From UHGV virus genome UHGV-1354603: a stretch of 47,714 nt of DNA. One strand, given 5' to 3'. The notes beneath the pieces were generated by a model. It was not told where the DNA came from, did no database searches, and saw only the letters and a list, made by a program, of their open reading frames with translations. Shown here one piece after another: positions 1-47,714 of this stretch. How positions within the stretch are numbered: position 1 is the first letter of the stretch; each line of letters opens with the position of its first letter. The position numbers and the translations under genes were made by a program. This DNA is from a virus.

Positions 1-1
1 A

Positions 2-328
2 TATGAAGCCCTATCAAAGATCATCCCCCATCATTTCACGGTTATTGATTTCGGCTGCAACCTTTCCGCACAATGCTGGTTCTTCAGAAACCATGAACGC
101 TATATCGGCGTGGATACCATCGGCATGAAACGCTTCCGGTGCCAAAATACGACCCATACTGTCATGAGCATCCAGAAATGGATTGACGTGTATGCAGACC
201 GACAACCCGAATCGACGTTCGCTATCTGCAACTATGTCCCAGATGATGCGGCTGTGAAAAGGGTCAGGGAATACTTCCCGCGACTGTTCTGCTTCTATCC
301 TGCCGGAGAATCGCCTTTGTTTTGGTGA
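2..328 (+). CDS. Hypothetical protein whose 5' end lies outside the window. It is in frame with the partial ORF at 47608..47714 if the contig is circular.
   Basis: Open frame from window base 2 to the stop at 326-328; it is the same frame as ORF 110..328. It has a weak Rossmann-like VIDFGCN...GVD motif. The - strand ORF 14..382 on the same DNA was judged less likely. Confidence 0.4.
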   Translation, partial: YEALSKIIPHHFTVIDFGCNLSAQCWFFRNHERYIGVDTIGMKRFRCQNTTHTVMSIQKWIDVYADRQPESTFAICNYVPDDAAVKRVREYFPRLFCFYPAGESPLFW

Positions 329-1051
329 AGGTTTCGCGCCCCGGTCTAAACCGCCTTCCAAGCGCGTTTCCCTCCCCGCCATGCCACCGCTGCGGGACGC
401 GTTGCGAATGCGTGGGCCGGAGACGGACTGGGCGGATCGCCGGGGCTGGTTGTCGAAGAGCGAACTGTTAAGGATTCCTCAACAGTTGGGTAAAATGTCC
501 TGTTTCAGCGTTTTTTCACACTTCACAGCATCTCAAAAAGAATTGAAAACGGCTTTTGAGATTCCGTGCCCCTTTTTCACCTTTCCCCCCTCCCCATTCC
601 GGCAAGAGGGCGGTTCCCGCCCTGAACCCTAGTTCTCGGTAGGCGAAGAGGTGAAGGCATATGCCGAAGAGGAAAGGCAGAAAGGCATTCGGGCTTCCCA
701 TGAGTTCCGGGTGGTGAGCCTGAGCGAAAGGCCAAAGCTGCCCCTTTCCCATTGAGGGGAGCTGATGACCTTCCCGCTAAGTGGTTCCGGTATGGAGCCG
801 CCGTCGCTTCATGGCCCCTGTAGTCACTGCATCATGCTACAGGTCGAGAGCTTTCCGGCTGATGCGCCGTCTTCCCCGCGTCTTCTCTCGTCTCGCTGCT
901 GCGCTTCGGGCATGGGGTCGTGGTTCCCGAGTAGGATGCGGATGCCACCGTGTTGAGCCGTCCATCCGCAAACGCGGCTACTTCGCAAGACCGCTCGCGT
1001 TCCCCACTACACCGGAGGGGAAAGGCCGCTAGGGTGGGCTGTGATGCCCTG

Positions 1052-1090
1052 TTGACTTGAACTCTACTTACGTTTAGAGAAAGTGTCAAG
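1052..1090 (+). promoter_or_regulatory. Candidate promoter/operator upstream of the HTH regulator gene.
   Basis: TTGACT at 1052-1057; inverted repeat TTGAC...GTCAA; ACTTACGTTT motif at 1066-1075; the -10 element is weak. Confidence 0.25.
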
Positions 1091-1159
1091 CGATTAACCC
1101 GCGAAAGAAGACCCTTCTTTTTCTATCGTGTAGAGTAAGCGATAAAAAGGAGGGCAAGA

Positions 1160-1465
1160 ATGGACACACAACAGCCGAAGCAACCACAAGAAATTTTTGC
1201 GGGATTGGAGCAAACAATGGTTGATTATCTTCTTGGAAAGATTCGTGTTGAAAAGGGATTAAGCCTAGATGATGTGGCTTCTCGGGTATACGGGGCTGAG
1301 AATATAGCCCAATCACGACTCAAGCTTTACCGCCTGAGGAAGCCCAAAAAAGACGGCACAGTGAAAAAGCTCACGCTTGAAGACTATGTTTTGATTTGCC
1401 AAGCGATGGAGGTTGATCCTGTTCGTATCCTTGCATTAAATCTTGAAAAAGTAGCTAGAAGTTAG
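1160..1465 (+). CDS. XRE/Cro-CI-type helix-turn-helix transcriptional regulator.
   Basis: Strong AAGGAGG RBS; HTH-like region LSLDDVASRVYGAENIAQSRLKLYRL; terminator follows. Confidence 0.55.
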   Translation: MDTQQPKQPQEIFAGLEQTMVDYLLGKIRVEKGLSLDDVASRVYGAENIAQSRLKLYRLRKPKKDGTVKKLTLEDYVLICQAMEVDPVRILALNLEKVARS

Positions 1466-1493
1466 CATAGAACTCATTGTATTTTCATAACAC

Positions 1494-1518
1494 GGTCGCC
1501 TTCGGGCGGCCTTTTTTT
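1494..1518 (+). terminator. Rho-independent terminator.
   Basis: ggtcgcc-ttcg-ggcggcc followed by a T7 run. Confidence 0.6.
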
Positions 1519-1528
1519 ATCGCTATAT

Positions 1529-1581
1529 ACTTACGTTTTGCGAAAATAGTTCTTGACTAAAACTTACGATTCGCGATATTC
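1529..1581 (+). promoter_or_regulatory. Candidate promoter with two more copies of the ACTTACG(T/A)TT motif.
   Basis: TTGACT at 1553-1558, 17-nt spacer, ATATTC at 1576-1581. Motif copies at 1529-1538 and 1562-1571 match the one at 1066-1075. Confidence 0.3.
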
Positions 1582-1707
1582 TGTTTTCAACGAACGGGAG
1601 ACAAGTTCGGGTGGCAGAACAAAGGAGTTGAAGGCTCTGGGCTGCTGGGTGAGGTGACTAAGCCCACGGGGTGACAACCCGCAAAAGAGTCGACAACGAA
1701 GGACGGA

Positions 1708-1902
1708 ATGGGTATCTTGAAGGCAAGAGGAAGCGACATGAAAGAAATCATGATCAAACGCATTGCGGATTGGCTTGAAAAAATCAGCGCCGGTGCAATG
1801 CTCATCGGCTTGTTCAAGGAAGGCGGAACCCAGATAACAATTCTGGGGATCTGCATCTTGGTGGCAAGCATCTACGTCACAAGCCTTTCAAAAAAGGAGT
1901 AA
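1708..1902 (+). CDS. Small hydrophobic membrane protein; an alternative start is at 1738.
   Basis: ORF with a hydrophobic core, MLIGLFKEGGTQITILGICILVASIYV. Confidence 0.4.
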   Translation: MGILKARGSDMKEIMIKRIADWLEKISAGAMLIGLFKEGGTQITILGICILVASIYVTSLSKKE

Positions 1903-1905
1903 CCC

Positions 1906-1992
1906 ATGAGCGTATCCATGATTCTGACGATCCTCACGGTTATTGGCGTGGTCGGATATGCCGTCTACCTCAGCAGGCGCAAGCACTCCTGA
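1906..1992 (+). CDS. 28-aa single-TM peptide.
   Basis: AAAAAGGAG RBS 6 nt upstream; MSVSMILTILTVIGVVGYAVYLSRRKHS. Confidence 0.35.
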   Translation: MSVSMILTILTVIGVVGYAVYLSRRKHS

Positions 1993-2062
1993 CGATCGCA
2001 CCTTCACTTTCAAAGGCTCTCTGGAAACGGGGAGCCCTTTCTTTTGTCAGAGAGGAATTTTT

Positions 2063-2275
2063 ATGGTTCAGGATGAAAAAATCATTTCATGTATGCAGAT
2101 AGCTTTTCCGACAAAGAAAACGGATGATGGTTTTCATTCCGTCTATTACGGCCCCCACAACGCGGTAGCCGTTTTTGTTGAAGGCTATGGACACATTGGA
2201 GGAGATGAATGCGAGGCGATCGAGCTCGCGTTATATCAAATAAAACAGAGGAAAAGAGAAAGCGGAAAGTCTTAG
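2063..2275 (+). CDS. Hypothetical protein.
   Basis: GAGAGGAA RBS; ATG within ORF 1943..2275; followed by tandem terminators. Confidence 0.4.
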   Translation: MVQDEKIISCMQIAFPTKKTDDGFHSVYYGPHNAVAVFVEGYGHIGGDECEAIELALYQIKQRKRESGKS

Positions 2276-2276
2276 G

Positions 2277-2347
2277 GGCGACTCGAAAGAGCCGCCTTTT
2301 TTCATGCCTAGCCCCATCGAAAAGCCCGGAACAAACCGGGCTTTTTC
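2277..2347 (+). terminator. Two tandem rho-independent terminators.
   Basis: ggcgactc-gaaa-gagccgcc + T6 (2277-2302); gcccgg-aacaaa-ccgggc + T5 (2325-2347). Confidence 0.5.
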
Positions 2348-2394
2348 ATTGGTTCTGGGACGCCGGAACGAACTTTAACCAAGAGGATACAGCC

Positions 2395-2661
2395 ATGCGT
2401 AACCCCTACGAATATGAACCGGAAGATGAGCCCCGCGTATGCGCCACCTGCGCCCGCTACTTCGAGAGCGACCAGCTGTGCAATATCTCTTCGGACATGG
2501 TGAAGGACATCAAGGAACGGTTCGGCATCATGCTTGCCGATGCCGAGGTTGCCATCGACCCGAAGAAGATCACCGACTGCGAGGGATGGGTAAGCGCAGA
2601 ACTTCACGACAGGTATGCGCTGTATCAGGATAAGCTGGAAAAGAGGAGGAACGCGGCATGA
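2395..2661 (+). CDS. Hypothetical protein.
   Basis: ATG within ORF 2209..2661; its stop overlaps the start of the next gene. Confidence 0.45.
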   Translation: MRNPYEYEPEDEPRVCATCARYFESDQLCNISSDMVKDIKERFGIMLADAEVAIDPKKITDCEGWVSAELHDRYALYQDKLEKRRNAA

Positions 2662-2864
2662 ACGGCACCATTTTCTGCCCGCACTGCAAGCTCAAGTACG
2701 ACAAAGCCGTGAGGCTCAGGAGGCACCGCGACTTCTGGATCTGCTCGTCCTGCGCGGAATACTACACCGCCGAGACGCTGGTCACGGCGTGCGAGAACGC
2801 CGCACGGTTGTTTCTGGCAAAGGCCAACTACCTCAAAATCATGGCACGGAGGGCAGCGGCATGA
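2658..2864 (+). CDS. Zinc-ribbon protein (CxxC...CxxC).
   Basis: CPHCK...CSSC; overlaps its neighbours by 4 nt. Confidence 0.5.
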   Translation: MNGTIFCPHCKLKYDKAVRLRRHRDFWICSSCAEYYTAETLVTACENAARLFLAKANYLKIMARRAAA

Positions 2865-3031
2865 TTTCCAACGTCTACATGAAGCACGCCAGAATATCAT
2901 TACGGCGACGGGATGAGAAAAAGGAGCGAGAGGAGCGAAACGTGAGAATCGCGGTTATCATCTTCGCAGGTGTCATGCTCGGCATCTGTATTCTTCCACA
3001 GCTTTTATACGGGATGGAGGCCATGCGATGA
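2861..3031 (+). CDS. Small basic membrane protein.
   Basis: ATGA overlap with the upstream gene; C-terminal TM segment IAVIIFAGVMLGICILPQLL. Confidence 0.4.
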   Translation: MISNVYMKHARISLRRRDEKKEREERNVRIAVIIFAGVMLGICILPQLLYGMEAMR

Positions 3032-3129
3032 AACCAGAATGCGACATGTACGACGCGGAGAGGGAAGGCGTAGACCGCACGATTCCCGATGAACCCGAAT
3101 ACCACGGCCCCCAAAAGGGGCCTTTTTAA
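3028..3129 (+). CDS. 33-aa peptide.
   Basis: Coupled ATGA start; the ORF runs into the terminator hairpin at 3107-3128. Confidence 0.2.
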   Translation: MKPECDMYDAEREGVDRTIPDEPEYHGPQKGPF

Positions 3130-3149
3130 TAACATATTGAGGTGGAATT

Positions 3150-3755
3150 ATGCGCGAACTCACGAAAAAAGAAATAGAGGTTTTACAGCGTCATGCAAAA
3201 TGGCTGAAAAATGAAGAAGGCGGTGAAAAGGCCAACCTGCGGGGTGCCGAGCTGTGGGATGCCGACCTGCGGGATGCCGACCTGCGGGGTGCCGACCTGC
3301 GGGATGCCAACCTGCGGGGTGCCGACCTGCGGGATGCCGACCTGCGGGGTGCCGACCTGCGGGGTGCCGAGCTGTGGGATGCCAACCTGCGGGGTGCCGA
3401 CCTGCGGGATGCCGACCTGTGGGATGCCAACCTGCGGGGTGCCAACCTGCGGGATGCCGACCTGCGGGGTGCCGACCTGCGGGATGCCAACCTGTGGGAT
3501 GCCGACCTGTGGGGTGCCGCAGGTAAAATTCTATCCTTTGGCCCTATCGGTTCCCGACAGGGAATCACATATGTGACCAAGACCGAACGGACTATCCATG
3601 TCCGTTGTGGTTGCTTCTACGGTACGCTCGAAGAATTTGCGGCGAAGGTTGAAGAAGAACATGGTGATTCTCAACATGGGAAATCGTACAAGGCGGCAAT
3701 CGAGTTCATCAAGGCGCATGATGCCGCTTGTTGGCAAGATGATGTCGAAGAATAG
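3150..3755 (+). CDS. Pentapeptide-repeat protein (about 19 A(D/N)LRG/W repeats) with an about 80-aa C-terminal non-repeat domain.
   Basis: Consecutive A(D/N)L(R/W)(G/D) pentapeptides. The alternative-frame ORFs on the same DNA are repeat artefacts. Confidence 0.8.
3231..3520. repeat. Near-perfect tandem array of a 15-nt unit (gccgacctgcgggat/ggt), about 19 copies.
   Basis: Direct reading of the sequence; the unit equals one pentapeptide in frame. Confidence 0.9.
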
Positions 3756-3759
3756 CAAT

Positions 3760-3786
3760 GAAGGCCCTGAACAAGGGCCTTTTTAG
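3760..3786 (+). terminator. Rho-independent terminator.
   Basis: ggccct-gaacaa-gggcc + T5. Confidence 0.5.
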
Positions 3787-3818
3787 TTCCCGGAAACCCC
3801 GGTGAAAAGGAGATTGAT

Positions 3819-4709
3819 ATGACTCAGGCTGTGGAAATCTATCAAGGGGGTAACGCTGTTGCTATGCAGGGCACTGCATTGACTGCCGAAAACCTCAAAC
3901 AACAGGTTGCAATCGTACAACAAGCTATGCGGGCCGTAATGAAAAAAGGGCTTCATTACGGGGTGATTAAGGGATGCGGTGATAAACCCGTTCTTCTTAA
4001 ACCCGGTGCAGAGGTTCTTGCCTTAACATTCCAGTTCGCCCCTAAATACGATGTACAAGTAACCGATTTAGGAAATGGACATCGGGAATATTCAGTGACC
4101 TGTGAGTTAACACATAGACCAACAGGGGCATATGTTGGACAAGGTATAGGGAGTGCCTCTACCAGAGAGTCAAAGTATTTATATCGTAAGGCCGAACAAA
4201 AATGTCCTCGCTGTGGAAAGGAATCTATCATTAAAGGGAAAAAAGAATATGGAGGAGGATGGATTTGCTTTCAGAAAAAGGGGGGATGTGGGGCAAAGTT
4301 TCCCGATGGAGATCCTGAAATAGAAAACCAAAATATGGGTCGTGTTGAGCATGACAATCCTGCTGATTACTACAATACGTGCCTAAAAATGGCAAAAAAA
4401 CGCGCTCTTGTGGATGCTGTTCTCACATGTACGGCGGCTAGCGACATTTTCACGCAAGACATTGAAGATGAACCGCAATCTTTTGGTGCAGAACAGGGGG
4501 CATATGCCAGATTAGATATCCAAGAAATTGGCCTTCGATTTGGACAATGTATAACTGTTGAAGAGCTTGATACTGTCATCGGAAGCCTTGGAATCGATAA
4601 ATTCCATCCTGACGCAGCCAAGGTAGCTACACTCTACAACAAAAACAAAGAAGAGATTCTCTCTGAGCAAGCAAAGATAAAAAAGGAAGAAGTCAATAAT
4701 GCTCAATAA
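3819..4709 (+). CDS. Putative phage single-strand annealing protein (RecT/ERF-like) with an internal C4 zinc finger.
   Basis: Motif KMAKKRALVDAVL resembles the RecT EMAKKTAIRRLFK motif; CPRCG...CGAKF zinc finger; immediately upstream of, and overlapping, ssb. Confidence 0.45.
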   Translation: MTQAVEIYQGGNAVAMQGTALTAENLKQQVAIVQQAMRAVMKKGLHYGVIKGCGDKPVLLKPGAEVLALTFQFAPKYDVQVTDLGNGHREYSVTCELTHRPTGAYVGQGIGSASTRESKYLYRKAEQKCPRCGKESIIKGKKEYGGGWICFQKKGGCGAKFPDGDPEIENQNMGRVEHDNPADYYNTCLKMAKKRALVDAVLTCTAASDIFTQDIEDEPQSFGAEQGAYARLDIQEIGLRFGQCITVEELDTVIGSLGIDKFHPDAAKVATLYNKNKEEILSEQAKIKKEEVNNAQ

Positions 4710-5088
4710 AGTTCAAATCATTGGCAGACTCGGGCGTGACCCCGAACTGCGTTACTCGCAATCCGGCTCTCCCGTTTGTACTTTGAGTGTTGCCACCGAT
4801 GAGGGGTACACCGACCGGGATGGGAAGAAGGTAGACCGTACGGAATGGCACCGTGTAGTGCTCTACTCCAAGGCTGCGGAAAACTGCAACCAGTTCCTTA
4901 AAAAAGGCTCCCTTGTATATGTGGAGGGCAGCCTGCAAACTCGCAAATGGCAAGACCAACAGGGACAAGACCGTTTCTCCACGGAAATCAAGGCGCAGCG
5001 CGTCCAGTTCCTCGACAAAAAGGACGGAGGAAAGCCCAGTTCATCCTTACCCTCTGAATCTTACGGAATGGACAATGTGCCCTTCTAG
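4699..5088 (+). CDS. ssb: Single-stranded DNA-binding protein.
   Basis: OB-fold SSB N-terminus MLNKVQIIGRLGRDPELRYSQSG...WHRVVL; acidic C-terminal tail ending DNVPF. Confidence 0.85.
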   Translation: MLNKVQIIGRLGRDPELRYSQSGSPVCTLSVATDEGYTDRDGKKVDRTEWHRVVLYSKAAENCNQFLKKGSLVYVEGSLQTRKWQDQQGQDRFSTEIKAQRVQFLDKKDGGKPSSSLPSESYGMDNVPF

Positions 5089-5097
5089 GAGGTGAAC

Positions 5098-5595
5098 ATG
5101 CCTACCTTCAACGAAATTCAGCAAGAAATCGCCGGGATGCTTTCTGTTCCCGATGAGGAACTGACTCCGGAACAACGCGAGGCTATGGACGCCTACATGG
5201 ATGAACTCGCCAAAGTCGAAGCCGACAAGGTGGATGGGTTCGGGCAGTTCTTGAAAATCCAGTCGGCACTTGCCGAAGCTTGCAAGGAAGAGGCCAGACG
5301 CCTTGCAGCCAAGGCGAGGACAGCGGAATCACGCCTTGCATGGCTCAAGGAACACTACACCATCGCACTCAGGGGAAACGGCCTCAAGAAAGTATCCGGT
5401 AACGCCTACACAATCAGCGTCCGGGAAACTGAGGCTGTAGCGGTAACGGCGCGGACGGAAGAACTTCCCGAACTGTACCGCCGCACAAAGACGACAGTGG
5501 AGCCAGACAAGCCCACAATCAAAGAAGCCCTCAAAGGCGGATTGACCATCCCCGGCTGCGCTCTGGTGAAGACATACAGCTTGCAAGTACGATAA
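5098..5595 (+). CDS. Siphovirus Gp157-family protein.
   Basis: N-terminal acidic coiled region and characteristic C-terminus KEALKGGLTIPGCALVKTYSLQVR; GGAGG RBS before ATG 5098. Confidence 0.55.
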   Translation: MPTFNEIQQEIAGMLSVPDEELTPEQREAMDAYMDELAKVEADKVDGFGQFLKIQSALAEACKEEARRLAAKARTAESRLAWLKEHYTIALRGNGLKKVSGNAYTISVRETEAVAVTARTEELPELYRRTKTTVEPDKPTIKEALKGGLTIPGCALVKTYSLQVR

Positions 5596-5606
5596 CCACC
5601 CCACGC

Positions 5607-5633
5607 CCCGCCCTCCCCCGGCGGGGCTTTTCA
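5607..5633 (+). terminator. Rho-independent terminator.
   Basis: ccccgcc-ctccccc-ggcgggg + TTTT. Confidence 0.5.
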
Positions 5634-5676
5634 TACCCCAAAACGTGGGCCGCGCATACGAATCACGCGGGATGAT

Positions 5677-5751
5677 ATGACGAAATGGGAATGGGCGTTC
5701 TACGTTACGGTGATAGTTTTCTTTGTTTGGGTGACTTGGCTTGCAAGATGA
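5677..5751 (+). CDS. 24-aa hydrophobic peptide.
   Basis: MTKWEWAFYVTVIVFFVWVTWLAR. Confidence 0.25.
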   Translation: MTKWEWAFYVTVIVFFVWVTWLAR

Positions 5752-5771
5752 AGGGATGACGGGAGGGAGAT

Positions 5772-6098
5772 ATGCTGACGAAACAGGAAAGGAAGTGGCT
5801 GGAGTACCGAAAATTTAGATGCAGCCGTTGCGTACATTATGAAGGCAGCGGCGTTGGAGGCATCTGCTTTTGGTGCGCCGATAGGGAGAAATTTGAAACG
5901 AACGCGTACATACTTGTATCTGACTACCGCGACGCCGCCGAATTCGAGGCGAGGGTGGCGGCAAGGCTAGCTGGAGCATGGGCAATCGGAGAGGACATGT
6001 GCTTTAACAACCACTGTCAACTCTTTGACAAAGACCGTTGTACAGCATGTTACCTCAAGAACGCCCGTATCGCCGTTGAAGAGGAGATGAAAGAGTGA
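5772..6098 (+). CDS. Cys-rich hypothetical protein.
   Basis: ORF with CSRCVHY...CFWC...CTAC; stop overlaps the next start. Confidence 0.5.
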   Translation: MLTKQERKWLEYRKFRCSRCVHYEGSGVGGICFWCADREKFETNAYILVSDYRDAAEFEARVAARLAGAWAIGEDMCFNNHCQLFDKDRCTACYLKNARIAVEEEMKE

Positions 6099-6460
6099 AT
6101 AAATACGATCTGGTTAACTCAGTATGGGCTGTACGCATGGCGTTGCATGATGTCCGCCCTGCGGATTCTCACAGCAATAAAAATCTGAACCGTGCGCATA
6201 AGTTACTGAGGGAGCTTATTGCAACGTATGGAACAGAGAGCGGGGAAGAAAGGGAGGAGATAGACAATGAGGATACCTCCCTTGAATCCATCATGAAGTG
6301 CTCGAAAGAGGCAATTGCGCGGGCGTATATGTGCCGGGAAACGTTTGAGGCACAACAAGAATGTCCTGAAAGATGTCCCAACGGATCGTGTGTGATAGGA
6401 AGAGGTCTTTGTTGGGCCGTAACCCCACAAGACTGGGAAAAGGTGCTGAATGAGCAATAA
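6095..6460 (+). CDS. Hypothetical protein.
   Basis: Translationally coupled ORF. Confidence 0.5.
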   Translation: MNKYDLVNSVWAVRMALHDVRPADSHSNKNLNRAHKLLRELIATYGTESGEEREEIDNEDTSLESIMKCSKEAIARAYMCRETFEAQQECPERCPNGSCVIGRGLCWAVTPQDWEKVLNEQ

Positions 6461-6698
6461 CATGGGGTTCATTTTCTGCGTTATTGCAAATCTATCGGCA
6501 TTGGCAACAATAGCGTGGCTAGGTTTTCTCCTTACCCGTGGTGCAAGTCTGTGGCTTATTGTTGTTATGCTCCTTCTCAGTGTTCATTTTGTTATTCCTG
6601 CAAGCGATATTTTCACTTGCCCGAAATGCGGGCACATCGAAAAGGTTAAAGTATTTAAAACGTATACAAAGACTATAAGTCAGGGAGATGATGGGTGA
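6450..6698 (+). CDS. Two-TM membrane protein with a C-terminal CPKCGH zinc ribbon.
   Basis: Hydrophobic helices followed by CPKCGH. Confidence 0.45.
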   Translation: MSNNMGFIFCVIANLSALATIAWLGFLLTRGASLWLIVVMLLLSVHFVIPASDIFTCPKCGHIEKVKVFKTYTKTISQGDDG

Positions 6699-7051
6699 TG
6701 ACCGCACAAGAATGCCTTGACGAACTGGAACGGCTTAGAAAGGCGGCGGTGCCGGGGCCGTGGGAAGCATGGAGATATAATGCAGCGTTCTTAGGAAAAG
6801 GTGGTCAAGGAATCGTCACTCGGATCTCAACACGCCCATTAGATCCTGATGACGAAGTAATCAAAGTAGCTGATTCACCTGATATTACCGCATCCGACGC
6901 CGCCTACATCGTCGCCGCGTGCAACGCCGTGCCGAGGCTGATCGAGATGGTGCAAGACATGTCTTCCGTCATAGCCGGGATGCCGGGCATGGAATCAACC
7001 CCCGATGAAATTTTGCAGGATTTCTTTGAAGCCACGGAGCCGGAAGAATGA
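6695..7051 (+). CDS. Ead/Ea22-like protein.
   Basis: AAVPGPWEAW motif and AAYIVAACNAVPRLIEM are typical of the lambdoid Ead/Ea22 family. Confidence 0.45.
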   Translation: MMTAQECLDELERLRKAAVPGPWEAWRYNAAFLGKGGQGIVTRISTRPLDPDDEVIKVADSPDITASDAAYIVAACNAVPRLIEMVQDMSSVIAGMPGMESTPDEILQDFFEATEPEE

Positions 7052-7536
7052 TCACCACCGAAGAACTCGCCCGCATCCGAACCGCCGCCATTGGCGACAT
7101 GCTCGGAGACTCCAAGGAACTCGACAAACTTAGTCCGGCGGCTACGGTTTTCAGGCTGTGCCGGGAATTGGAACTAGCTCGGAAACACGCCGTCACCATG
7201 TCAGAAGTGGCAGCCGCAGCATGGGATGGGGAAATCCCGTCGCCGTTGCCCGGTCATACTCACATGACCGAAGAAGAATTTACCGAAAGATATAACTGCC
7301 TTTGGTGTGACGGTTCTGGTCACATCGACGATTGCGATGAAGCAGACAAACAGGTCAAGGCTCAACTGGAACGGCTGGAGCGGGAGGCGGATTGGCTGGC
7401 GACAAAGCTCAATGAGATAGCCAGCCCATGCAGAACCCTACATCCTTGTGAAGGAAGTCCATCTTGCAACTATCCCGACGGAGAACCACGTTGTTGGCGC
7501 GACGTGGCACACAAAGCCGTGGAGGAATGGAGATGA
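7048..7536 (+). CDS. Hypothetical protein.
   Basis: Coupled ORF. Confidence 0.5.
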   Translation: MITTEELARIRTAAIGDMLGDSKELDKLSPAATVFRLCRELELARKHAVTMSEVAAAAWDGEIPSPLPGHTHMTEEEFTERYNCLWCDGSGHIDDCDEADKQVKAQLERLEREADWLATKLNEIASPCRTLHPCEGSPSCNYPDGEPRCWRDVAHKAVEEWR

Positions 7537-7850
7537 ACACCACAGTACAAAAAGTCATTCACGATGGGATGAAAGCGACTGGGATCACACAAACTGAACT
7601 AGCCGTTGTCTTACGCAGCAGAGCGCGTGCTTCCGAGATTATTAATGGGAAAAGGGATCTAAGGAGGACTGAACTGCTTGTACTTTCATATCTGCTCCAT
7701 ATCCCGCTTGAAACGCTGATGCCTCCTCTTAGTGAAGAGGATAAGCTGCATATCGACTCGCTTATTGCTTGGGAGAGAAAACTTCAAGAGACAAGATATA
7801 TAAAAAAAAGAGCTTCTAAACGGAGTAAGAAATCATGTCCGAAGAACTGA
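7527..7850 (+). CDS. HTH (XRE-like) DNA-binding protein.
   Basis: TGITQTELAVVLRSRARASEIINGKRDL. Confidence 0.5.
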   Translation: MEMNTTVQKVIHDGMKATGITQTELAVVLRSRARASEIINGKRDLRRTELLVLSYLLHIPLETLMPPLSEEDKLHIDSLIAWERKLQETRYIKKRASKRSKKSCPKN

Positions 7851-8203
7851 CGTTGCTACCGTTACCGTGCCCGGCGTGTGGGCACCCTGCCGGAATTGCT
7901 AGAGCGAACGGTACAGGCTGTGCGTTCGTCATGTGCCAACATGTGAAATGCGCATTTAGTGGACCCATCAAAACAACGAGTGAAGCCGCCGTTGCCGCAT
8001 GGAACAACCTGCCCCGAGCGCTGGAGTGGACGCGCGATCCACAATTGGGAGCATGGAATTGGTGGAGGGATGAATATAGCCGCATCCCTCGGTACGTCTA
8101 TCAAGATGGAACCGTCGATATCGCTATGCAGATTGACCGTGTATCCTATCAAGATCTTGGTGGACAATGGTGCCCCATACCCGAACCCCGCGAGAGGATA
8201 TGA
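7835..8203 (+). CDS. Lar-family restriction alleviation-like protein.
   Basis: N-terminal CPACGH...C..C zinc ribbon followed by EAAVAAWNN. Confidence 0.5.
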   Translation: MSEELTLLPLPCPACGHPAGIARANGTGCAFVMCQHVKCAFSGPIKTTSEAAVAAWNNLPRALEWTRDPQLGAWNWWRDEYSRIPRYVYQDGTVDIAMQIDRVSYQDLGGQWCPIPEPRERI

Positions 8204-8670
8204 TGGATAGCTGGATGTTGTGGAGCGAACAGCGCCCTACGGATGCCAAGATAGTATACCGCTGGCGTATCCCCGCACAGGAGATTCTGGGGCTGGTTAT
8301 GCAGCCGGAATGGTCGGATAAAATCTTTTCCCCCCTATGCCAACCTGATATTTATTGTCCGAGTTGTGCGAAATGGGACGGGTGGAAATGGCATATACCC
8401 AAAGGACTAGAATGGCGCGTTGCGTCGCCGGATGAGCCGGAAGGGGAAAAGGGAGTCGTATGGGGCGGCCTTGACTTGCTTCCATGCCCATTCACCGGGA
8501 AACTTCCGACTGTAATCTATCATGGTCGATATATCGGGGCTCCACCATACCATGCTGAATGGATTGGCATAGCATCGCATATCATAAGGTCTATCGGATG
8601 GCATAGCGCCAAAGATATGCGCGACGCATGGAATATGAGGTATATACCCGAACCCCGAGAACCGAAGTAG
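8167..8670 (+). CDS. Hypothetical protein.
   Basis: ORF; terminator follows. Confidence 0.5.
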   Translation: MVPHTRTPREDMMDSWMLWSEQRPTDAKIVYRWRIPAQEILGLVMQPEWSDKIFSPLCQPDIYCPSCAKWDGWKWHIPKGLEWRVASPDEPEGEKGVVWGGLDLLPCPFTGKLPTVIYHGRYIGAPPYHAEWIGIASHIIRSIGWHSAKDMRDAWNMRYIPEPREPK

Positions 8671-8671
8671 C

Positions 8672-8697
8672 CCCGAAAGGGGCTTTTCCTTTTCTGG
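8672..8697 (+). terminator. Rho-independent terminator.
   Basis: gcccc-gaaa-ggggc + T-rich run. Confidence 0.45.
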
Positions 8698-8705
8698 AGG
8701 AGAAA

Positions 8706-9200
8706 ATGCGAAGACCCATCAACCCCGTAATACCGTACCCGCACGAGGCCATCCAGCACACCCGCTGTGTTCTGGCCCTGTCCATGATCACCGTGGCGAT
8801 TTCTTTCTTGAAGCCGGAAACGCTGGCCCTGCTTGGCGACCTCGGAAAGCAGGTCGAGAAGGTCAACCGCTGGATCGACCGATGCGCGGACGACACGCAG
8901 AAGCGCAGGCTGTCTGCTGGCGCAAAGCGAGATCTCGACAGGAGGTTCCATATCCTTGCCGGGCACGTCGGGGACATTCAGGCCGCTGCCGGCGACGCTT
9001 CCCGTTGGACGCAATGGGGCGCCGGGATGTGGGCCGGGCTGACCTTCCTTGAGGACTGCCGGAACACCTGCCCCGCCTACTTCCGGGGCCTTCACTGGCA
9101 CAACCTGCTCAAAACGCTGACCACGCTGTGCAATGCGCTCGAAAAGGTCGACCCGCAGATCGCTGAGATCGGGACGCGGGTGTACGAGCGGGCCGCGTAG
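8706..9200 (+). CDS. Hypothetical protein.
   Basis: GGAGGAG RBS before ATG 8706 within ORF 8628..9200. Confidence 0.5.
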   Translation: MRRPINPVIPYPHEAIQHTRCVLALSMITVAISFLKPETLALLGDLGKQVEKVNRWIDRCADDTQKRRLSAGAKRDLDRRFHILAGHVGDIQAAAGDASRWTQWGAGMWAGLTFLEDCRNTCPAYFRGLHWHNLLKTLTTLCNALEKVDPQIAEIGTRVYERAA

Positions 9201-9231
9201 ATGAAAACACCTTAAACGACAAGAGGCATAT

Positions 9232-10017
9232 ATGATCGAAATCGCTTTGAAGAACATCAACGGAAAGGACGTTCCCGCGGTGACCTCGTTGCAGGTGGCG
9301 GAGAGCTTTGAGAAGGAACACAAAAACGTGCTGCGGGATATTGAAGCAATCTTGCCGCAAGTACCTGAAAAGTTCGTAAAGCTCAATTTTGAGCTCTACG
9401 AGTATCCCATTGAAACGGGTATCGGAACACGAATGGCCAAGTCCTACCTTCTCAGCAAGGACGCCTTCACGCTCTTGACTATGGGCTACACAGGCGAAAA
9501 GGCTATGGCCTTCAAAGTTGCCTACATCGCCCGGTTCAACGAGATGGAAAAGGCCCTCCAAGCAAACGCCCCAACCTCTCTCCCAGAGGCATTACGCGCA
9601 TATGCCAACATGCTTGAAGAGAATGAGCTTATCCGCCGCCAACGGGACGAGGCCATCCGCACCAAAGCATGGATCAGCGACAAAAAGACAGCTACCGCGA
9701 TGGCCACCGCTTCCGTCGCCGTCCGTAAGGCCGCAGCCCTTGAGGACGAACTCGGACGCGGGAAGCGCTACAAGTCCGTAAAGGCCATTCCGTGGTTGCT
9801 GACTGAATTCGTTGAAAGCAAGGGGATGTATTCAGTCGTCGGGAAAGCCCTCAAGCGCATGTCTACCGATCTTGGTTACTCCATAGAGAAAATCGCCACC
9901 CCAGAATACCCGGAAGGTATCAACGCCTACCATGTGGACGTGATTTCCGCATTCCGGTGCGAGCTCGCTCAGAACCCCGGTATGCTCGACAGGTACAGAA
10001 AAAGGCGGGCCGCGTAG
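9232..10017 (+). CDS. Phage regulatory protein Rha (antirepressor-like).
   Basis: Rha N-terminal domain VTSLQVAESFEKEHKNVLRDIE... Confidence 0.7.
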   Translation: MIEIALKNINGKDVPAVTSLQVAESFEKEHKNVLRDIEAILPQVPEKFVKLNFELYEYPIETGIGTRMAKSYLLSKDAFTLLTMGYTGEKAMAFKVAYIARFNEMEKALQANAPTSLPEALRAYANMLEENELIRRQRDEAIRTKAWISDKKTATAMATASVAVRKAAALEDELGRGKRYKSVKAIPWLLTEFVESKGMYSVVGKALKRMSTDLGYSIEKIATPEYPEGINAYHVDVISAFRCELAQNPGMLDRYRKRRAA

Positions 10018-10028
10018 GAGGAAAGAAA

Positions 10029-10328
10029 ATGGAGCCAACACTTTTGACTACAGAACAGGCATCCGAACTCATGGGAATGGGGATTACACGTTCACTCAAT
10101 TTGCTACGCGCCTATGGCGTGCAACCTGTCGATCTAGGACGTGGACGCGGAAACGGCTTGCGCTGGCATCGTCGGGCCGTTATGACGGTGATCGACACAT
10201 TACATGCTGAGGCTCAGGCAAAGGCAGGAGTTCCAAGGCGACGAAGACAGACCAAAACATCAGGGTGCGTCATCGGAAAATCCGCCAAGGAACTTTTAGC
10301 AGAGTTCAATATGGGGGCCGTCCAGTAG
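10029..10328 (+). CDS. xis: Putative excisionase / AlpA-like DNA-binding protein.
   Basis: HTH + GLRWHRRAV pattern; strong RBS; immediately upstream of int. Confidence 0.5.
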   Translation: MEPTLLTTEQASELMGMGITRSLNLLRAYGVQPVDLGRGRGNGLRWHRRAVMTVIDTLHAEAQAKAGVPRRRRQTKTSGCVIGKSAKELLAEFNMGAVQ

Positions 10329-10366
10329 CAGCTGGAGCGGCCTCCTTTGCTCAGGAGCTATTCAGT

Positions 10367-11461
10367 ATGGCTATCAGACAGAGGAAAGGCCGTAGAAAGC
10401 CGTGGGAAGTGTACTGGAACAACCCGTTCACCCTCAAGCGAGAATCACTTTACGTCGAAACGGAGGAGGAAGCAAAGAAGCAAGATGCCCTCAAGAAGTA
10501 TCAGCTTAAGTATGAAAGAGATTCATTCCGTAAGGACGAAGTTTCTGAGACGAATCAGGAACACACATTTGAGTCCGTATATTATTTATTTCTAAAAGAA
10601 AAACACTTTTCGGAAAAGGCATTAAACAGACATTTGGCAAATATGAAACCGGCTATGCCATTCATGTGTGATATACCCATTCATGAGATTGATAGTACAA
10701 AACTTAAAACCCTCGTCGAGTATTTTCTATCACGCAGAATCAAAACAGCAACTATCAGGCGTTATATAAGTCCGGTTATTTCCATAATTAGATGGGCATA
10801 TCAAAATGAACTCATCAGAGAAATGCCAAGAATCCCAACTTTGCCGCATGTTGAATATGAACATTTTGTACCACCGACACAACATGAAATTGCCTTGATA
10901 TTCGCACACGCCAATGAGCATGTGCGGCGCGTGATCATACTTGGTTCACAAATGGGTATTAGAGTAGGTCCATCAGAGCTTTTCAGTTTAAAATGGTCCG
11001 ATGTAGACATTGAAAATAGTGTGATTCATCTACATGCTGCAAAGAAAAATAGAAAAGAACCCATCCGTGATATCCCGATAAGAAAAACATTGATAGATGA
11101 ATTGCGGTCGTGGCGTGATGCTGATAAAGAATTAGGAGTCAATCAAGTTATCCATTTCAGAGGAAAGCCCATTAGAACCATACATGAGGGTTGGAAAGCC
11201 GCTCTCAGGCGTGCTGGAATATCAAGAAAGATACGTCCCTACGATCTAAGACATGCCTTTGCTACCGAAGCTATCGCCGCAGGTGCAGACATCGGGACGG
11301 TTGCAAAGCTCATGGGGCACGCCAGCCTTACAATGGTTTTGAAACACTATCAGCACGTCCTCAACTCTCAAAAAATTGCCGCAATTGAGGCTATCCCTGA
11401 ACCTAAATATGTGGCAGAAAATATGTGGCAACTTAAAGATGGATGTTCAGTTCGTCAATAA
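10367..11461 (+). CDS. int: Tyrosine integrase.
   Basis: R...HxxR...Y catalytic box: IRPYDLRHAFAT...GHASLTMVLKHYQHV. Confidence 0.9.
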   Translation: MAIRQRKGRRKPWEVYWNNPFTLKRESLYVETEEEAKKQDALKKYQLKYERDSFRKDEVSETNQEHTFESVYYLFLKEKHFSEKALNRHLANMKPAMPFMCDIPIHEIDSTKLKTLVEYFLSRRIKTATIRRYISPVISIIRWAYQNELIREMPRIPTLPHVEYEHFVPPTQHEIALIFAHANEHVRRVIILGSQMGIRVGPSELFSLKWSDVDIENSVIHLHAAKKNRKEPIRDIPIRKTLIDELRSWRDADKELGVNQVIHFRGKPIRTIHEGWKAALRRAGISRKIRPYDLRHAFATEAIAAGADIGTVAKLMGHASLTMVLKHYQHVLNSQKIAAIEAIPEPKYVAENMWQLKDGCSVRQ

Positions 11462-11675
11462 CCAATGGTTAACAAACAACTTTTACACACTGTTGTTTTA
11501 AGCATGATTCCCATGTACAGGGCATTGTTTACATATTAACATATAGAATTTATTATATTAAGCCTCAGCAAAATGTGTCAAAATGTGGCAAAACTACTCT
11601 AAATATGTGTCAGAATATGTGTCCAAAAAAATACCCCTCCTCGGTTCGCGCCGGGAGGGGGATTTTTTTGTGTCT
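11462..11675. other. Putative attP region.
   Basis: AT-rich segment between convergent int and tail genes, with repeated AAATGTGTCA-like motifs at 11571, 11581, 11601 and 11613. Confidence 0.4.
11634..11669. terminator. Bidirectional rho-independent terminator.
   Basis: cccctcc-tcggttcgcgccgg-gagggg with an A-run upstream and a T7 run downstream. Confidence 0.6.
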
Positions 11676-11906
11676 TCAATCAGACTTTTTCGCCACGAAT
11701 CGGATCTCATCTCGGTGCTCAGGCAGCCACCTGCATTTGTTCAGGCACCACCACGGAGTGATGATGAACCGACCATCAGCTTTCGCTTTCCTGTCGGGAT
11801 GAGCACCCGACACGGCACAGTCCAGAGAACACAGCATCAGGGCTTGAACGCGCTCACCGTGTGGGCAACGCAAGTTTTCCTCTTCTTCGGGCATGGGTAG
11901 TGGCAT
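11676..11906 (-). CDS. Cys-rich hypothetical protein; last gene of the late operon.
   Basis: AAGGAGGAA RBS 6 nt before the ATG. Confidence 0.45.
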   Translation of the reverse strand: MPLPMPEEEENLRCPHGERVQALMLCSLDCAVSGAHPDRKAKADGRFIITPWWCLNKCRWLPEHRDEIRFVAKKSD

Positions 11907-11958
11907 GACCTTCCTCCTTGTTTCTAAAGAGTCTAGCCATGCCTACGATTTTTGCAAA

Positions 11959-12405
11959 TTACGGCTCTACAGGCCACGGACACGCCGGATCATCCGGCCC
12001 ATTCCACGGAAATCCCGGCTGTTGCGGCAAATCGCGGAGCGCTTGCCGATATGCCTTGATCTCTTCAAGCTTGTCAGTATCAAGCGGATAGTCTGGTATG
12101 ACAAGATAATCTGTTGCAATAATGCGCCTGTCACGCTCGGCGCGTACGCTAGCCGCGAGGTCTTCGACTGTCGGTACATAAGCCACATACGGCGGCTCTT
12201 CGGTCACGCATTCCGGGCATTGCTCAGTGCGCCGCAAAACAGCGGCGTACAGATCCGCGTACTCCGACATATCTTTTGTTACGCAAAACGGGCACCACTC
12301 ATCGTCGAGCAGTACTGAGACGACAAGCGAACCGTCACGCTCGCGATGAATGATGGTTGTAACGTCAAACTCATATCCGTTGCATTTCATTCTTGTATCC
12401 ATCAC
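11959..12405 (-). CDS. Tail fiber assembly protein (DUF4376-like C-terminus).
   Basis: C-terminus EIKAYRQALRDLPQQPGFPW...P. Confidence 0.55.
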   Translation of the reverse strand: MMDTRMKCNGYEFDVTTIIHRERDGSLVVSVLLDDEWCPFCVTKDMSEYADLYAAVLRRTEQCPECVTEEPPYVAYVPTVEDLAASVRAERDRRIIATDYLVIPDYPLDTDKLEEIKAYRQALRDLPQQPGFPWNGPDDPACPWPVEP

Positions 12406-13955
12406 GCTGTCCTCACATAAAGACCATATTGGAGTGCTCCCGTCGGGTTCGTCACGACATCACCACCCGACTTGACCCCGCAGAAAAAAAGGTCTCCGGA
12501 CTGCGCCGGACATGTGAACCCTTTCCAAGTTCCCGCGGATGGCAAATACTGTGGATGGTTCCCGGTGAAAGCGACGACGCCTTTACATATAGACGACACT
12601 GTTGCTTCCCCGACGACGACTTTATTGGGAAGAATGGGATAGAGGCCCGTGCCCTCTGGATTTGCTCCGAGCAAGTAAGTTACCGCATCTTGTGCAGACC
12701 ATAAGAGCTTTGCCTGAACGCCGCCGAATGTTCCGTTCAAGAGCAATGCCTGTGCTGCGGGACATTGCCCGTCAGTTCTCCCGGTACCGCCATTGGTCAA
12801 AGGAAGGGTTCCGGTTGCGTCGTCAAGCGTTTTCGAGACTTTTTGGCGCGCCTCGTTAAGAGCTTCCGTTCCCCGGGCGTATGCAACCTTGGCCGCCGTT
12901 GCCGAGGCCGCCGTCGTCGAGTCCGCCAAGTTCACGCTGTCCGAAATCTTCGTGAGCGCTGGCTTGTACTCCCCGCCTCCGGTCAAAAAGCTTTCCTGCT
13001 GCCCGGAGGTTGCGGGCGGCACAAGTCCACTCGTTCCGGCTACCGATGCCGTCGCGCCCTCGTATTCGGGAACTGAAAGAATACCGTTATTGGATATAAT
13101 TCCATCCCCAATTTGTTCTTCCGTAATCAGGCGATTATACCCAGAAAATAAATTTGGTCGTGCTGTTTCATTAATGTAGCTACTGATAGCGGCACGAACA
13201 ATCTCGCTGCGTCCACTCGACAGCAGGAGAGAAGCCCTGTAATTGGGTACACCAGTAATTATCTCGCTGTATGGACCTATGAAGGGTGCATTTGAAGAAC
13301 CTAGGTATGCCGACCTATATAGACCCGTTTTGTCAGAAAGCATTCCCGTAGAATAATCATGCGGCGGTACTAATGCAGCATTCCCAACCTGCCCCCGCGC
13401 ACTCGCAAGATCCTCAAGGTCTCCCCCAATCGCCACGTCCTTCACGGTGATCGCGCCGTCCGCAGCAGCCTGCGTGGTCTTCCCGTCGACCTTCGCCAGC
13501 CCTGCGCGGCTTTCCGACGCATACCCGACATTAGCGAGATCCTGCGCCTCGTCGCGGGCCGCTTCCGCCGCTATGCGGGCGGATTCGGCGGATTCGGCGG
13601 AAAGGGCCGCCGCGTTCTTTGAGGCAAGGGCATTCGTCTCGCTGACTTTCGCGGTGTCTTCCGAAACCTTTGCGGCCCCCGCCGAGCCCGAGGCTTCACC
13701 CGCCTTCCTTTTCGCCACCTCTTCCGAGTCGTGGGCGTTCCGTTCGCTCAGAGCCGCCGCGTCGACGCTGGCGTTCACATCCACAGCAAATTCGTTCAGC
13801 GCGGGGATCAGCGTCTTATTCAGATCATCGTTGACCATCTTCTTCTGCGCTTTCAGGCTGTTGAACGTCAGCACGTCAAACCGTTCCTGATCGCCCACAA
13901 GTCTGTCCGGCGGTTCCGGGAGATCCGAAATCTTGGGAAGCTGCTTTACTGCCAT
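12402..13955 (-). CDS. Tail fiber protein.
   Basis: Ala/Ser-rich repetitive N-terminal shaft, Gly-rich C-terminal domain; position after the tape measure and tip protein. Confidence 0.65.
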   Translation of the reverse strand: MAVKQLPKISDLPEPPDRLVGDQERFDVLTFNSLKAQKKMVNDDLNKTLIPALNEFAVDVNASVDAAALSERNAHDSEEVAKRKAGEASGSAGAAKVSEDTAKVSETNALASKNAAALSAESAESARIAAEAARDEAQDLANVGYASESRAGLAKVDGKTTQAAADGAITVKDVAIGGDLEDLASARGQVGNAALVPPHDYSTGMLSDKTGLYRSAYLGSSNAPFIGPYSEIITGVPNYRASLLLSSGRSEIVRAAISSYINETARPNLFSGYNRLITEEQIGDGIISNNGILSVPEYEGATASVAGTSGLVPPATSGQQESFLTGGGEYKPALTKISDSVNLADSTTAASATAAKVAYARGTEALNEARQKVSKTLDDATGTLPLTNGGTGRTDGQCPAAQALLLNGTFGGVQAKLLWSAQDAVTYLLGANPEGTGLYPILPNKVVVGEATVSSICKGVVAFTGNHPQYLPSAGTWKGFTCPAQSGDLFFCGVKSGGDVVTNPTGALQYGLYVRTA

Positions 13956-14854
13956 TACTTCAACCCCTGTACGTCAATGTTCATGCTCACTTCATTCGGC
14001 CCGATGATGGTTGCGCTCCAGTCCTCAAGCCAGCCCCAGACAGTCAGCGACTGGTAGGAGCCGATGCCCTCGTTGTCGTCCCCGAGCCAGAGCGCGGGAA
14101 GGCCGTGCATCCGGGCGAGGATTTCCCGCACGCTGTCCAGCCGGGACGGGTGCAGGTACAAGGGCAGGCTCGTGCGCTTGGCGTTGGCCCGCTTAACCAG
14201 CCGCGTGTTGCCGAACTCGTCGGTGTCCTTTCTGGAATAGTCCCGGATGCCGAGCCGGGTATTGTACTGCGTCGTACCGATAGGCCACGCCTGCCCCGCG
14301 ATGACCTGCCCGAGCGCCGGGCCTCCCTCCTGCGTGAGCGTGACCTCAAGCGTCGCCACGGGAGAGACGGGAATGTTTGTCACGGCCTGATCCACGATGC
14401 GCTCAAGGGGCAGGAAGTAGTATTTCCAGTAGCCGTCCACGTCTTTCAGCGTATTCACCGTGCGGTCGTACATGACGAGGCCGTCGCCGTCCTTCACCAC
14501 GGCCCGGATGCTGGTAGCCTTGAAGTTCAGGAGTGCGAACGCCGTACAGCGGTTGAACGTCACCGTAAACGTCAGCGTCTCGGCGTCCATCGGGGCGACG
14601 GTCTGCGTTGAGACATACTGATCGAGCATTGCGTAACGGTTCGTCGGCCCCATGAGCCGCCACGCCGCATCCGTCCCTTCGCAATTCTGGTCAGGCCGCT
14701 TGCCCGTGCTGGCGGTCACGGCCTTGTAGACCCTATGCTCATGGATGACGGAATCCCCGATCTCATAGGCTGTGCCCGCGTTCCACGCCGGGGCGTCGTT
14801 TTCCGGCACGGTGCTGGACAGCAACCGGATGGCCTGCGGCTCTATGAGCTTCAT
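13955..14854 (-). CDS. Putative tail tip / distal tail protein.
   Basis: Start MKLIEPQ overlaps the tape-measure stop (ATGA); lies between the tape measure and the fiber. Confidence 0.4.
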   Translation of the reverse strand: MKLIEPQAIRLLSSTVPENDAPAWNAGTAYEIGDSVIHEHRVYKAVTASTGKRPDQNCEGTDAAWRLMGPTNRYAMLDQYVSTQTVAPMDAETLTFTVTFNRCTAFALLNFKATSIRAVVKDGDGLVMYDRTVNTLKDVDGYWKYYFLPLERIVDQAVTNIPVSPVATLEVTLTQEGGPALGQVIAGQAWPIGTTQYNTRLGIRDYSRKDTDEFGNTRLVKRANAKRTSLPLYLHPSRLDSVREILARMHGLPALWLGDDNEGIGSYQSLTVWGWLEDWSATIIGPNEVSMNIDVQGLK

Positions 14855-17800
14855 GCCCGCACCCCCGGCATCCCCTCGGCGTCCCACGCTTCAACCATGT
14901 CGGACGTGCGGCGGGAAAATCTGGCGATCTCGGACATGGAAATGAGCATGTCCCGGCGAAGCTGGTAGACTTCCCGCCGCAACGCCTTGACCTCCGCATC
15001 GCTTCCCGAATCGGTGTCAGCCGCCCGGGGCGTCACGCTGCGGAACAGCGCCGCCGTATCCGCCGCCGTGTAGACGCGCCCCGGCTGCGAGAAGTTCACA
15101 AGCTCCGGCCCTTCCTCGCCCACAAGGGACCATCCCGGCAGGGCAAGCCCGCCCCGGGCGAACGCCTTCACTCCGGCCTTGTCGCCGGCCGCATCCAAAA
15201 GCGGCTTCAACTCGGCAATCTGCTTCTCGATTTCCTCAAGCGTCGCGCTCTGGCCCTGAAGCTGCTTGAGCGCCGCGTTCTGGACATCAAGCTGGCCTTG
15301 CAGCGCTTCAAGTTGCTTGTCGGCTGCGGACACCTGCGCACCCGTCGCGTCCTGCGCGGACTTCAACTGTGCGTTCACCGCCCAGAAAGCGTCGAGGTAT
15401 TCTTCTTCCGTCCCCGCCGTCTGCTTCACCAGATCGAGCAGGGAATTGCCCACGCCCGCAAGCTGGCCCGCCGCCTCGGAGTCGCCGCCAAGCGCAAGCC
15501 CGGACAGCCGCCGGAATTCGGCCTGCACCGTTCCGAGGCGGTTCTCCGCGTCGAGGTTGGCGCTCCCGGCAAACAGGTTGTACCGGGATTGACCAAGGCT
15601 CTTGTCGAGCCCTTCCCATGTGCTCTTGAGCGTCTTTGCGGCGGAAAGCTGTTCGTTGATGGCGTTGATCTGCTCCTGTATCGCCTGTTGCTGAAGCTGG
15701 ACCCGCTGCTGTTCCAGCGCGTCCATCTGCGCCTTGAGCGAATCGTATTTTGACTTCGCAGCGTCCTGCGCGGCCTTCGCCGTCTCCGCCGCGTGGAGCT
15801 TCAACAGTTCCGCCACCTGCGCGGAGCCTTCCCCGAACTGTTGGATCGTCTCGCGCAGCTCGTTGGCCTGTGAGATAGCCCGGCCCACCTCGTCGGCATT
15901 GCCGTTCACCGCCGCCCACCGTTGCGCGACGGACTGGTCGAACGAGCGCAGCATTTCCTCCGTGGCCTGTTTCACCACCTCCGCGCGCATGGCCTCGACC
16001 TGCGCAAGCTGCGATTCCGTGGCCCCGATGATCTCAAGCGCCTTCTTGCGCTGGTCCACGGCCTCGTTCGCCGCCTTCACCGCCTGCGCGTAGGCCGAAA
16101 GCGGGTGCAAGGACTCGTCCAGCGTCTTGATGTAGTCGTTGATGAAGGCGTTCCGGTACTCATTGATGAGCCCCGCCGCGTACTGCGCGTTCACGCCGGA
16201 ATCCTTCATGCCCTGCGTCCATGCGTCGAGCTGCGCCTTGGCGGACTGCGCCTGTTGCTCCATCTCGGACAGCGGGCTCTTGATCGCGTCGGTCGCGCTC
16301 TTCACCGCGCTGATTGCGGAAAGCGCCGTGGACGCCTTCTGCAACCCCTCGTCGGTGGTGACGTCGAACGAACTGAAGAACTGCGAAATGCCCGCGTTCG
16401 AAAAAACCTGCTGCGCCACGGCGGTCATCCGATTGCGCATGTCCTTGGCGGCTTCCTCGAGATCTTCCTCGGCCATGCCCTCTTTCCACCACTGGAAGTT
16501 CCACGAGGCGTCGGAGATGCCCCGCCCGGCGGACCATGTGGAAGTTTCCAGACCGGACAGCGCGTTCTGGCGGATCTGCTCAGGCAGCGCCCCGGCAATA
16601 TCCAGAAGGCTCCCGGCGGTCTGGCTGGCGACTTGGGCAATCCCCTGCGCGAACGGCGCGGCCTCGGACTTCCCGGCCCGGTCATACCAGGCCCCGCCCA
16701 TAAAGGCGTCGATGTACGTCTGTTGGTCCCGCGAGAAGCCTACATCCTCCATCTTGCCGTACACGCTGGCGTGCGTCCGCCGACCGCCCCCGAAGAGGGA
16801 ACCGATAGAACCGCCAAAGATGGAACCCAGTGCAGCAAGGCCGCCAGCAACCCACCCCGCAGGGTTCCAGAAGTTTGTCGCCGCCATTGTGCCGAGCACG
16901 GCTGTGGTGCCAAGGCCGCCGACCATAGAACCAATCTGCGAACCCTTGTTGTTCTGCAATCCAAGGAGATTGTTGACATATGGGCTTACAAAAGAGCCAA
17001 TGGACGCGCCTAACGCCGGAGCGCCAAAAGCAGAAGTGAAGGTTCCCGGCGCGGGGGTGGCCGCTGGAGCTGTCCCCGTCACGCCAGCCTTTAAAAGCTC
17101 TGTACCCGCCGCTTCCATGTATCCTGATGTCGTCGAGAACAGGCTTGGAGCGGCCCACGCTGCGGCTTTGTTTATCGCCCCGGTGACGCTTCCGCCGGGG
17201 AGAAACGACGTGCCCATAGACAACAGATCCATGATGCCGCCGGAACCGGAACCACCGGATCCCCCCGCCGCCTGCGCCACGCCGCCCGTGCCGAGCATAC
17301 CGGACACCACACCAGCAATCTGAACCGTGATGGGCCGGGTGATGGCCATATGCATCAAATCGGCAAGGAACGACGCGAACAGCGACTTGAATGAAGACAG
17401 GGACACCTTGCCCGTCTCGATCATCTGCTCCCATGCCGATTTCCAGCCGGAATCCATGCCGGAATAGAGCGAGGAAAAGGCTTCCTCAGCCCCCTTCGCC
17501 GCATCGGTCGCATCGGCCCGGTACTGGAGGAACGCCCGTTGCGCGCCGTCCGCCCAATCGTGGGAGTTCATCAAATCCTTGTACTGCCGCCACGTCTGGA
17601 TGAGGTTTTCCGGGATGTCCGCGTCACGGAAGATTTCCATCTGCTCATCAAGCAGACGGTTCTGCACTTCAAGGGACAGGCCGAACGCCCCGGACATTTC
17701 CTCAAGCTCCTTATAGAAGGAAAGCTTTTCCTGAAGGTGTTCGTTCTGCTCCTTACTGGCCCGCTCGGCCTTGCGGAGAGCCTTTTCATGCTCCGTCTCG

Positions 17801-20157
17801 GCCTTGGTCATGAGCTGTGTGTACTTCGCCGGATCCGTTTTCTTCAGATACTCGACGTTCCGCAGAAACGCCTCATACTCCTTATCAACCTTGGCGACGG
17901 CTGCGGCTGCGGGATCGGCATAGGACAAAATATCCTGCATCCACTTGAAATCGGCCTCCTGCTCCATCGCCTTGCGGAGCTTTTCCATCTCTGCGGTGGG
18001 GAGTTTGGCGTCCTTGGCAATCTTCGCCAGCTTTTCCTCAATCTTGACCTGCTCAAGTTCGCGGCTCGACTGCATGAGCTTGGCAATCTCTTCGTCGTAA
18101 GCGGCAAGAGCCTTGGCAGCACGATTGGCGGCGTCTTCGGCGGATTTCGCGCCTTTATCCATTATACTCTTGCGTTTTTCAGCATAACCAGTTTCAATCT
18201 GAAGCTTTTTTTCTTGATATTCTTTATCGGAAAGGGTCCCCCTCGTATGCCATTCATCCAATTTTTCAAGTGCTTCTTTTTCAGCTTTATCAATAGCTAT
18301 AAGCTTGAACGTTGGAAGATCTTTTGTTGCATCCTTCCATGCATTCATACCGTCTTGTTCAATTTTAAGAGCGCGCTTTACATTGCTTTGATGTTCGGCT
18401 TCATATTCTCTCTGCTTCTGAAGGCGTGCTGCAAGAACAAGATCAATCTGACGATTAGCATTAATGACTGCTTCACCATATTTTTGGACAGCCTCTATTT
18501 CCTGTTCTGTATATGGACCATTCCAATAAGATTGAGTTAATGTCTGTCCAGTTTTATATCCTTTTGAAGACATTTCTTTTATAATATTATTTTTATTTAG
18601 AACATTTTTCGCTTCTTTTAATGCCTCCGTTACGAGATTTATTCCTTGTACGACACTTTCAGTCTGGCTTGCACTAGATTTAAAAAGTTCCCATTCCGTA
18701 CTCAACCTATTGACCGCACCTTGTGCTCCATCAGCAGCTTTCACGGCCTTGTCGCCAAACGTCTCTTGAAGGACTACACCGAGCTTCGGCAACAGATCAT
18801 CTGACATGACTTTGCCTTGCTCGATCATTTTGAACATTTCTTGACGGTTAACTCCCATCGCCTTTGAGACCAACTCAAAAGTCCCCGGAAGCCGTTCGGC
18901 AATCTGGTTCACTTCTTCCATCGAGAGTTTGCCCTTGGAGGCAATCTGAGAAAAAGCAAGAAAGACGCCGGACATTTGCTCTTGGGTCATGGAAAGGGCC
19001 GTACCTGCCGATGTGACCCCCTTGAAAATCTCGTTCATGTCATTTTCAAGACTGGTCCCTACACTAGCGGCAAAAAAGCCCTTCGCAGATTCGGCGGTGG
19101 ACTGGAATTGAAGACCAAGTTTCTGTGTCAGGCCATAGATGTAATCGAGCTGTGTAGTAGCTCCAATGTCCGAGCCCATGACAGTCCGGTAGCTCTTTTG
19201 AAGCCTGTCCATCTGCAACGAAGCATCAAAACAGGCTTTTCCGGCGTAAATCGCTGCCGCTGCAACAGCCGTGATCGTGCCTACCACGGGGAGAGCCGCC
19301 GCCCTGAGCGTCTTGAATGCCCCGCCAGTATCCCCAATCTTCAATTGCAGCTTCGCCATTTCCGCAGCGGACATCCCCGTCTCTTTCCCGATGCGGGCAA
19401 GAGCCTGTTCCATGTCACGCTTTCCCGCGAACTGCGAAGCCTTGGCGGACAGGCGATCAATCTCCTGTGTGGAGAGATTGGTGGCCCGCTGGACGGATGC
19501 AAAAGCCTGCTGGAGGGGCGTCAGTTCTACGGTTGGCGCAATCTTGGTTGCACGGGCTTCGGATGCCAGCCGCTTCAAACTCCCGCGCATGGACTCGGCG
19601 GCACGCTTGACGTCGTTAGCCGTGGCATCCGCGCTGTTCTTCACCTCGCGGTACGACGCCACAATGTCCTTCATCTCGAAAACGATAGCGGAGCGGGAAC
19701 GGGTGTTCAGTGCGCCCATCGCCGCCTTCAGCGCGCCTTGGGTATCGCCGAGTTCCCGCCGAAACCTCGCCATTTCCGCAGTGGACATCCCTGTTTGCTT
19801 CTGGATGTTGGCAAACGCCCTTTCGAGACTGGAATCCCGCGCGACCTTGATCGCCGCTTCGTACATCTTGTCAAGGCCGGAAGCAGAAAGGCCCGCGCTT
19901 TTTGCCAATGCATCAAGCCCTGATACTTTGATGGACGTATTCAGGTGGCTTGCGGCGGCGGAAGCCGTATTGATGCTCTTTGCAAGGTTGGTGAAGCTGG
20001 AACTGATTTTATTGGGAGTAAAGGCCCCGTCAAAGGCTTTGGATGCGATGTCCCCAGCACGCTGTGCTGTGAGCATGAATGCCTTCATGTCCTTCTGGAA
20101 AGGAGAGTCATCAAGCCCAACCGAAAGATAAAGGCCGGATTCTTTTGCAAGAGACAT
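14851..20157 (-). CDS. Tail tape measure protein (1768 aa).
   Basis: Very long coiled-coil Ala/Gln/Glu/Lys-rich protein with Gly-rich TM-like segments, following the G/GT chaperones. Antisense ORFs inside it were ignored. Confidence 0.9.
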   Translation of the reverse strand: MSLAKESGLYLSVGLDDSPFQKDMKAFMLTAQRAGDIASKAFDGAFTPNKISSSFTNLAKSINTASAAASHLNTSIKVSGLDALAKSAGLSASGLDKMYEAAIKVARDSSLERAFANIQKQTGMSTAEMARFRRELGDTQGALKAAMGALNTRSRSAIVFEMKDIVASYREVKNSADATANDVKRAAESMRGSLKRLASEARATKIAPTVELTPLQQAFASVQRATNLSTQEIDRLSAKASQFAGKRDMEQALARIGKETGMSAAEMAKLQLKIGDTGGAFKTLRAAALPVVGTITAVAAAAIYAGKACFDASLQMDRLQKSYRTVMGSDIGATTQLDYIYGLTQKLGLQFQSTAESAKGFFAASVGTSLENDMNEIFKGVTSAGTALSMTQEQMSGVFLAFSQIASKGKLSMEEVNQIAERLPGTFELVSKAMGVNRQEMFKMIEQGKVMSDDLLPKLGVVLQETFGDKAVKAADGAQGAVNRLSTEWELFKSSASQTESVVQGINLVTEALKEAKNVLNKNNIIKEMSSKGYKTGQTLTQSYWNGPYTEQEIEAVQKYGEAVINANRQIDLVLAARLQKQREYEAEHQSNVKRALKIEQDGMNAWKDATKDLPTFKLIAIDKAEKEALEKLDEWHTRGTLSDKEYQEKKLQIETGYAEKRKSIMDKGAKSAEDAANRAAKALAAYDEEIAKLMQSSRELEQVKIEEKLAKIAKDAKLPTAEMEKLRKAMEQEADFKWMQDILSYADPAAAAVAKVDKEYEAFLRNVEYLKKTDPAKYTQLMTKAETEHEKALRKAERASKEQNEHLQEKLSFYKELEEMSGAFGLSLEVQNRLLDEQMEIFRDADIPENLIQTWRQYKDLMNSHDWADGAQRAFLQYRADATDAAKGAEEAFSSLYSGMDSGWKSAWEQMIETGKVSLSSFKSLFASFLADLMHMAITRPITVQIAGVVSGMLGTGGVAQAAGGSGGSGSGGIMDLLSMGTSFLPGGSVTGAINKAAAWAAPSLFSTTSGYMEAAGTELLKAGVTGTAPAATPAPGTFTSAFGAPALGASIGSFVSPYVNNLLGLQNNKGSQIGSMVGGLGTTAVLGTMAATNFWNPAGWVAGGLAALGSIFGGSIGSLFGGGRRTHASVYGKMEDVGFSRDQQTYIDAFMGGAWYDRAGKSEAAPFAQGIAQVASQTAGSLLDIAGALPEQIRQNALSGLETSTWSAGRGISDASWNFQWWKEGMAEEDLEEAAKDMRNRMTAVAQQVFSNAGISQFFSSFDVTTDEGLQKASTALSAISAVKSATDAIKSPLSEMEQQAQSAKAQLDAWTQGMKDSGVNAQYAAGLINEYRNAFINDYIKTLDESLHPLSAYAQAVKAANEAVDQRKKALEIIGATESQLAQVEAMRAEVVKQATEEMLRSFDQSVAQRWAAVNGNADEVGRAISQANELRETIQQFGEGSAQVAELLKLHAAETAKAAQDAAKSKYDSLKAQMDALEQQRVQLQQQAIQEQINAINEQLSAAKTLKSTWEGLDKSLGQSRYNLFAGSANLDAENRLGTVQAEFRRLSGLALGGDSEAAGQLAGVGNSLLDLVKQTAGTEEEYLDAFWAVNAQLKSAQDATGAQVSAADKQLEALQGQLDVQNAALKQLQGQSATLEEIEKQIAELKPLLDAAGDKAGVKAFARGGLALPGWSLVGEEGPELVNFSQPGRVYTAADTAALFRSVTPRAADTDSGSDAEVKALRREVYQLRRDMLISMSEIARFSRRTSDMVEAWDAEGMPGVRA

Positions 20158-20159
20158 AG

Positions 20160-20570
20160 TTATTTCCCCTTTCCGATATGAAGGCCGCGTTCGCGGCTCA
20201 ATGACAGGTCAAACGTCTTAATGAGCTCATTGAGCCTGCGCTTGACCCTGTTCTTGGCTTTACGCATGAAAAACTTTCCCGGCACCTGTTTGACGACTCT
20301 CCCGCCCTTAACGATGGCGTGTCCTTTTTCCAAATACCAAGCATGTGGATTATCAGAATAAATAATATACCCCGTCCCGTACCTCATCTTTGACATTTTG
20401 AAGGATCGGCGCATTTCTCCGGTTTGGTCGTCGAAAAAAGCATTCTTCTTGGTCAATTCTCCCAAGATCTGATCGGCGACCTGATACAGGACACTCTTGA
20501 AAGCCGCATCCGCAACCTGTTTGGTTATTCCGTCCGTATCGAGGGATACGGTGAACTTTGATTTACCCAT
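20160..20570 (-). CDS. HK97 gp10-family protein, second paralog.
   Basis: Aligns by eye with the 28598..28990 product (GYIIYSDNPHAWYLEKGHAIV / GYVVYVKAPHSHLVEFGHAVV; VPGKFFMRKAKN / VPGKHFLRKARN). Confidence 0.6.
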   Translation of the reverse strand: MGKSKFTVSLDTDGITKQVADAAFKSVLYQVADQILGELTKKNAFFDDQTGEMRRSFKMSKMRYGTGYIIYSDNPHAWYLEKGHAIVKGGRVVKQVPGKFFMRKAKNRVKRRLNELIKTFDLSLSRERGLHIGKGK

Positions 20571-20616
20571 GCTTCATTTTCCTTTTTTGGACGGCATGGC
20601 GATTTGCGGATGTTTT

Positions 20617-20668
20617 ATGCGTATTATACGCATTTCACATTGACATTTATACGCATAATGCGTATAAA
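20617..20668 (+). promoter_or_regulatory. hicAB promoter with two nested perfect palindromes (operators).
   Basis: ATGCGTATTATACGCAT (20617-20633) and TATACGCATAATGCGTATA (20648-20666); -35 TTGACA at 20640-20645, 17-nt spacer, -10 TATAAA at 20663-20668; the hicA ATG is only 6 nt downstream. Confidence 0.5.
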
Positions 20669-20674
20669 CAACCC

Positions 20675-20857
20675 ATGACAGCACGGGAACTCATAAAAAA
20701 ACTGGAGGAGGCAGGGTTCACGAACAAAGGGGGAAGCAACCATGACAAGATGGTACACCCTGACGGGAGAGTCACTGTGATTCACAGGCATAAAGGAGAC
20801 ATCCCGCTTGGAACCCTCAAGGCAATCGCAAGGCAAACAAAAATCAAGTTACCTTAA
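20675..20857 (+). CDS. hicA: HicA toxin (mRNA interferase).
   Basis: MTARELIKKLEEAGF...HPDGRVTVIHRHKGDIPLGTLKAIARQ. Confidence 0.75.
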   Translation: MTARELIKKLEEAGFTNKGGSNHDKMVHPDGRVTVIHRHKGDIPLGTLKAIARQTKIKLP

Positions 20858-20892
20858 CCGGATGGGGGGGCAATCCCCCCCGAGGAGAATAT

Positions 20893-21276
20893 ATGCGTTA
20901 TCCCGTTATTGTGCATAAGGATGAAGGCACCGATTACGGCGTGACCGTTCCGGACTTTCCCGGAGTGTTCACTGGAGGTGAAACGCTCGACGAAGCCTTG
21001 AAGAATGTTCAGGAGGCTATTGAGTGCTTCTATGAAGGGGAAGAGGTGGACAGCCTCCCCGAAGCGTCCCCGTTGGAGCGCGTGCTGGCCTCCGAAGACG
21101 CGGAAGGTGGAGCCGTAGTGCTGGTGGATGTGAACTTTGACTTCCTCGAAAAGAAGGCCGTTCCCGTCAACATCACGATGCCCCTGTATGTCAGGAACAG
21201 GATCGACAAGGCGGCAAAAGCCCACGGCTTGACCCGTTCGGCCTTTCTCGTCAAGGCAGCACAAGCCTACGCGTAA
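20893..21276 (+). CDS. hicB: HicB antitoxin.
   Basis: MRYPVIVHKDEGTDYGVTVPDFPG...; C-terminal RHH-like region NITMPLYVRNRIDKAAKAHGLTRSAFL. Confidence 0.75.
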   Translation: MRYPVIVHKDEGTDYGVTVPDFPGVFTGGETLDEALKNVQEAIECFYEGEEVDSLPEASPLERVLASEDAEGGAVVLVDVNFDFLEKKAVPVNITMPLYVRNRIDKAAKAHGLTRSAFLVKAAQAYA

Positions 21277-21301
21277 CAGCAAAGATAAAAATCTGTAACT
21301 A

Positions 21302-21434
21302 ATGGAAGGAAATATGTTTGATGCTGCCATAAACACGGCTTTTAATGCTCTTGGGAATATTCCTACTGTTGCCGCACAAAAAGCGCATCTTGATCTTTTG
21401 CGCGAACGCTTTTCAGTGCTTGAGAACGAACTAG
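21302..21434 (+). pseudogene. 5' fragment of a coiled-coil / zinc-ribbon gene split by the IS insertion.
   Basis: The frame continues exactly into 22272..22594 once the IS and one target-site copy are removed. Confidence 0.55.
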
Positions 21435-21446
21435 GGTCAGGACTCG

Positions 21447-21839
21447 TTAATGAAGATAAAAGATAACACAGACAGCAAGGCAGATGGCTGAGAAAAAGGT
21501 ATGGGCACAGCGGTCATAACGTGTTGCGATACGCCGCCAGTCCTTCAGTTTACTGAACGTATTTTCAATGAGATGCCGACGTTTATACAGCGTTTTGTCG
21601 AAAGGAAAGGCTGTATTTCTGGTTTTCCGAGGAGGTATGCAGACCGTCATCCCCCTCGCTTTCAGAGACTCCCGCAACCAGGCCGCATCATACCCTCCGT
21701 CTGCCAGAAAGGTGCCGTCTTTGGGAAGAAGGTGCTGGAGAATGGCCGCTCCCTTGTAATCGCTGACCTGTCCTTCGGTCAGCAAAAGCAGAACAGGCCG
21801 CCCATGTCCGTCGCAGACTGCATGGAGTTTGGAATTCAA
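21447..21839 (-). CDS. IS transposase orfB (DDE domain), fused to orfA by a -1 frameshift.
   Basis: ADGGYD...HLIENTFSKLKDWRRIATRYDR; the -1 frame read-through from orfA joins ...LNSKLHAVCDG. Confidence 0.75.
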   Translation of the reverse strand: MNSKLHAVCDGHGRPVLLLLTEGQVSDYKGAAILQHLLPKDGTFLADGGYDAAWLRESLKARGMTVCIPPRKTRNTAFPFDKTLYKRRHLIENTFSKLKDWRRIATRYDRCAHTFFSAICLAVCVIFYLH

Positions 21840-21856
21840 TCCGCCCTTTGTCCGGC

Positions 21857-22204
21857 CTATGAGACGCGCGGAGCCCCCTTTTTGCGCAGACTTGCCGCCG
21901 TGCGGTGGGCCTTGAGGTGAGTGGAGTCAATCATCAGCGAGCCATCAAAGGGCGTCTGGTTTGCCAACTCGGTGAAGATCCTGCTGAAAACACCGAGCCT
22001 GCTCCACCTGACGAACCGATTGTACAGTGTCTTGTACGGACCATATTCCGCGGGAGCATCCTTCCACTGAAGTCCATGTTTGATAACGTAAAGAATGCCG
22101 CTGACGACGCGCCTGTCATCGGCACGGGGGATACCGTGAGAGCGGGGAAAGAAAGGGCTGATCCGTTCCATCTGGCTTTCGGAAAGGTAAAACAGGGTAC
22201 GCAT
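21857..22204 (-). CDS. IS transposase orfA (DUF4096-like N-terminal part).
   Basis: ...DDRRVVSGILYVIKHGLQWKDAPAEYGPYKTLYNRFVRW; ends at the slippery A_AAA_AAG site (about 21877-21884). Confidence 0.75.
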   Translation of the reverse strand: MRTLFYLSESQMERISPFFPRSHGIPRADDRRVVSGILYVIKHGLQWKDAPAEYGPYKTLYNRFVRWSRLGVFSRIFTELANQTPFDGSLMIDSTHLKAHRTAASLRKKGAPRVS

Positions 22205-22271
22205 GCGACACCTCCATGTCTTCAGTATACCCTGTTTTCACTTCATTGGGAATAATGAGTCCTGACCCTAG

Positions 22272-22594
22272 GAAAACTGAGGCAGGAATATATTGAACTA
22301 TTGCGAGAAAATAAGGAAATAAAAACGAATCTCGAAAACAAAACCAAGTTGATTGAAGAATTAACATTTAATACAGTATTGGCTGATATTGGACCATGCA
22401 AGATAAAAATTGATACACAAAAAAACATTTTGCCAGGATACTATTGCCCTAAATGCAAGCTTCCTCTTTCCCGTGGAGACTATGACTATCAGAATGACGT
22501 TTTAATATGTCATGGATGCCAAGAGATAAAATTACAAGGCAGAGATGTTGATTCAGCCAAGGAAATCTTTATTCAGACAAGGTTCCAAAAATAG
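22272..22594 (+). pseudogene. 3' fragment of the IS-disrupted gene (coiled coil + CPKC...CHGC zinc ribbon), AT-rich.
   Basis: In frame with 21302..21434 across the IS; the reconstructed product is about 141 aa. Confidence 0.55.
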
Positions 22595-22903
22595 ATTTCA
22601 TTTGCCTATCGTGCCATATGGAAAATACTATAATCCCCGCATAGAATCCGGCAGCGAAGAGAATCACACCAAGAAAAAACCAAAAAACTATAGCCATCTT
22701 TATCTCCATATTTTTTGATAAGCATCAACATAGACACCCTTTCCGGCCGCCTCACCAGCGGCCTTTTTCGTGCCTTCCATACGGCCTCCTTGTTTTTTCG
22801 ATCTCATATAAACAAAAACTTATCTGGTTACGCCCTATCGCCTGCGATTGCCACCCTTGCCGTCCATCCTAAGACATGTCATTTGAGGCGATGGAGGTAC
22901 ATT

Positions 22904-23356
22904 ATGGATTCGAAATTACTTAGATGTCTGTTGCCGATCATCAGAAATGGGCTGCGGCGCGGTGTAGGAATTGAGGATCTTGAAGGGTGCGGTGGATACG
23001 AACAAGTTCAAGATGCTCTTTTCTGGATGGAGGACAAAGGGCTTATCAAAGCTCAGTCCACTGGCGTGCTCGGGAGCTACGGAGACATCTACCAAGCCAC
23101 AATCACGACTCTTGGACAAGATTTTATGGATAACGATTATTCGTTCCCTCTCACTAAAATCGAAGTTACCCTGAACGAAAAACAGCTAGAAGCACTCCTG
23201 CTCATCCTTGTTGAGAAGTTTGGAAAACCCGGTGAAGCGTCCGCTGTCAGACGCCTTTTCGAAAAAGCCGGAAATGCTGGCGTCAATGCCTTGGCTACGG
23301 AGGCGGTCAAGCAGATGCTTGCACACTTGCCGGAAATTGCCAGAACGTTCATGTAG
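22904..23356 (+). CDS. Hypothetical protein.
   Basis: GGAGG RBS; ATG 22904 within ORF 22715..23356; its 3' end overlaps the convergent ORF 23186..23584. Confidence 0.4.
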   Translation: MDSKLLRCLLPIIRNGLRRGVGIEDLEGCGGYEQVQDALFWMEDKGLIKAQSTGVLGSYGDIYQATITTLGQDFMDNDYSFPLTKIEVTLNEKQLEALLLILVEKFGKPGEASAVRRLFEKAGNAGVNALATEAVKQMLAHLPEIARTFM

Positions 23357-23584
23357 AATATTTGCCATGAAGAACGAAACAGCCTGCGGCGTAAGTTGGA
23401 CGCCCTCAAAGTAGTCCACTTTGATAAAGCCGTTCTCCTCAAACTCCCAAAGCGCTTGTTTGAAAAGCTTCCTGTCGCCATCATAGCCGGGAAGCTTTTC
23501 AATAGGTATCGAGTGAGGATACGGAGCTGTCAGTAAAACCGTCCCCCACGCCTCCCAGAGATGGAAAAAATCTTTGCTGTGCAT
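23186..23584 (-). CDS. Hypothetical protein.
   Basis: ORF with plausible composition; overlaps the + strand gene by 170 nt. Confidence 0.35.
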   Translation of the reverse strand: MHSKDFFHLWEAWGTVLLTAPYPHSIPIEKLPGYDGDRKLFKQALWEFEENGFIKVDYFEGVQLTPQAVSFFMANILHERSGNFRQVCKHLLDRLRSQGIDASISGFFEKASDSGRFTGFSKLLNKDEQECF

Positions 23585-23714
23585 ACTAACCTCACTGGTT
23601 GTACTCTATTCCAATAATATCAATATATCAAGATACAGGAATTTCATTACCCACCCAGCCGCCTGTTGACTTTCCCGGCTCCCTGTGGTGTGGGGAGGGT
23701 AGGAGGATCAGACT

Positions 23715-24506
23715 ATGAGAAAACTGATTTTTATTTTGATGACATTTCTACTGGTGCCTTGGGAAAACTGTGTGCTTGCAACGGAAAAAACATCTATTGA
23801 TATTTATTCATTTTCAAAAGCATATTCTTTATTAAAAGTTCCCAATGTTACATTGGAGCGTGATGAATTTGAAAGCAAAAAAGAATTTGAAAAAAGAAAT
23901 AAAGAGTTTATTGAAAAGAGCAAAGAAAAAATTGCTCCTTTTTATATAGAAATTCCAATAAAATTTTGGTGTATCCCCAAAAATAAAAATTATAACATAG
24001 ATACTAAAACTTTTTCTTTTTACATTCCTATGTATTTTTCCAGCCCATATTTTGATTTATCAGAATCAAGAATAGGAAAAAATGCTATTCTACTGTCAGA
24101 AATAGAAAGAAATACAGGTTCATACGATGGAGAAAATGCTTTTGGAGTAAAAAAAACTGTTAATCGGATAGAAAAAGAAGAAGCCTATCTATTCATATCG
24201 AATGAAAAAAATATAAAAAAATACATAGTCAAAGATGGCGTTGATTACTTTATCAAAGTAAACATCAAAAACATTGATTTGGATAGAGCGAAATTTTTGA
24301 AGGACAATTATCAGATCGTTCTTAAGGTAAAACCAGAAAAATATAAAAAATATGGATACATATATGAAAAAATAGATTATAAGCAACCTACACTGTCATC
24401 TCCCGAACAGGTTAAATCTATAGAGAGGACAATAAATGTATCAATCATGGAGATAATGATTTTTTCTGGTTCTGGAGAACTTATTGCATCCCAGAAGATT
24501 CAATAG
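23715..24506 (+). CDS. AT-rich (about 27% GC) secreted Lys/Asn/Ile-rich protein with a signal peptide.
   Basis: AGGAGG RBS; MRKLIFILMTFLLVPWENCVLA signal peptide; very low GC versus the genome. Confidence 0.6.
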   Translation: MRKLIFILMTFLLVPWENCVLATEKTSIDIYSFSKAYSLLKVPNVTLERDEFESKKEFEKRNKEFIEKSKEKIAPFYIEIPIKFWCIPKNKNYNIDTKTFSFYIPMYFSSPYFDLSESRIGKNAILLSEIERNTGSYDGENAFGVKKTVNRIEKEEAYLFISNEKNIKKYIVKDGVDYFIKVNIKNIDLDRAKFLKDNYQIVLKVKPEKYKKYGYIYEKIDYKQPTLSSPEQVKSIERTINVSIMEIMIFSGSGELIASQKIQ

Positions 24507-24803
24507 CCTGTATTGACACTCAACCACTTTCATGCTTTCATGTCCGCAACGGTGCTCGAAAAACACCCCTTGGCGGATAACGCCACCCGACAGATTGGCG
24601 CTTTTTTGTGCCCTTTTCCCAAAGTCAAGATTTCTCTTGGCTGTGTTTTGGGCTATAATTGCATCTTGATGCCGGGTGTGCCCGATATGTCCAAGGCTTC
24701 GGCCTAAAGGCGGGCAGCAGCTCCAAGGGCTGTTTTCGACACCCGGCATTTTCTATTGGGGAAAATGCTTTGTGAACTCTCGAAAAGTTCCCTTGGAGGC
24801 ATT

Positions 24804-25709
24804 ATGACTACTTCCCTTTGCTTCAATGATTTCACCTTCTCCCCCGTCACGCGAGACAACCAGCCGTGGATTCGCGCATCTGAGCTTTCCCGTGCTTTGG
24901 GTTATGGGCGTGAGAACCAAATTTCGCGCTTGTACCGAAGCAACGCTGACGAATTTACCCCGGAGATGACGCAAGTTATTGAAATCGTCGACGGCCCCGA
25001 TTCGGGGCTTTCGGTAACAGCCCGCATCTTCTCCCTGCGCGGCTGCCACCTTCTTGCCATGTTCGCCCGCACGCCCGTAGCCAAGGCGTTTCGTAAGTGG
25101 TGCCTCGATGTCATCGAGCAGTACGGCGACAGGGTGCCCGTTGCCGAGCCCGTGACCATTGACGCCACCCGCCCGTCGCGCCGTACCGACCCTGAACGCA
25201 AGGCGCTCACGGCCATCATCAACACATGGGTGGGCATGGCCCCGATTCACTACGCTTCCGCACGGGCGCAGGTGAACGCGCATTTCGGCGTGGCTTCCGT
25301 TGACGCCCTGACCGTAGCACAGGTTAAGGATGCTATCCGCTGGGTGCAGGGCAAGATCGACGCGCTTCCCACTCTCCCCGCTTCCGCCCCTGCCCGCACG
25401 CTCCCCGTATCCAACATCTGCCGCGACCGGGTGAAGGAGCTGGAACGCCTTGAAGCCAAGTTCATGGAGTTCGCCGGGGAAACCCGTTCCCGCCTCTCCG
25501 AACTCAACGCCGAGTATATCCGGCTGAACCAAGGGTCATTTGCTGCTTTGCTCAGGACACTCCCCGCCGCGCATCCGGGGGATGTTGACAGGCTGTCCAG
25601 CGCGTTGAGCGCCCAGTCCTACGACGCCTACAACTGGATTGACGCCGGGCTGTCGCGCATGAGGCTGGCTATCGTCTCGGCACGGGCCGCAAACAGGATA
25701 ATGGGATAA
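24804..25709 (+). CDS. Bro-N domain protein.
   Basis: FNDFTFSPVTRDNQPWIRASELSRALGY...KAFRKWCLDVI. Confidence 0.7.
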   Translation: MTTSLCFNDFTFSPVTRDNQPWIRASELSRALGYGRENQISRLYRSNADEFTPEMTQVIEIVDGPDSGLSVTARIFSLRGCHLLAMFARTPVAKAFRKWCLDVIEQYGDRVPVAEPVTIDATRPSRRTDPERKALTAIINTWVGMAPIHYASARAQVNAHFGVASVDALTVAQVKDAIRWVQGKIDALPTLPASAPARTLPVSNICRDRVKELERLEAKFMEFAGETRSRLSELNAEYIRLNQGSFAALLRTLPAAHPGDVDRLSSALSAQSYDAYNWIDAGLSRMRLAIVSARAANRIMG

Positions 25710-25716
25710 AAACACA

Positions 25717-25749
25717 GGGCCGGGAACCGAGAGGAACCCGGCCCTTTCC
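25717..25749. terminator. Bidirectional terminator between convergent genes.
   Basis: gggccggg-aaccgagaggaa-cccggccc + TTT. Confidence 0.5.
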
Positions 25750-25791
25750 ATCCGCAAATCGCTATGCCGTTGTCAAAGAACTGTTGATACC

Positions 25792-26622
25792 TTATGCCGT
25801 CATCATGACCGGGCATCTGTTCAAAATCCTGTGCCCGTCAAAGAAAGAGAGTTGGCGGCGCACGCCGTACTTGTCGAGGAAGTGGGCAAACAGGTGGTAC
25901 TGCCCAGCCCCGGTAATCATCGTGGTGACGGTGACGAACTGGTAGCCGTCGTCCGCTTCGGTCATGCGCTCGACCACGCGGAAATAGCCCTTGTCCATCA
26001 TCCGCTGCGTGGGCATGTTCCAGTTGGTTCCCTTACGGCGCATCAGGTAGCCGTCCCTGCGGAGATCGCGGTAGAGACGGTTTGCGCCGATATCCAGCCC
26101 GCGCTGTTTCAGAACCTTGGCAAACTGGTTGATCGAGACGCATTCTTCCGTTTCCATGATCGCTTCGGCAAGCTCGACCTTGGGCGCATCAAGCGCGATT
26201 TGCTCCTGAAGATCGGATACGGCATGGCTGAGCATCCCGAGCCGCCCTTCGGCAATGATGAGGGCCTGAGACAGGATCTCGTCTTCCGTCTGCGGCGCGC
26301 CGTAGTGCCCCGTCTTGCGGATGGAGGGAAGGATTTCTTCGCAAACCCAGTCCTGAAACCGCTCTGCGCTGGGCAGATTCGACCGCATCACGAGGCGGTA
26401 TACGTCGGATTCGGGGATGATGTTGTAGGGCATAGCCCCCTGCGGCGAATTGCCGTAGCTGAATTTATTGAGCTTTTTGCAATGGGCATTCACGGCGTCG
26501 TTGGGGCGTTCATACCCCAACGCCTTCGCAACGTCACTCGCCACGAACCACGGCTGCCCTTCATGCTCGACCACCCGGACATCCCCAAACTCTTTGTTCT
26601 GAAATACCTTCACATCATTCAT
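25792..26622 (-). CDS. Antirepressor (Bro-N + KilA-C-like domains), paralog 1.
   Basis: KVFQNKEFGDVRVVEHEGQPWFVASDVAKALGYERPNDAVNAHCK; the N-terminal region is about 85% identical to the 46835..47611 product. Confidence 0.75.
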   Translation of the reverse strand: MNDVKVFQNKEFGDVRVVEHEGQPWFVASDVAKALGYERPNDAVNAHCKKLNKFSYGNSPQGAMPYNIIPESDVYRLVMRSNLPSAERFQDWVCEEILPSIRKTGHYGAPQTEDEILSQALIIAEGRLGMLSHAVSDLQEQIALDAPKVELAEAIMETEECVSINQFAKVLKQRGLDIGANRLYRDLRRDGYLMRRKGTNWNMPTQRMMDKGYFRVVERMTEADDGYQFVTVTTMITGAGQYHLFAHFLDKYGVRRQLSFFDGHRILNRCPVMMTA

Positions 26623-27217
26623 TGCTTGCTTTCCTTCATAGCTTTTGCGGAGATAGTACGGATAACCGTTTCCACGGCACGCACTTTTCGCCACAGGCCC
26701 GGAGTCATGTCTATGCCGAGCGTTTCAGCCAGCATTGCCAGCGCGTTGTAGTCAAAACCGACTGGCCCGCCCATGCCGGACATGCGGAGCTGGGTAGCAC
26801 CAACTTGGAGCAGTTCCCACGCATCCGCGTTGTCGGGCATGAGATCCGGGCAACGGCCTTCGCAACCTTCGCAGTTCAAAGAATCAGCATTCTGGCTGGC
26901 GGCCTTCCGGCAGGTGTCGCAGTATTCCGCGCCCTCACCGGAAAGCCACTCCCAGACCGCCGCTAGTTTTTTTCTTCTTCCGCCACGCCGAAGGTTTCGT
27001 TCACGATGGCCTTGTGCAGGGCGAGGATGTCGGGGAAGGGCAGTTCGTCCGTCTGGGCCGCGTCGAACCCGGCGACGGTGAACACGGCGTCCATGCCCTC
27101 GGAAATCGAATACCCGCCGCCCATGAGGTCGAAGCCCTGCGCCTTGAGCGCCTTGATGTCCTTGCCTTTGAGCGGGTTCACGATGAAGTCCTGACCGGAA
27201 AGAGTAATGGTACGCAT
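26619..27217 (-). CDS. gpGT-like tail chaperone fusion made by a -1 programmed frameshift.
   Basis: Slippery A_AAA_AAC at 26966-26974 (- strand); the -1 frame stays open to 26619 and encodes KKLAAVWEWLSGEGAEYCDTCRK... Confidence 0.6.
26963..27217 (-). CDS. Tail assembly chaperone (gpG-like).
   Basis: Small acidic protein immediately after the major tail protein; ends at the slippery site. Confidence 0.65.
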   Translation of the reverse strand: MRTITLSGQDFIVNPLKGKDIKALKAQGFDLMGGGYSISEGMDAVFTVAGFDAAQTDELPFPDILALHKAIVNETFGVAEEEKN

Positions 27218-27243
27218 GGTATTTTCCTTTTGATGGTTGATGG

Positions 27244-28221
27244 TTAGTAGGAAGCCACGTCATTGACGACGGTGGCGATGATGCAGGCGTTGTCCGCAGC
27301 ATCGTTGAAGTAGGCAACGAACGGATATTCAGCCTTGACACCAGTGGGACCATCCACGGTGGGACCTTGGAACTGAATCTGTACTTCGGGCATCTTGAAG
27401 GTGATTTTGTTGTTTTCGTCGATACTCCACCCCAGCTCCATGGAGAGTTCCGTATTGTCCTTTGCCTTGTTGAGCAGCGTCATGTTCGTAAACATGGCCG
27501 TCATGCTTCCGGAAACGGACATGAGGCCTTCGGGAATGTCATAGAGTTTACCGGCTGAGCCGAGCGTACGGATGGAGGTATCCAGTCCGTTGTCGATGGT
27601 CAGGCTGAAATCGGTAATGGTGGCAATCGCCACGCCGTCAGATTTCAAGGTCGCCTGAAAGTTACTGAAGCGTTTCATAGTCACAAGTTCGGCGGCGGCA
27701 TTGTAGTTCGTCTGCGAATACTCAACATCGCGCCCCACGAGGTTGACCGTAGCGGTCAGCTCACCATCCCCGCCAGCCTGCATTGCCAGAGAAGACACCT
27801 TGCACCCCGTAAACTTCCCGAAGGTGGCTGGGGTGGTTCCGTATGTGCTCTGGACAATGGCAGAAGGGGCCTCGTCCCCGGGCTTGAATACGTGGGTATA
27901 AGGGGCGGTATCAGGACTTGCGGGAGGAGTGGTTGTAGGAGCACCAAACAGCAGTTTCAACCAGTACGGGAAAGCACGGGCGTCAACCGGGACAGTCAGC
28001 GCGCCTGATACCTCGACATTGCCGTCAAAGGGTTCGGAAGGGTCACGTCGTCCGGTCAGCGTCGCCGCGCTGTTCTTGGCGCGCGATACATTCAGGCCAA
28101 ACGAATTGAGCGGCATGAGCCTTCCTGCCGCGACACCGGGAGCCGTTCCGAAACTTGTTTCAAAATCCAGCAGGCATGTGGTTTTATAGCCACGAGCAAT
28201 CTTTTCGATAGGCATAATCAC
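27244..28221 (-). CDS. Major tail protein.
   Basis: 325-aa protein between the tail terminator and the G/GT chaperones. Confidence 0.6.
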   Translation of the reverse strand: MIMPIEKIARGYKTTCLLDFETSFGTAPGVAAGRLMPLNSFGLNVSRAKNSAATLTGRRDPSEPFDGNVEVSGALTVPVDARAFPYWLKLLFGAPTTTPPASPDTAPYTHVFKPGDEAPSAIVQSTYGTTPATFGKFTGCKVSSLAMQAGGDGELTATVNLVGRDVEYSQTNYNAAAELVTMKRFSNFQATLKSDGVAIATITDFSLTIDNGLDTSIRTLGSAGKLYDIPEGLMSVSGSMTAMFTNMTLLNKAKDNTELSMELGWSIDENNKITFKMPEVQIQFQGPTVDGPTGVKAEYPFVAYFNDAADNACIIATVVNDVASY

Positions 28222-28224
28222 TCC

Positions 28225-28623
28225 TTATTCTGTTTCGAGGAACCAGACCTTGTACTCCATGCTCACGCGGAAGTAGTTGGTCCCGTCCTCGTACAAGTCT
28301 TGATCCTCAATCAGATGCGCTCCGAACACAGTGCCGCTCGGCGGCATGGCGGCGCGCACGGCCTTGGCAATGGCTTTCGCCTCGCCGTAGTTCTTCGCCC
28401 ACACGTCGATCTGGAGGTCAATTTCCTCCAGCCCGGACGCCCCGGACAGCGTATTTGCGGGCATCCCGCCGAGCCGCTGGAACGTGATGCACGGAAGCTT
28501 GGTTCCCTGCGGGATGACCAGCGCGAAGACATTGTTCCCCACCAGTGCAGACACCCCCGCGTCTTCCCGTAGCGTCCGCAGCAGGACGATTTCAAAATCA
28601 ACGGCGCTTGCCATAGTGGGCAT
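28225..28623 (-). CDS. Tail terminator / tail completion protein (DUF3168-like).
   Basis: Position and size; placed immediately upstream of the major tail gene in the HK97-like order. Confidence 0.45.
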   Translation of the reverse strand: MPTMASAVDFEIVLLRTLREDAGVSALVGNNVFALVIPQGTKLPCITFQRLGGMPANTLSGASGLEEIDLQIDVWAKNYGEAKAIAKAVRAAMPPSGTVFGAHLIEDQDLYEDGTNYFRVSMEYKVWFLETE

Positions 28624-28990
28624 CTCCCATCATTTCTTGAAGCATCGCATCAACTTTCCGACGGACGGCGTTGCGGGCCTTGCGGAGAAAATGCTTGCCG
28701 GGAACCCGGTGTTCAAGGACTTTCCCGTCTTTGGTCACCACGGCGTGCCCGAACTCCACAAGGTGGCTGTGCGGGGCCTTCACATAGACTACATAGCCGC
28801 CGTCCTTGTACTTCGAGCGGTAAATCCAGATGGATTGCCGCAGCCTCCCCGTCTTGTCCCTGAACGCCGTGGAGCTTTTGGCCTTCTCAAAGACCTGCGC
28901 GGCAATGCCTCCCAAATCGGAATCAATCTCCACCCGGACGCCCGCCCGGATGTCTTCGATGGGAATATCCACCACGACGTCATTGCTCAT
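28598..28990 (-). CDS. HK97 gp10-family protein.
   Basis: Family-typical ...GYVVYVKAPHSHLVEFGHAVV...VPGKHFLRKARNAV. Confidence 0.6.
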   Translation of the reverse strand: MSNDVVVDIPIEDIRAGVRVEIDSDLGGIAAQVFEKAKSSTAFRDKTGRLRQSIWIYRSKYKDGGYVVYVKAPHSHLVEFGHAVVTKDGKVLEHRVPGKHFLRKARNAVRRKVDAMLQEMMGDAHYGKRR

Positions 28991-29309
28991 TGCTCACCTC
29001 CCGGCACATCAACACCAGTTCCCGACCCCGGTTGTCCTGCAGCGGGGCAACGATGTTGAACACCTTCCCGTTGTGAGTGACGCGCATGTCCGCCGTCACG
29101 TCCGGCCTGTACCGGATGCGGATACGCTGCGTGACTTCGGACTGTGTCTGTTGGCTGGCGAAAAACTCCCGCCCGCTCATGGCTTCCAGCGAAGCCCAGA
29201 CGATCGCCACGTCTTCCCATGGCGCATCACCTATTGCAGCTCCATAATCGTCTACGGCCACAATCTTTTTCTGGAGCGTCACGCGGTGGCGAAGCATTCC
29301 CGAGCGCAT
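28980..29309 (-). CDS. Head-tail adaptor (head closure) protein.
   Basis: MRHRVTLQKKI...APWEDVAIVWASLEAMSGREF...RIRIRY typical of head-tail joining proteins. Confidence 0.6.
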   Translation of the reverse strand: MRSGMLRHRVTLQKKIVAVDDYGAAIGDAPWEDVAIVWASLEAMSGREFFASQQTQSEVTQRIRIRYRPDVTADMRVTHNGKVFNIVAPLQDNRGRELVLMCREVSNEQ

Positions 29310-29899
29310 CAGACCACCCCTGTAACGATGTAGGGATCAAGGAGGCTGTCAACAAAACCGTGTCCGAATTCGTTGAAATTCGCGCCCACGGTAAAGCTCT
29401 CTCGTTGTTCGTACAGCGTCCCGATACGCACCAGCATCCACTGTTTCAGGGCCTGTGGGATGAAATCGGCTGCCCACCCCGCAGTCAGTACAACGTCAAC
29501 ACTCCCCCGTGCCGGAAATCCGTGCAGGGGAGTAAGCGAGGCCAAAAGGGGAGCCTCATTTCCGCCATTGCCGCTAGGGGTGAAGGCGTACAGGGATGCC
29601 TCCAGAGGTTCTCCATCCACAGATACGGACAGACAGGCAGAGCAAGGTGCAAGAGGAACGGGAAGCACTGCGCCAAGAGGGAACTCCCCTTCAACGCGCC
29701 ATGTCCATGTCGAAGCACGGAGAACACGCCCCGTCTTGCGCTCGGCGTGCTGCCTTGCCGCAGTAATGAGGCAGGACAGCAACGTATCTTCCTCGTTTCC
29801 CGTATCGATACGGCAATACAGCTTGGCTTCTTCCAGCGTCACCGGCTCAAAGTCGGCATCCGTGGTGCACCGCAAAAACGTCGTTCCGAACCTTTGCAT
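29309..29899 (-). CDS. Head-tail connector (gp6-like / DNA packaging QLRG family).
   Basis: LEEAKLYCRIDTGNEEDTLLSCLITAARQHAERKTGRVL. Confidence 0.6.
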   Translation of the reverse strand: MQRFGTTFLRCTTDADFEPVTLEEAKLYCRIDTGNEEDTLLSCLITAARQHAERKTGRVLRASTWTWRVEGEFPLGAVLPVPLAPCSACLSVSVDGEPLEASLYAFTPSGNGGNEAPLLASLTPLHGFPARGSVDVVLTAGWAADFIPQALKQWMLVRIGTLYEQRESFTVGANFNEFGHGFVDSLLDPYIVTGVV

Positions 29900-29950
29900 G
29901 GGTGTTCCTCTTGGCTGCCCGGCACGTTTTCATGCCGGGCAGCGGCATCG

Positions 29951-30418
29951 TTAATCCACGATCACGCTGGAGCCGTGGTAGCGTTCTCCGGTGACGATGT
30001 ACGTTGCGGAAATGATGTTTGCGGCGTTGCTGGCTCCGGCCTTGAGGCACAGGCAGTCAAAACCGCCGTTGGTGTCCAGCGTGTCCACATCCACTTCAAA
30101 AACGACCAACTTTTCCTTGGTGGTTTCGTCAGTGGTGAAGGATACGGCGTCCGCCTGGCGCACCCACAAATCGGAAGTTGAAGCGTCGGCAACCAGATAC
30201 ACGGGGACTGCTTCCGTGATGGCTTTCGATCCGGTTCCGGCAACGGCCTTGGCCTGTTCAAGGGTTAGGGCGACAGTCGCCGCGTTCCCCTGATTGACGT
30301 GCGCCAGCACCGTGACGTGGGTAGCTCCCTTGAGGCAGATGTAGTCCCCAGCAACGGCACTTCCCCCGGCCTGAGGCTTGAAAGCAGAGACGATATGGGC
30401 ATTTTCAACGATATTCAT
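29951..30418 (-). CDS. Hypothetical structural protein (possible capsid decoration).
   Basis: Position between the major capsid and the connector; no recognised motif. Confidence 0.35.
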   Translation of the reverse strand: MNIVENAHIVSAFKPQAGGSAVAGDYICLKGATHVTVLAHVNQGNAATVALTLEQAKAVAGTGSKAITEAVPVYLVADASTSDLWVRQADAVSFTTDETTKEKLVVFEVDVDTLDTNGGFDCLCLKAGASNAANIISATYIVTGERYHGSSVIVD

Positions 30419-30430
30419 ACGGGGTTCCTC

Positions 30431-31714
30431 CTAGGCGCGGGCCGCAAGCATGACGAAGGGCGAAAGAGTGTTCGCACCCTTGAGCGGCGTAAAGGGTTCG
30501 TCGTAGATAGGCTGGCCATCCACACGGGTGATGAACCGGTAGGCCATTTCGTCCGTGAGGAACTTGACGTGCATGGACTCGGCAACTTCCATTCCACCCT
30601 TGGAAACAAGCATGTATTCAGAGAAGTCGGCGAGGATGATGTCACCCTTGGTTCCCAGAGTTTCGCAGAACTCCAGCGGCACGATTGGACGCCCGAACAG
30701 CGTACCGAACGGGGCATTGGCAAAACTTCCACCGGGGATGAACACGGGCTGGTTGCCCACGGTCATCATGGGGAGCTGCGGAAGAACGTCCTGATTCATG
30801 AACCACGCGGCGTTGGCCATGTTCCCCTTGAACCGGGCCAGCATCTTCACGGCATTGGCCGCGTTAAAGGTGGTTGCCGTCTGGCTGCTTTCCTTGGCTA
30901 CGGTAATGGGCAGTGCGGAATTCATGATCCCGAGAGGCTGCCCCTGTCCGGAGCCCTCAAAAATCGCCTGATCGAGCTTGAAGGCGAACTCCTCGCGCAG
31001 AGCACGCTGGGCAAACGCGGCAAGGGCCGGGGCATCACGGAGCATACGATTGGTGACGTACAGCAGGCCGTACAGATCCTTCACCCGCATTTCGCGGGTC
31101 TTGAGCGCGACCTTTCCCGAAGAGGCCATAGCCGTGGTTTCTCCCTTCCAGTAGACGGACAGGCCGTTGCGGGTGGTACGGTTGCGATCATCGGAAACGA
31201 GGTATTCAAAGCCGTCCGAATTGGCGGAAATGGGCTGTACCGTTACGCGGCGGGCCAGAAGCCCGTTTTCCATGGCGGAGGTCATAATCCCTTTGGACTT
31301 GTCCGTTTCCACGAGATATCCGCCTTCGCTGTCCACACCCGTGGACGCACCGGAAGCCGCATTGACCACCTGCATGAAGCGTTCGCGGGCTTTCGGGGCA
31401 TCGGCGGTGTCCAGCGTCATGGCCTGCACATCGATAAGCTGCTCGCCAAGGTTGCGGTAGACGGGCTTGGCGGCAACTTCAACGTGACCGCCTTCGTTTG
31501 TGAAACCAGCAACGCTTTCGGCCTGCTGCGGATCGGTAAGGCCCTCCAGCTTCATCTGTCCCTGGATACGGGATTCAAGGGCGTTGGCATCTGCCAGCAA
31601 CGCGTCAAACGCGGTCTGATCATCGACGGTGAAGGTTTCCTTAGACTGCAATTCGCGGGCGGCCTTGAGTTTTTCGGCCTTCTGTTCCCGCAGGGCTTGA
31701 ATGGAAATAGGCAT
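30431..31714 (-). CDS. HK97-type major capsid protein.
   Basis: N-terminal coiled delta domain, then HK97-fold capsid-like sequence; follows the prohead protease. Confidence 0.85.
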   Translation of the reverse strand: MPISIQALREQKAEKLKAARELQSKETFTVDDQTAFDALLADANALESRIQGQMKLEGLTDPQQAESVAGFTNEGGHVEVAAKPVYRNLGEQLIDVQAMTLDTADAPKARERFMQVVNAASGASTGVDSEGGYLVETDKSKGIMTSAMENGLLARRVTVQPISANSDGFEYLVSDDRNRTTRNGLSVYWKGETTAMASSGKVALKTREMRVKDLYGLLYVTNRMLRDAPALAAFAQRALREEFAFKLDQAIFEGSGQGQPLGIMNSALPITVAKESSQTATTFNAANAVKMLARFKGNMANAAWFMNQDVLPQLPMMTVGNQPVFIPGGSFANAPFGTLFGRPIVPLEFCETLGTKGDIILADFSEYMLVSKGGMEVAESMHVKFLTDEMAYRFITRVDGQPIYDEPFTPLKGANTLSPFVMLAARA

Positions 31715-31752
31715 ATCGTTTCTCCTGTGCCTGTTAATTGCGGGAATTCCCG

Positions 31753-32508
31753 CTAGAAACCCGCCTCAGCGAGAGCAAGGGCGCGTTCACGCGCACGATG
31801 CGCAGATGCGTCCTCACTGTTTTCGGCGGAATTTTTCGATTCTTTTTTGCACTTGTCGCTGGCATCATCGCCATCCGTGTTGCCGTAGATGCGGTCAACA
31901 AAGCCGTTGGCAAGTGCTTCCTGAGCCGTGAACCACGTTTCAGCATCCATCCACGCCTTCAGTTGCTCTGTGCTCTTACCTGTCTTGGCCTGATAGTCGC
32001 GCAGGATATTGGCATCGATTTTCTCCAGCAGCGTAGCCGTATCGACCAGTTCTGCGGCATTGCCGAAAGCGACTGTCCATGCGTTATGGATCATGAACAG
32101 CGCACCATCGGACATTTCCACTTCGTCAGCCGCGAGAGCTATGTAAGTGGCTGCTGAGGCCGCCATACCGTCGATATGCGCCACCACCCGAGCCTTGTGC
32201 TGTTGCAGGGCCGTCTGAATGGCCTCAGCAGCGAACACGTAACCGCCGGGGGAATTGACGCGCAAATGGATTGTCTTGGCGGAGATCTCACTGAGCGATT
32301 TCACGAATTCTACAGCGTCAATGCCGAACCAAGGGTCAATGGCGTCATACAGGTACACCGTGGCCTCATCCTCGGCGGCATTGAGCACCGTGGCAGGAGA
32401 AAGCAGGCGCGGACCGCCAGCATCAATTCTGGCTTTTGCCTTGCTCCTAGCGTCTTCAAGCAACTGGCGGGCGTTCATCGTATTAGGCTGCATTGCTGCC
32501 ACCTCCAT
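31753..32508 (-). CDS. ClpP-like prohead protease (S14).
   Basis: ...VNSPGGYVFAAEAIQTAL...HIDGMAASAATYIALAADE... Confidence 0.85.
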   Translation of the reverse strand: MEVAAMQPNTMNARQLLEDARSKAKARIDAGGPRLLSPATVLNAAEDEATVYLYDAIDPWFGIDAVEFVKSLSEISAKTIHLRVNSPGGYVFAAEAIQTALQQHKARVVAHIDGMAASAATYIALAADEVEMSDGALFMIHNAWTVAFGNAAELVDTATLLEKIDANILRDYQAKTGKSTEQLKAWMDAETWFTAQEALANGFVDRIYGNTDGDDASDKCKKESKNSAENSEDASAHRARERALALAEAGF

Positions 32509-33760
32509 TTGTTGTCGTATCAGGCTGGTTCGTTGTGTCCGTCTGCCCTGCGGATTCCGGCGCGTGCAATTCGTCGCCGCCTTCGAGCGGTGCGAGGTTT
32601 TCAAGCGCACGCACCTCGTTGACCGTCATGAAGCCGGGGTTCTGCGTGCCACCCAGAGCCGCCTTGTAGAAATCGGCACGGCCCTTGGAGTCGGCCCGAA
32701 GCAGGGCATCAAGATTGAATTTGCTGTAAAACTTGGCAGATCGCAGCAGTTTCCGGTCGATTTCCTGCTCAAGTCCCTTGAGAATGTCGCGCAGGGTGAA
32801 TTTGACGAAGCCGAGCGTCTGTTCTTCAATGCCTGTTCCCCATGAGGTGCTCTTGCTGGTATGCCCGACCATGTGCGGCGGAACACCATAGAACCGGCAG
32901 ATATCCTCAACCTGAAACGAGCGGCTTTCCATCAGCTGTGATTCGTCGGCCTTGAAGTCGAGACGGGTTACCTTCGCGCCGTTGTCGGCAACAATGGGCA
33001 TACGTGACCTAGACCGTCCGGTGTGGTTCCGTTCCCATGTATCGTAGAACAGCTTGGCCTGCTCAGAGTCGAATTTCTGGGGAAACTCAAACGCGTAATC
33101 GGCGGCATTGCCCTGGCTGAAAAACCTCTCGTTGAAGTCCTGTCCCGCCACCGCAAGGGCAATGGCCCCCCGCGCACAGTCCATTGGCGACATGCCTTTC
33201 ACGCCGTCCCAGCCAAGGAACGTCCAGTGAAGCACATCGTCTTGGTCGAAAACAGCACTTTCGCCATTGGAGAGCATCATGCGGTAACGGAGCCGCGTCT
33301 TGTCGTCGTTCAGCTCGGGCATGCAACGGTACGGGGCTATCCACGAAAGGCTCTTTGGAGTGCCGAGCGCGGTTCTGCCTACCAGTGCATACCCATTGCC
33401 GTGCATGAAGGCAGACCAGAGAAAGGTCCGCCAGAACTGGTGCGCCGTCATGAGGGCGCAAGCCTCGTTATGTAGCAGGTAATAGGCCGGATGGTCTACG
33501 GCCGGCTCCGCTTTTCCGCCACGGGCAAGGCGATAGACCTCACACGGCAGACTGGCGATCGTTCCAGACAAAAGGGCCACGCAACGGTACACGGCACTCA
33601 CCTTCATGGCCGTATGTTCGTTCACCACCACACCGCTTGCCGTGGGATAGCCAGCAGATCCTCCAAGCAGAGTTTCCATGATGCGGGCCTCATCTTCCAG
33701 CGTTCCGCCATACGATGCCTTGGGCGTCTGCCCCCATGTCGCAGGATTCCACCAACTCAT
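32483..33760 (-). CDS. Portal protein (HK97 family).
   Basis: MSWWNP...VSAVYRCVALLSGTIASLP... Confidence 0.85.
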   Translation of the reverse strand: MSWWNPATWGQTPKASYGGTLEDEARIMETLLGGSAGYPTASGVVVNEHTAMKVSAVYRCVALLSGTIASLPCEVYRLARGGKAEPAVDHPAYYLLHNEACALMTAHQFWRTFLWSAFMHGNGYALVGRTALGTPKSLSWIAPYRCMPELNDDKTRLRYRMMLSNGESAVFDQDDVLHWTFLGWDGVKGMSPMDCARGAIALAVAGQDFNERFFSQGNAADYAFEFPQKFDSEQAKLFYDTWERNHTGRSRSRMPIVADNGAKVTRLDFKADESQLMESRSFQVEDICRFYGVPPHMVGHTSKSTSWGTGIEEQTLGFVKFTLRDILKGLEQEIDRKLLRSAKFYSKFNLDALLRADSKGRADFYKAALGGTQNPGFMTVNEVRALENLAPLEGGDELHAPESAGQTDTTNQPDTTTNGGGSNAA

Positions 33761-35370
33761 AGGCCTTCCCCTTCAGAGGCCAGAAATCCGGCCCAATCGA
33801 ATAGGCCGCCCTCTTTTTCCGGGACCTCATATTCAGTCCAGTTCATGGCCATGGCCAACGCGACAATCCCGTCAATCCGGCCCGTGCTCTTGATCTTGTC
33901 AAACTTGCGGTTCCCGCTCGGGTCCTGCTGCACCCGCACGTTCGAGGCGCACATGGTCAGGACGGGGTGCATCCCGTGACGCATGGTTCCTTCGGCAAGT
34001 ACATCCTCCAGCGTTTCAACCGCCGGGTTCATGTCCCGGAAGCCCTGCCCATGAGGGATCATCCGCAACCCTCCTTGAACGGGATCATCCCTGCCTTCCA
34101 CCCATGCGTCCACGCCTTCCTCACGGAGAGCGCGAACCATGTCGTCGATGCGCCAGCGGTCGAACTTCAGCCCGGCTATGGACATTTTCCCGTGCAGTTC
34201 AGCAATCTTGCGGGCCACAAAACGATAGTCGATGGTTCTGCCCGGCGTGGTGTTCAAAAAACCTTGCTGCGCCCAGAAGTCATACCGGACGTGATCGCGA
34301 TCCGAACGGTCCCGGATGCCCTCGGCGGGCGTCCAGAACAGCGGCATAACGTGCCAAAACTCCTGTTCATCCTGAACCGTCAGGATCAGCGCGGTGAGAT
34401 CGTTCTTCCCGGAAAGGTCAAGGCCGCCGAACACGGGCAAATCCTCGAACAGCGCCAAATCCGGTTCCCCACCGTTCCGCAGCCAGACTTCCGGCGTGAT
34501 GAAATGCGCCGCGCCGTCCACGCGCTGGTTCAGGTACAGGTTCCGGAACGCTGCTTCGGCTGCGGGCATCCGCTTAGCCTTCTCCGCCGTCTCCCGCATT
34601 TCTTCCAAAGACCGGAAATCGCCAAGGGCCGGGTTCGCCAGATACCAGTTGTCCTCATCCCACGGGTCCGCATCCATCGGCACTGAGAAAAGGAATGTCT
34701 TGAACTTCGGATCTTCAATCTCTTCCCGGATCACCTTCTGGCCGTAATCAATGAGCTCGGAAAGGACGGCGTTGTCGCTGGCGGCCTGCGTCGAAATGCA
34801 CCACACCAGCGGATCGGCGTGCGCGCCCCGCGAGGTCATCATCACATCGTACAGCTCGCGGTCCGCGCCAAACTGCGCCAACTCGTCGAACACGATGAAG
34901 GATGAAGACTTGCCGTGCTTGCCTTTCGTCTCGCTGGACAGGGCCGTGAACTCGGAACCGCTCACCGGGTCAACCAGCTTCTTGCGGGACTCGATGACGT
35001 TCAGACGGTCGGACAACTCGTCGTCCATGTAGACCATTGCCGCCATCAGCTTGAACAGCACGGCGGCCTGTTCCCGGTCGAAGGCTACGGAATAGAGTTG
35101 CCCGTTTCTGACGGCTTCCGGACCGCACAGATGCGCGAGACACAGCCCCGCCACCAATGCGGTCTTGCCATTCTTCCTAGACATGGACAGCACCGCCTGG
35201 CGCACCACGCGCCGCCCTTCCGCGTCTTCCGCATCGTAGACCTCCCGGATGATCGCCTTCTGCCACTCGCGCAGCACGAACGGCAGACCAACCCCGGCAC
35301 CGTCCGGCGTCCGCAGGGTTTCGATGAAGGCAATCACTTTCTCCGCTCTGGTCATTCGTCTACGCTCCAA
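33757..35370 (-). CDS. Terminase large subunit.
   Basis: Walker A GKT and terminase nuclease motifs; 537 aa. Confidence 0.9.
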   Translation of the reverse strand: MERRRMTRAEKVIAFIETLRTPDGAGVGLPFVLREWQKAIIREVYDAEDAEGRRVVRQAVLSMSRKNGKTALVAGLCLAHLCGPEAVRNGQLYSVAFDREQAAVLFKLMAAMVYMDDELSDRLNVIESRKKLVDPVSGSEFTALSSETKGKHGKSSSFIVFDELAQFGADRELYDVMMTSRGAHADPLVWCISTQAASDNAVLSELIDYGQKVIREEIEDPKFKTFLFSVPMDADPWDEDNWYLANPALGDFRSLEEMRETAEKAKRMPAAEAAFRNLYLNQRVDGAAHFITPEVWLRNGGEPDLALFEDLPVFGGLDLSGKNDLTALILTVQDEQEFWHVMPLFWTPAEGIRDRSDRDHVRYDFWAQQGFLNTTPGRTIDYRFVARKIAELHGKMSIAGLKFDRWRIDDMVRALREEGVDAWVEGRDDPVQGGLRMIPHGQGFRDMNPAVETLEDVLAEGTMRHGMHPVLTMCASNVRVQQDPSGNRKFDKIKSTGRIDGIVALAMAMNWTEYEVPEKEGGLFDWAGFLASEGEGL

Positions 35371-35791
35371 ACATCAGTCCGGCCCGTTTAGGCTTCGGCT
35401 TCTCTTCGTTCTTTCCGGCTGTCTTGGCTGTGATGCGGCTGTTCACACACAGGCGCAGCTTTGTCGCCAGCTGACTCAGGGAACTGTTGCTGTTCACAAG
35501 GACCTCGTGCCAAGGGTTGCGCTTCACCGCACCGGAAGCCGTCTCTATGACCTCTCCCTGCTCGGCAAGCATCTGTTCCGCACGGTTGCGCCGTACATAC
35601 TCATCACAGTAGGCCCGCAATAGCGGCACGTCCCCGGCCTGAAAATATCCGTGCGGATGTGCGCCTACGATATTCCGCCACAGTTCAGCCGCATCTTCAG
35701 ACATGTCGTCGGGGTGCGGGAAAAAACTCTCGGCAGGCGTCAGCATCCGCAGCCGCTTGGCCTGTGCCGGTTTCGGCCCTCGTGCGCCCAT
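35360..35791 (-). CDS. Terminase small subunit (P27 family).
   Basis: N-terminal MGARGPKP... Confidence 0.65.
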   Translation of the reverse strand: MGARGPKPAQAKRLRMLTPAESFFPHPDDMSEDAAELWRNIVGAHPHGYFQAGDVPLLRAYCDEYVRRNRAEQMLAEQGEVIETASGAVKRNPWHEVLVNSNSSLSQLATKLRLCVNSRITAKTAGKNEEKPKPKRAGLMFGA

Positions 35792-36093
35792 TACTTCCCC
35801 TGGTTCCAAGGATGCGCCTTGTCCGTGGGCATCCCGTGTTCATCGTGTCCGCCGATGAATCCGCCGTGCTCCACCCGCTGCTTGCGGGAGTCGTGACAAA
35901 ACTTGCAGAGCGCCTGCCAGTTATTCTCGTCCCAAAACAGCACGGGGTCCCCTCGGTGCGGGCGGATATGGTCGACCACGGCGTCGGCACCGCGCAGAGC
36001 CTTCCCGCACATCGCGCAAAACGGGTGTGCCCGCAAAAAGGCAATCCGCGCCTTGCGCCACTGCGCCCCATACATGCCGCTATGTTTGCCCAC
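35791..36093 (-). CDS. HNH endonuclease.
   Basis: CAMCGK...DHIRPH...NWQALCKFCHDSRKQ; adjacent to the terminase. Confidence 0.75.
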   Translation of the reverse strand: MGKHSGMYGAQWRKARIAFLRAHPFCAMCGKALRGADAVVDHIRPHRGDPVLFWDENNWQALCKFCHDSRKQRVEHGGFIGGHDEHGMPTDKAHPWNQGK

Positions 36094-36418
36094 AAATTAC
36101 CCCCTAAAATTTTCCCGAAACTGTGCGTAAAGGGGCACACCCGGTCACGGGCTATAGCGCTCTGAACATTTGATCCCCCCCTCACCCTTGCGATTCGTCC
36201 ACTTCAGACGCAATTTCCCCCCGAAAAGGTTCTCAAAGCAGTACGTCACGCGATATATCGGCCCAGCCATGCTACTCCGCCCGAGTCCCCGTGAAGGGCG
36301 GCTGTGCTCCGGCGTCGATATGCACAACCCTTTGAAAAGGCGACCGTTTATCCTGTACCCCGCTGCTGGCGGGCGATAGGCGACCGGGGGGAACGTCGCC
36401 GCGTGACTTTCTTACAAT
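36094..36418. other. Candidate cos/packaging-site region.
   Basis: Non-coding stretch between the lysis genes and the HNH-terminase pair, with several C5-7/G6 tracts. Confidence 0.3.
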
Positions 36419-36730
36419 CTATCCCCTGCGCTCAATCCATCGTTTGATCATTCCAAGAACGGCGTCGAGGATGGAGCCGCCGGAGTACCCGACCATGCCA
36501 ACGATAGCCCCAGCCATTGGTGCCGGGATGTCCTGACCGTATAGTGCGAGGATGCACAGCAGCCCGGAAATCCCGGAGCACAGCAGCCCACAAAGGAACT
36601 GACGCACGGAACGCACGCCAAAACGAGCAGCTCTAGCAACCCCGCCAAGAAGCGCAATGCCGATGTACGGCCAGGAATAGGCCGTTGCGTCAATCACATG
36701 ATGCGAGTCCTCAGGAGATAACGGCGTCAT
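36419..36730 (-). CDS. Multi-TM lysis-cassette membrane protein (holin-like).
   Basis: Several hydrophobic helices; overlaps the upstream gene. Confidence 0.4.
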   Translation of the reverse strand: MTPLSPEDSHHVIDATAYSWPYIGIALLGGVARAARFGVRSVRQFLCGLLCSGISGLLCILALYGQDIPAPMAGAIVGMVGYSGGSILDAVLGMIKRWIERRG

Positions 36731-37059
36731 CGCTCCTCCTCCACGCTCTTGATCCACAGGAGCAGGTTCCCGGCTTCCCCGGCGGGCAGGTGCACCCACT
36801 CGCCGGACTCGGTGAAACGATTTCCGCCGTAGATATACGACCAGTCACCCGTCACGACGGCCCCCGGCGTCAGCGGAGCCGGGCTTGTCGCGGCGGTCGG
36901 TTCCGCCCATCGAGCGCACCCACTCGCCGCCAGCGTCATCACGCACAGCAACGCGATCCGCAGCACGAGCAGCCTCGCGGCGTTCGCCGTACCGTTGGCG
37001 AAGCCACAACTTGAGGAGATCGACGAGCGCAGCGAGGAGCTCAAGGACGGCCCGCACAT
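36727..37059 (-). CDS. Putative o-spanin-like lipoprotein.
   Basis: Lipobox LAASGC; proline-rich mature region; embedded in the lysis cassette; the true start may be internal. Confidence 0.4.
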   Translation of the reverse strand: MCGPSLSSSLRSSISSSCGFANGTANAARLLVLRIALLCVMTLAASGCARWAEPTAATSPAPLTPGAVVTGDWSYIYGGNRFTESGEWVHLPAGEAGNLLLWIKSVEEER

Positions 37060-37349
37060 CACTTCCCCGTCACGGCCTTGACTTCGGCCTTCACGGTTTC
37101 GGACTTGCCGTCCGCCATGGCGCCCTTGTTCTGCCCGAAGTGCGCGGCGAGGGCATGGGCCCAGCGGTAGAAGACGGCATAAAGCCCGGTCTGTTCCTTG
37201 GGGACGGGCATCCAGACTGTAGCCACGGCGCACAGGCCGCACACGGTCATGACCACGCTCAGGGCTGTCACGATCCACGCCGCGTCTGGATACTGGGCGG
37301 CAAGGCTCGTCAACGTCGAAAGGATGAAATCAATCACGGTCGCTTCCAT
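37059..37349 (-). CDS. Holin-like two-TM protein.
   Basis: Start overlaps the endolysin stop (TGATGG); two TM helices and a charged C-terminus. Confidence 0.45.
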   Translation of the reverse strand: MEATVIDFILSTLTSLAAQYPDAAWIVTALSVVMTVCGLCAVATVWMPVPKEQTGLYAVFYRWAHALAAHFGQNKGAMADGKSETVKAEVKAVTGK

Positions 37350-37735
37350 CAGTACTTGCCTCCATGCTGGTAAAAGGCCACGTCGCGCGGCTTGTCGGGG
37401 TCGTTGTCCACATGGATCCACGTCGGAGCCAGCTCGACGCGCCGGAACCCGGCCTCAAGCAGGGCTTGCAGCATGGCGAAACGGGAATGGGAATCCACGC
37501 AGCGGATATCCACGGCGTAGCCGCGAGTGTGCGCTGAGGTGGGCACACCGCCGACCGCCCTGTTGTGTTTGGGGCAGCGGTAGGCGGAAGAAAGGGGAAA
37601 CGGGATGCCCGCCAGATCACGGGCCTCGTCGAGCATCTGGAGCAGATCGGCGTCCATCTTCTCCATGCCCGCGCCGCACCCGCACTTGCAGCGGAATTCG
37701 ACCGGGGAGAAGTGGCGCAAGGGAAGAACAGCCAT
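37349..37735 (-). CDS. Endolysin, peptidase M15 (D-Ala-D-Ala carboxypeptidase-like) family.
   Basis: SSAYRCPKHNRAVGG...SAHTRGYAVDI...HVD zinc-binding motifs. Confidence 0.75.
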   Translation of the reverse strand: MAVLPLRHFSPVEFRCKCGCGAGMEKMDADLLQMLDEARDLAGIPFPLSSAYRCPKHNRAVGGVPTSAHTRGYAVDIRCVDSHSRFAMLQALLEAGFRRVELAPTWIHVDNDPDKPRDVAFYQHGGKY

Positions 37736-37800
37736 AAAAAATATCCTCCTGCGTCCACTCTCGCACAAGAGAATAGGGGGAGGACACCGTGAACAAGATT

Positions 37801-38193
37801 CTACAACAGCCGATATTGCTGCTGTGGTTCCGGGTTCCCGCAAAGCTGCTTTTTGAGCCGACGGACGTACCTAGTGGTCACGCCAAGGGCTTCGGCGATG
37901 GCGTCCGGCTTCTCCCCTGCTTCCAGACGGGACAGGATACGTCCTTTGAACGGTTCACCACGGCGCAGGTTGGGCACGACGATCTGCATCCCCCCAAATT
38001 CTGTACAGAGTGCCGCCATACGCTGCCGACCAAGCAACTCCAGAAGAAAACCTGTGGGCTTCCGGGGGATAAAGTATGAACGTCCACCGCACTGTGCGCA
38101 GAGGATGACCGCCCCCACGTCACCGATGGACTCTGACAGTTCGAACTGGCTCACCCACACGTCACTCATGAGCACCAACCTTGTGTTCCCCAA
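37801..38193 (-). CDS. Mor/C-family transcriptional activator-like protein (paralog 2).
   Basis: ...GGRSYFIPR...IVVPN...ILSRLEAGEKPDAIAEALGVTTRYVRRL. Confidence 0.5.
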   Translation of the reverse strand: MGNTRLVLMSDVWVSQFELSESIGDVGAVILCAQCGGRSYFIPRKPTGFLLELLGRQRMAALCTEFGGMQIVVPNLRRGEPFKGRILSRLEAGEKPDAIAEALGVTTRYVRRLKKQLCGNPEPQQQYRLL

Positions 38194-38446
38194 GCCATAG
38201 CCGCAGTGCGGTCACAGCTACATCGAGGGCTTCGTCGCGGATACGTTCCGGAGTTTCGTGCTCAACGGCGTGTACAAGCTCACGGTACTCCCCCCCGATA
38301 ACACCAAGCGCGTGGTATTTGCCCTCAGCAAAAACAGGGTGCTTCACACGTGCTTCCGACAGCCGCTGCATGAGCGCCGCAAGAGCCTTTTCACCAAGTA
38401 TCGTGATGTCGATGTTATGCACTGATAGCCTCCCTGTGCGCGTCAA
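38162..38446 (-). CDS. Small MazG-like NTP pyrophosphohydrolase candidate.
   Basis: EYRELVHAVEHE...ERIRDEALDVAV matches the E..E...E..D pattern. Confidence 0.3.
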   Translation of the reverse strand: MTRTGRLSVHNIDITILGEKALAALMQRLSEARVKHPVFAEGKYHALGVIGGEYRELVHAVEHETPERIRDEALDVAVTALRLWLGEHKVGAHE

Positions 38447-38597
38447 GCTCGTCGGTATAAGCGCATACGCCGTACCCGAAATGAGTTGCCCTATCGCAAT
38501 CGTGGACGGGGTAGGCGTAGCGGATCATGAGCAGGCGACTAATTCCGGTGTACTCCGTAATGCGCTTCCAGCCGAGCAGCAATTTCCGTTCATTCAT
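38415..38597 (-). CDS. Hypothetical small protein.
   Basis: ORF coupled to its neighbours. Confidence 0.3.
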   Translation of the reverse strand: MNERKLLLGWKRITEYTGISRLLMIRYAYPVHDCDRATHFGYGVCAYTDELDAHREAISA

Positions 38598-39025
38598 TGC
38601 GCTTCCTCCTGTGTGTACACGGCTACCTCCCAATGCGGGACGGCGGCGTAGCGTTTTGAACAGCGTAGGGCCACCACTTGCTTATCATCCCTCCAGAACC
38701 CCGCGCGCGTCATGGCGTCTTTGAGCTGCTTCGCCATGTTGTCGAGGTCCGGCTTCTTCGTATGGGCGATTTCGCCGCGTAACATGGCCTCTAGCTGCTT
38801 TTTCGAGGTCGATGCAGGTATCGGCATCCCCGCGATGAATTCGAGTACGAGCGGCCCATCTAAAGGCTTTTCCGGGGCGCGCTTCGAAAGAAGATCGTCA
38901 AGCACGGCTTCCGCGCTCTTCTGCCCGGCAGACTTGTAAGCCACGCTGTGCCCACAACGGACGGTGTGCCGGACTCGGGCCTGTGCCGTGGGCGTGCAGG
39001 ACAAGGTGAAGCGTAAGACCGTCAT
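38594..39025 (-). CDS. rusA: RusA Holliday-junction resolvase.
   Basis: KPDLDNMAKQLKDAMTRAGFWRDDKQV. Confidence 0.75.
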   Translation of the reverse strand: MTVLRFTLSCTPTAQARVRHTVRCGHSVAYKSAGQKSAEAVLDDLLSKRAPEKPLDGPLVLEFIAGMPIPASTSKKQLEAMLRGEIAHTKKPDLDNMAKQLKDAMTRAGFWRDDKQVVALRCSKRYAAVPHWEVAVYTQEEAQ

Positions 39026-39441
39026 GACGCCGCCTTCCTGTTGTCCGAGGTTCTCGGCTGTTTTAAAATGCGCCACACCTGCCGTTCGGAAAGCCCGTGC
39101 AGCGTGGCGAGCCTGGCGACAAGTGCTCTTTCACTCAGCCCCTTGCGAGCCAACTCGTCCCGCTCGGCGTTGATGTCCATGTCCCGTGCGCGGATCTTCG
39201 CCCGGCGCAAAGTGGGGATATAGATTCTCGTACCGCCATAGGTGTGCAGAAAGTCGGAAAGGGCATCCTGCCCCAAGAAGGCGCACAATTCCCGAGTTAG
39301 CTGCGTCTTCCGGCTTTTGGCGGGAATAATAAGAGTTATACCCGCGAAGCGTTCAATCATGTGCCGGACAAAGGGCTTTCCGAAACGGTCGGACATGTCT
39401 TGCAGTGTTTCCGGCAACGATTCTTCCCTGTACGTGCTCAT
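39022..39441 (-). CDS. Mor/C-family transcriptional activator-like protein (paralog 1).
   Basis: AAGGAG RBS; ...GGTRIYIPT...LARKGLSERALVARLATLHGLSERQVWRIL. Confidence 0.55.
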   Translation of the reverse strand: MSTYREESLPETLQDMSDRFGKPFVRHMIERFAGITLIIPAKSRKTQLTRELCAFLGQDALSDFLHTYGGTRIYIPTLRRAKIRARDMDINAERDELARKGLSERALVARLATLHGLSERQVWRILKQPRTSDNRKAAS

Positions 39442-39512
39442 CACACACTCCTTTTCGTCAAACACCCCTGCACACGCTCCGGGGCCGAAGATTTCACAGT
39501 ACCGTGGGCACA

Positions 39513-40922
39513 TCACAAATCGTTTTCCTGTACCGCAGGACGTCCGGCCCATGCTTCACCCTCGGTAAACTCAGAAAAAGCTTTTTCGAAACGCAAGAAC
39601 GATGCACCTGTTCCCGTGCTGCGGGATTTCCCGACTATGCATTTCACGTCTGGTCTGGCATTCGCACGATCCAAGTCACGAGTGTGCAGCAAAATGATGA
39701 TGTCCGCGTCCTGCTCAATCGCTCCAGACTCTCTGAGATCGGAAACCCGGGGCTCTCGCTTGCCCTCTTCGCTTGAACGATTGAGCTGGGAAAGCAGGAG
39801 CACAGGGACTTGCAGATCCATAGCCATTTGTTTGAAGGCTCTGGACATTTCTGCAATTTCACGCTCCCTGCTGGTGCTCTTCTCGTCGGGATGCAAAAGC
39901 TGGAGATAGTCCACCACGATAAGCCCCAAGTCTTTAATGCCCCGCGCCAGCCTGCGGACTTCGCGGGGGCACATGGGCACAGTTGACTTTTCCACGATGG
40001 ACAAGGGAAGGGCTTCAAGCTGCCCTATGGCGGCGTCAATGGCTCCACGGATATGCGGCGTGACGCCCATCCCTTCACGGAAAAACCGTCCGTCGATACG
40101 CCCTACGCGGGAGATGAGACGATGCCCAAGGCTTTCGTCGCTCATCTCGCATGAGACAAAGAGCACACCCATTCCGCGCCATGCGGCACCCAACGCCACA
40201 TTTGCGGCTAAGGCCGTCTTTCCAAGGCCGGGACGAGCGGCAAGGACGATCAATTCCCCCGGCATGAATCCCCCACGCAAAACGCTGTTCAAGCTTTTCC
40301 ACGGAGTCTGAATCTTGCGCAGCGATTGCGGATTATCGAGCTTTGCCCGAATGCGGCCCATGAGGTTCGACATAGTTACGGCTTCCTGAATCCCTCCCGA
40401 AGCTTCAACAAGCTTTCGGGCACGGTCAGCGATGTATTCGGAGTCCACGCCGTAAACCGATGCTTCCGCAGCAATTTCGAGCAATCCGGCATGGAGTTCC
40501 GCCCGGCGATGTTCATCGGCAAGCTTTCGTGCCAAACTCTCGGCATGGCCTTTCAGCCCCCACGCGGATGTAGAAAGTTCAGCCATGCGCGCCATATCCG
40601 GGGCGGGCCAACGTTCAGGAGCTTTCGCCCAACGGGATTGCATCTGCGTTGCCAACGCGGTGAGGTTGGGACGTTGACCGGACTGCCGGAGCAAATCGAG
40701 AGCCACGGCAAGCGGCGCAGCTTCCGGCGTCACAAAACAACCTGCGGGGCAAATATCGAGTACATCCCCAAGCAAATGGGCATCCCGGTTCATGCCCGAG
40801 AGAGTCGCGGCAATGACGCTGGACTCAAGCTGTGCACGGGCTTCCGAGGCCATGACGGGCTTTGGCGCGGGAGCGTTCTGCCTGCGGGCCATGATGCCGC
40901 GTTCAAGCGTCTGGACTGCCAT
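39513..40922 (-). CDS. dnaB: Replicative DNA helicase DnaB.
   Basis: Walker A GARPGLGKTA, Walker B LIVVDYLQL, SQLNR motif; GGGAGGTG RBS before ATG 40922. Confidence 0.9.
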   Translation of the reverse strand: MAVQTLERGIMARRQNAPAPKPVMASEARAQLESSVIAATLSGMNRDAHLLGDVLDICPAGCFVTPEAAPLAVALDLLRQSGQRPNLTALATQMQSRWAKAPERWPAPDMARMAELSTSAWGLKGHAESLARKLADEHRRAELHAGLLEIAAEASVYGVDSEYIADRARKLVEASGGIQEAVTMSNLMGRIRAKLDNPQSLRKIQTPWKSLNSVLRGGFMPGELIVLAARPGLGKTALAANVALGAAWRGMGVLFVSCEMSDESLGHRLISRVGRIDGRFFREGMGVTPHIRGAIDAAIGQLEALPLSIVEKSTVPMCPREVRRLARGIKDLGLIVVDYLQLLHPDEKSTSREREIAEMSRAFKQMAMDLQVPVLLLSQLNRSSEEGKREPRVSDLRESGAIEQDADIIILLHTRDLDRANARPDVKCIVGKSRSTGTGASFLRFEKAFSEFTEGEAWAGRPAVQENDL

Positions 40923-40923
40923 T

Positions 40924-41880
40924 TCAAGCCACCTCCCGATTGTCGTACTTGCCTTCAATCACGCCCATAAATCCGCTTGGGGACATGAGCTTGTCGAAAT
41001 CCACCCGGTACACTGTCCCATCTCGAAAAGCCTTTTTGCCAGTGAGAAAATCAGACCGGGAAGCCCTTGCAAACAGCCGCCGAAAGTAATCCAGCCTTTC
41101 GGCGGCGGAGGTGTCCCTGTTCAGCATTCGCAGCCTCTCTCCGGCCTCTGTCCATCTGGCCTTCATTGCCCCCTTGCGCTTTGCGTTCACGATTGCAACC
41201 CGGGGATGTTCCGGGAAAGCCTCGTGATACAGGCCGACAATGGCGTCATAGGGGCAGGCTGGCGAGGCATGGGCCTGCCGCTTTTCGCCGGGCTGGGAGG
41301 CGTCGGCGGCTTCGGCGTCGACAACTACCCCGTCAGGGGTAGTATCTTCTTGAGTATTTATACGAAGAGCAGGAGAAGGAGCAGGAGTAGAACGATCCGT
41401 ACTACGTTCGTTCAACTCCGTATCTCCGTTCGTACTACGCCGTATATACGGCGTACCATCGGCGTACATACGATACTCTTCCTGCGTAAGTCCCTTCACT
41501 CCATCATCACGCATAGATTTAGCTATCTCGGGGAATTTTCTTGCAAAACGAGAAAGCCTTGCGGCATCGCTACGGGTATCGGCTTCACTTGCCCACAGGT
41601 TATGTACCTGCCAATCGTGCAGGGTGTACCCGTCAGGGCTTTCGTCAATCCACATACCAAGGCAGGTGTCGAAAAACTTCTGCTCCTCTCCCTGCCAGTC
41701 GGCGGCAAGCTCTACATCTTCCCAGTCCATGCCGGAAAGATTCCCGTCCGGGCGATTCACAGCAGCCCACGCCCACAGGATTTGAAGCGAGCGTATCCCC
41801 TCAAGTCCAAGACGGCGGGCGGTCTTCTTTGTCTTCGGGTGTTGCCAAAATCCAACTGAAAGGCGAAAATCGGTATTCAT
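40924..41880 (-). CDS. Putative replication initiation / replisome organizer protein.
   Basis: C-terminal conserved phage domain ...YFRRLFARASRSDFLTGK...FMGVIEGKYDNR; directly upstream of dnaB. Confidence 0.45.
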   Translation of the reverse strand: MNTDFRLSVGFWQHPKTKKTARRLGLEGIRSLQILWAWAAVNRPDGNLSGMDWEDVELAADWQGEEQKFFDTCLGMWIDESPDGYTLHDWQVHNLWASEADTRSDAARLSRFARKFPEIAKSMRDDGVKGLTQEEYRMYADGTPYIRRSTNGDTELNERSTDRSTPAPSPALRINTQEDTTPDGVVVDAEAADASQPGEKRQAHASPACPYDAIVGLYHEAFPEHPRVAIVNAKRKGAMKARWTEAGERLRMLNRDTSAAERLDYFRRLFARASRSDFLTGKKAFRDGTVYRVDFDKLMSPSGFMGVIEGKYDNREVA

Positions 41881-41904
41881 TATCTCACCTCAGGAGTTGG
41901 AAAT

Positions 41905-42108
41905 ATGGCAAGACTGACAGAACGCGCCGCAATGGAAATTTTTTGTAATACAAATGGGGGTATTACCATCAAACAAGATGGCTATGGGGATCATATTCCA
42001 GACGCGCTTGTAACCTTTGACTATCATGATGCGCCGATCATTATTGAAATGATTCAAAATGCGTGCGAAGAAGCCAAAGAATTTGAGAAAGTAAACCCAG
42101 AAAAATAA
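41905..42108 (+). CDS. Small acidic AT-rich moron protein on the opposite strand to the surrounding operon.
   Basis: AGGAG RBS; own downstream terminator; about 38% GC. Confidence 0.45.
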   Translation: MARLTERAAMEIFCNTNGGITIKQDGYGDHIPDALVTFDYHDAPIIIEMIQNACEEAKEFEKVNPEK

Positions 42109-42153
42109 CCTCTTTACTTTACTCTGCGATTCCATCATAATTACTCCGTCAGT

Positions 42154-42399
42154 TTAGTTGTTTTGGTTTGGCCCGGTGTTCCCGCATCGGGCCTTTTCTT
42201 TTGCCTCAAGCTCTACCTTCACCATATCCGGCCTCTTCTCGCAGTACAGGCGGCAGAAGTTCACGTCTTTGACGAACCCGTTTCGAGACGTCCACGCCGG
42301 GACTCCGTACTCTTTCGACCAGTCAGCAAAGCACAGGACGCGCCGCCCATCACGGTGAAGCCGACCGTGAAGGCAGGGGCCCGTCCCTACCAGTCCCAT
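42154..42399 (-). CDS. Hypothetical protein.
   Basis: ORF; its 3' end runs through the + strand terminator and is low-complexity. Confidence 0.3.
   Translation of the reverse strand: MGLVGTGPCLHGRLHRDGRRVLCFADWSKEYGVPAWTSRNGFVKDVNFCRLYCEKRPDMVKVELEAKEKARCGNTGPNQNN
42170..42205 (+). terminator. Rho-independent terminator for the moron.
   Basis: ggcccg-gtgttcccgcat-cgggcc + TTTTCTTTT. Confidence 0.4.
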
Positions 42400-42824
42400 T
42401 CCATGCCCCCGGCTCTTCTTCCGTGAAATTCGTATGAGGGAAGCCCCTCAGCGTCGGAGCCTTTGCGCAGCTTTTCCCAGCATTGAGGGCATCTGTAGTC
42501 AGTGATCCACCGCCCACAGCTCTTGCCGGCAACTCCAGCGCACAGGTGCTTGCCCTCGCGAGGGTCTGCCTTGTCCGCACTTTTTTTTGCGAGATACGCT
42601 TCCCGGCTCAAGCCGCTTTGCGCTGCGCTGGCACAGATGCGGGAGCAAAAACGCGGGTTCTTGCGGTTGAGGGGATTGAACTCCTTTCCGCAGCATTCGC
42701 ACTTGGCCTCTTTTTTCTGGGTGGCGGCAAGCTGGCACTCCTTTGAGCAGTACCTTGCCGAATGCTCACGGCTGGGAGCCACCTCAAACATCCGGCCGCA
42801 CTGTTGGCAAATCAGGATCGGCAT
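42387..42824 (-). CDS. Cys-rich multi-zinc-ribbon protein.
   Basis: CQQCG...CSKEC...CECCG...CSRIC...CPQC. Confidence 0.5.
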   Translation of the reverse strand: MPILICQQCGRMFEVAPSREHSARYCSKECQLAATQKKEAKCECCGKEFNPLNRKNPRFCSRICASAAQSGLSREAYLAKKSADKADPREGKHLCAGVAGKSCGRWITDYRCPQCWEKLRKGSDAEGLPSYEFHGRRAGGMEWDW

Positions 42825-43264
42825 TCTCCCTTCCTCCCTTCATGCTGCACAGCCGTCTCCGTTTCCATCAGGTCGATGATCAGGGCCCCCAACAGCTTTG
42901 CCCGCACCTTCTGCGGCGCATTCCTACGTATGGCCCTTTGCAGGTCTGCAAGACGCTCCACATCATCGAGCTGTTCGCCTTCCACGCCCTTGTCAGGTTC
43001 CGCACACATCGGAAGAAGCGAAAATCCGAGATCCGCCGCAAGAAGCTGGAGGGCGGACACGTCGCCCGTTTGATGCATGATGAACGCAGCCTGTTCCAAC
43101 CCGAGCTTGACGGACGTGCGGTCGGCGTAGGGATTGAGGACATTGCCGAGACTCGACGGAGCCATATCCATTTCCGCCGCCATTGCTCGGACGCCGCCGG
43201 GATACTTCTTCACCGCCGTCTGTACGGCTTCGATAACGTGTTCAAGTGTGGGGATTGTCATCAT
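42812..43264 (-). CDS. Putative CII-like phage regulatory protein.
   Basis: Position downstream of cro; 150-aa protein with HTH-like segment; family assignment is tentative. Confidence 0.35.
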   Translation of the reverse strand: MMTIPTLEHVIEAVQTAVKKYPGGVRAMAAEMDMAPSSLGNVLNPYADRTSVKLGLEQAAFIMHQTGDVSALQLLAADLGFSLLPMCAEPDKGVEGEQLDDVERLADLQRAIRRNAPQKVRAKLLGALIIDLMETETAVQHEGRKGECRS

Positions 43265-43451
43265 TTCACCGTTCATTCTGTTTGTGTGCCGCCCTATTCT
43301 GGGGGGCATGGAACTTGTTCACCTGCTCATCACCCGACGCGGCCCCGTGTGGCGCGTCCGCATCCTGTCCTGTGGCGTCATCCGCTGGAGGGCATACCGC
43401 GCCGCGGAGTACCCGACACCCGAGGCCGTGGTCCGGCGATGCGTGGAAGGA

Positions 43452-43592
43452 CTAGGCTTTCCAGCCACAATGAGGACAAACGCTCCCACGCGGGACAAGG
43501 GTTCCACATCGTGGACATTCCCCATCGGCGCGTTTGATCTCCCAACACAACCAGAGCAACATCGCCATCAACAGGAACAGCAGGCTAGACAT
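43452..43592 (-). CDS. 46-aa membrane-anchored zinc-ribbon peptide.
   Basis: MSSLLFLLMAMLLWLCWEIKRADGECPRCG...CPHCG. Confidence 0.25.
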   Translation of the reverse strand: MSSLLFLLMAMLLWLCWEIKRADGECPRCGTLVPRGSVCPHCGWKA

Positions 43593-43595
43593 GCT

Positions 43596-43741
43596 TCACC
43601 TCTTCGCCAGTCTTCTCTTGAGCCACATGACAAGATCAAAATCGAAAACTTTCTTGAAAAACACACAAAGTCCTGCGAATGCGGTCAGCCAGAGAGCTAT
43701 GAAAAGAACCAATGCTATGGAGGAAATGAACAGGCTAGCCA
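43596..43741 (-). CDS. 48-aa hydrophobic peptide.
   Basis: MASLFISSIALVLFIALWLTAFAGLCVFF... Confidence 0.25.
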
Positions 43742-43962
43742 TCCGTTTCTCCTTGTCCGGTGGGAGTGCTGGGGGCGGCTGTAAGCCGCTCTTCATTTCT
43801 AACTAAAAAGTCCAGCAATTTATCATAGGCGCTCTGTCGCCTTTTTGGAGCAGACAAGAGCCGACACAAGGTAACGGGATGGATGCCTACGGCTTTGGCA
43901 AGGGCTACTTGCGTCCATCCTCTCTTCTTCATCAGTTCTTTTGCAGCGTATTCGATATTCAT
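43735..43962 (-). CDS. cro: Cro/Ner-like HTH regulator.
   Basis: MNIEYAAKELMKKRGWTQVALAKAVGIHPVTLCRLL; divergent from the repressor gene. Confidence 0.6.
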   Translation of the reverse strand: MNIEYAAKELMKKRGWTQVALAKAVGIHPVTLCRLLSAPKRRQSAYDKLLDFLVRNEERLTAAPSTPTGQGETDG

Positions 43963-44054
43963 GTGGAAATATTAGCTCATTCGCTATTCAATGGTCAAGC
44001 GAATTTGCAAATTAAAAAATTGCTTTTATTAGCGCGTATGCTAATGGTGTAACC
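43963..44054. promoter_or_regulatory. Divergent cI/cro control region with operators O1 and O2 and a 12-bp palindrome.
   Basis: O1 ATTAGCtcattcGCTATT (43971-43988); O2 ATTAGCgcgtatGCTAAT (44028-44045); AATTTGCAAATT (44003-44014); pR-like -35 TTGACC / -10 TAATAT on the - strand. Confidence 0.55.
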
Positions 44055-44801
44055 ATGGGTAAAACAGACTGGATCATTAAATTTTTTGAGTCCAAAATTG
44101 GGCACGGGAAGGAATTCGCCACACGAGTTGATATGGCGAGATTTTTAGGGTTGTCCCCAACGCAACAGACAAAATTGTTCAATTTTTTGAAAGGTTCAGA
44201 CACGCAATATAAGGCCGTCCTAGATTGGTTTGAACGACTTGGGGGCAAGTTCGAATCGGAGACTACACCTTCTAAAAACGTCTGCTTCATCGATGCGCGT
44301 GTGGCCCCCGCAGGCAATGCTCTCCCCCCTCCCCCGGATGAAGACTACCTCGCCGTTCCCCTTGTGGAAGAAGTTGGCGCGGGGCCCGGCATCATTCCAC
44401 AAAATGAACTCATCTCGTGGTTCCTCGTCTGGCGTCACCAGCGGGCCATTCAACACAAGCGTGACCTCATTGCCGTCATGCTGGGCAAACACTCAACGTC
44501 TATGGTTCCCACGCTCAAGCCACAAGACATTGTGCTTGTAGACCGACAAGATAAAGACGTGATGAACTTCAAAGGTAGGATCATGCTTGTCCTCGATCCT
44601 TTCGACGGTAGCGGGAAAATCAAGCGTGTAGCGGCAGAAAACCAGCCGAAAAAGCGCGACTATCGCATCACCTACTATTCGGATAACGCCGCCGAGAATC
44701 CCCCCGAGGTCTACAGCCTTATGGAAGACTTCGATGGCGACTGGAACAAGTCCATCGTCGGGCGCGTCGTATGGGCGTGGAGTGACGTGAGCTGCAAATG
44801 A
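44055..44801 (+). CDS. cI: CI-like repressor with a C-terminal S24 (LexA-like) peptidase domain.
   Basis: C-terminal MVPTLKPQDIVLVDRQ...GRIMLV...GKIKRV Ser/Lys dyad region; N-terminal DNA-binding part. Confidence 0.8.
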   Translation: MGKTDWIIKFFESKIGHGKEFATRVDMARFLGLSPTQQTKLFNFLKGSDTQYKAVLDWFERLGGKFESETTPSKNVCFIDARVAPAGNALPPPPDEDYLAVPLVEEVGAGPGIIPQNELISWFLVWRHQRAIQHKRDLIAVMLGKHSTSMVPTLKPQDIVLVDRQDKDVMNFKGRIMLVLDPFDGSGKIKRVAAENQPKKRDYRITYYSDNAAENPPEVYSLMEDFDGDWNKSIVGRVVWAWSDVSCK

Positions 44802-44833
44802 AAATCCCCGCCGGAGCGGGGAAGGAGAAAGAA

Positions 44834-45478
44834 ATGGAGCCACAAATTATTAGATTACAATTAGCACTTATTTTCCAAGATATCATTAGAAATCCTAATC
44901 TATTTATGGAAGAATTAACGAGTGAATTAGACTTATTCAAAGATTCTAATCCAAATTTTATTATGCATCCTAGCACAATCCCTCCAGTCGTTCCTATTGG
45001 GACACTTATGGGTACTAATAAAATGACAAGTCTATCTGCAACAGGAGAACGGATTGATTTTATTTGCTATAATGTTCCAAACATAGATAAAAATGTAAAA
45101 GATGTGTACGACAAAAATGTTCCAATCATTATTGACAAAGTATTGTCTAAAAAAAGTATAGGTCGTATCGGTTTTATATCGACAATATTTAGAGAAGATA
45201 AAAATCCAAATAATTATATAGAAAAAAATTATACTAATCATTCTATAATAAAAGATACGACAGAGATTTTTGTTAGATACAACAATCCATATAAATACAA
45301 AAATATACTTATAAACAAATTAACAAATATTGAAAGCCCATTTAAACCATTTCCAGATAACGATACAATAGGATGGTCAATAACAAAGGACATCAATACT
45401 TCTTTTAGAGATGATGGACTTTCAAAAAAATTTGTATTGGATCTGTATTCAAAAATAAAAGATTATTTATGTTCGTAG
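44834..45478 (+). CDS. AT-rich (about 29% GC) protein A of a cI-linked two-gene cassette; candidate defence sensor.
   Basis: AAGGAG RBS 7 nt upstream; GC hairpin at 44806-44821 between cI and the gene; no family recognised. Confidence 0.6.
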   Translation: MEPQIIRLQLALIFQDIIRNPNLFMEELTSELDLFKDSNPNFIMHPSTIPPVVPIGTLMGTNKMTSLSATGERIDFICYNVPNIDKNVKDVYDKNVPIIIDKVLSKKSIGRIGFISTIFREDKNPNNYIEKNYTNHSIIKDTTEIFVRYNNPYKYKNILINKLTNIESPFKPFPDNDTIGWSITKDINTSFRDDGLSKKFVLDLYSKIKDYLCS

Positions 45479-45485
45479 GTGAAAC

Positions 45486-46004
45486 ATGCTAAAAAGTAAT
45501 TTTCCGCAGTTTCCACCAGACCCTAATATTCTATTTGGAAAAGAGCAAAAATCTTCAACCAGTTCAGGTCAAGAACAAATATCATACCAAAAAACTTCTG
45601 CGTCTACTGCCTCAGTGGGTAATGAGTATCAATTTTTTGTTTATTTATCCAACTTGCATAATGCAATTATTCCAAGAATGAATGAGTATGAAAAAAATCA
45701 AGAAAATTTAGAATTAATTCTACACAAAGAAAAAGCGCTAGAAGAAGCAACACGAAGACTATTATCCATAAATATTATTTTAGGAATGATACTCCCAGCG
45801 GTTATTTTATTAATATTTTTCCTTTTTTGTTGGGTACATGCACCAGAAAATGTCGAATTATTCTTTGAAAAATATAAATGGATCTACTCTGGCTTTACAC
45901 TAGTTGGATTGATTGCTTTTATTAATCCAATATGGAACATTCACCAATACAGTAAAAGACTAGATTCTATTGAAAAACAATTAAAAATCAACGGTAACAA
46001 CTAG
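45486..46004 (+). CDS. AT-rich protein B: N-terminal Q/S-rich region, coiled coil, two C-terminal TM helices; candidate membrane effector.
   Basis: AGGTGA RBS; ILGMILPAVILLIFFLFCWV and FTLVGLIAFINPIW helices; terminator follows. Confidence 0.6.
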   Translation: MLKSNFPQFPPDPNILFGKEQKSSTSSGQEQISYQKTSASTASVGNEYQFFVYLSNLHNAIIPRMNEYEKNQENLELILHKEKALEEATRRLLSINIILGMILPAVILLIFFLFCWVHAPENVELFFEKYKWIYSGFTLVGLIAFINPIWNIHQYSKRLDSIEKQLKINGNN

Positions 46005-46099
46005 ATAAAAACACCAAAAAAGTCCCCAACAACAAAATAAAAATAAAAAACTTAAAAAATATTCAATAAATTTTCCCATAGGTCTTTTGGTACCTCCTC

Positions 46100-46124
46100 G
46101 CCCCTCCTCGTGAGGGGCTTTTTT
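46100..46124 (+). terminator. Rho-independent terminator.
   Basis: cccctc-ctcgt-gagggg + T6. Confidence 0.55.
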
Positions 46125-46198
46125 GTGTCCTGCCGGGCGTGACCGCCGAGCCTTCGTGGTGTCGGCGGTTATTGTTTTATCTTGTTATTATTGAATAC

Positions 46199-46239
46199 GC
46201 AAATTTACATTGACTCAATATTAGCGAATTTGCTATTAT
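46199..46239 (+). promoter_or_regulatory. pL-like promoter carrying a third copy of the CI operator.
   Basis: -35 TTGACT at 46210-46215, 18-nt spacer, -10 TATTAT at 46234-46239; O3 ATTAGCgaatttGCTATT (46220-46237); flanking GCAAATT/AATTTGC inverted repeat. Confidence 0.55.
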
Positions 46240-46581
46240 GGTTTCACAACGAACGGGGAAGGCGAACCCGGCGCGGCAACGGCCCGCCGAAAGCTGGAAC
46301 CGAACGGAGGAAGCCCCAACAAGTACGAGCACGGCAAGCGCAAGCCTTTGGGAGCGGGAAGCACGCGACGGCAGGAAATGGGGTGATGTGAAGACAGGCC
46401 GCGAGGGGACGGCGGGCCGAGCAAAGGCGCGGAAAGGCGACTGGGCGGCAACATGGGTTCCGAGACAAGCCCGCAACAAAACTCGAGACAACAATTTTCG
46501 TATCCCACCGCCAGCGCATGACGTTGGCGGGAAGGATGCGGAAGCATCCAGACTGAGCGTGGCTGGGCAGGGCGCGGCATT

Positions 46582-46611
46582 GCAAGGCAAGGCAAGGCAA
46601 GGCAAGGCGAG
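46582..46611. repeat. (GCAAG)5-GCGAG pentanucleotide microsatellite.
   Basis: Direct reading. Confidence 0.85.
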
Positions 46612-46615
46612 GCAG

Positions 46616-46749
46616 CGGTCGTATGAAAGGGACAGCGGATAGGCCGTTGTCCCGAACCGTGCGGGAACTCGCCCTGTACGGCAAGGGAAACCTTCCGGGA
46701 TTGGCCCGGTCGTATGAAAGGGACAGCGGATAGGCCGTTGTCCCGAACC
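46616..46749. repeat. Two identical 43-nt direct repeats (46616-46658 and 46707-46749), each containing gggaca...tgtccc hairpin potential.
   Basis: Direct reading: cggtcgtatgaaagggacagcggataggccgttgtcccgaacc appears twice. Confidence 0.85.
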
Positions 46750-46834
46750 ATGCGACGATGTGCCAGCATGGGGACGCGCGCCCGGCGGGGATTGGCTCCG
46801 CCGGGTGGTTTTTGACCTGAAAAGGATGTGACGA

Positions 46835-47611
46835 ATGAACAAATTGCAGATTTTCAAGAATGCCGAGTTTGGGGAAGTCCGGGTGGTCGAGCATGAAGGC
46901 CAGCCGTGGTTTGTGGCGAGCGACGTTGCGAAGGCGTTGGGATATGAAAAGCCCAACAACGCCGTCAATGAGCATTGCAAAAAAGTGAATAAATTCAGTT
47001 ACCCTAATTCGGGGCAGTTGCAGCCCTATAACATCATCCCCGAGTCCGACGTGTACCGCCTCGTCATGCGGTCGAACCTTCCAAAGGCCATAGAATTTCA
47101 GGATTGGATTTGCGAAGAGGTCATTCCTTCTCTTCGCAAGACTGGCGGCTACATGCTGACGAAAGCAGACGACACGCCGGAATCTATCATGGCCCGCGCC
47201 GTACTCGTCGCTCAAGAAACCATCGAGCGATTGAAGAGCCACACCGAAAAATTGGAATCCCGCGTTGAAGAGATGCGCCCGAAGGAGTTGTTCGCAGATT
47301 CCGTCTCGGCGTCCGAATCTTCCATCCTCGTTGGCCAGCTTGCGGCACTGCTCAAACAAAACGGCGTCAACATCGGCCAGAACCGCCTTTTCGAGCGTCT
47401 TCGCGATGACGGGTTCCTCATCAAATTCGGTTCACGTCGGAACTGTCCCACGCAGCGGGCAATGGACATGGGCCTTTTCGAGTTGAAGGAGCGCGTCATC
47501 AACAACCCCGACGGGACCGTCCGCATCACGCTCACGACCAAGGTCACGGGCAAGGGTCAGGTCTACTTCGTCAACAGGTACATTGGAGAGGCTCGCGAGG
47601 TCGCGGCATGA
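46835..47611 (+). CDS. Antirepressor (Bro-N + KilA-C-like), paralog 2.
   Basis: FGEVRVVEHEGQPWFVASDVAKALGYEKPNNAVNEHCKKVNKFSY; C-terminal region similar to the 25792..26622 product. Confidence 0.75.
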   Translation: MNKLQIFKNAEFGEVRVVEHEGQPWFVASDVAKALGYEKPNNAVNEHCKKVNKFSYPNSGQLQPYNIIPESDVYRLVMRSNLPKAIEFQDWICEEVIPSLRKTGGYMLTKADDTPESIMARAVLVAQETIERLKSHTEKLESRVEEMRPKELFADSVSASESSILVGQLAALLKQNGVNIGQNRLFERLRDDGFLIKFGSRRNCPTQRAMDMGLFELKERVINNPDGTVRITLTTKVTGKGQVYFVNRYIGEAREVAA

Positions 47612-47714
47612 AGCCTTATACGCTCTTCAGGAAGTTCCCCGGAAAAGAAACCGCAGCCATTCTTTCACAAGACAGATGCGAACTGGACAATAGTTTTGCT
47701 GGCTTCATAGACGA
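47608..47714 (+). CDS. Partial ORF (5' part) with ATGA coupling to the antirepressor; continues in frame into bases 2..328 if the sequence is circular.
   Basis: ATG overlaps the antirepressor stop; no stop before the window end; the frame matches ORF 2..328 across the junction. Confidence 0.4.
   Translation, partial: MKPYTLFRKFPGKETAAILSQDRCELDNSFAGFID

Follow-up and report, generated by a model that had tools for sequence, protein, structure and literature searches.

The window analysed here is the whole of a 47,714-nucleotide virus genome (UHGV-1354603), that of an HK97-like temperate siphophage whose host is probably Bilophila. Within its tail operon, the junction of the chaperone gene GT with the tape measure gene (TMP) harbors a 6.5-kb accessory patch at positions 20160-26622 (Table 1). 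All genes that the original prediction had listed there were recovered at the positions and on the strands it gave (ORF, domain and sequence checks).

Table 1. Features of the GT/TMP junction of the window and of the surrounding tail genes.
Feature	Position	Strand	Basis or remark
Tape measure protein TMP, 1768 aa	14851-20157	-	Pfam TMP_3 and Tape_meas_lam_C
gp10b, second tail-completion (HK97 gp10 / Neck1) paralogue	20160-20570	-	PHROG_5, E = 3.6e-13
Arm A	20591-20612	+	arm alignment among relatives
hicAB toxin-antitoxin cassette	20617-21276	+	Pfam HicA_toxin 54 bits, HicB_lk_antitox 121 bits
hicA	20675-20857	+	
hicB	20893-21276	+	
Coiled-coil + zinc-ribbon gene, 151 aa if intact, IS-split	21302-22594	+	third gene after hicAB
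IS, intact, 833 bp	21435-22267	-	DUF4096 and DDE_Tnp_1 domains
Terminator-like hairpin closing the hicA-hicB-zinc-ribbon unit	22745-22773	+	sequence
818-bp cassette, ORFs 22904-23356 (+) and 23186-23584 (-)	22798-23615		unique to window
Conserved 5' element, TTGACT ... GGGGAGGGTAGGAGGA ... ATG	23616-23714	+	alignment
263-aa protein gene, about 28% GC, signal-peptide-like N-terminal segment	23715-24506	+	ORF, composition
Bro-N domain gene, 301 aa	24804-25709	+	Pfam and PHROG
Intrinsic-terminator-like hairpin, GGGCCGGG...CCCGGCCC then TGTGTTTTTAT	25706-25744	-	4 nt after arm B
Arm B, ACGGCATAGCGATTTGCGGATG on late strand	25749-25770	-	21 nt past antirepressor stop
Antirepressor, Bro-N + KilAC/ANT domains	25792-26622	-	Pfam and PHROG matches
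T part of GT frameshift product, -1 frame, DUF1799	26619-26972	-	Pfam PF08809, E = 5.4e-7
Tail assembly chaperone G	26963-27217	-	ORF; between tube protein and TMP
gp10a, tail completion	28598-28990	-	Pfam PF04883, 35 bits

At the chaperone end, three-frame translation places a slippery heptamer A_AAA_AAC (26966-26972) just ahead of the TAG stop of G and leading into the DUF1799 frame, in agreement with the predicted G/GT pair. The antirepressor, whose start codon shares an ATGA with the GT stop, is limited to the window and L001 and is missing from the L002 type and all other relatives; it is present as announced, but its membership of the island has to be qualified, as it is inserted in line on the late strand and falls outside the inverted-repeat bracket described below. 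The structured leader proposed for the Bro-N gene (24507-24803, 300 nt) indeed folds better than shuffled sequence (z = -3.24), and the C-terminal half of this gene is 98.5% identical to that of L002, with a diverged N-terminus.

The secreted-protein gene had been put at 27% GC, close to the value found. The two overlapping convergent ORFs were likewise retrieved, and together they form the 818-bp cassette, which is missing from L001, where the left flank is otherwise 99.8% identical, and was not found at the other compared loci. Only the plus-strand ORF of the pair matched a family (PHROG_3983, E = 1.6e-7), and none was matched by the minus-strand ORF.

Promoters and terminators were called on sequence alone. 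The hicAB pair is preceded by a putative promoter (TTGACA at 20640-20645, a 17-nt spacer and TATAAA at 20663-20668) with two perfect palindromes (20617-20633 and 20648-20666); pair and promoter are thus as predicted, but the -10 hexamer falls short of the full consensus that had been claimed. The IS presents terminal inverted repeats (GGTCAGGACTC), a CTAG target duplication (21431-21434 and 22268-22271) and a -1 frameshift at CAAAAAG that would yield a 245-aa transposase, features that place it in the IS5 family, the IS427 group named in the original prediction being a candidate assignment. Its empty site is found in L001, where the flanks are 99.9% identical and the zinc-ribbon gene is intact (151 aa, 14605-15060), which supports the predicted interruption of this gene and points to a recent split. 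Homologues of the coiled-coil/zinc-ribbon protein occur in accessory spots of other phages.

Cargo variation among related phages

Sequence comparison with ~45 related contigs confirms that the interval, at the GT/TMP junction, is a true moron (accessory) hotspot of multiple cassettes and not a conserved core of the tail module, as the original prediction held. In ten distant relatives the site is empty and TMP starts at the GT stop, and in closer relatives the same site holds differing antisense cargo of 0.4-3.7 kb. The island of the window is the largest among the compared contigs, with 5.1 kb between the arms of the bracket (range across loci, 413 to 5136 nt). Fixed positions of the slot hold interchangeable cassettes across relatives, and even near-identical phages differ in individual cassettes. 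The toxin-antitoxin pairs HicAB and RelE/ParE are exchanged in this way, the latter occupying the hicAB position in L002, L010, L011 and L060. Beyond a weak HicA match, no known defence system was matched among the cargo genes.

Similarly, different secreted or membrane proteins are swapped behind one conserved 5' element, which precedes whichever envelope-protein cassette fills the slot. In place of the low-GC secreted protein, L001 encodes a lipoprotein, and L002 a membrane zinc-ribbon protein together with a secreted protein; homologues of the low-GC protein (86-87%) were found in one Mu-like phage and in another island variant. To judge by these replacements, the gene is a swappable envelope-protein cassette. 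The 5' element directly adjoins arm A in simple relatives, follows an equivalent of the 22745-22773 hairpin in L001 and L002, and is present in two copies in the Mu-like phage L057; no convincing -10 hexamer was seen in it on sequence inspection.

The original prediction had also stated that TMP normally stands directly after G/GT, which is true of the ten distant relatives, but HK97 itself has a moron there. The HK97 gene 15 moron was reportedly treated by Juhala et al. in 2000 and by Cumby et al. in 2012. Gene 15 was the first moron; its place, between chaperone and TMP, is identical to that of the slot of the window, and its product excludes superinfecting phages (PMC3594210). Since this archetypal moron stands at exactly the same site, the GT/TMP location is classical, not unusual, and the kind of feature was already known. 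Gene 15 resembles the slot cargo in being an optional small-envelope-protein gene that brings its own control signals, with a terminator immediately before TMP. However, HK97 carries a single gene on the tail-gene strand, whereas the cargo here is antisense, reaches seven genes or 5.1 kb and is exchanged between relatives; no inverted repeat flanks gene 15, and complementary arms are conserved here.

The hotspots of P2/P4-type phages and satellites are located between operons or near att/cos, not within a tail operon, and we know of no complementary bracket described at them. These defence hotspots (Rousset et al., 2022, cited in PMC10884400) likewise occupy fixed backbone positions, and unrelated cassettes, including toxin-antitoxin pairs, are exchanged there between close relatives, as in the slot of the window.

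gp10b and the tape measure N-terminus

The gp10-family gene next to TMP was correctly predicted to abut it, with a gap of 2 nt to the TMP ATG; its status as cargo was not borne out, as gp10b stands outside the bracket and is tied to TMP. The same gap, on the late strand and outside the bracket, recurs in all five sequence types with gp10b (64-99% identity), and the gp10b-TMP tandem is kept in L002, L009, L010 and L011 (68-99% identity across relatives). According to N-terminus typing, gp10b co-occurs perfectly with the type I TMP N-terminus (10 loci), which in the window begins with MSLAKESG. Window and L002 are 97% identical from gp10b up to and including TMP codon 143, compared to about 39% over the remainder of TMP, and in L003 the sole gp10-like gene occupies the gp10b position. 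In phage 80alpha, a tail-completion protein of the HK97 gp10 family binds the N-termini of the TMP trimer, a contact that fits the linkage of gp10b to the TMP N-terminus seen here (PMC11661146).

As gp10b is inherited together with one type of TMP N-terminus, we do not regard it as cargo but, from its sequence, as a tail-completion paralogue. All these observations make it improbable that it is a redundant extra, a stray tail-completion duplicate without specific link to TMP, even though the canonical gp10a is kept and is 85-93% identical to that of relatives managing without gp10b, and the match of gp10b to Pfam PF04883 is below cut-off. Both gp10a and gp10b match the tail completion family (lambda gpZ, SPP1 gp16.1, HK97 gp10, 80alpha gp51; PMC11661146). 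The usual place of this family is between head-closure and tail-terminator genes, where gp10a is found; unlike in the known cases, there are here two paralogues per genome, the second directly upstream of TMP.

Inverted-repeat arms around the antisense cargo

The proposal that the interruption affects TMP transcription is plausible, and the features bearing on it are a conserved inverted repeat of 22-24 nt that brackets the antisense cargo and a putative late-strand terminator, both absent from the original prediction. The late-strand complement of arm A (arm A') ends 20 nt ahead of the gp10b ATG, and L002-type homology ends exactly at 20612, the edge of arm A. Every relative in the clade retains arm B after GT. 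The terminator-like hairpin beside it is conserved in L001, L002, L007 and all clade members; read on the plus strand it stands after the Bro-N stop, with a weak U-tract. Arms and hairpin, with a complementary arm A', were found in every locus with sufficient sequence. In other phages the cassettes occur without arms, which marks the arms as part of the backbone.

The late transcript carries both arms, whose computed duplexes have energies between -40 and -46 kcal/mol. Over 25 column pairs and 11 arm types, 93.6% of cells are paired, against 33-48% in slid controls, and ten column pairs vary on one side only yet remain paired. Both arms also share a length change of 2 nt. No two-sided compensatory substitution was present among the 11 arm types, because arm B never varies. 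In a 541-nt RNA of L026, the arm helix and the terminator hairpin both appear in the MFE and centroid folds (z = -4.7 for the RNA).

The favoured reading, held tentatively and just short of even confidence, is that the arms form a long-range RNA helix of 22-24 bp in transcripts reading through the terminator. The helix may bring the GT end next to the start of TMP or gp10b or, alternatively, create an RNase III site through which the antisense cargo RNA would be removed; if true, such an RNA bridge would enable the tail operon to function in spite of the insert. Against it, the strand asymmetry of the one-sided changes (10 sites late-strand-compatible versus 3 not, about p = 0.05) is modest and could stem from mutation bias, all arm types share a constant A.C mismatch, 8 nt of arm B are deleted in contig L072, and the L004 type tolerates a lone antisense moron without arms. 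The helix must also form over 0.4-5 kb after terminator read-through, while translation and sense-antisense pairing compete with it.

Alternatively, the arms may act on DNA: crossover at them could invert the segment, they could be the terminal inverted repeats of a mobile cassette, or both could be bound by one DNA-binding protein. An inverted repeat of 22-24 bp around a segment that contains a promoter is reminiscent of invertons and transposon ends, the 2-nt length change common to both arms fits concerted evolution of two sites, new cassettes tend to adjoin the inner edge of arm A, and the RNA-strand asymmetry is only marginal. We nevertheless find this unlikely: all of about 34 contigs present one orientation, with the hairpin beside GT and the cargo antisense; the ORFs scanned included no invertase, the recombinases being the integrase (10265-11461) and the IS transposase only; the arms are confined to a single locus (two copies in the window, 0 expected by chance); the same cassettes stand without arms in a Mu-like phage; no target-site duplication is seen; and an A versus G difference between the arms at one position, fixed in all lineages, argues against frequent conversion. 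The complementarity might also be a functionless relic of slot creation, such as an ancestral hairpin-loop insertion, kept by linkage to conserved flanks, as the roughly 75 nt that include arm B are invariant in any case, L072 survives with its truncated arm, and armless moron insertion works at the site in L004-type phages and HK97. Yet arm A' has at least 13 variable sites and stays largely paired, the adjacent spacer before the ATG diverges freely, and in the absence of constraint the two arms would hardly have acquired a matching indel, all of which makes a relic quite improbable.

Taken as a whole, an explanation of slot growth by hotspot, serial insertion and RNA bridge of the arms appears likely to us. 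GT and TMP would ancestrally have abutted, the junction being later turned into a slot in the clade of the window, with the late-strand order GT stop, arm B, terminator hairpin, antisense cargo, arm A', ribosome-binding site and TMP. Simple relatives hold one antisense small-envelope-protein gene, presumably driven by the conserved 5' element adjoining arm A. The island of the window would then have been built by serial insertion of self-contained units within the bracket, namely the Bro-N gene beside the hairpin, the low-GC secreted-protein cassette (swapped in), the 818-bp cassette and the hicA-hicB-zinc-ribbon operon beside arm A, with the IS as the last to enter. Two in-line additions would have occurred outside the bracket, the antirepressor after GT and gp10b, arriving with a different TMP N-terminus. 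The cargo would be expressed in the lysogen from its own promoters, presumably for toxin-antitoxin/defence and envelope/exclusion functions.

Long-range RNase III stems flank the 16S and 23S rRNA, and RNase III sites are known in phage T7. Like the proposed arm helix, these stems have ~20 bp or more, join far-apart sequences and delimit a large excisable segment; unlike rRNA stems, the helix predicted here, a putative cleavage site, encloses antisense cargo and not a functional RNA, with a terminator inside the loop. The arms may also be likened to the Correia repeat-enclosed elements of Neisseria, mobile MITEs of 100-150 bp in many copies, whose inverted-repeat transcript is an RNase III substrate and whose ends can carry promoter elements (PMC2649163). 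Unlike them, the arms are restricted to one locus of the backbone, where they enclose 0.4-5 kb, and they are not carried along with the cargo.

Cargo between the chaperone and tape measure genes

The late strand of this phage, which carries the head and tail genes on the minus strand, is interrupted between the chaperone gene GT and the tape measure gene (TMP) by a slot whose cargo is encoded antisense. The G/GT assignment holds, since two overlapping frames lie between the tube and TMP genes and the slippery heptamer A_AAA_AAC, directly before the G stop, opens a -1 frame that runs into a DUF1799 domain. A tyrosine integrase, Rha, a CII-like protein, a Mor-family activator and DnaB are encoded elsewhere in the window and indicate a temperate phage. 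The integrase lies within 10265-12400, mid-window, flanked by early genes and distal tail genes, so that the window appears to span the attachment site, like an excised or circularly permuted genome and unlike an integrated prophage. Its sole named relative is a Bilophila MAG contig; megablast of positions 14000-30000 against phage and E. coli collections gave no match, Rfam (gathering threshold and E <= 1) assigned no family anywhere in the window, the island included, and a tRNA search found none. Public assemblies contain exactly this 84-aa G protein in 6994 indexed blocks, contigs of up to 3.2 Mb included, which makes the phage family very widespread as prophage.

Features of the late operon and of the cargo slot, in window positions
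Feature	Coordinates	Strand	Remark
Capsid	30431-31714	-	head/tail module
Connector	29309-29899	-	head/tail module
Head closure	28980-29309	-	head/tail module
gp10a, gp10-like tail completion	28598-28990	-	Pfam PF04883, 35.2 bits
Tail terminator	28225-28623	-	head/tail module
Tube protein	27244-28221	-	head/tail module
Chaperone G	26963-27217	-	ends in slippery heptamer A_AAA_AAC
T part of GT, -1 frame	ends at 26619	-	DUF1799 domain
Antirepressor, Bro-N + KilAC	25792-26622	-	ATG overlaps GT stop as ATGA
Arm B	25749-25770		22-nt inverted repeat
Bro-N gene	24804-25709	+	300-nt leader, more stably folded than shuffled sequence, z = -3.2
263-aa protein gene, ~28% GC	23715-24506	+	signal-peptide-like N-terminus
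Palindrome	20648-20666		perfect; overlaps predicted hicA promoter
Palindrome	20617-20633		perfect; overlaps predicted hicA promoter
Arm A	20591-20612		22-nt inverted repeat
gp10b, second gp10-like gene	20160-20570	-	between island and TMP
TMP, 1768 aa	14851-20157	-	after gp10b

Every item listed in the original prediction of a 6.5-kb accessory island is present in this interval. Its inclusion of gp10b and the antirepressor among the cargo has to be dropped, both genes being on the late strand and outside the two arms of an inverted repeat that frames the slot. The GC content of the island is 29-36% over 23501-24500 and 43-44% over 22001-23000, whereas its flanks have 57-67%. Its toxin-antitoxin pair is HicAB by its domains (Pfam HicA_toxin, 54.2 bits; HicB-like antitoxin, 121.1 bits; cut-off 27 for both), with the toxin gene first and 35 nt between the two; the HicA-like match of PADLOC to hicA is weak (E = 0.0014). 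A hicA promoter, TTGACA-17-TATAAA, is predicted, as are terminator-like hairpins in the island, and the two palindromes overlapping this promoter are candidate autoregulatory operators. The hicA ATG stands 6 nt past the -10 hexamer and lacks a Shine-Dalgarno sequence (20663-20677), so the hicAB mRNA may be leaderless. Two convergent overlapping open reading frames (ORFs) complete the set; only the plus-strand one has a family match, and the idea that they are paralogues of one another was rejected on comparison. Weak PADLOC matches of coiled-coil proteins to LmuB/PbeC are regarded as spurious.

The insertion sequence is an 833-bp element of the IS5 family, possibly of the IS427 group, with which its size and ends are compatible. 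It encodes DUF4096 and DDE_Tnp_1 domains, joined by a -1 frameshift fusion of orfA and orfB into a 245-aa transposase, and is bounded by terminal inverted repeats of 19 nt (CTAG included) with a CTAG target duplication. The near-identical relative L001 has the empty site, so the insertion is recent. In L001 a single unsplit 151-aa coiled-coil/zinc-ribbon gene takes in both the 54-codon ORF that follows hicB and the "zinc-ribbon ORF", which bears out the proposal that the element interrupts a zinc-ribbon gene.

Other accessory genes are likely at a distance from the slot. They are a gene for a 201-aa pentapeptide-repeat protein (3150-3755, plus strand) in the early region and three unannotated plus-strand ORFs at 44055-46004, at the opposite end of the window, where a block of 26-31% GC lies (45001-46000). 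A second Bro-N + KilAC antirepressor paralogue of 258 aa (46835-47611, plus strand) is found near the right end, with about 82% DNA identity over 280 nt to part of the in-line antirepressor of L001 (L001 11615-11898).

Variation of the slot among related phages

About 45 related contigs were compared, and their sequences support, with the corrections made here, the reading of the interval as an accessory hotspot: its content varies between relatives and the site is empty in ten of them, distant phages with 56-60% GT identity in which TMP starts at the GT stop. Phages of the L004 type carry at this point a single small antisense gene for a secreted protein, and L003 a terminator and a gp10-like gene. 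Every member of the window's own clade has antisense cargo, ranging from one 78-aa membrane protein up to seven genes; other contents are a double-zinc-ribbon membrane protein, a 200-aa protein whose N-terminus has a hydrophobic segment, a zinc-ribbon/YbjQ protein, a protein of 163 aa and multi-gene islands of 2.2-3.7 kb. The island of the window, at 5.1 kb, is the largest in the set.

Cassettes differ even among phages whose tube proteins are 93-99% identical. In L001 a lipoprotein replaces the 263-aa protein, and an 818-bp segment (22798-23615) and the insertion sequence are both missing. L002-type phages lack the antirepressor, carry other envelope proteins and have, at the exact position of hicAB, a RelE/ParE toxin with its antidote (TIGR02683/TIGR02684). 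The envelope-protein cassettes have in common a conserved 5' element and their first codons (MRKLI); the only promoter signal of this element is a -35-like TTGACT. A Mu-like phage and another island variant carry homologues of the 263-aa protein with the same element, and the zinc-ribbon gene has homologues at accessory positions in unrelated phages, another chaperone/TMP island among them. In a gut bacterium of clinical relevance, the toxin-antitoxin and envelope-protein cassettes exchanged in this way are candidates for a role in exclusion or defence. In the Mu-like phage (L057) the 5' element stands twice in tandem, at 4849-4914 and 5466-5530, preceding a 171-aa gene and the homologue of the 263-aa protein respectively; this array follows a Mu F-like head gene and is itself followed by a Bro-N gene, so that the same cassette set is common to unrelated phages.

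The kind of feature is already known. The term moron was coined for gene 15 of HK97, whose place is the interval from chaperone to tape measure gene (PMC3594210; HK97 record), and the GT/TMP junction is thus the classical moron location. Since moron and defence hotspots are well known and the very first moron sat here, the island as first described is a good but ordinary example.

A complementary bracket around the slot

What the first description missed is a bracket around the cargo and a predicted terminator on the late strand. The two arms of a 22-nt inverted repeat are the sole copies in 47.7 kb, where chance would give none. Read along the late strand, arm B lies 21 nt past the antirepressor stop, or 14 nt past the GT stop in relatives, and is followed after 4 nt by a GC-rich hairpin and U-tract that reads as a predicted intrinsic terminator; on the cargo strand the same hairpin has a weak U-tract. 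Arm A', the complement of arm A, ends 20 nt before gp10b, or 19 nt before TMP in relatives, and homology to L002-type phages ends exactly at the inner edge of arm A. Wherever a clade member is covered by enough sequence, both arms are found, 413 to 5136 nt apart. The single cargo gene of simple relatives has its conserved 5' element next to arm A, and the hairpin adjoins arm B; the island of the window thus arose by insertions inside the frame. Cassettes in other phages such as the Mu-like one have no arms; as the arms do not travel with the cassettes, they belong to the backbone. A seed search in distant relatives found no bracket, and the HK97 moron has none. A complementary bracket with an internal, predicted late-strand terminator is a new architecture around a known kind of site.

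Two other contigs deserve mention. In L072 (7393-7445) the 3' end of arm B (GCGGATGG) is lost to a deletion of 8 nt, so that the predicted helix is shortened to about 16 bp; this may reflect natural variation or a fault in the assembly. L094, an unrelated siphophage with an antisense chaperone/TMP island, has a perfect 15-nt inverted repeat (4961-4975 and 7615-7629) that encloses 2.6 kb of the island, one arm coming right after a terminator-like hairpin (7581-7613); it may be a parallel to the bracket of the window's family.

Complementarity of the arms appears to be under selection, a conclusion well supported by the alignment of 11 arm types. Arm B is invariant, and at least 13 sites vary in arm A'; 93.6% of cells are nevertheless paired over the 25 column pairs, against 33-48% in slid-partner controls, and ten column pairs vary one-sidedly with pairing retained as G.U. 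In the window, L001 and L002 types the arms are 2 nt shorter than in the rest, at mirrored positions in both. The duplex of 22-24 bp has a predicted stability of -40 to -46 kcal/mol, and the helix is present in the minimum-free-energy (MFE) and centroid folds of the 541-nt transcript of L026, a phage with a simple one-gene slot (z = -4.7).

Action of the pairing in RNA is favoured but unproven: the variable sites compatible with the late strand outnumber the incompatible ones by only 10 to 3, a constant A.C mismatch is present in all arm types, one contig (L072) has a truncated arm, and no two-sided compensatory substitutions were seen among the 11. The alternative that the arms work as DNA, as borders of an invertible segment or as transposon ends, is weakened. 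Inverted repeats do flank the segment, as inversion would require, but about 34 contigs show one orientation only, although a minority form could be hidden by assembly, and a scan of the island ORFs and of 40 ORFs of the window revealed no invertase. The arms moreover occupy a single locus and have fixed differences between them, and the same cassettes do without arms in the Mu-like phage, which argues against transposon ends. A reading of the arms as promoters was rejected as well: a sigma-54-like GG/GC pair is spaced 11-13 nt instead of 10, and TTGACA-like hexamers beside the arms lack an acceptable -10 downstream. A late-strand TATAAT at 20623-20628 is not kept in relatives and so is not the general TMP promoter.

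If pairing does occur in RNA, we infer its role from the arrangement of the genes. GT and TMP would have abutted in the ancestral state, and once the slot was filled, conserved transcription of TMP would be possible only by read-through of the hairpin. In such read-through transcripts the helix would set the GT stop beside the ribosome-binding site of TMP. Alternatively, the helix would serve as two turns of double-stranded RNA, as is typical of RNase III substrates, and lead to removal of the antisense cargo RNA. We propose tentatively, as a possibility somewhat short of probable, that the conserved arms form a long-range helix in the late transcript that re-joins the chaperone and TMP cistrons across the exchangeable slot, by restored juxtaposition and coupling or by excision of cargo RNA, an "RNA bridge" that would make an essential operon tolerant of any cargo size. 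If true, this would account for the tolerance of an essential operon, one sensitive to stoichiometry, towards kilobases of antisense cargo, and phage engineering would gain a natural site for payloads; the bracketed slot is found in a very common gut phage family, with its G protein in about 7000 assembly blocks.

The second tail completion gene and late-gene mosaicism

The product of gp10b matches PHROG_5, 'tail completion or Neck1' (E = 3.6e-13), and is 33-38% identical to gp10a-type proteins (E about 1e-15); against PF04883 it scores 17.5 bits, below the cut-off of 21.4, where gp10a reaches 35.2. In its AF2 model the order of secondary structures would be compatible with the family fold, defined by long N- and C-terminal helices and a beta-hairpin loop, but at a mean pLDDT of 41.6 the model is unusable for a fold search. 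TMP starts 2 nt after gp10b in each of the five sequence types with this gene (64-99% identity). Over gp10b and the first 143 codons of TMP the window is 97% identical to L002, as against about 39% over the remaining TMP. Two types of TMP N-terminus, 32-41% identical to each other, were distinguished: type I is always accompanied by gp10b, type II never. Scanning for gp10b or for the TMP-start pattern gave no additional contigs, and a metagenome scan yielded L002-type loci only. On the simplest reading, a TMP N-terminus and its matching gp10b would have been imported together and the canonical gp10a left in place. The homologue in phage 80alpha forms a beta-sheet with the N-termini of three TMP chains (PMC11661146). 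A tail-completion paralogue tied to the TMP N-terminus is a new variant, and the gp10b-TMP module provides a genetic test of a contact so far seen in one cryo-EM structure only.

Exchanges are visible in other late genes. The G protein of the window is 100% identical to those of L026-type simple-slot relatives and only about 50% identical to that of L001, although the L001 tube protein is 99% identical to the window's, which indicates fine-scale mosaicism. TMP is itself a mosaic, with a stretch of 43-44% GC at 18000-19000 inside a gene of 56-67% GC, and some of its segments match different relatives at 76-94%, others only at 30-40%. Finally, gp10a lies in a replacement block (28615-28983) without nucleotide homology to L001 and with 42% protein identity, both flanks being 93-94% identical.

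Follow-up and report, generated by a model that had tools for sequence, protein, structure and literature searches.

Does one CI-like repressor control both the cI/cro switch of this phage and a promoter 2.2 kb away from it? A preliminary description of the viral genome UHGV-1354603 suggested so, based on an 18-bp dyad (ATTAGC-N6-GCTAAT) found in two copies between cI and cro (O1 and O2) and in a third copy (O3) at a pL-like promoter. We have followed up this proposal using the entire available stretch of DNA, 47,714 nucleotides in length (hereafter, the window), and sequences of related phages. Control of both places by a single repressor is supported by the order of the genes, by how the promoters are built and, most strongly, by the way in which the operators covary with the repressor. 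We consider it very likely that this is a lambda-like immunity region of a temperate Bilophila (Desulfovibrionaceae) phage, with predicted CI sites both at the switch and at pL. Features of the region are listed in Table 1.

Table 1. Features of the predicted immunity region (window coordinates).
Feature	Position	Strand	Sequence	Remarks
cro-like gene, 75 aa	43735..43962	-		HTH; Pfam HTH_3 E=1.5e-5; PHROG transcriptional regulator
pR-like promoter of cro	43998-43969	-	TTGACC, 18-nt spacer, TAATAT	-35 at 43998-43993; -10 at 43974-43969
Operator O1	43971-43988		ATTAGCTCATTCGCTATT = ATTAGCtcattcGCTATT	Inside cro promoter spacer and -10
Auxiliary switch operator (tentative)	about 44003-44020		ATTTTTTAATTTGCAAAT (read towards cro)	One good half-site, ATTTGC
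pRM-like promoter of cI (weak)	44020-44047	+	TTGCTT, 16 nt, TAATGG	Inferred from sequence
Operator O2	44028-44045		ATTAGCGCGTATGCTAAT = ATTAGCgcgtatGCTAAT	Perfect palindrome; stops 9 bp before cI ATG
cI-like repressor gene, 248 aa	44055..44801	+		N-terminal four-helix domain, flexible linker, LexA/S24-type self-cleaving C-terminal domain
Two AT-rich cargo genes	44834-45478, 45486-46004	+		About 28% GC; downstream of cI
Tandem terminators	46100-46179	+		Terminator scan
Operator O4, auxiliary operator of pL	46187-46204		ATTATTGAATACGCAAAT	3 mismatches
pL-like promoter	46210-46239	+	TTGACT, 18 nt, TATTAT	TG-extended
Operator O3	46220-46237		ATTAGCGAATTTGCTATT = ATTAGCgaatttGCTATT	pL spacer and first 4 nt of -10
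Structured non-coding leader RNA	46246..46815	+		Folding, covariation, terminator scan
Antirepressor-family gene	46835..47611	+		Bro-N and KilAC/ANT domains; first ORF after leader

Rechecking the window sequence directly confirmed all three dyads in both position and sequence, and a search of the full 47.7 kb returned O1, O2 and O3 as the only matches with two or fewer mismatches. At one mismatch or fewer, the window has three sites where 0.06-0.08 would be expected, and 1000 first-order Markov simulations never gave three sites, or even more than one; because the dyad pattern was taken from the same sequence that was used for testing, this statistic alone is optimistic, a weakness from which the comparative evidence described below is free. 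The half-sites are conserved among the three copies, while the six-bp spacers between them differ (tcattc, gcgtat and gaattt).

The distant promoter had been described as strong, and pL is indeed the best-scoring promoter of the region in our consensus scan, with 10 of 12 matches (9 of 12 for the cro promoter) and a predicted transcription start at about 46246. As proposed, O1 overlaps the -10 element of the cro promoter, and it does so in the same register as O3 in pL. O3 itself, previously placed exactly between the two hexamers, sits in the spacer but also covers the first four bases of the -10. The two early promoters are built alike: a -35 element, four nucleotides, the 18-bp operator and then the last two nucleotides of the -10. 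O2 lies over the inferred cI promoter (44020-44047), in its spacer and -10; the promoter scan did not call this promoter. Transcription of cI would start at or beside its ATG, producing a leaderless mRNA, and cI is without a Shine-Dalgarno sequence in immunity types B, E and K. A Shine-Dalgarno sequence is also missing from cro, the predicted transcription start of which is the A of its ATG, and the cro transcript appears to be leaderless as well. Upstream of pL, the first of the tandem terminators (46100-46126) consists of GCCCCTCCTCGTGAGGGGC and a T-run, and the second (46142-46179) of a hairpin, ACCGCCGA...TCGGCGGT, followed by TATTGTTTT. Both are kept upstream of pL in relatives and are predicted to insulate this promoter against read-through of the cI operon.

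Leftward from the 92-bp cI/cro intergenic region, which holds O1, a middle site and O2, lie cro, a cII-like gene (42812-43309) and replication genes including DnaB (39513-40958), with cro heading this “rightward” early operon. In the opposite direction, cI is followed by the two cargo genes, the tandem terminators, pL, the leader RNA, the antirepressor, early-left genes and, as the last gene, the integrase (10265-11461); this series runs across the window ends. In the AlphaFold2 model of the repressor (pLDDT 84.6), a linker connects four N-terminal helices to a beta-rich domain; the PDB structures that match it best are those of LexA (3k2z), lambda repressor (2ho0/8gmu, the CI C-terminal domain) and UmuD'. 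Among 33 homologues, the cleavage site Ala109-Gly110 and Ser149 are invariant, and Lys190 is nearly invariant. The protein falls in PHROG repressor families; the Pfam S24 model scored 16.4 bits, below the cut-off, and the N-terminal domain had no match to Pfam HTH models. Neither cargo gene had matches in Pfam, PADLOC or PHROGs. The second (45486-46004) encodes hydrophobic segments; relatives have other cargo in their place, and in lambda this position is taken by rexA/rexB.

Comparison with related Bilophila phages provided the most informative evidence. In these relatives the C-terminal 150 residues of the repressor are 97-99% identical, whereas the N-terminal 70 residues show only 16-32% identity. 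Each N-domain type is accompanied by its own dyad, which is found at the switch as well as in the pL spacer of one conserved scaffold, and this scaffold is kept in more than 20 related loci. Domain-swapped relatives carry TACC-N4-GGTA, TACA-N2-TGTA and TACCA-N2-TGGTA as their dyads, and phages with unrelated repressors carry ATNCCAAATGGNAT and ATGCCA-N2-TGGCAT. Where the repressor is 97% or 87% identical, all of O1, O2, O3 and O4 are retained, with different cargo and a distance from cI to pL that ranges from 1.0 to 2.2 kb. When pL operators were compared with all switches, using a crude 14-mer matrix, the own switch scored highest for types A, B, C and I, and type F tied with the related type I. 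In the same crude matrix the pL of type E matched the switch of the related type F slightly better than its own, the related CCA..TGG operators of types E, F and I cross-matched, and the match between pL and switch of type J (L073) was not significant. Column-wise conservation of the pL scaffold was set aside, as it is blurred by 1-nt shifts in the -35 register (17- or 18-nt spacers). We regard the covariation of the putative operators with the repressor DNA-binding domain at both loci as the decisive evidence for shared control.

Searching an annotated phage collection with blastn identified no relatives of the control region and only weak matches to the antirepressor gene. A scan of genome contigs with 18-mers of the leader gave 40 matches (L018-L057), only one of which is genuine (L025, from Bilophila wadsworthia ATCC 49260); the other 39 look like chance matches, having no phage promoter or leader context.

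The comparisons support five putative operators rather than three, adding O4 and a site between O1 and O2. The centre of O4 is 33 bp upstream of that of O3, at about -50 relative to the transcription start; better copies are seen in relatives (ATTATCGAATATGCAAAT, ATTATCTAATATGCAAAT and AATAGCaaattcGCAATT), and every immunity type has an upstream pL site at this position. The auxiliary switch site resembles O4 and is degenerate, with two overlapping candidates, the alternative to the one listed being TCAAGCGAATTTGCAAAT at 43996-44013. Its centre lies about 43.5 bp before the cI ATG, at distances of 32 bp from O1 and 25 bp from O2. The core of this site, ATTTGCAAAT, is kept in L007, and immunity types B and E have clear middle switch sites at like geometry (31-32 and 25-26 bp). 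Spacings are kept from type to type, namely 31-32 and 25-26 bp between switch sites, 33-34 bp between pL sites and 42.5-43.5 bp between the auxiliary site and the cI ATG. The preliminary description also reported a second palindromic motif, AATTTGC/GCAAATT, at both control regions. It does occur at both (44002-08, 44007-13, 46199-205 and 46227-33). The 7-mer is not enriched in the whole window (9 found, 12 expected), but four of the nine copies are inside the two control regions. It appears to be best read as a variant half-site (ATTTGC) of the two weaker auxiliary operators, not as the site of a second regulator.

Taking these observations together, we infer a circuit in which the repressor binds its operators, with cooperativity or looping, the cI promoter is activated, starts are leaderless and the prophage is SOS-inducible. 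Dimers of the repressor N-terminal helical domain would recognise the 18-bp dyad at three promoters of one design, in which a spacer operator provides, with its last four bases, the beginning of the -10: pR/cro with O1, the inferred weak cI promoter with O2 and pL with O3. A weaker auxiliary site would lie about three helical turns further upstream at each early promoter. Repressor bound at O1 and O3 in the lysogen, aided by the auxiliary sites, would keep RNA polymerase off pR and pL. Silencing of pR would shut off replication and late genes, and silencing of pL would shut off the leader RNA, the antirepressor and recombination/integration genes. The auxiliary switch site, about 43 bp from the cI start, would be in the position where lambda CI at OR2 activates pRM, and O2 may serve negative autoregulation or be a preferred Cro site. 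Following DNA damage, RecA-stimulated self-cleavage at Ala109-Gly110 would derepress both promoters together. The model thus predicts that DNA damage derepresses the antirepressor-family gene, which could reinforce induction or cross-induce other prophages.

Could the dyads be mainly Cro operators, with Cro rather than CI acting at pL, for example to turn down the early-left genes during lytic growth, and with CI acting at the switch only? The cro gene swaps along with the operators and the N-terminal domain of cI (L001 and L007 have a type A cro, at 94% and 77% identity, and other immunity types carry different cro genes), so the covariation fits Cro equally well and does not tell CI sites apart from Cro sites. 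CI and Cro nevertheless use the same operators in all lambdoid phages studied, lambda, 434 and P22 among them, and Cro probably shares the sites of CI here as well; the two readings are compatible with each other. Moreover, a prophage must silence the recombination, excision and antirepressor genes controlled by pL, and only the lysogenic repressor is present for that. Exclusive action of Cro at pL is therefore quite improbable. The shared build of pR and pL, both in AT-rich DNA, could also mean that the dyads are passengers of duplicated promoter cassettes, or a product of AT-rich promoter composition, and bind no protein. Conservation of half-sites around differing spacers and the perfect palindrome of O2 argue against this, as do the entirely different dyads that the same scaffold bears in other types, each matching its own switch; passive duplication would not give that pattern, and we consider this explanation very improbable.

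The dyads might instead be suspected of binding LexA or some other global regulator of the host, since the first open reading frame after pL belongs to the antirepressor family, members of which are LexA-controlled in several phages. The antirepressors of N15 (AntC) and coliphage 186 (Tum) are under LexA control. LexA-controlled antirepressors have also been described in Gifsy phages (PMC3121763). At pL, however, the operator is not a host LexA box but one of the phage's own switch family. It changes with the phage repressor type while host clade and promoter scaffold stay constant, and most relatives keep the operators without having the antirepressor gene. All this makes a host factor scarcely credible.

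The same promoter was proposed to drive the leader RNA, the antirepressor and the early-left genes. The gene order fits this proposal, but a terminator-like hairpin of 12 bp with a T-run (46779-46813, terminator scan) ends the leader directly before the antirepressor gene, and derepression of pL may therefore not suffice for antirepressor expression. The gene has the domains of the antirepressor family (Pfam ANT, 4.6e-31; Bro-N, 1.2e-25; PHROG anti-repressor Ant, 1e-85). It is found at the same position in L001 and is missing from most relatives, appearing to be optional cargo of this phage group.

The leader begins with two domains, D1 (46247-46309) and D2 (46313-46384), joined by an exposed GGAGGAA linker, and further contains a (CAAGG)5 repeat (46583-46612) and two copies of a 45-nt hairpin motif (46619-46663 and 46710-46754). 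Its folding z-score is -3.9; the 5' domains are conserved, with covarying stems, and the 45-nt motif shows 98.7% pairing with five doubly changed pairs. When the 5' leader was aligned with MAFFT and analysed with RNAalifold, hardly any structure emerged, because the variable helices were misaligned; single-sequence folds were more informative. In 11 relatives representing most immunity types, a conserved hairpin and then a canonical intrinsic terminator precede the first open reading frame. The structured element is present downstream of pL only, in one copy per locus, with no second copy after pR. Searches of Rfam with the leader produced no matches, either at the gathering threshold or at E-values up to 1. 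A protein-coding role was considered for a 134-aa Arg/Lys-rich open reading frame (46238-46642) and rejected: its ATG lies within the -10, before the predicted transcription start, and frame-breaking indels separate the relatives. Long open reading frames in the leader are a by-product of the purine-rich strand.

Operator control of pL could be real and yet secondary for the antirepressor, the gate being the structured leader RNA with its terminator, through either attenuation or antitermination of the put/nut kind; derepression of pL alone would then yield mostly a non-coding RNA of roughly 570 nt. This possibility gains from the hairpin just before the antirepressor gene, the terminators at the equivalent place in the 11 relatives and the covarying stems of the leader. 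It loses from the failure to find an antiterminator protein, a ligand or an Rfam match, and from the absence of c4/sar-like complementarity at the antirepressor start, where the best duplex with the leader (-18.8 kcal/mol) is weaker than the shuffled mean (-24.4). On balance, we see it as possible but somewhat unlikely. Rather doubtful is a more specific proposal, that the 400-600-nt leader represents a new class of phage cis-regulatory RNA whose role would be to gate the antirepressor and the early-left operon, acting as a processive antiterminator of the put kind or else as a sensing attenuator. If true, the CI operators would be followed by a second checkpoint, one based on RNA.

The same repressor-type motif at the switch and at a second early promoter is the expected textbook lambda design, and the likeness to lambda goes further. 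It includes divergent cI and cro genes with three operator sites between them, overlapping both promoters, and another cluster from this operator family at pL (about 2.2 kb away here and about 2.4 kb in lambda). It also includes the order of cI, accessory genes, terminator (tImm in lambda) and pL with the integrase closing the pL operon, a repressor with an S24 self-cleaving C-terminal domain, and an operator that, like OR2 at pRM, lies about 43 bp before the start of cI, which is probably leaderless. In contrast to lambda, pL has two sites 33 bp apart rather than the three adjacent sites of OL, and the 18-bp dyad is unrelated to the lambda 17-mers. The best palindrome here is the cI-proximal O2, over the inferred cI promoter, whereas OR3 is the weakest CI site in lambda. 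Also unlike lambda, cro appears leaderless and the repressor N-terminal domain escapes Pfam HTH models. We found neither an N-like gene nor a recognisable nut site; where lambda has these, the present phage has a long structured leader that ends in a terminator.

In heteroimmune lambdoid phages (lambda, 434, 21 and P22), as here, specificity, cro and the operators of both promoters change as a module between homologous flanking functions. Differently from those phages, the repressor C-terminal domain (97-99%), the pL scaffold and the leader are conserved between the Bilophila phage types, so that the variable parts are reduced to two patches, one comprising cro, OR and the cI N-domain and the other about 60 bp of pL. 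The phages would thus constitute an unusually clean natural domain-swap series, also suited to studying specificity exchange at two non-adjacent DNA patches. Repressors with near-identical C-domains, different DNA-binding domains and matching operators in a common scaffold are candidate orthogonal repressor/promoter pairs for Desulfovibrionaceae genetic tools. In our literature search we found no described switch or immunity region for phages of Bilophila; the present results extend the lambda OR/OL logic to phages of B. wadsworthia, a sulfide-producing gut pathobiont.

An ANT/Bro-N gene following a long non-coding leader is reminiscent of P22 immI (Mnt/Arc, sar RNA), P1 immI (c4 RNA) and N15 immA (CA RNA), and a tie between antirepressor expression and the lysis-lysogeny decision is shared with antirepressor systems that include the LexA-controlled Gifsy Ant, N15 and 186 Tum. 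Unlike P22 immI and the LexA-controlled systems, the promoter carries the phage's own CI-type operators instead of Mnt/Arc or LexA sites. In P1, P22 and N15 a small RNA (c4, sar or CA), transcribed within the leader or antisense to it, pairs at the ant/icd start of translation or brings about termination; here the promoter scan called no antisense promoter between 46240 and 47000, and the leader lacks complementarity to the target. A conserved structured RNA located right after pL and upstream of the first terminator resembles lambda nutL/N and HK022 put RNA, but put elements, paired stem-loops that let RNA polymerase pass terminators, follow both pL and pR, and neither a sequence or family match nor an N-like protein was detected. 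Having no Rfam class, the leader RNA is the most novel loose end of this analysis. The leaders of some relatives also contain tRNA genes together with a tRNA-like element, in which a GAAA tetraloop replaces the anticodon loop.

The dyad ATTAGC-N6-GCTAAT lies at the three positions assigned to it in the preliminary description, and a search of the entire 47.7 kb allowing up to two mismatches returned O1 (the operator at the cro promoter, pR), O2 (before the repressor gene cI) and O3 (in the spacer of pL, the promoter of the leader-antirepressor side) and nothing more. With at most one mismatch, 0.06-0.08 matches are expected by chance in the window, and more than one match was seen in 0 of 1000 first-order Markov simulations. 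Because the pattern came from the tested sites themselves, these statistics are a necessary check only; comparison between loci bears the weight of the argument. An auxiliary pL site, O4, was first recognised via relatives with 97% or 87% identical repressors, which carry ATTATCGAATATGCAAAT or ATTATCTAATATGCAAAT just 5' of the pL -35; its centre is 33 bp from that of O3. Both pR and pL are paired with a weaker site of this kind, roughly three turns further upstream; it is O4 at pL and, at pR, the middle site of the switch, the cI/cro intergenic operator region. The proposed second palindromic motif does not stand as a separate element: its 7-mer shows no global enrichment, and four of its nine copies fall in the two control regions. 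What remains of it is a variant half-site, ATTTGC/GCAAAT, belonging to the auxiliary sites, together with an overlap inside O3 that is due to chance.

Features of the immunity region and associated genes, with positions in the window
Feature	Position	Strand	Sequence or remarks
Integrase and other genes at window start	1-12318	+	pentapeptide-repeat protein, Gp157, Rha, integrase (10265-11461)
Replication initiator-like ORF, then DnaB helicase gene		-	after cII-like gene
cII-like gene	42812-43309	-	PF06892; after cro-position gene
cro-position gene	43735-43962	-	75-aa HTH protein; Pfam HTH_3
O1	43971-43988		ATTAGCtcattcGCTATT
Switch middle site, alternative candidate	43996-44013		overlaps the middle site
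Switch middle site	44003-44020		ATTTTTTAATTTGCAAAT (reverse complement); degenerate; centred 32 bp from O1
O2	44028-44045		ATTAGCgcgtatGCTAAT; perfect palindrome
cI, repressor gene	44055-44801	+	248 aa
Two cargo genes	44834-45478, 45486-46004	+	AT-rich, 28% GC; rexAB position
Two terminators	46100-46126, 46142-46179	+	terminator scan and sequence
O4	46187-46204		ATTATTGAATACGCAAAT; 3 mismatches
pL	46210-46239	+	TTGACT-18-TATTAT, TG-extended; best sigma-70-like promoter of the region (promoter scan)
O3	46220-46237		ATTAGCgaatttGCTATT
Leader	46246-46815	+	non-coding, ~570 nt, after pL
45-nt hairpin motif, two copies	46619-46663, 46710-46754
Antirepressor-family gene	46835-47611	+	Bro-N/KilAC

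Metagenomic contigs with near relatives of the repressor (97% identical in L001-L006, 87% in L007-L011) keep O1, O2 and O3 at equivalent positions. Among these same-operator relatives, cI and pL lie between 1.0 and 2.2 kb apart, and the cargo in between is wholly different. The pL module runs from an upstream terminator hairpin through the -35, spacer and -10 into a conserved leader that starts with TTCAC(G/A)ACGAACGGGGAAGGCGAA; it was found again in 17 IMG/VR contigs and further loci, with about ten different sequences in the spacer and the position 5' of the -35. Between immunity types the C-terminal 150 residues of the repressor are 97-99% identical and the N-terminal 70 residues 16-32%, and the dyad, at the switch and at pL alike, is particular to the N-domain type. 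The window represents type A; the others are type B (TACC-N4-GGTA; L012, L062, L066 and L084), with three sites before cI and two at pL, type C (TACA-N2-TGTA; L017, L072 and L083) and type E with the related K (TACCA-N2-TGGTA; L063, L067 and L079). Types F (ATNCCAAATGGNAT) and I (ATGCCA-N2-TGGCAT) have unrelated repressors on the same scaffold, again with the dyad in both places, and a slightly diverged type A' (L090) carries a drifted type A dyad at both loci. In a crude cross matrix of pL spacers against switches, scored by their best 14-mer match, types A, B, C and I each scored highest with their own switch. Cross-matches occurred among types E, F and I, which have related cores, and type J was not significant.

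At the level of sequence, the decisive result is that the dyad changes with the N-domain in both places. Neither a host factor as the dyad binder nor a passive duplication of the promoter can account for operators that follow the DNA-binding domain of the phage itself. The dyads are thus very probably operators of the phage repressor at both promoters, and the earlier proposal that one CI-like repressor serves both the switch and an OL/pL-like promoter gains support, with the refinements described here on the auxiliary sites, the second motif, Cro and the terminator-like end of the leader. Since cro is swapped together with the module, the data cannot tell whether a site belongs to CI or to Cro; the analogy of lambda, 434 and P22 leads one to expect that the two proteins share the sites. 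A swapped N-domain on a conserved C-domain implies recombination within the gene, together with coordinated replacement of a separate ~60-bp patch at pL. The swapped and conserved parts meet near residues 72-80, directly ahead of a conserved VCF(V/I)DA motif (window versus L012, L017 and L063). This natural series, in which the DNA-binding domain and its matching operators are exchanged on one promoter scaffold, is a by-product of moderate interest.

Searching Pfam with the repressor gave a below-threshold S24 match and nothing else. In its AlphaFold2 model (33 homologues as input; pLDDT 84.6), four helices at the N-terminus are joined by a disordered linker (residues 70-82) to a C-terminal domain rich in beta structure, and the solved structures that match it best are LexA (3k2z), a cleavage fragment of the lambda repressor (2ho0; 8gmu with RecA) and UmuD'. 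Across the family, Ala109-Gly110 and Ser149 never vary and Lys190 hardly does. On these structural matches and conserved residues the repressor is of the LexA/CI type, and it is probably SOS-cleavable.

The two promoters are twins: 4 nt separate the -35 from the 18-bp operator, and the -10 is made up of the final four operator bases and the two that follow (TTGACC-attg-AATAGCGAATGAGCTAAT-AT for pR and TTGACT-caat-ATTAGCGAATTTGCTATT-AT for pL). Given this overlap, repressor occupying O1 or O3 should shut out RNA polymerase. Types B and E, which have clear middle sites, preserve the site spacing, with 31-32 bp and then 25-26 bp within the switch and 33-34 bp at pL. From the centre of the middle site to the cI ATG downstream of it, types A, B and E measure 42.5-43.5 bp. 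No Shine-Dalgarno sequence precedes cI in types B, E and K, or in the window, and in all three types the end of the cI-proximal operator provides a -10-like hexamer positioned for transcription start at the ATG. The window candidate, TTGCTT-16-TAATGG, is weak and was not called by the promoter scan. We infer a cI promoter and a leaderless cI mRNA in a geometry matching that of OR2 and pRM in lambda. The cro mRNA is probably leaderless too, as the gene lacks a Shine-Dalgarno sequence and its -10 ends 6 nt 5' of the ATG; at both cro (43962) and cI (44055) the -10 is placed for a start at or beside the ATG. In lambda, only the cI mRNA from pRM is leaderless.

Judged from sequence, this is functionally and architecturally a lambdoid OR/OL immunity system: it has the repressor type, a multi-site operator region between divergent genes and, at pL, another operator cluster. 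Departures from lambda are the operator sequence, two pL sites instead of three, a best palindrome that is the cI-proximal site, no N-like gene or nut match found, and a long structured leader with a terminator. An antirepressor locus under RNA control of the P1/P22/N15 type was rejected, the leader having no c4/sar-like complementarity to the start region of the antirepressor gene, as was one controlled by LexA. The OR/OL design is already known; since the lambdoid features examined are present and a literature search on Bilophila phage switches found no publication, we regard this as a new example of a known system.

Gene order here is that of the immunity region in lambda. The genes at the window start are those that come after pL in relatives, so the window is probably a circularly permuted complete phage genome, whose pL operon probably runs on across the window ends and ends with int, as in lambda. 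The pL-leader sequence is present in Bilophila wadsworthia ATCC 49260, repressor homologues are annotated in Desulfovibrionaceae, and the host clade is Bilophila. The two AT-rich cargo genes, without a match in Pfam, PADLOC or PHROG, may be a superinfection-exclusion or defence cassette. Hydrophobic segments occur in the second; relatives carry a nucleoside deoxyribosyltransferase, SDH-protease/NfeD-like and other genes at this position. In L007, a Rha + ANT (KilAC) gene (4098-4877) lies in the rightward, cro-side operon and a cII-like gene comes after the pL leader; genes of the antirepressor family thus shift from one early operon to the other.

The pL transcript is predicted to open with a non-coding RNA that is structured and conserved. 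The leader as a whole folds better than its shuffles do (z = -3.9), and the folds of 13 variants agree in layout: a stacked hairpin domain at the 5' end (D1), an exposed GGAGGAA joint and a second domain (D2), whose closing stem covaries (GCCCCA/UGGGGU, GCCAAUUCC/GGAGUUGGU, GCCAGCC/GGCUGGC). The 45-nt hairpin motif, present once in the leaders of 15 other loci and nowhere else in 274 kb, is built of P1 (CGYAUG/CAUGCG), an internal loop (AAA/GAAC) and a P2 of 9 bp that shows compensatory changes. Pairing reaches 98.7% of cells, against 20-49% in slid controls, and both sides are altered in five pairs, in an alignment fitted to the model and so favouring structure. A pentanucleotide repeat, (CAAGG)5 then CGAGG (46583-46612), is missing from the aligned relatives L001 and L065.

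The leader ends in a 12-bp hairpin, followed in the window and L001 directly by a T-run immediately 5' of the antirepressor gene, and in eleven other relatives, covering most immunity types, by a separate canonical intrinsic terminator and then the first ORF. Derepression of pL may therefore give mostly leader RNA unless termination is overcome. The earlier statement that this promoter drives the antirepressor and early-left genes has to be qualified accordingly. The antirepressor gene is optional cargo, missing in most relatives. No Rfam family matched the leader, which may be an antitermination or attenuation element; as an unclassified RNA it is a further by-product of moderate interest. 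Some relatives carry a tRNA-like gene in the pL leader (L012, 4918-5006; L017, 7196-7284; L067, 4971-5059), which ARAGORN calls 'tRNA-???' with a 2-base anticodon and which by eye has a class II tRNA shape in which the variable arm is long, the 3' end is CCA and a GAAA tetraloop stands in for the anticodon loop. Ordinary tRNA-Ser and tRNA-Gln genes lie downstream of pL in L070.

Follow-up and report, generated by a model that had tools for sequence, protein, structure and literature searches.

The immunity region of the virus genome UHGV-1354603 (UHGV) carries two adjacent AT-rich genes, here called A and B, which, judging from their homologues, form one self-contained two-gene module of a previously unannotated family. 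The whole stretch of DNA analysed, referred to below as the window, is 47,714 nt long. We give an even chance to the proposal that, in this lambda-like phage, A-B is a cargo expressed in the lysogen and would protect it from other phages by exclusion or abortive infection. This defence reading is supported indirectly by the constant pairing of the two genes, their recurrence directly after a repressor gene, the restriction and reverse-transcriptase genes found as their neighbours, and the hypervariable slot in which they lie.

Genome setting and control elements of the cI-A-B unit

The genes of the window are laid out as in lambda. The cro-like gene, a cII-like gene, the DnaB helicase gene, and the late genes run leftward, and the rightward set consists of cI, A, B, a terminator, an operator-bearing promoter, ant, the recombination genes, and the integrase gene. 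The phage is a lambda-like temperate siphovirus whose host is probably Bilophila or another member of the Desulfovibrionaceae; the host call is based on a single MAG match, with a CI identity of 67%.

The gene upstream of the cassette (44055-44801, + strand) encodes a 248-aa CI-type, LexA-like (S24) repressor, with matches to phrog_4 ("transcriptional repressor", 1.2e-8) and phrog_6201 ("CI-like repressor", 1e-6). The match to Pfam Peptidase_S24 is sub-threshold (E = 0.0076), and PF00717 is present in the CI proteins of relatives. The translation contains the Ala-Gly cleavage site (VGAGPG), the serine motif S-T-S-M-V-P-T, and a lysine downstream; the Ser/Lys dyad and cleavage site of LexA/CI S24 repressors are thus present, as are a divergent cro-like gene and shared operators. 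Relatives of this CI in IMG/VR (n = 19) are 73-100% identical. The cro-like gene (43735-43962, - strand) encodes an HTH regulator recognised by Pfam HTH_3 (1.5e-5) and by a PHROG transcriptional regulator. The oR-like control region between cro and cI (43963-44054) contains two operator-like sites of the form TTAGC-N6-GCTAA (43972-43987 and 44029-44044; pattern search), and 8-9-mers are common to this region and the segment beyond the cassette.

Transcription of A-B from the cI promoter in lysogens is inferred from the shared strand, a gap of 32 nt, and the lack of a + strand terminator, which would permit read-through. The left edge of the cargo slot is marked by a GC hairpin, UCCCCGC-CGGA-GCGGGGA (44805-44822, + strand; 7-bp GC stem, CGGA loop), followed by the RBS AAGGAG (44822-44827); the 61-nt segment spanning the hairpin (44790-44850) has a folding energy of -16.4 kcal/mol (z = -2.1). 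The hairpin was considered as a + strand terminator and rejected, the terminator score being found on the minus strand only; since no T-run follows on the + strand, it is not an intrinsic terminator of the cI transcript. Among relatives, the 22-mer of the hairpin precedes at least six unrelated cargoes and is missing from empty sites. The slot junction sequence is GCAAATGAAAATCCCCGCCGGAGCGGGG.

The unit ends at an intrinsic terminator (46100-46124, + strand; 7-bp GC stem at 46100-46118 and T6), which forms the right edge of the slot and is kept in relatives both after differing cargoes and at empty sites. Beyond it lies an inverted repeat, GACCGCCGA...TCGGCGGT (46141-46168), whose columns are invariant in an alignment of seven relatives with three operator types. 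The next element, an oL/pL-like early promoter, TTGACT-18-TATTAT (46210-46239, + strand; 10/12 match, extended TG), is the best promoter match of the region and is predicted to drive the leader, ant, and the rightward early operon. An operator-like site, TTAGC-N6-GCTAt, is embedded in this promoter (46221-46236), the two further copies being those at 43972 and 44029. Three matches to the operator pattern compare with 0.9 expected, a weak count when taken alone (10 of 100 shuffles reach three). The operator assignment is convincing because of comparative evidence across CI alleles, not because of the number of sites: the segment beyond the terminator differs between relatives with differing CI alleles, and in each relative it has motifs in common with the cro/cI intergenic region of the same phage. 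The operator segment covaries with the CI allele, which places the cassette within the immunity region, flanked by cI and the oL/pL-like element as rexAB is in lambda.

The initial annotation had described an S24-type CI repressor upstream on the same strand, a GC hairpin (44806-44821) and a strong RBS before the first gene, a strong terminator at 46100-46124, and a unit ending just before a CI-operator-controlled pL-like promoter, the whole in a rexAB-like position. The elements described above agree with this picture, and the order cI-A-B-terminator-oL/pL-like promoter matches the lambda order cI-rexA-rexB-oL/pL.

A soluble protein and a membrane protein of an unannotated family

Gene A (44834-45478, + strand) encodes a protein of 214 aa. 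Its ORF opens at 44798, where an ATGA overlaps the cI stop; however, all homologues begin at the MEPQ methionine, and the start was therefore placed at ATG 44834. The 226-aa product starting at 44798 was rejected for this reason, and it is also opposed by L024, in which the frame of the upstream ATG stops ahead of the cargo start. The GC contents of genes A and B are 27.3% and 30.4%, respectively, the remainder of the window averaging 54.7%, and 200-nt windows drop as low as 23%. The earlier figure of about 28-30% for the genes holds, whereas that of about 60% for the phage is slightly high (1-kb windows mostly 46-64%).

An exhaustive phmmer search identified 112 representative homologues of A (E < 1e-3; clusters at 50% identity), all of about 205-230 aa. 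Residues R111, G113, N161, D186, and N188 are invariant in the family, and R73, D75, E144, N150, and G180 are nearly invariant. The AlphaFold (AF2) model of A is globular (pLDDT = 92.4), and the protein has no hydrophobic segment. The model confidently predicts a TBP-like pseudo-dimeric α/β fold and not a RexA-like one, with the conserved Arg, Asp, Glu, and Asn residues all placed on β-strands.

Protein A has no match in Pfam, PADLOC, or NCBIfam, and a profile run against the PDB sequences (E ≤ 10) gave 0 matches. When 55 relatives of A were searched, no match was found in Pfam and just single scattered matches in PADLOC (E ≥ 0.004). The 1 match to KwaB in this set (E = 0.004) is noise. A kinase/ligase-like ATP site was considered because 158 residues of A align with arginine kinases and McsB, but it is not claimed here, given how weak these matches are and that the arginine constellation lacks conservation. 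Two plasmid-encoded A proteins gave nothing in Pfam and PADLOC, and PHROGs returned for A and B only weak matches to families of unknown function, with no annotated family among them. A word-indexed protein search with A and B recovered only the query proteins themselves, and no match was obtained by megablast of the region or tblastn of A against 50,697 GenBank phages, or by a GTDB genome scan with A. Rfam found nothing in the whole window or in 44700-46900, there are no tRNAs, and nothing relevant emerged from literature searches for the accessions of the plasmid proteins or for phages of Bilophila. By these comparisons, A is the founding member here of an unannotated family.

Gene B (45486-46004, + strand) encodes a 172-aa protein that hydropathy and the AF2 helices identify as a membrane protein. 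Residues 1-42 are disordered and S/T/Q-rich. The model, a single-sequence prediction with a pLDDT of 71, contains helices at 43-118, 120-129, and 131-171, and two hydrophobic segments are found by hydropathy. Helix 43-118 continues into TM1 (about 93-117), which is followed by a short loop, and helix 131-171 holds TM2 (about 132-150) and has an amphipathic C-terminal part. B is 40-44% identical (E = 1e-23 to 1e-49) to the partner proteins in three other phage lineages (L041, L044/L046, and L047), each of which is encoded downstream of an A homologue. No match to B was found in Pfam, NCBIfam, or PADLOC (0 PADLOC matches for the B of the window), and eight B relatives gave nothing in Pfam. In PADLOC, B relatives had weak matches only (CorA-like, 4TM-effector, and LmuB; E = 0.0005-0.009), and a B profile retrieved nothing useful, and no CorA, from the PDB sequences.

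These results fit the initial annotation of A as a soluble protein of 214 aa and of B as a protein with a Q/S-rich N-terminus and two C-terminal TM helices. It had assigned neither protein to a known Abi, Rex, or Sie family, and the searches of Pfam, NCBIfam, and PADLOC without a match are in line with that view; the profile searches and structure and TM predictions that it proposed were negative in Pfam and PADLOC and gave a globular A and a B with two TM segments.

The AT-rich stretch might be regarded as non-functional imported DNA with ORFs that arose by chance, given that both proteins are unannotated and that AT-rich DNA has few GC-rich stop-free constraints. The 112 full-length homologues of A, their invariant residues, the fold modelled at a pLDDT of 92, and a partner gene conserved at 40-44% identity across phage lineages refute this explanation, to which we attach a negligible probability; proper RBSs and a terminator are also present.

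The topology of B bears on a different explanation, namely that A-B acts in envelope superinfection exclusion, with B in the inner membrane blocking the entry of incoming phage DNA and A serving as an accessory or stabilising protein, without cell death. P22 SieA, T4 Imm, HK97 gp15, and lactococcal Sie2009 are exclusion proteins that block DNA entry, and the lactococcal and streptococcal Sie/Ltp genes adjoin the repressor gene. The location of a membrane-protein gene in the immunity region is consistent with such a role, as is the occurrence of lone small membrane proteins among the other cargoes of the slot, e.g., a 130-aa multi-TM protein in L038. We nevertheless judge it improbable. To our knowledge, the known Sie proteins act alone, whereas the 214-aa cytoplasmic A, conserved and with invariant polar residues, is always present. 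Furthermore, B is predicted to have both termini in the cytoplasm, and with only about 12-15 residues outside it would offer little surface to meet the injection apparatus.

Distribution of the pair and the hypervariable slot

Every A homologue with available downstream sequence is followed by an abutting or overlapping gene for a protein of 113-213 aa with the architecture of B: its N-terminus is rich in S/T/Q/N, and it contains one or two TM helices. Upstream sequence could be read in six of the nearest lineages (the window, P0011, P0006, P0007, P0008, and P0009), and in all of them A-B directly follows a CI-like repressor gene on the same strand, and these repressors are just 25-42% identical to each other or unrelated. 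Other neighbours of the pair are an MmeI-type restriction-modification enzyme with a resolvase, an HSDR_N_2 protein, a reverse transcriptase, and a TIR-like Nuc_deoxyrib_tr gene; because only a handful of genomic contexts are readable, this association with defence genes is anecdotal and not statistical. The pair also occurs without a repressor, in a chromosomal island adjoining a restriction enzyme and on small plasmids. In the latter case, no other cargo is carried by the 2.6-4 kb ColE1/MOB plasmids of E. coli, Salmonella, Klebsiella, Shigella, Enterobacter, and Rahnella (e.g., the E. coli plasmid pair at CP134916.1, positions 988-2045, or at NZ_CP100519.1, positions 327-1408).

A maintenance role would suit these small-plasmid carriers, spread over several enterobacterial genera, equally well as defence. 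A-B may accordingly be seen as a toxin-antitoxin-like addiction or maintenance module, in which B would act as a toxin at the membrane and be neutralised by A, or the roles would be exchanged; the pair would stabilise the replicon carrying it, a small plasmid or a prophage, and any anti-phage effect would be secondary. The tightly coupled or overlapping genes, a small membrane protein encoded beside a soluble one, and the location on mobile elements throughout are consistent with it. We consider this explanation unlikely, as it does not account for the position of the pair in the nearest lineages, always just behind the repressor and in a slot of exchangeable cargo. In addition, neither A nor B has a known toxin or antitoxin domain, including those of type II systems (Pfam, NCBIfam), and A, with 214 aa and a conserved polar surface, is large for a simple antitoxin. 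Many toxin-antitoxin systems act as Abi systems, so this explanation and abortive infection are not mutually exclusive.

Between the hairpin and the terminator, related phages carry at least eight other cargoes or none, and the contents vary among relatives with the same or related CI. The alternatives include another allele of A-B (33% identity), an SDH/ClpP-like protease with a 66-aa gene, a DUF3800 protein, a Zn-ribbon protein, and membrane proteins such as that of L038, and some slots are empty; no cargo other than A-B corresponds to a validated defence system either. Over bases 44814-46107, the window and three phage contigs with a different CI allele are 100% identical, while the homologous flanks are about 95% identical. 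This comparison of nucleotide identities shows that the cassette has spread laterally and recently.

The exchange of cargo is also relevant to the idea that A-B modulates the lysogeny-lysis switch or induction of its own phage and does not act on other phages. The constant linkage to cI in the six lineages would agree with such a role, and lambda RexA, a precedent for a second function of this kind, is reported to act also on CI/Cro (cited in PMC12894663). However, sister phages with identical CI have a different cargo or none in the slot, so A-B is dispensable for the switch, and the pair occurs without a repressor on the small plasmids and in the chromosomal island by the restriction enzyme. 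We therefore think a switch function very improbable.

Comparison with known systems and proposed function

Lambda RexA and RexB are, like A and B, a cytoplasmic protein and a small inner-membrane protein encoded downstream of CI on the same strand; rexAB is likewise closed by a terminator just before an oL/pL-type operator-promoter and is AT-rich relative to its phage. This arrangement of a cytoplasmic and membrane pair after cI in the immunity region recurs in the six lineages. By analogy, the presumed logic may also be common to both, with a sensor activating a membrane effector in lysogens. Homology of A to RexA (Pfam RexA/DUF4747; PDB 8TWQ) was rejected, as there is no Pfam match in A or its 55 relatives and 0 PDB sequence matches, and the model of A lacks the two-domain dimeric DNA-clamp fold of RexA. 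RexB has four TM segments, whereas B has two hydrophobic segments and no Pfam RexB match. The best reading is that A-B is analogous, and not homologous, to RexAB. Other repressor-linked pairs of a cytoplasmic and a membrane protein with a defence function are RexABpp of P. putida (PMC12894663) and gp30/gp31 of mycobacteriophage Sbash and gp43/44 of Gordonia phage CarolAnn (PMC6426596).

The slot resembles the defence hotspots of P2/P4 prophages and satellites (Rousset et al. 2022; PMC9122126) in its fixed site, unrelated alternative low-GC cargoes in similar phages, and empty sites. Unlike those hotspots, it is located inside the immunity region between cI and the terminator and has its own conserved hairpin/RBS junction, and no cargo seen so far matches a validated defence system.

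Kiwa (KwaA + KwaB), the 2TM effectors of CBASS/Pycsar, and CRISPR-associated CorA also combine a small membrane protein with a soluble partner. B recalls the C-terminus of CorA in its long helix into TM1, short loop, and TM2, and two B homologues have weak PADLOC "CorA-like" matches (E = 0.003-0.006, below significance), the B of the window having none; however, there is no Pfam CorA match and no GMN motif, the loop after TM1 being HAPENV. Unlike CBASS/Pycsar-type systems, A-B is not accompanied by a cyclase or nucleotide-signalling gene. Among the system components of PADLOC-DB 2.0.0, A and B have 0 matches. Lactococcal AbiT is a two-gene, very AT-rich abortive-infection system and resembles A-B in the sizes of its proteins (AbiTi, 127 aa; AbiTii, 213 aa). 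AbiTi is described as endoribonuclease-like, and relatives of AbiTii have HEPN domains (PMC13064643). Identity of A-B with AbiT was rejected because the gene order is reversed and there is no PADLOC or Pfam match.

If A-B protects the lysogen, read-through from the cI promoter would supply low levels of both proteins in lysogens. The cytoplasmic TBP-like pseudo-dimer A would recognise an infection cue or ligand and control B, a helical-hairpin membrane protein with a long stalk helix leading into TM1; having oligomerised, B could then compromise the membrane, or it could block entry, and infection would be stopped. This scheme of a sensor and a membrane protein is proposed by analogy. A wider and more tentative reading, possible but in our judgement less than probable, is that A-B would represent a new broad class of two-component abortive-infection/exclusion system, with a TBP-like sensor and a CorA-like stalk-plus-hairpin effector, ranging over Desulfovibrionaceae phages, Oscillospiraceae chromosomes, and enterobacterial mini-plasmids. 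In it, A would read a nucleic-acid or nucleotide cue on its conserved β-sheet face, one branch of the family would have become the standard occupant of the cI-to-oL slot in several lambda-like phages unrelated to one another, where it would stand in for RexAB without being homologous to it, and the constant 27-36% GC would be maintained as a regulatory feature.

After about seventy years of study, the mechanism of RexAB is still unsettled, and an unrelated pair that recurs in its genomic niche, as in the six lineages here, would reveal what is selected for at that position. The A-B family is large and unannotated (112 clusters, absent from Pfam, NCBIfam, and PADLOC), and, as it occurs naturally on 3-kb plasmids of E. 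coli, Salmonella, and Klebsiella, the pair can be cloned and challenged with coliphage panels. The slot from cI to the terminator, recognisable by its conserved hairpin, is a site of discovery that has so far given about nine unannotated cargoes, among them the SDH/ClpP-like protease pair, the DUF3800 protein, and a TIR-like nucleoside deoxyribosyltransferase gene. Their phages probably infect Bilophila, a little-studied gut genus of clinical relevance.

Organization of the immunity region

The CI repressor is an S24-type protein of 248 aa encoded on the plus strand (44055 to 44801), and a control region of 92 nt separates its gene from a cro-like HTH gene on the minus strand (43735 to 43962). 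As the initial annotation proposed, two genes follow cI on the same strand, namely gene A (44834 to 45478; 214 aa) and gene B (45486 to 46004; 172 aa), which are 7 nt apart. The predicted hairpin and ribosome-binding site before gene A were confirmed as a GC hairpin with a 7-bp stem (44805 to 44822, plus strand) and the sequence AAGGAG; the start of A was placed at 44834, since its homologues start at the MEPQ methionine. An A-rich spacer of ~95 nt leads from B to an intrinsic terminator (46100 to 46124, plus strand), which closes the unit as described. The GC content falls from 50 to 60% to 23 to 33% exactly over A and B, and it rises again at 46100. The genes are thus AT-rich, as had been stated (27.3% GC for A and 30.4% for B), whereas the remainder of the window is 54.7% GC and not the about 60% given for the phage.

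Elsewhere in the window are genes for TerL, a portal protein, an HK97-type capsid protein, a DnaB helicase, a CII-like regulator, and an integrase. The cro and cII genes, together with the replication and late genes, are oriented one way, and cI is oriented the other way, along with the cargo, the terminator, oL/pL, and the genes for recombination and integration; this gene order and the two opposed directions correspond to the layout of lambda. The best sigma-70 promoter match in the region (46210 to 46239, plus strand) is followed by a leader and then by the Ant antirepressor gene, and the ant transcription unit of relatives extends to ERF and SSB recombination genes and then to an integrase.

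Three copies of TTAGC-N6-GCTAA are present in the 47.7 kb, two between cro and cI and one within the 46210 to 46239 promoter, a count that is weak by itself because it was reached in 10 of 100 shuffles. The comparison with relatives decides the matter and indicates that the control elements are real. The promoter/operator segment is kept in L019, a relative with the same CI, while three contigs with a different CI (L001, L002, and L004) and two whose CI differs in the N-terminal domain (L023 and L030) carry another segment at the equivalent place between conserved flanks. The replacement segment of L001 and the cro/cI intergenic region of the same contig have the ATATACATATAC and ATACGTAT motifs in common. 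Because the segment changes with CI and matches its own cro/cI region, the cassette must lie with cI on one side and a second set of operators for that repressor on the other, as lambda rexAB does, and the rexAB-like position before a pL-like promoter is borne out. No plus-strand terminator was found between cI and A, the hairpin having a T-run on the minus strand only, and the simplest reading is that A and B would be cotranscribed with cI. That the pair modulates the switch is improbable.

Several elements around the cassette were also observed. Between the terminator and the promoter lies an inverted repeat (GACCGCCGA...TCGGCGGT, 46141 to 46168), which does not vary among seven relatives of differing operator type. 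An imperfect direct repeat of 16 nt (GAGCGGGGAAGGAGAA at 44814 to 44829 and GAACGGGGAAGGCGAA at 46251 to 46266) encloses the cassette with its terminator and promoter, and it could be a recombination footprint or a chance match. The purine-rich, noncoding leader of 590 nt between the oL-like promoter and ant (46246 to 46834, plus strand; 62 to 65% GC) has a folding energy of -257.5 kcal/mol (z = -4.9), far stronger than that of shuffles, and has the hairpin repeat CGTATGAAAGGGACAGCGGATAGGCCGTTGTCCCGAACC twice, a (GCAAG)x6.6 run (46582 to 46614), and a 12-bp terminator-like hairpin (46779 to 46807) directly 5' of the ant ribosome-binding site. Its first ~100 nt are kept in relatives with other CI alleles, and no Rfam match was found; the leader may serve antitermination or riboregulation.

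Protein families and predicted structures

A word-indexed protein search with A and B returned identical copies only, and an exhaustive phmmer search with A found 112 representative proteins at E < 1e-3, 23 of them at E < 1e-10. Nearly all are 205 to 230 aa long and align end to end. Among 55 aligned relatives, Arg111, Gly113, Asn161, Asp186, and Asn188 are invariant, and Phe13, Pro21, Arg73, Asp75, Glu144, Asn150, and Gly180 are at least 90% conserved. In every readable context (about a dozen), a small gene abuts or overlaps the 3' end of the A homologue and encodes a partner of 113 to 213 aa, whose N-terminus is rich in S/T/Q/N and which also has a helical or coiled region and one or two hydrophobic helices. 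B shares 40 to 44% identity (E-values of 1e-23 to 1e-49) with its counterparts in three other phage lineages, and more distant partners keep the architecture with undetectable sequence similarity. In all phage lineages, the A-B genes have a GC content of 27 to 36%, even though identity among the A proteins is only about one-third. The possibility that A and B are chance open reading frames was refuted.

Pfam, NCBIfam, and PADLOC (2023 release) gave no match to either protein, in agreement with the initial view that neither is a recognized family, and PHROGs gave weak matches to families of unknown function only. Membership tests for RexA, RexB, DUF4747, CorA, and known TA domains were all negative, and neither a paper on these families nor a solved structure was found.

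The model of protein A (pLDDT = 92.4, pTM = 0.88) takes the shape of two tandem beta-alpha-beta(3-4)-alpha repeats that form a single sheet with the helices behind. Foldseek matched it to TBP and AdoMetDC with TM-scores of about 0.3; RexA (8TWQ) was absent from the matches, and a viral structure library added nothing. The predicted architecture is a generic TBP-like or guanido-kinase-type one, without a close solved relative. The conserved polar residues are all on predicted strands as i/i+2 pairs (Arg73/Asp75, Arg111/Gly113, and Asp186/Asn188), a spacing at which the pairs would point to one side of the sheet; this secondary structure suggests that they mark a ligand-binding or catalytic face.

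The single-sequence model of protein B (pLDDT = 71) has a disordered segment (residues 1 to 42), a helix (43 to 118) ending as TM1, a short helix (120 to 129), and a helix (131 to 171) beginning as TM2, which upholds the two transmembrane helices originally assigned. Three motifs are conserved in the B homologues of four phage lineages: a juxtamembrane TRRLL, F..FC...HAP where TM1 ends, and HQYSKRL..IEK..K at the C-terminus. By the positive-inside rule, the basic residues that precede TM1 suggest that both ends are cytoplasmic. The architecture recalls the CorA C-terminus, and two B homologues have weak PADLOC "CorA-like" matches; homology to CorA was unsupported by any other test. Superinfection exclusion at the level of the envelope is an unlikely function for the pair.

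A variable cargo slot and the distribution of the pair

A CI 73 to 100% identical to that of the window was found in 19 IMG/VR contigs, in which the slot extends from the cI stop to the same terminator, and the contents vary. The cI stop usually precedes the same 22-nt hairpin, which is conserved at the left edge of many cargoes. Besides the A-B allele of the window, the slot holds a 293- to 295-aa SDH/ClpP-like serine protease (Pfam SDH_protease, 1.1e-8; 24 to 31% GC) with a 66-aa gene (L023, 5612 to 6699; L027, 903 to 1984; L028; L029), a pair that PADLOC did not match and that is possibly a further uncharacterized two-gene system. Other cargoes are a DUF3800 protein (1.8e-18; L026, 5727 to 6665), an 85-aa CxxC Zn-ribbon-like protein with a weak PADLOC match to PDC-M14A (2e-4; L024, 5791 to 6048), a 178-aa protein (L033, 6075 to 6611), and a 125-aa protein (L019, 5795 to 6172); the slot may also hold small ORFs or be empty, with ~30 nt between the cI stop and the terminator. 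Outside the 19 contigs, the Logan metagenome contigs L014 and L015 carry a second A-B allele, in which A has 33% identity and B is a 149-aa protein with a single TM, and the L014 CI is 99.6% identical to that of the window. In the single genome that matched CI, a Candidatus Bilophila faecipullorum MAG (67% identity), the slot encodes a multi-TM protein of 130 aa (L038, 4599 to 4991); this match and the GC content lead us to guess that the host is Bilophila or another member of the Desulfovibrionaceae. An optional GC-rich nucleoside 2-deoxyribosyltransferase-like (TIR-like) gene (Pfam, 1.4e-20) occurs between cI and the hairpin, upstream of any following cargo (L014, 1335 to 1769; L029, 5609 to 6043; also L033, L034, and L035).

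The sequence from 44814 to 46107 is 100% identical among the window, L002, L004, and L005, with one difference in L001. These four contigs have a CI different from that of the window, and identity is only about 95% in the homologous flanks. The cassette has thus been transferred recently between phages that differ in immunity, presumably through recombination within the conserved flanks.

The nearest relatives of A (P0006, P0007, P0008, P0009, and P0011; 31 to 34% pairwise identity) are all encoded on the same strand as a CI-like repressor and directly 3' of it, with divergent cro and cII-like genes on the far side of the repressor. The repressors (219, 217, 227, 234, and 248 or 125 aa) have a Peptidase_S24 domain or near-identity to the window CI, except for the 125-aa one, and their mutual identity is only 25 to 42%. 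The CI-A-B order is thus present in six lineages, including the window; the contig of a seventh candidate (P0012) is too short to show the context. In one such phage (L044, 8397 to 14977; also L045), a SocA/Panacea-domain gene, two DarT genes, and a Macro-domain gene lie downstream, and conflict genes cluster in its early region.

One other copy of A-B is flanked by an MmeI-type restriction-modification enzyme and a resolvase (on a contig, at least 56 kb long, that was assigned to an Oscillospiraceae MAG), and others lie 3' of an HSDR_N_2 protein and a DUF4428/YbjQ protein, and 3' of a 505-aa reverse transcriptase. On plasmids of 2.6 to 4 kb from E. coli, Salmonella, Klebsiella, Shigella, Enterobacter, and Rahnella, A-B is the sole cargo beyond replication and mobilization functions (e.g., L039 [CP134916.1], 988 to 2045; L040 [NZ_CP100519.1], 327 to 1408). 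At least four diverged plasmid alleles exist, all annotated as "hypothetical protein," and one is present in 6 of 5,426 complete E. coli genomes. These mini-plasmids suggest a TA-like maintenance module, a reading that we rank second and consider doubtful; it is compatible with a Rex-like function.

Two further regions of the window were observed. A pentapeptide-repeat protein (Pfam, 1.7e-47; 3150 to 3755, plus strand) encoded in the rightward early operon may be a DNA mimic or a protein of the anti-restriction type; its gene spans a tandem repeat of 15 nt x 19 (3231 to 3519), whose copy number appears to vary in relatives, as judged from staggered blastn matches. A DDE transposase fragment (PF01609, 4.5e-17; 21447 to 21839, minus strand) lies beside a stretch of 40 to 43% GC (22000 to 25000), in which two plus-strand ORFs (22715 to 23356 and 23715 to 24506) have no Pfam match; this stretch, next to the tail genes, is possibly a second site for cargo.

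A Rex-like reading of the A-B pair

It is established that A and B are one portable unit, that they are cargo dispensable to the phage, that they are placed where lysogens would make the products, and that they are exchanged quickly, which are hallmarks of prophage-borne conflict genes. The same anatomy is found in experimentally validated systems, i.e., lambda RexAB, RexABpp of P. putida (PMC12894663), and Sbash gp30/31 with CarolAnn gp43/44 (PMC6426596). On the basis of these hallmarks and precedents, we rank first, at roughly an even chance, the reading that A-B would be a Rex-like sensor-plus-membrane-effector system of exclusion or abortive infection. The pair would thus belong to a known kind, the repressor-linked defense cassette in a phage hotspot, and its protein families appear to be new.

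Follow-up and report, generated by a model that had tools for sequence, protein, structure and literature searches.

A vrRNA-like guide tract in the modular early leader of a Bilophila wadsworthia phage

The untranslated start of the repressor-controlled early operon in a temperate phage of the human-gut bacterium Bilophila wadsworthia contains an element that we consider, with a probability of about 0.8, to be a vrRNA-type guide from a VIPR locus, situated within a conserved non-coding early leader. VIPR (Viral Interference Programmable Repeat) was described only in 2026, in phages of E. coli and Pseudomonas, namely SUSP1 of Escherichia and a prophage of Pseudomonas fulva; its guide, the vrRNA, is a run of 9-16 YNNGG repeats in which GGY is conserved and NN hypervariable, an invariant structured tail stands at its 3' end, and the NN bases read DNA with a skip of one nucleotide (bioRxiv 10.64898/2026.04.26.720920; 10.64898/2026.04.26.720927). 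The window (the whole analysed stretch of 47,714 nt, UHGV virus genome UHGV-1354603; all features below are on its + strand) contains 12 such units, which is inside this range, with conserved GGY, variable NN and an invariant structured tail, and the tract and tail together span 106 nt (46558-46663), against approximately 100 nt expected of a processed vrRNA. The adjacent vipr gene, which a VIPR system should also have, is lacking in the window, as in at least five other variants, and present in four related loci (L079, L080, L089 and L091). The element is, in our reading, an orphan or remnant VIPR guide in a modular early leader, and not a regulator specific to the antirepressor gene ant. It may still be active as a guide in this phage, with Vipr supplied in trans, but we regard this as less likely than not.

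These observations place a divergent VIPR clade in phages of B. wadsworthia, a human-gut pathobiont, and suggest that VIPR loci lose their protein gene through recombination between their own guide tracts, leaving orphan guides that are at least as common in gut metagenomes as intact loci. An orphan guide of this kind offers a natural test case for guides working in trans between competing phages. In genome annotation, a purine-rich GGCNN microsatellite with a hairpin behind it should be labelled a vrRNA.

The leader, comprising 595 nt between the repressor-type promoter (46210-46239) and the antirepressor start (46835), is a conserved, structured non-coding RNA. The original prediction had described it as a G+A-rich strand without a credible ORF, and both statements were confirmed: purines make up 62.2% of its + strand versus 49.9% in the whole window, essentially no other 595-nt stretch of the window is richer in them, and no conserved ORF runs across it. 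That the RNA is structured, as had also been proposed, and conserved follows from the folding energy (MFE z-score of -4.4 against dinucleotide shuffles), from the homologous leaders of about 60 related B. wadsworthia phage and prophage loci, and from the covariation described below. The only long + strand ORF in the leader (46238-46642, 134 aa) does exist, and its translation into a protein is hardly credible: it is of low complexity, has no ribosome-binding site and no Pfam match, its ATG lies inside the -10 box and is missing in relatives with other promoter types, and it is not conserved, being shortened to 64 aa in L002; the compensatory base changes speak for selection acting on the RNA. 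No known RNA family had been recognized by eye in the original prediction, and covariance models agree, since Rfam 15 (including ROOL, GOLLD, C4, riboswitches and ribozymes) gave no matches at the gathering threshold in the window and 10 related loci, and a permissive Rfam scan of 45950-47000 returned only noise (E > 0.7). No tRNA or tmRNA was detected in the window, nor did megablast and blastn find a DNA match to it in the GenBank phage collection.

The pentamer tract and its hairpin tail

All sequence features listed in the original prediction are present, some of them being longer than stated there. The (GCAAG)5 tract at 46582-46611 (in Tandem Repeats Finder output, period 5 and 6.6 copies of GCAAG at 46582-46614) belongs to a longer 5-nt periodicity extending over 46558-46617, which was delimited by periodicity analysis, pattern scans and comparison with relatives. 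It consists of 12 YNNGG pentamers, CGTGG CTGGG CAGGG CGCGG CATTG, five times CAAGG, CGAGG and CAGCG, giving the NN series GT TG AG GC AT AA AA AA AA AA GA AG. Ten of the 12 units are perfect; the imperfect ones, CATTG and the junction unit CAGCG, are seen also in tracts linked to vipr. A pattern of five GGCNN units has 8 overlapping matches in the window, all of them in this tract, against 0.02 expected from shuffles. In 890 kb of DNA scanned on both strands, tracts with at least six perfect YNNGG units are confined to this leader or to intergenic DNA beside vipr genes, and all of them lie on the transcribed strand.

Over 146 units from 12 related tracts, C and the second G are conserved in 100% and the first G in 90% of the units, and the two N positions carry 0.65 and 0.11 bit, statistics that hold partly by construction, as the tract finder demanded Y and GG. 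Independently of the finder, tracts placed between identical flanks differ among relatives in their NN bases and in unit number. The run of five CAAGG units, which accounts for AA in 5 of the 12 NN positions, looks like the product of slippage and would carry little information; the number of these units ranges from 2 to 5 among relatives.

The 3' end of the tract adjoins the first of two direct repeats. The original prediction of two perfect 43-nt copies 91 nt apart, each with a GGGACA...TGTCCC hairpin (46629-46653 and 46720-46744), can be extended to copies of 48 nt with one mismatch (46616-46663 and 46707-46754) at the same spacing. Copy 1, defined by repeat search, relatives and covariation, is the tail of the tract and contains a closing helix GUAUG/CGUGC, an A-rich internal loop, the stem GGGACA(GCGG)/(CCGU)UGUCCC and then GAAC. 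The exact tail of the window, with its 29-nt hairpin core, follows at least nine different tracts in gut metagenomes, some of them beside vipr. In the covariation analysis 94.6% of the cells were paired and compensatory changes were found in 9 of 15 pairs; none of 500 shuffles scored as high, and the slid controls had 22-48% paired. We modelled the tail as a hairpin with a closing helix, in which the CAUGC segment has an upstream and a downstream stretch as alternative pairing partners.

Copy 2, which has no pentamer tract before it, belongs together with two further hairpins at 46657-46709 (CCGUGC...GUACGG at 46657-46681 and, at 46695-46709, a short version of the GGGAUUGGCC-loop hairpin) to an extra 91-nt unit. 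The same unit stands behind other tail-like hairpins in seven related loci (L027, L078, L082 and L085-L088), and its CCGUGC...GUACGG hairpin stays paired although A:U pairs of one unit are replaced by G:C in the other. The second 43-nt copy probably arrived as part of a separate three-hairpin unit that recombined in behind the tail. It is followed by a hairpin CCAUGC...GCAUGG (46748-46771), whose structure is kept in relatives while its loops differ. In the window neither a second 5' domain nor any tail besides the two repeat copies was found; among relatives, tail-like hairpins without any tract are common.

Among the three roles offered by the original prediction (a put-like antitermination RNA in cis, a processed small RNA and a riboregulator of the antirepressor), the processed small RNA came closest, with the addition that the tract and the repeated hairpin have the anatomy of a vrRNA. 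By analogy with the published VIPR model, GGC would be the scaffold that binds protein, the NN dinucleotides would provide specificity and the 3' tail hairpin would serve as a cap. On induction or infection the early promoter would transcribe the leader, and, if the cell also contained a related phage or prophage that supplies Vipr, the tract would become covered by about 12 protomers; in the published model, SUSP1 intermediates resolve 3'-to-5', beginning near the 3' cap. The complex would then bind double-stranded DNA matching the NN series, one base being skipped in each unit, and keep that site transcriptionally silent. In cells lacking Vipr the tract would be inert leader RNA.

Vipr in related phages and its absence from the window

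In two relatives (L014 and L016) the same leader contains a 196-aa ORF flanked by YNNGG tracts. Its product, Vipr-A, matches the PDB entry 36pp, "SUSP1 Vipr protein" (E = 1.7e-9), and the match takes in the GxGDxRP loop. In the four loci named above (L079, L080, L089 and L091), the middle segment of the window's leader is followed by a tract, a ribosome-binding site, a 207-aa ORF, at least one more tract and the tail of the window. The 207-aa protein, Vipr-B, matches the Vipr profile with E of about 1e-6 and Vipr of L014 with E = 6e-8, while direct sequence search of the PDB with it gave only noise. Its AlphaFold model (pLDDT 80.6), used for a fold search of the PDB, had as top matches solely RAMP proteins of CRISPR systems (Cas7, Csm3, type VII), and we identify the protein, named in NCBI a hypothetical protein of Bilophila wadsworthia, as Vipr with a predicted Cas7/Csm3-like RAMP fold.

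Neither protein has a counterpart in the window: tblastn with Vipr-A gave no match at E<=10, the best hit of Vipr-B had E of 2.9, and the Vipr HMM reached at best E of 0.32 among the 666 ORFs of the window. The absence of vipr applies to the window only, as its ends show no terminal overlap and it may be an incomplete genome.

Several earlier ideas on the tract were dropped because its homologues flank a RAMP protein and fit the published definition of vrRNA. They include recognition by a TRAP-like ring protein, a two-tetrad G-quadruplex, ToxI-like antitoxin repeats and an immunity RNA of the P1 c4 or P4 CI type, for the last of which Rfam C4 had no match either. A CRISPR array or mini-array, which calls for at least three direct repeats of 23-50 nt separated by unique spacers of similar length and for cas genes or matching host repeats, was rejected as well: the repeat here has only two copies, what separates them is a conserved hairpin unit shared with relatives and not a unique spacer, and no cas genes were seen.

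The window tract starts like the upstream tracts of intact loci and finishes like their downstream tracts, and the same is true of the other orphan tracts; therefore it is most likely that vipr was removed by recombination between the two flanking tracts, which left one fused tract and the tail. Units 1-9 in L001 are the same as the upstream tract of L079 except for one NN change, the part of L089 at 10111-10903 has no counterpart in the window, and L064 is an analogous deletion form of the L014 locus. Since the upstream tract of an intact locus has no hairpin tail, the 5' half of the fused tract may never have been a working guide.

The tract and tails might instead be decaying leftovers of a VIPR locus, the region working only as a long 5' UTR, and we give this explanation considerable weight, placing it somewhat below even odds. 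The missing vipr, the failure of the target searches described below, the slippage-like (CAAGG)5 and the frequent tail-like hairpins without a tract all fit it. Against it, perfect GGC periodicity and an identical tail are retained in at least five distinct tract variants that lack vipr and come from different samples; these variants are as frequent as intact loci. The argument from the variants is weak, because all the relatives are very close and an intact tract with its tail may reflect a recent deletion rather than selection.

Targets were sought with the NN series read with a 1-nt skip; in the published nhmmer procedure a target matches at least 80% of the NN bases. In 760 kb of related phage DNA the best match of the window guide was 17 of 24 NN bases, the same as in controls with shuffled unit order; in the window itself no self-target was found (best match 16 of 24), and in related loci nothing reached 75% or above. 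When all 22 guides were compared with 890 kb, the result was no better than in shuffled-order controls. In IMG/VR, scanned for exact 20-base xNN matches, there were 7 to the window guide in 3 unrelated sequence families, about the chance level, as the flanking units mismatch, and no matches to the guide of a vipr-carrying locus. One of the IMG/VR matches lies in frame inside a MazG-like gene; its flanking units mismatch and the contigs are unrelated.

A guide-only RNA could also be kept in order to use the Vipr of a competitor prophage against that competitor, or as a sponge for Vipr. The VIPR paper reports that satellites carry vrRNAs themselves and that some vrRNAs are directed against other VIPR systems; as Vipr-B is present in genomes of B. 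wadsworthia, it can be encountered in trans; the early promoter would make the RNA at the moment of conflict; and extra tail-only units are at hand. However, matches to vipr-carrying relatives or to the other searched phage DNA never exceed the controls, and we consider such piracy or decoy activity improbable, slightly more so than the broader proposal given at the end of the next section.

The leader around the guide

Upstream of the leader, a terminator scan found two tandem terminator-like hairpins at 46100-46179, in the same place in all relatives: the first is GCCCCTCCTCGTGAGGGGC followed by a T-run and the second ACCGCCGA...TCGGCGGT followed by a T-rich tail. Their putative role is to insulate the leader promoter from transcription coming from upstream. 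Of the sigma-70-like sequences in this area, the early promoter at 46210-46239 (TTGACT-N18-TATTAT, TG-extended) matches best (10/12), and operator-like half-sites GCAAATT / AATTTGC overlap it. From comparison of the loci we infer that the promoter/operator sequence switches together with the type of N-terminus in the cI-like repressor encoded upstream.

The transcript opens with a conserved structured 5' domain (46242-46396), which was delimited by nhmmer and an RNAalifold model; nhmmer finds it once in the window and once in every one of 62 related loci. In its helix P1 the 5' end (UUCAC.ACG..CGG) pairs with CCG..CGGAGGAA; an internal hairpin comes next, and then a variable insert closed by helix P4, which exists in at least three sequence versions with pairing kept in all of them (GCCCC/GGGGU, GCCGGUUUG/UUAGACUGGU and GCCAGCC/GGCUGGU). 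The domain holds the start of the transcript whatever comes next, be it RNA modules, tRNAs or an ORF. A scan of a genome collection with the 5' motif gave one true match, which lies in a B. wadsworthia ATCC 49260 prophage; five further matches are apparently due to chance, their flanks being unlike the leader.

The middle segment (46397-46557), defined by alignment with L001 and by the L080 and L089 sequences, ends with a GGAUGC-GGAA-GCAUCC hairpin and AGACUGAG. From approximately 46384 to 46557 the leader is identical in vipr-carrying relatives, where this stretch lies directly 5' of their first pentamer tract.

At the other end, a terminator-like hairpin, hp3 (CCCGGCGGGGAUUGGCUCCGCCGGG, 46779-46817), with 12 pairs, 10 of them G-C, is followed by GUUUUUG and ends 18 nt before the start codon of ant (46835-47611), an antirepressor-type gene with Bro-N and KilAC domains (Pfam E of 1e-25 and 5e-31) and the first gene 3' of the leader in this phage. 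Such a hairpin at the end of the leader would decrease read-through into ant. It is present in most relatives, often with a second terminator after it.

This position just before ant would suit a riboregulator of the antirepressor, the repeats controlling translation of ant or acting as an immunity RNA like c4 or sar. The comparison of loci contradicts that reading, as the same leader and tail precede quite different DNA: they occur without an ant gene in L001, L080 and L089, an AT-rich inserted gene cassette lies downstream of the leader in L021, and most other relatives have a second terminator 3' of the leader and then early recombination genes. Besides, the repeats are direct and not complementary to the ribosome-binding region of ant, and neither C4 nor any other Rfam family was matched. 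We regard regulation of ant by this RNA as very unlikely.

The third role from the original prediction, a put-like leader that acts in cis, could concern the 5' domain, which would modify RNA polymerase for antitermination or protect the 5' end; purine richness, as part of the same explanation, would help a long untranslated RNA to avoid Rho loading. The domain is always at the transcript start regardless of what follows and is structured, with covariation; the stretch from the promoter to the early genes contains terminator-like hairpins and leaves no space for another promoter; and the purine content is extreme. Yet there is a single copy per genome, unlike putL and putR, similarity to known antiterminator RNAs is absent and the mechanism is wholly conjectural. 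Moreover, it could apply to the 5' domain alone and leaves the pentamer tract and the 43-nt repeats unexplained. On this evidence we judge it rather unlikely, although more probable than the piracy discussed above.

In this phage family the leader is a site where RNA and small-gene modules are carried and exchanged: the 5' domain, supported by covariation and without a known family, heads a region of swapped tRNAs, guide RNAs and small genes. A bolder proposal, in two separate parts, is that the 155-nt 5' domain would represent a novel kind of leader RNA which, acting in cis, takes transcription past the terminators of the cargo region, and that vipr-less phages would keep guide-only vrRNAs and tail-only units as weapons which reprogram or titrate the Vipr of competitors. 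We consider this proposal as a whole improbable.

Comparison with known systems

The put RNA of phage HK022 consists of two stem-loops (about 70 nt), is present at two sites, downstream of both early promoters, and acts on RNA polymerase in cis. The leader described here resembles HK022 put and lambda nut in placing a structured RNA right after a repressor-controlled early promoter, with terminators to be read through beyond it. It differs from put in that the 5' domain is about 155 nt long, has another architecture, exists in one copy and shows no similarity in sequence or structure.

The immunity RNAs c4 of P1 and CI of P4 are processed from leaders upstream of ant or early genes, and the likeness to them is that a small RNA is embedded in a leader 5' of an antirepressor. 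The differences are that there is no Rfam C4 match, that the repeats have no complementarity to downstream sites and that the leader occurs also without ant.

Phage-borne mini-CRISPR arrays and solitary repeat units (RNA anti-CRISPRs) are cases in which an element carries only the RNA part and uses or disturbs the proteins of another genome. The window likewise has only the RNA part of an RNA-guided system; however, that system is built of pentamer-scaffold guides and Vipr and not of CRISPR repeats and Cas, and the 43-nt repeats are tails rather than repeat-spacer units.

The closest likeness is to the VIPR vrRNAs. The window tract has 12 units, and the SUSP1 vrRNA seen by cryo-EM carries 12 Vipr subunits; the RNA is encoded by a phage, with GGY conserved and NN hypervariable among close relatives, and has an invariant structured 3' tail of approximately 45 nt; and the tracts of the relatives flank a small gene for a RAMP-fold protein, one being upstream and one or two downstream of it. 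In contrast to the known systems, this phage has no vipr gene in the window and its target was not found, the Bilophila Vipr-B is so divergent that the SUSP1 protein was reached only via an intermediate, and the Bilophila locus lies inside the leader of a repressor-controlled early operon, with no accessory vap gene identified. The tail is modelled here as a hairpin with a closing helix; the SUSP1 tail forms a pseudoknot, and the published P. fulva complexes have no 3'-pseudoknot marker of the SUSP1 kind (bioRxiv 10.64898/2026.04.26.720927). The vrRNAs of SUSP1 satellites (same preprint) are similar to the present element in being guide RNAs on an element other than the SUSP1 VIPR locus, and we assume, beyond what the preprint states, that these satellites have no Vipr of their own and rely on Vipr made elsewhere. 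In our case, unlike that of the satellites, the carrier is a full temperate phage, and its guide apparently arose by deletion of vipr from a once-complete locus.

A non-coding early leader and its relatives

The leader (46240-46834) is bounded by a strong sigma-70-type promoter (TTGACT-18-TATTAT, TG extension; 46210-46239, + strand) and by ant, an antirepressor-type gene with Bro-N and KilAC domains (46835-47611, +). Two terminator-like hairpins (46100-46179, +) lie upstream of the promoter, and at its 3' end the leader has a 12-bp G+C-rich hairpin followed by GUUUUUG (hp3; 46779-46817, +), which, to judge from its sequence, probably ends most leader transcripts and limits ant expression. The observation behind the original prediction is real: both the pentamer run and the 43-nt direct repeats are present. 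TRF reports (GCAAG)6.6 at 46582-46614, but the period-5 run is longer than was stated, spanning 12 units (46558-46617) with GGC fixed and two bases variable per unit, and a repeat finder extends the direct repeat to 48 nt (46616-46663 and 46707-46754; one mismatch, 91-nt spacing). The strand, described as purine-rich, has 62% purine in 46240-46834, essentially the highest of any 595 nt in the window. The proposal of a structured RNA is supported by a fold that beats shuffles (z = -4.4) and by the covariation of the tail hairpin described below. The region is not coding, as had been supposed, the 134-aa ORF in it having no family match and not being kept among relatives. The suggested Rfam scan of the leader matched no known family, and GenBank phages contained no DNA resembling it.

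Searches with the cI-like repressor, the 5' motif and the repeat hairpin retrieved about 60 related loci in total. One lies in a prophage carried by Bilophila wadsworthia ATCC 49260, so the host is Bilophila. All share the order of two terminators, promoter and long ORF-poor leader. Their promoter/operator sequence co-varies with the type of N terminus that the upstream repressor has, suggesting an early promoter under repressor control. The DNA 3' of the leader differs: some relatives have ant there, some an inserted AT-rich cassette, and in others a second terminator precedes genes for DUF6948, exonuclease and RecT. The leader is thus not antirepressor-specific, which argues against the proposed riboregulator of the antirepressor; a put-like element was rejected as the identity of the repeats.

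Two further features of these early regions deserve mention. In the relatives' early operon the DUF6948 gene is followed by a long GGCTCC/GGCTAC hexanucleotide repeat (L002, 8740-8980; L029, about 1065-1225 from the transcript start, locus minus strand), which would read as Gly-Ser/Gly-Tyr repeats in one frame and as Arg-Leu or Arg-Ser repeats in other frames. In the window a 28% G+C island (44798-46004) separates the cI-like repressor gene from the leader cassette and holds two ORFs (226 and 172 aa; no Pfam or PHROG match), the second being hydrophobic in its C-terminal half. The equivalent slot holds unrelated cargo in relatives, e.g., a nucleoside deoxyribosyltransferase-like gene in L001, and looks like an insertion slot for accessory or defence genes.

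A probable orphan VIPR guide

The link to VIPR came from two related loci, L014 and L016, in which a 196-aa ORF (Vipr-A) lies inside the leader with GGCNN tracts on both sides and matches PDB 36pp, 'SUSP1 Vipr protein' (E 1.7e-9), the match covering the glycine-rich loop at the C terminus too. Vipr is an ancestral RAMP protein of roughly 20 kDa; its guide, the vrRNA, consists of 9-16 YNNGG repeats (GGY conserved, NN hypervariable) and is capped at its 3' end by an invariant structured tail. Each repeat of the RNA is coated by one protomer; double-stranded DNA is recognised through the NN bases, one base being skipped in every unit; and binding silences transcription in competing phages, prophages or satellites (bioRxiv 10.64898/2026.04.26.720920, 10.64898/2026.04.26.720927).

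The window's own tract and tail were examined in this light. A metagenome scan with the window hairpin found the identical tail behind at least nine different pentamer tracts. In L079, L080, L089 and L091 the middle segment is the same as in the window up to ...GGATGCGGAAGCATCCAGACTGAG; behind it lie a tract and a 207-aa ORF preceded by an RBS, then one or two more tracts, and finally the tail and terminal hairpins that the window has. The 207-aa protein (Vipr-B), a Bilophila wadsworthia "hypothetical protein" with more than 2,400 relatives, matches the Vipr profile (E about 1e-6) and the L014 Vipr (E 6e-8), and the top PDB fold matches of its model (pLDDT 80.6) are all CRISPR RAMPs (Cas7, Csm3, type VII, Cas7-11). 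In the 146 pentamer units compared, the C is conserved at 100% and the two G positions at 90% and 100%, both N positions being nearly uninformative. Over 15 tail variants 94.6% of cells are paired, with compensatory changes in 9 of the 15 pairs; no shuffle scored as high, and slid controls gave 22-48%. On this evidence the tract and the first 43-nt repeat, together 106 nt, have the defining vrRNA anatomy, and the element is best classed as an orphan VIPR guide, carried by a Bilophila phage within a conserved modular early leader.

No Vipr gene was found in the window, which lacks a terminal overlap and is therefore possibly an incomplete genome, by tblastn with both Vipr types or by an HMM search over 666 ORFs. 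Other vipr-less loci are L001/L017/L084, L081, L083, L090 and L036 (truncated by a contig end). In these and in the window, the single tract resembles at its start the upstream tract of intact loci, the first nine units of L001 equalling those of the L079 upstream tract bar one NN change, and at its end their last downstream tract (...CAAGG CAAGG CGAGG CAGCGG plus tail); the counterpart of L089 10111-10903 is absent in the window, and L064 is an analogous derivative of an L014-type locus. The simplest reading of these sequences is that vipr would have been deleted by recombination between the flanking tracts and that slippage varies the number of CAAGG units (2-5). As to ant, whose Bro-N/KilAC product is a DNA-binding protein, it lies 3' of the leader in some vipr-carrying and some vipr-less loci (L079 at a contig end, L027, L082, L087, L090) and is absent in others (L001, L080, L089).

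The 5' domain and other RNA modules

The first 155-180 nt of the leader (about 155 nt in the window, 46242-46396, +) form a covarying domain, of which each of 62 related loci has one copy, always at the start of the transcript. RNAalifold predicts pairing of the extreme 5' end with the conserved segment CCG..CGGAGGAA, plus an internal hairpin; the helix that closes a variable insert exists in at least three sequence versions, and pairing is kept in all of them. The domain has no Rfam family and was not found in the Desulfovibrio-type VIPR loci L073-L077; it is therefore not part of VIPR and, on comparative sequence grounds, is an additional, independent structured RNA. Its most plausible roles would be protection of the 5' end or helping polymerase pass terminators of the untranslated region; the purine bias would disfavour Rho loading.

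What lies behind this domain varies among relatives: it may be hairpin modules, tRNA-Gln, tRNA-Ser, an odd tRNA-like gene or a CII-like ORF, or an ORF may follow directly; the tRNA and tRNA-like genes make the leader a cargo bay for structured RNAs. The tRNA-Gln(UUG), tRNA-Ser(UGA) and tRNA-like genes occur in L032, L042, L046, L056 and L059 (also L006 8039-8127 and L013 5794-5882). In the tRNA-like gene, which ARAGORN labels 'tRNA-???', the variable arm is long and the anticodon loop abnormal.

The second 43-nt copy belongs to a 91-nt three-hairpin unit. In the window the first of these hairpins has exactly the sequence of the vrRNA tail; in L027, L078, L082 and L085-L088 the unit also follows other tail-like hairpins. 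The hairpin loop GGGGAUUGGC(Y) (46782-46806, and most relatives; short second copy at 46695-46709) is conserved in sequence while its stem varies by wobble changes; since it is kept even where a separate terminator follows, it may do more than terminate, for example serve as a binding site. After each tail hairpin (46619-46681, 46710-46771) C(A/G)UGC can pair either upstream with G(C/U)AUG or downstream with G(C/U)A(U/C)GG. These mutually exclusive helices, conserved in relatives (in L015 the upstream one is a perfect 10 bp), could form a switch or pseudoknot-like arrangement.

Possible function and comparison with published VIPR

By the published mechanism, the window RNA would work only with Vipr, which a co-resident relative would need to supply; Bilophila genomes do include prophages with Vipr-B. 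In 760-890 kb of DNA from related phages no match of the guide exceeded the shuffled controls, and it had no self-target within the window; an exact IMG/VR scan gave chance-level matches for it and none for a guide from an intact locus. An exact 20-base match under the 1-nt skip rule (L068 1948-1976; also L066, L069, L070, L071) lies in a MazG-like gene of unrelated phages of 44-47% G+C, in frame, the skipped base falling on the wobble position; it was rejected as a target, as flanking units mismatch and the number of matches is about chance. A remnant and a trans-active or decoy guide appear comparably likely.

A second tract, 3' of the Vipr-A gene (L014 8100-8230, L016 8980-9110), has a relaxed periodicity, with G-Y at 5-nt spacing and the preceding G not conserved, and runs straight into hp3; it resembles the 'related consensus' repeats of the VIPR preprint. 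VIPR loci carry a vipr gene, whereas the window has a vrRNA-type guide without a detectable one. What it shares with them is the pentamer tract with its structured 3' tail, 106 nt in all, and it adds a new example, from a Bilophila phage, to a kind of element known only since 2026.
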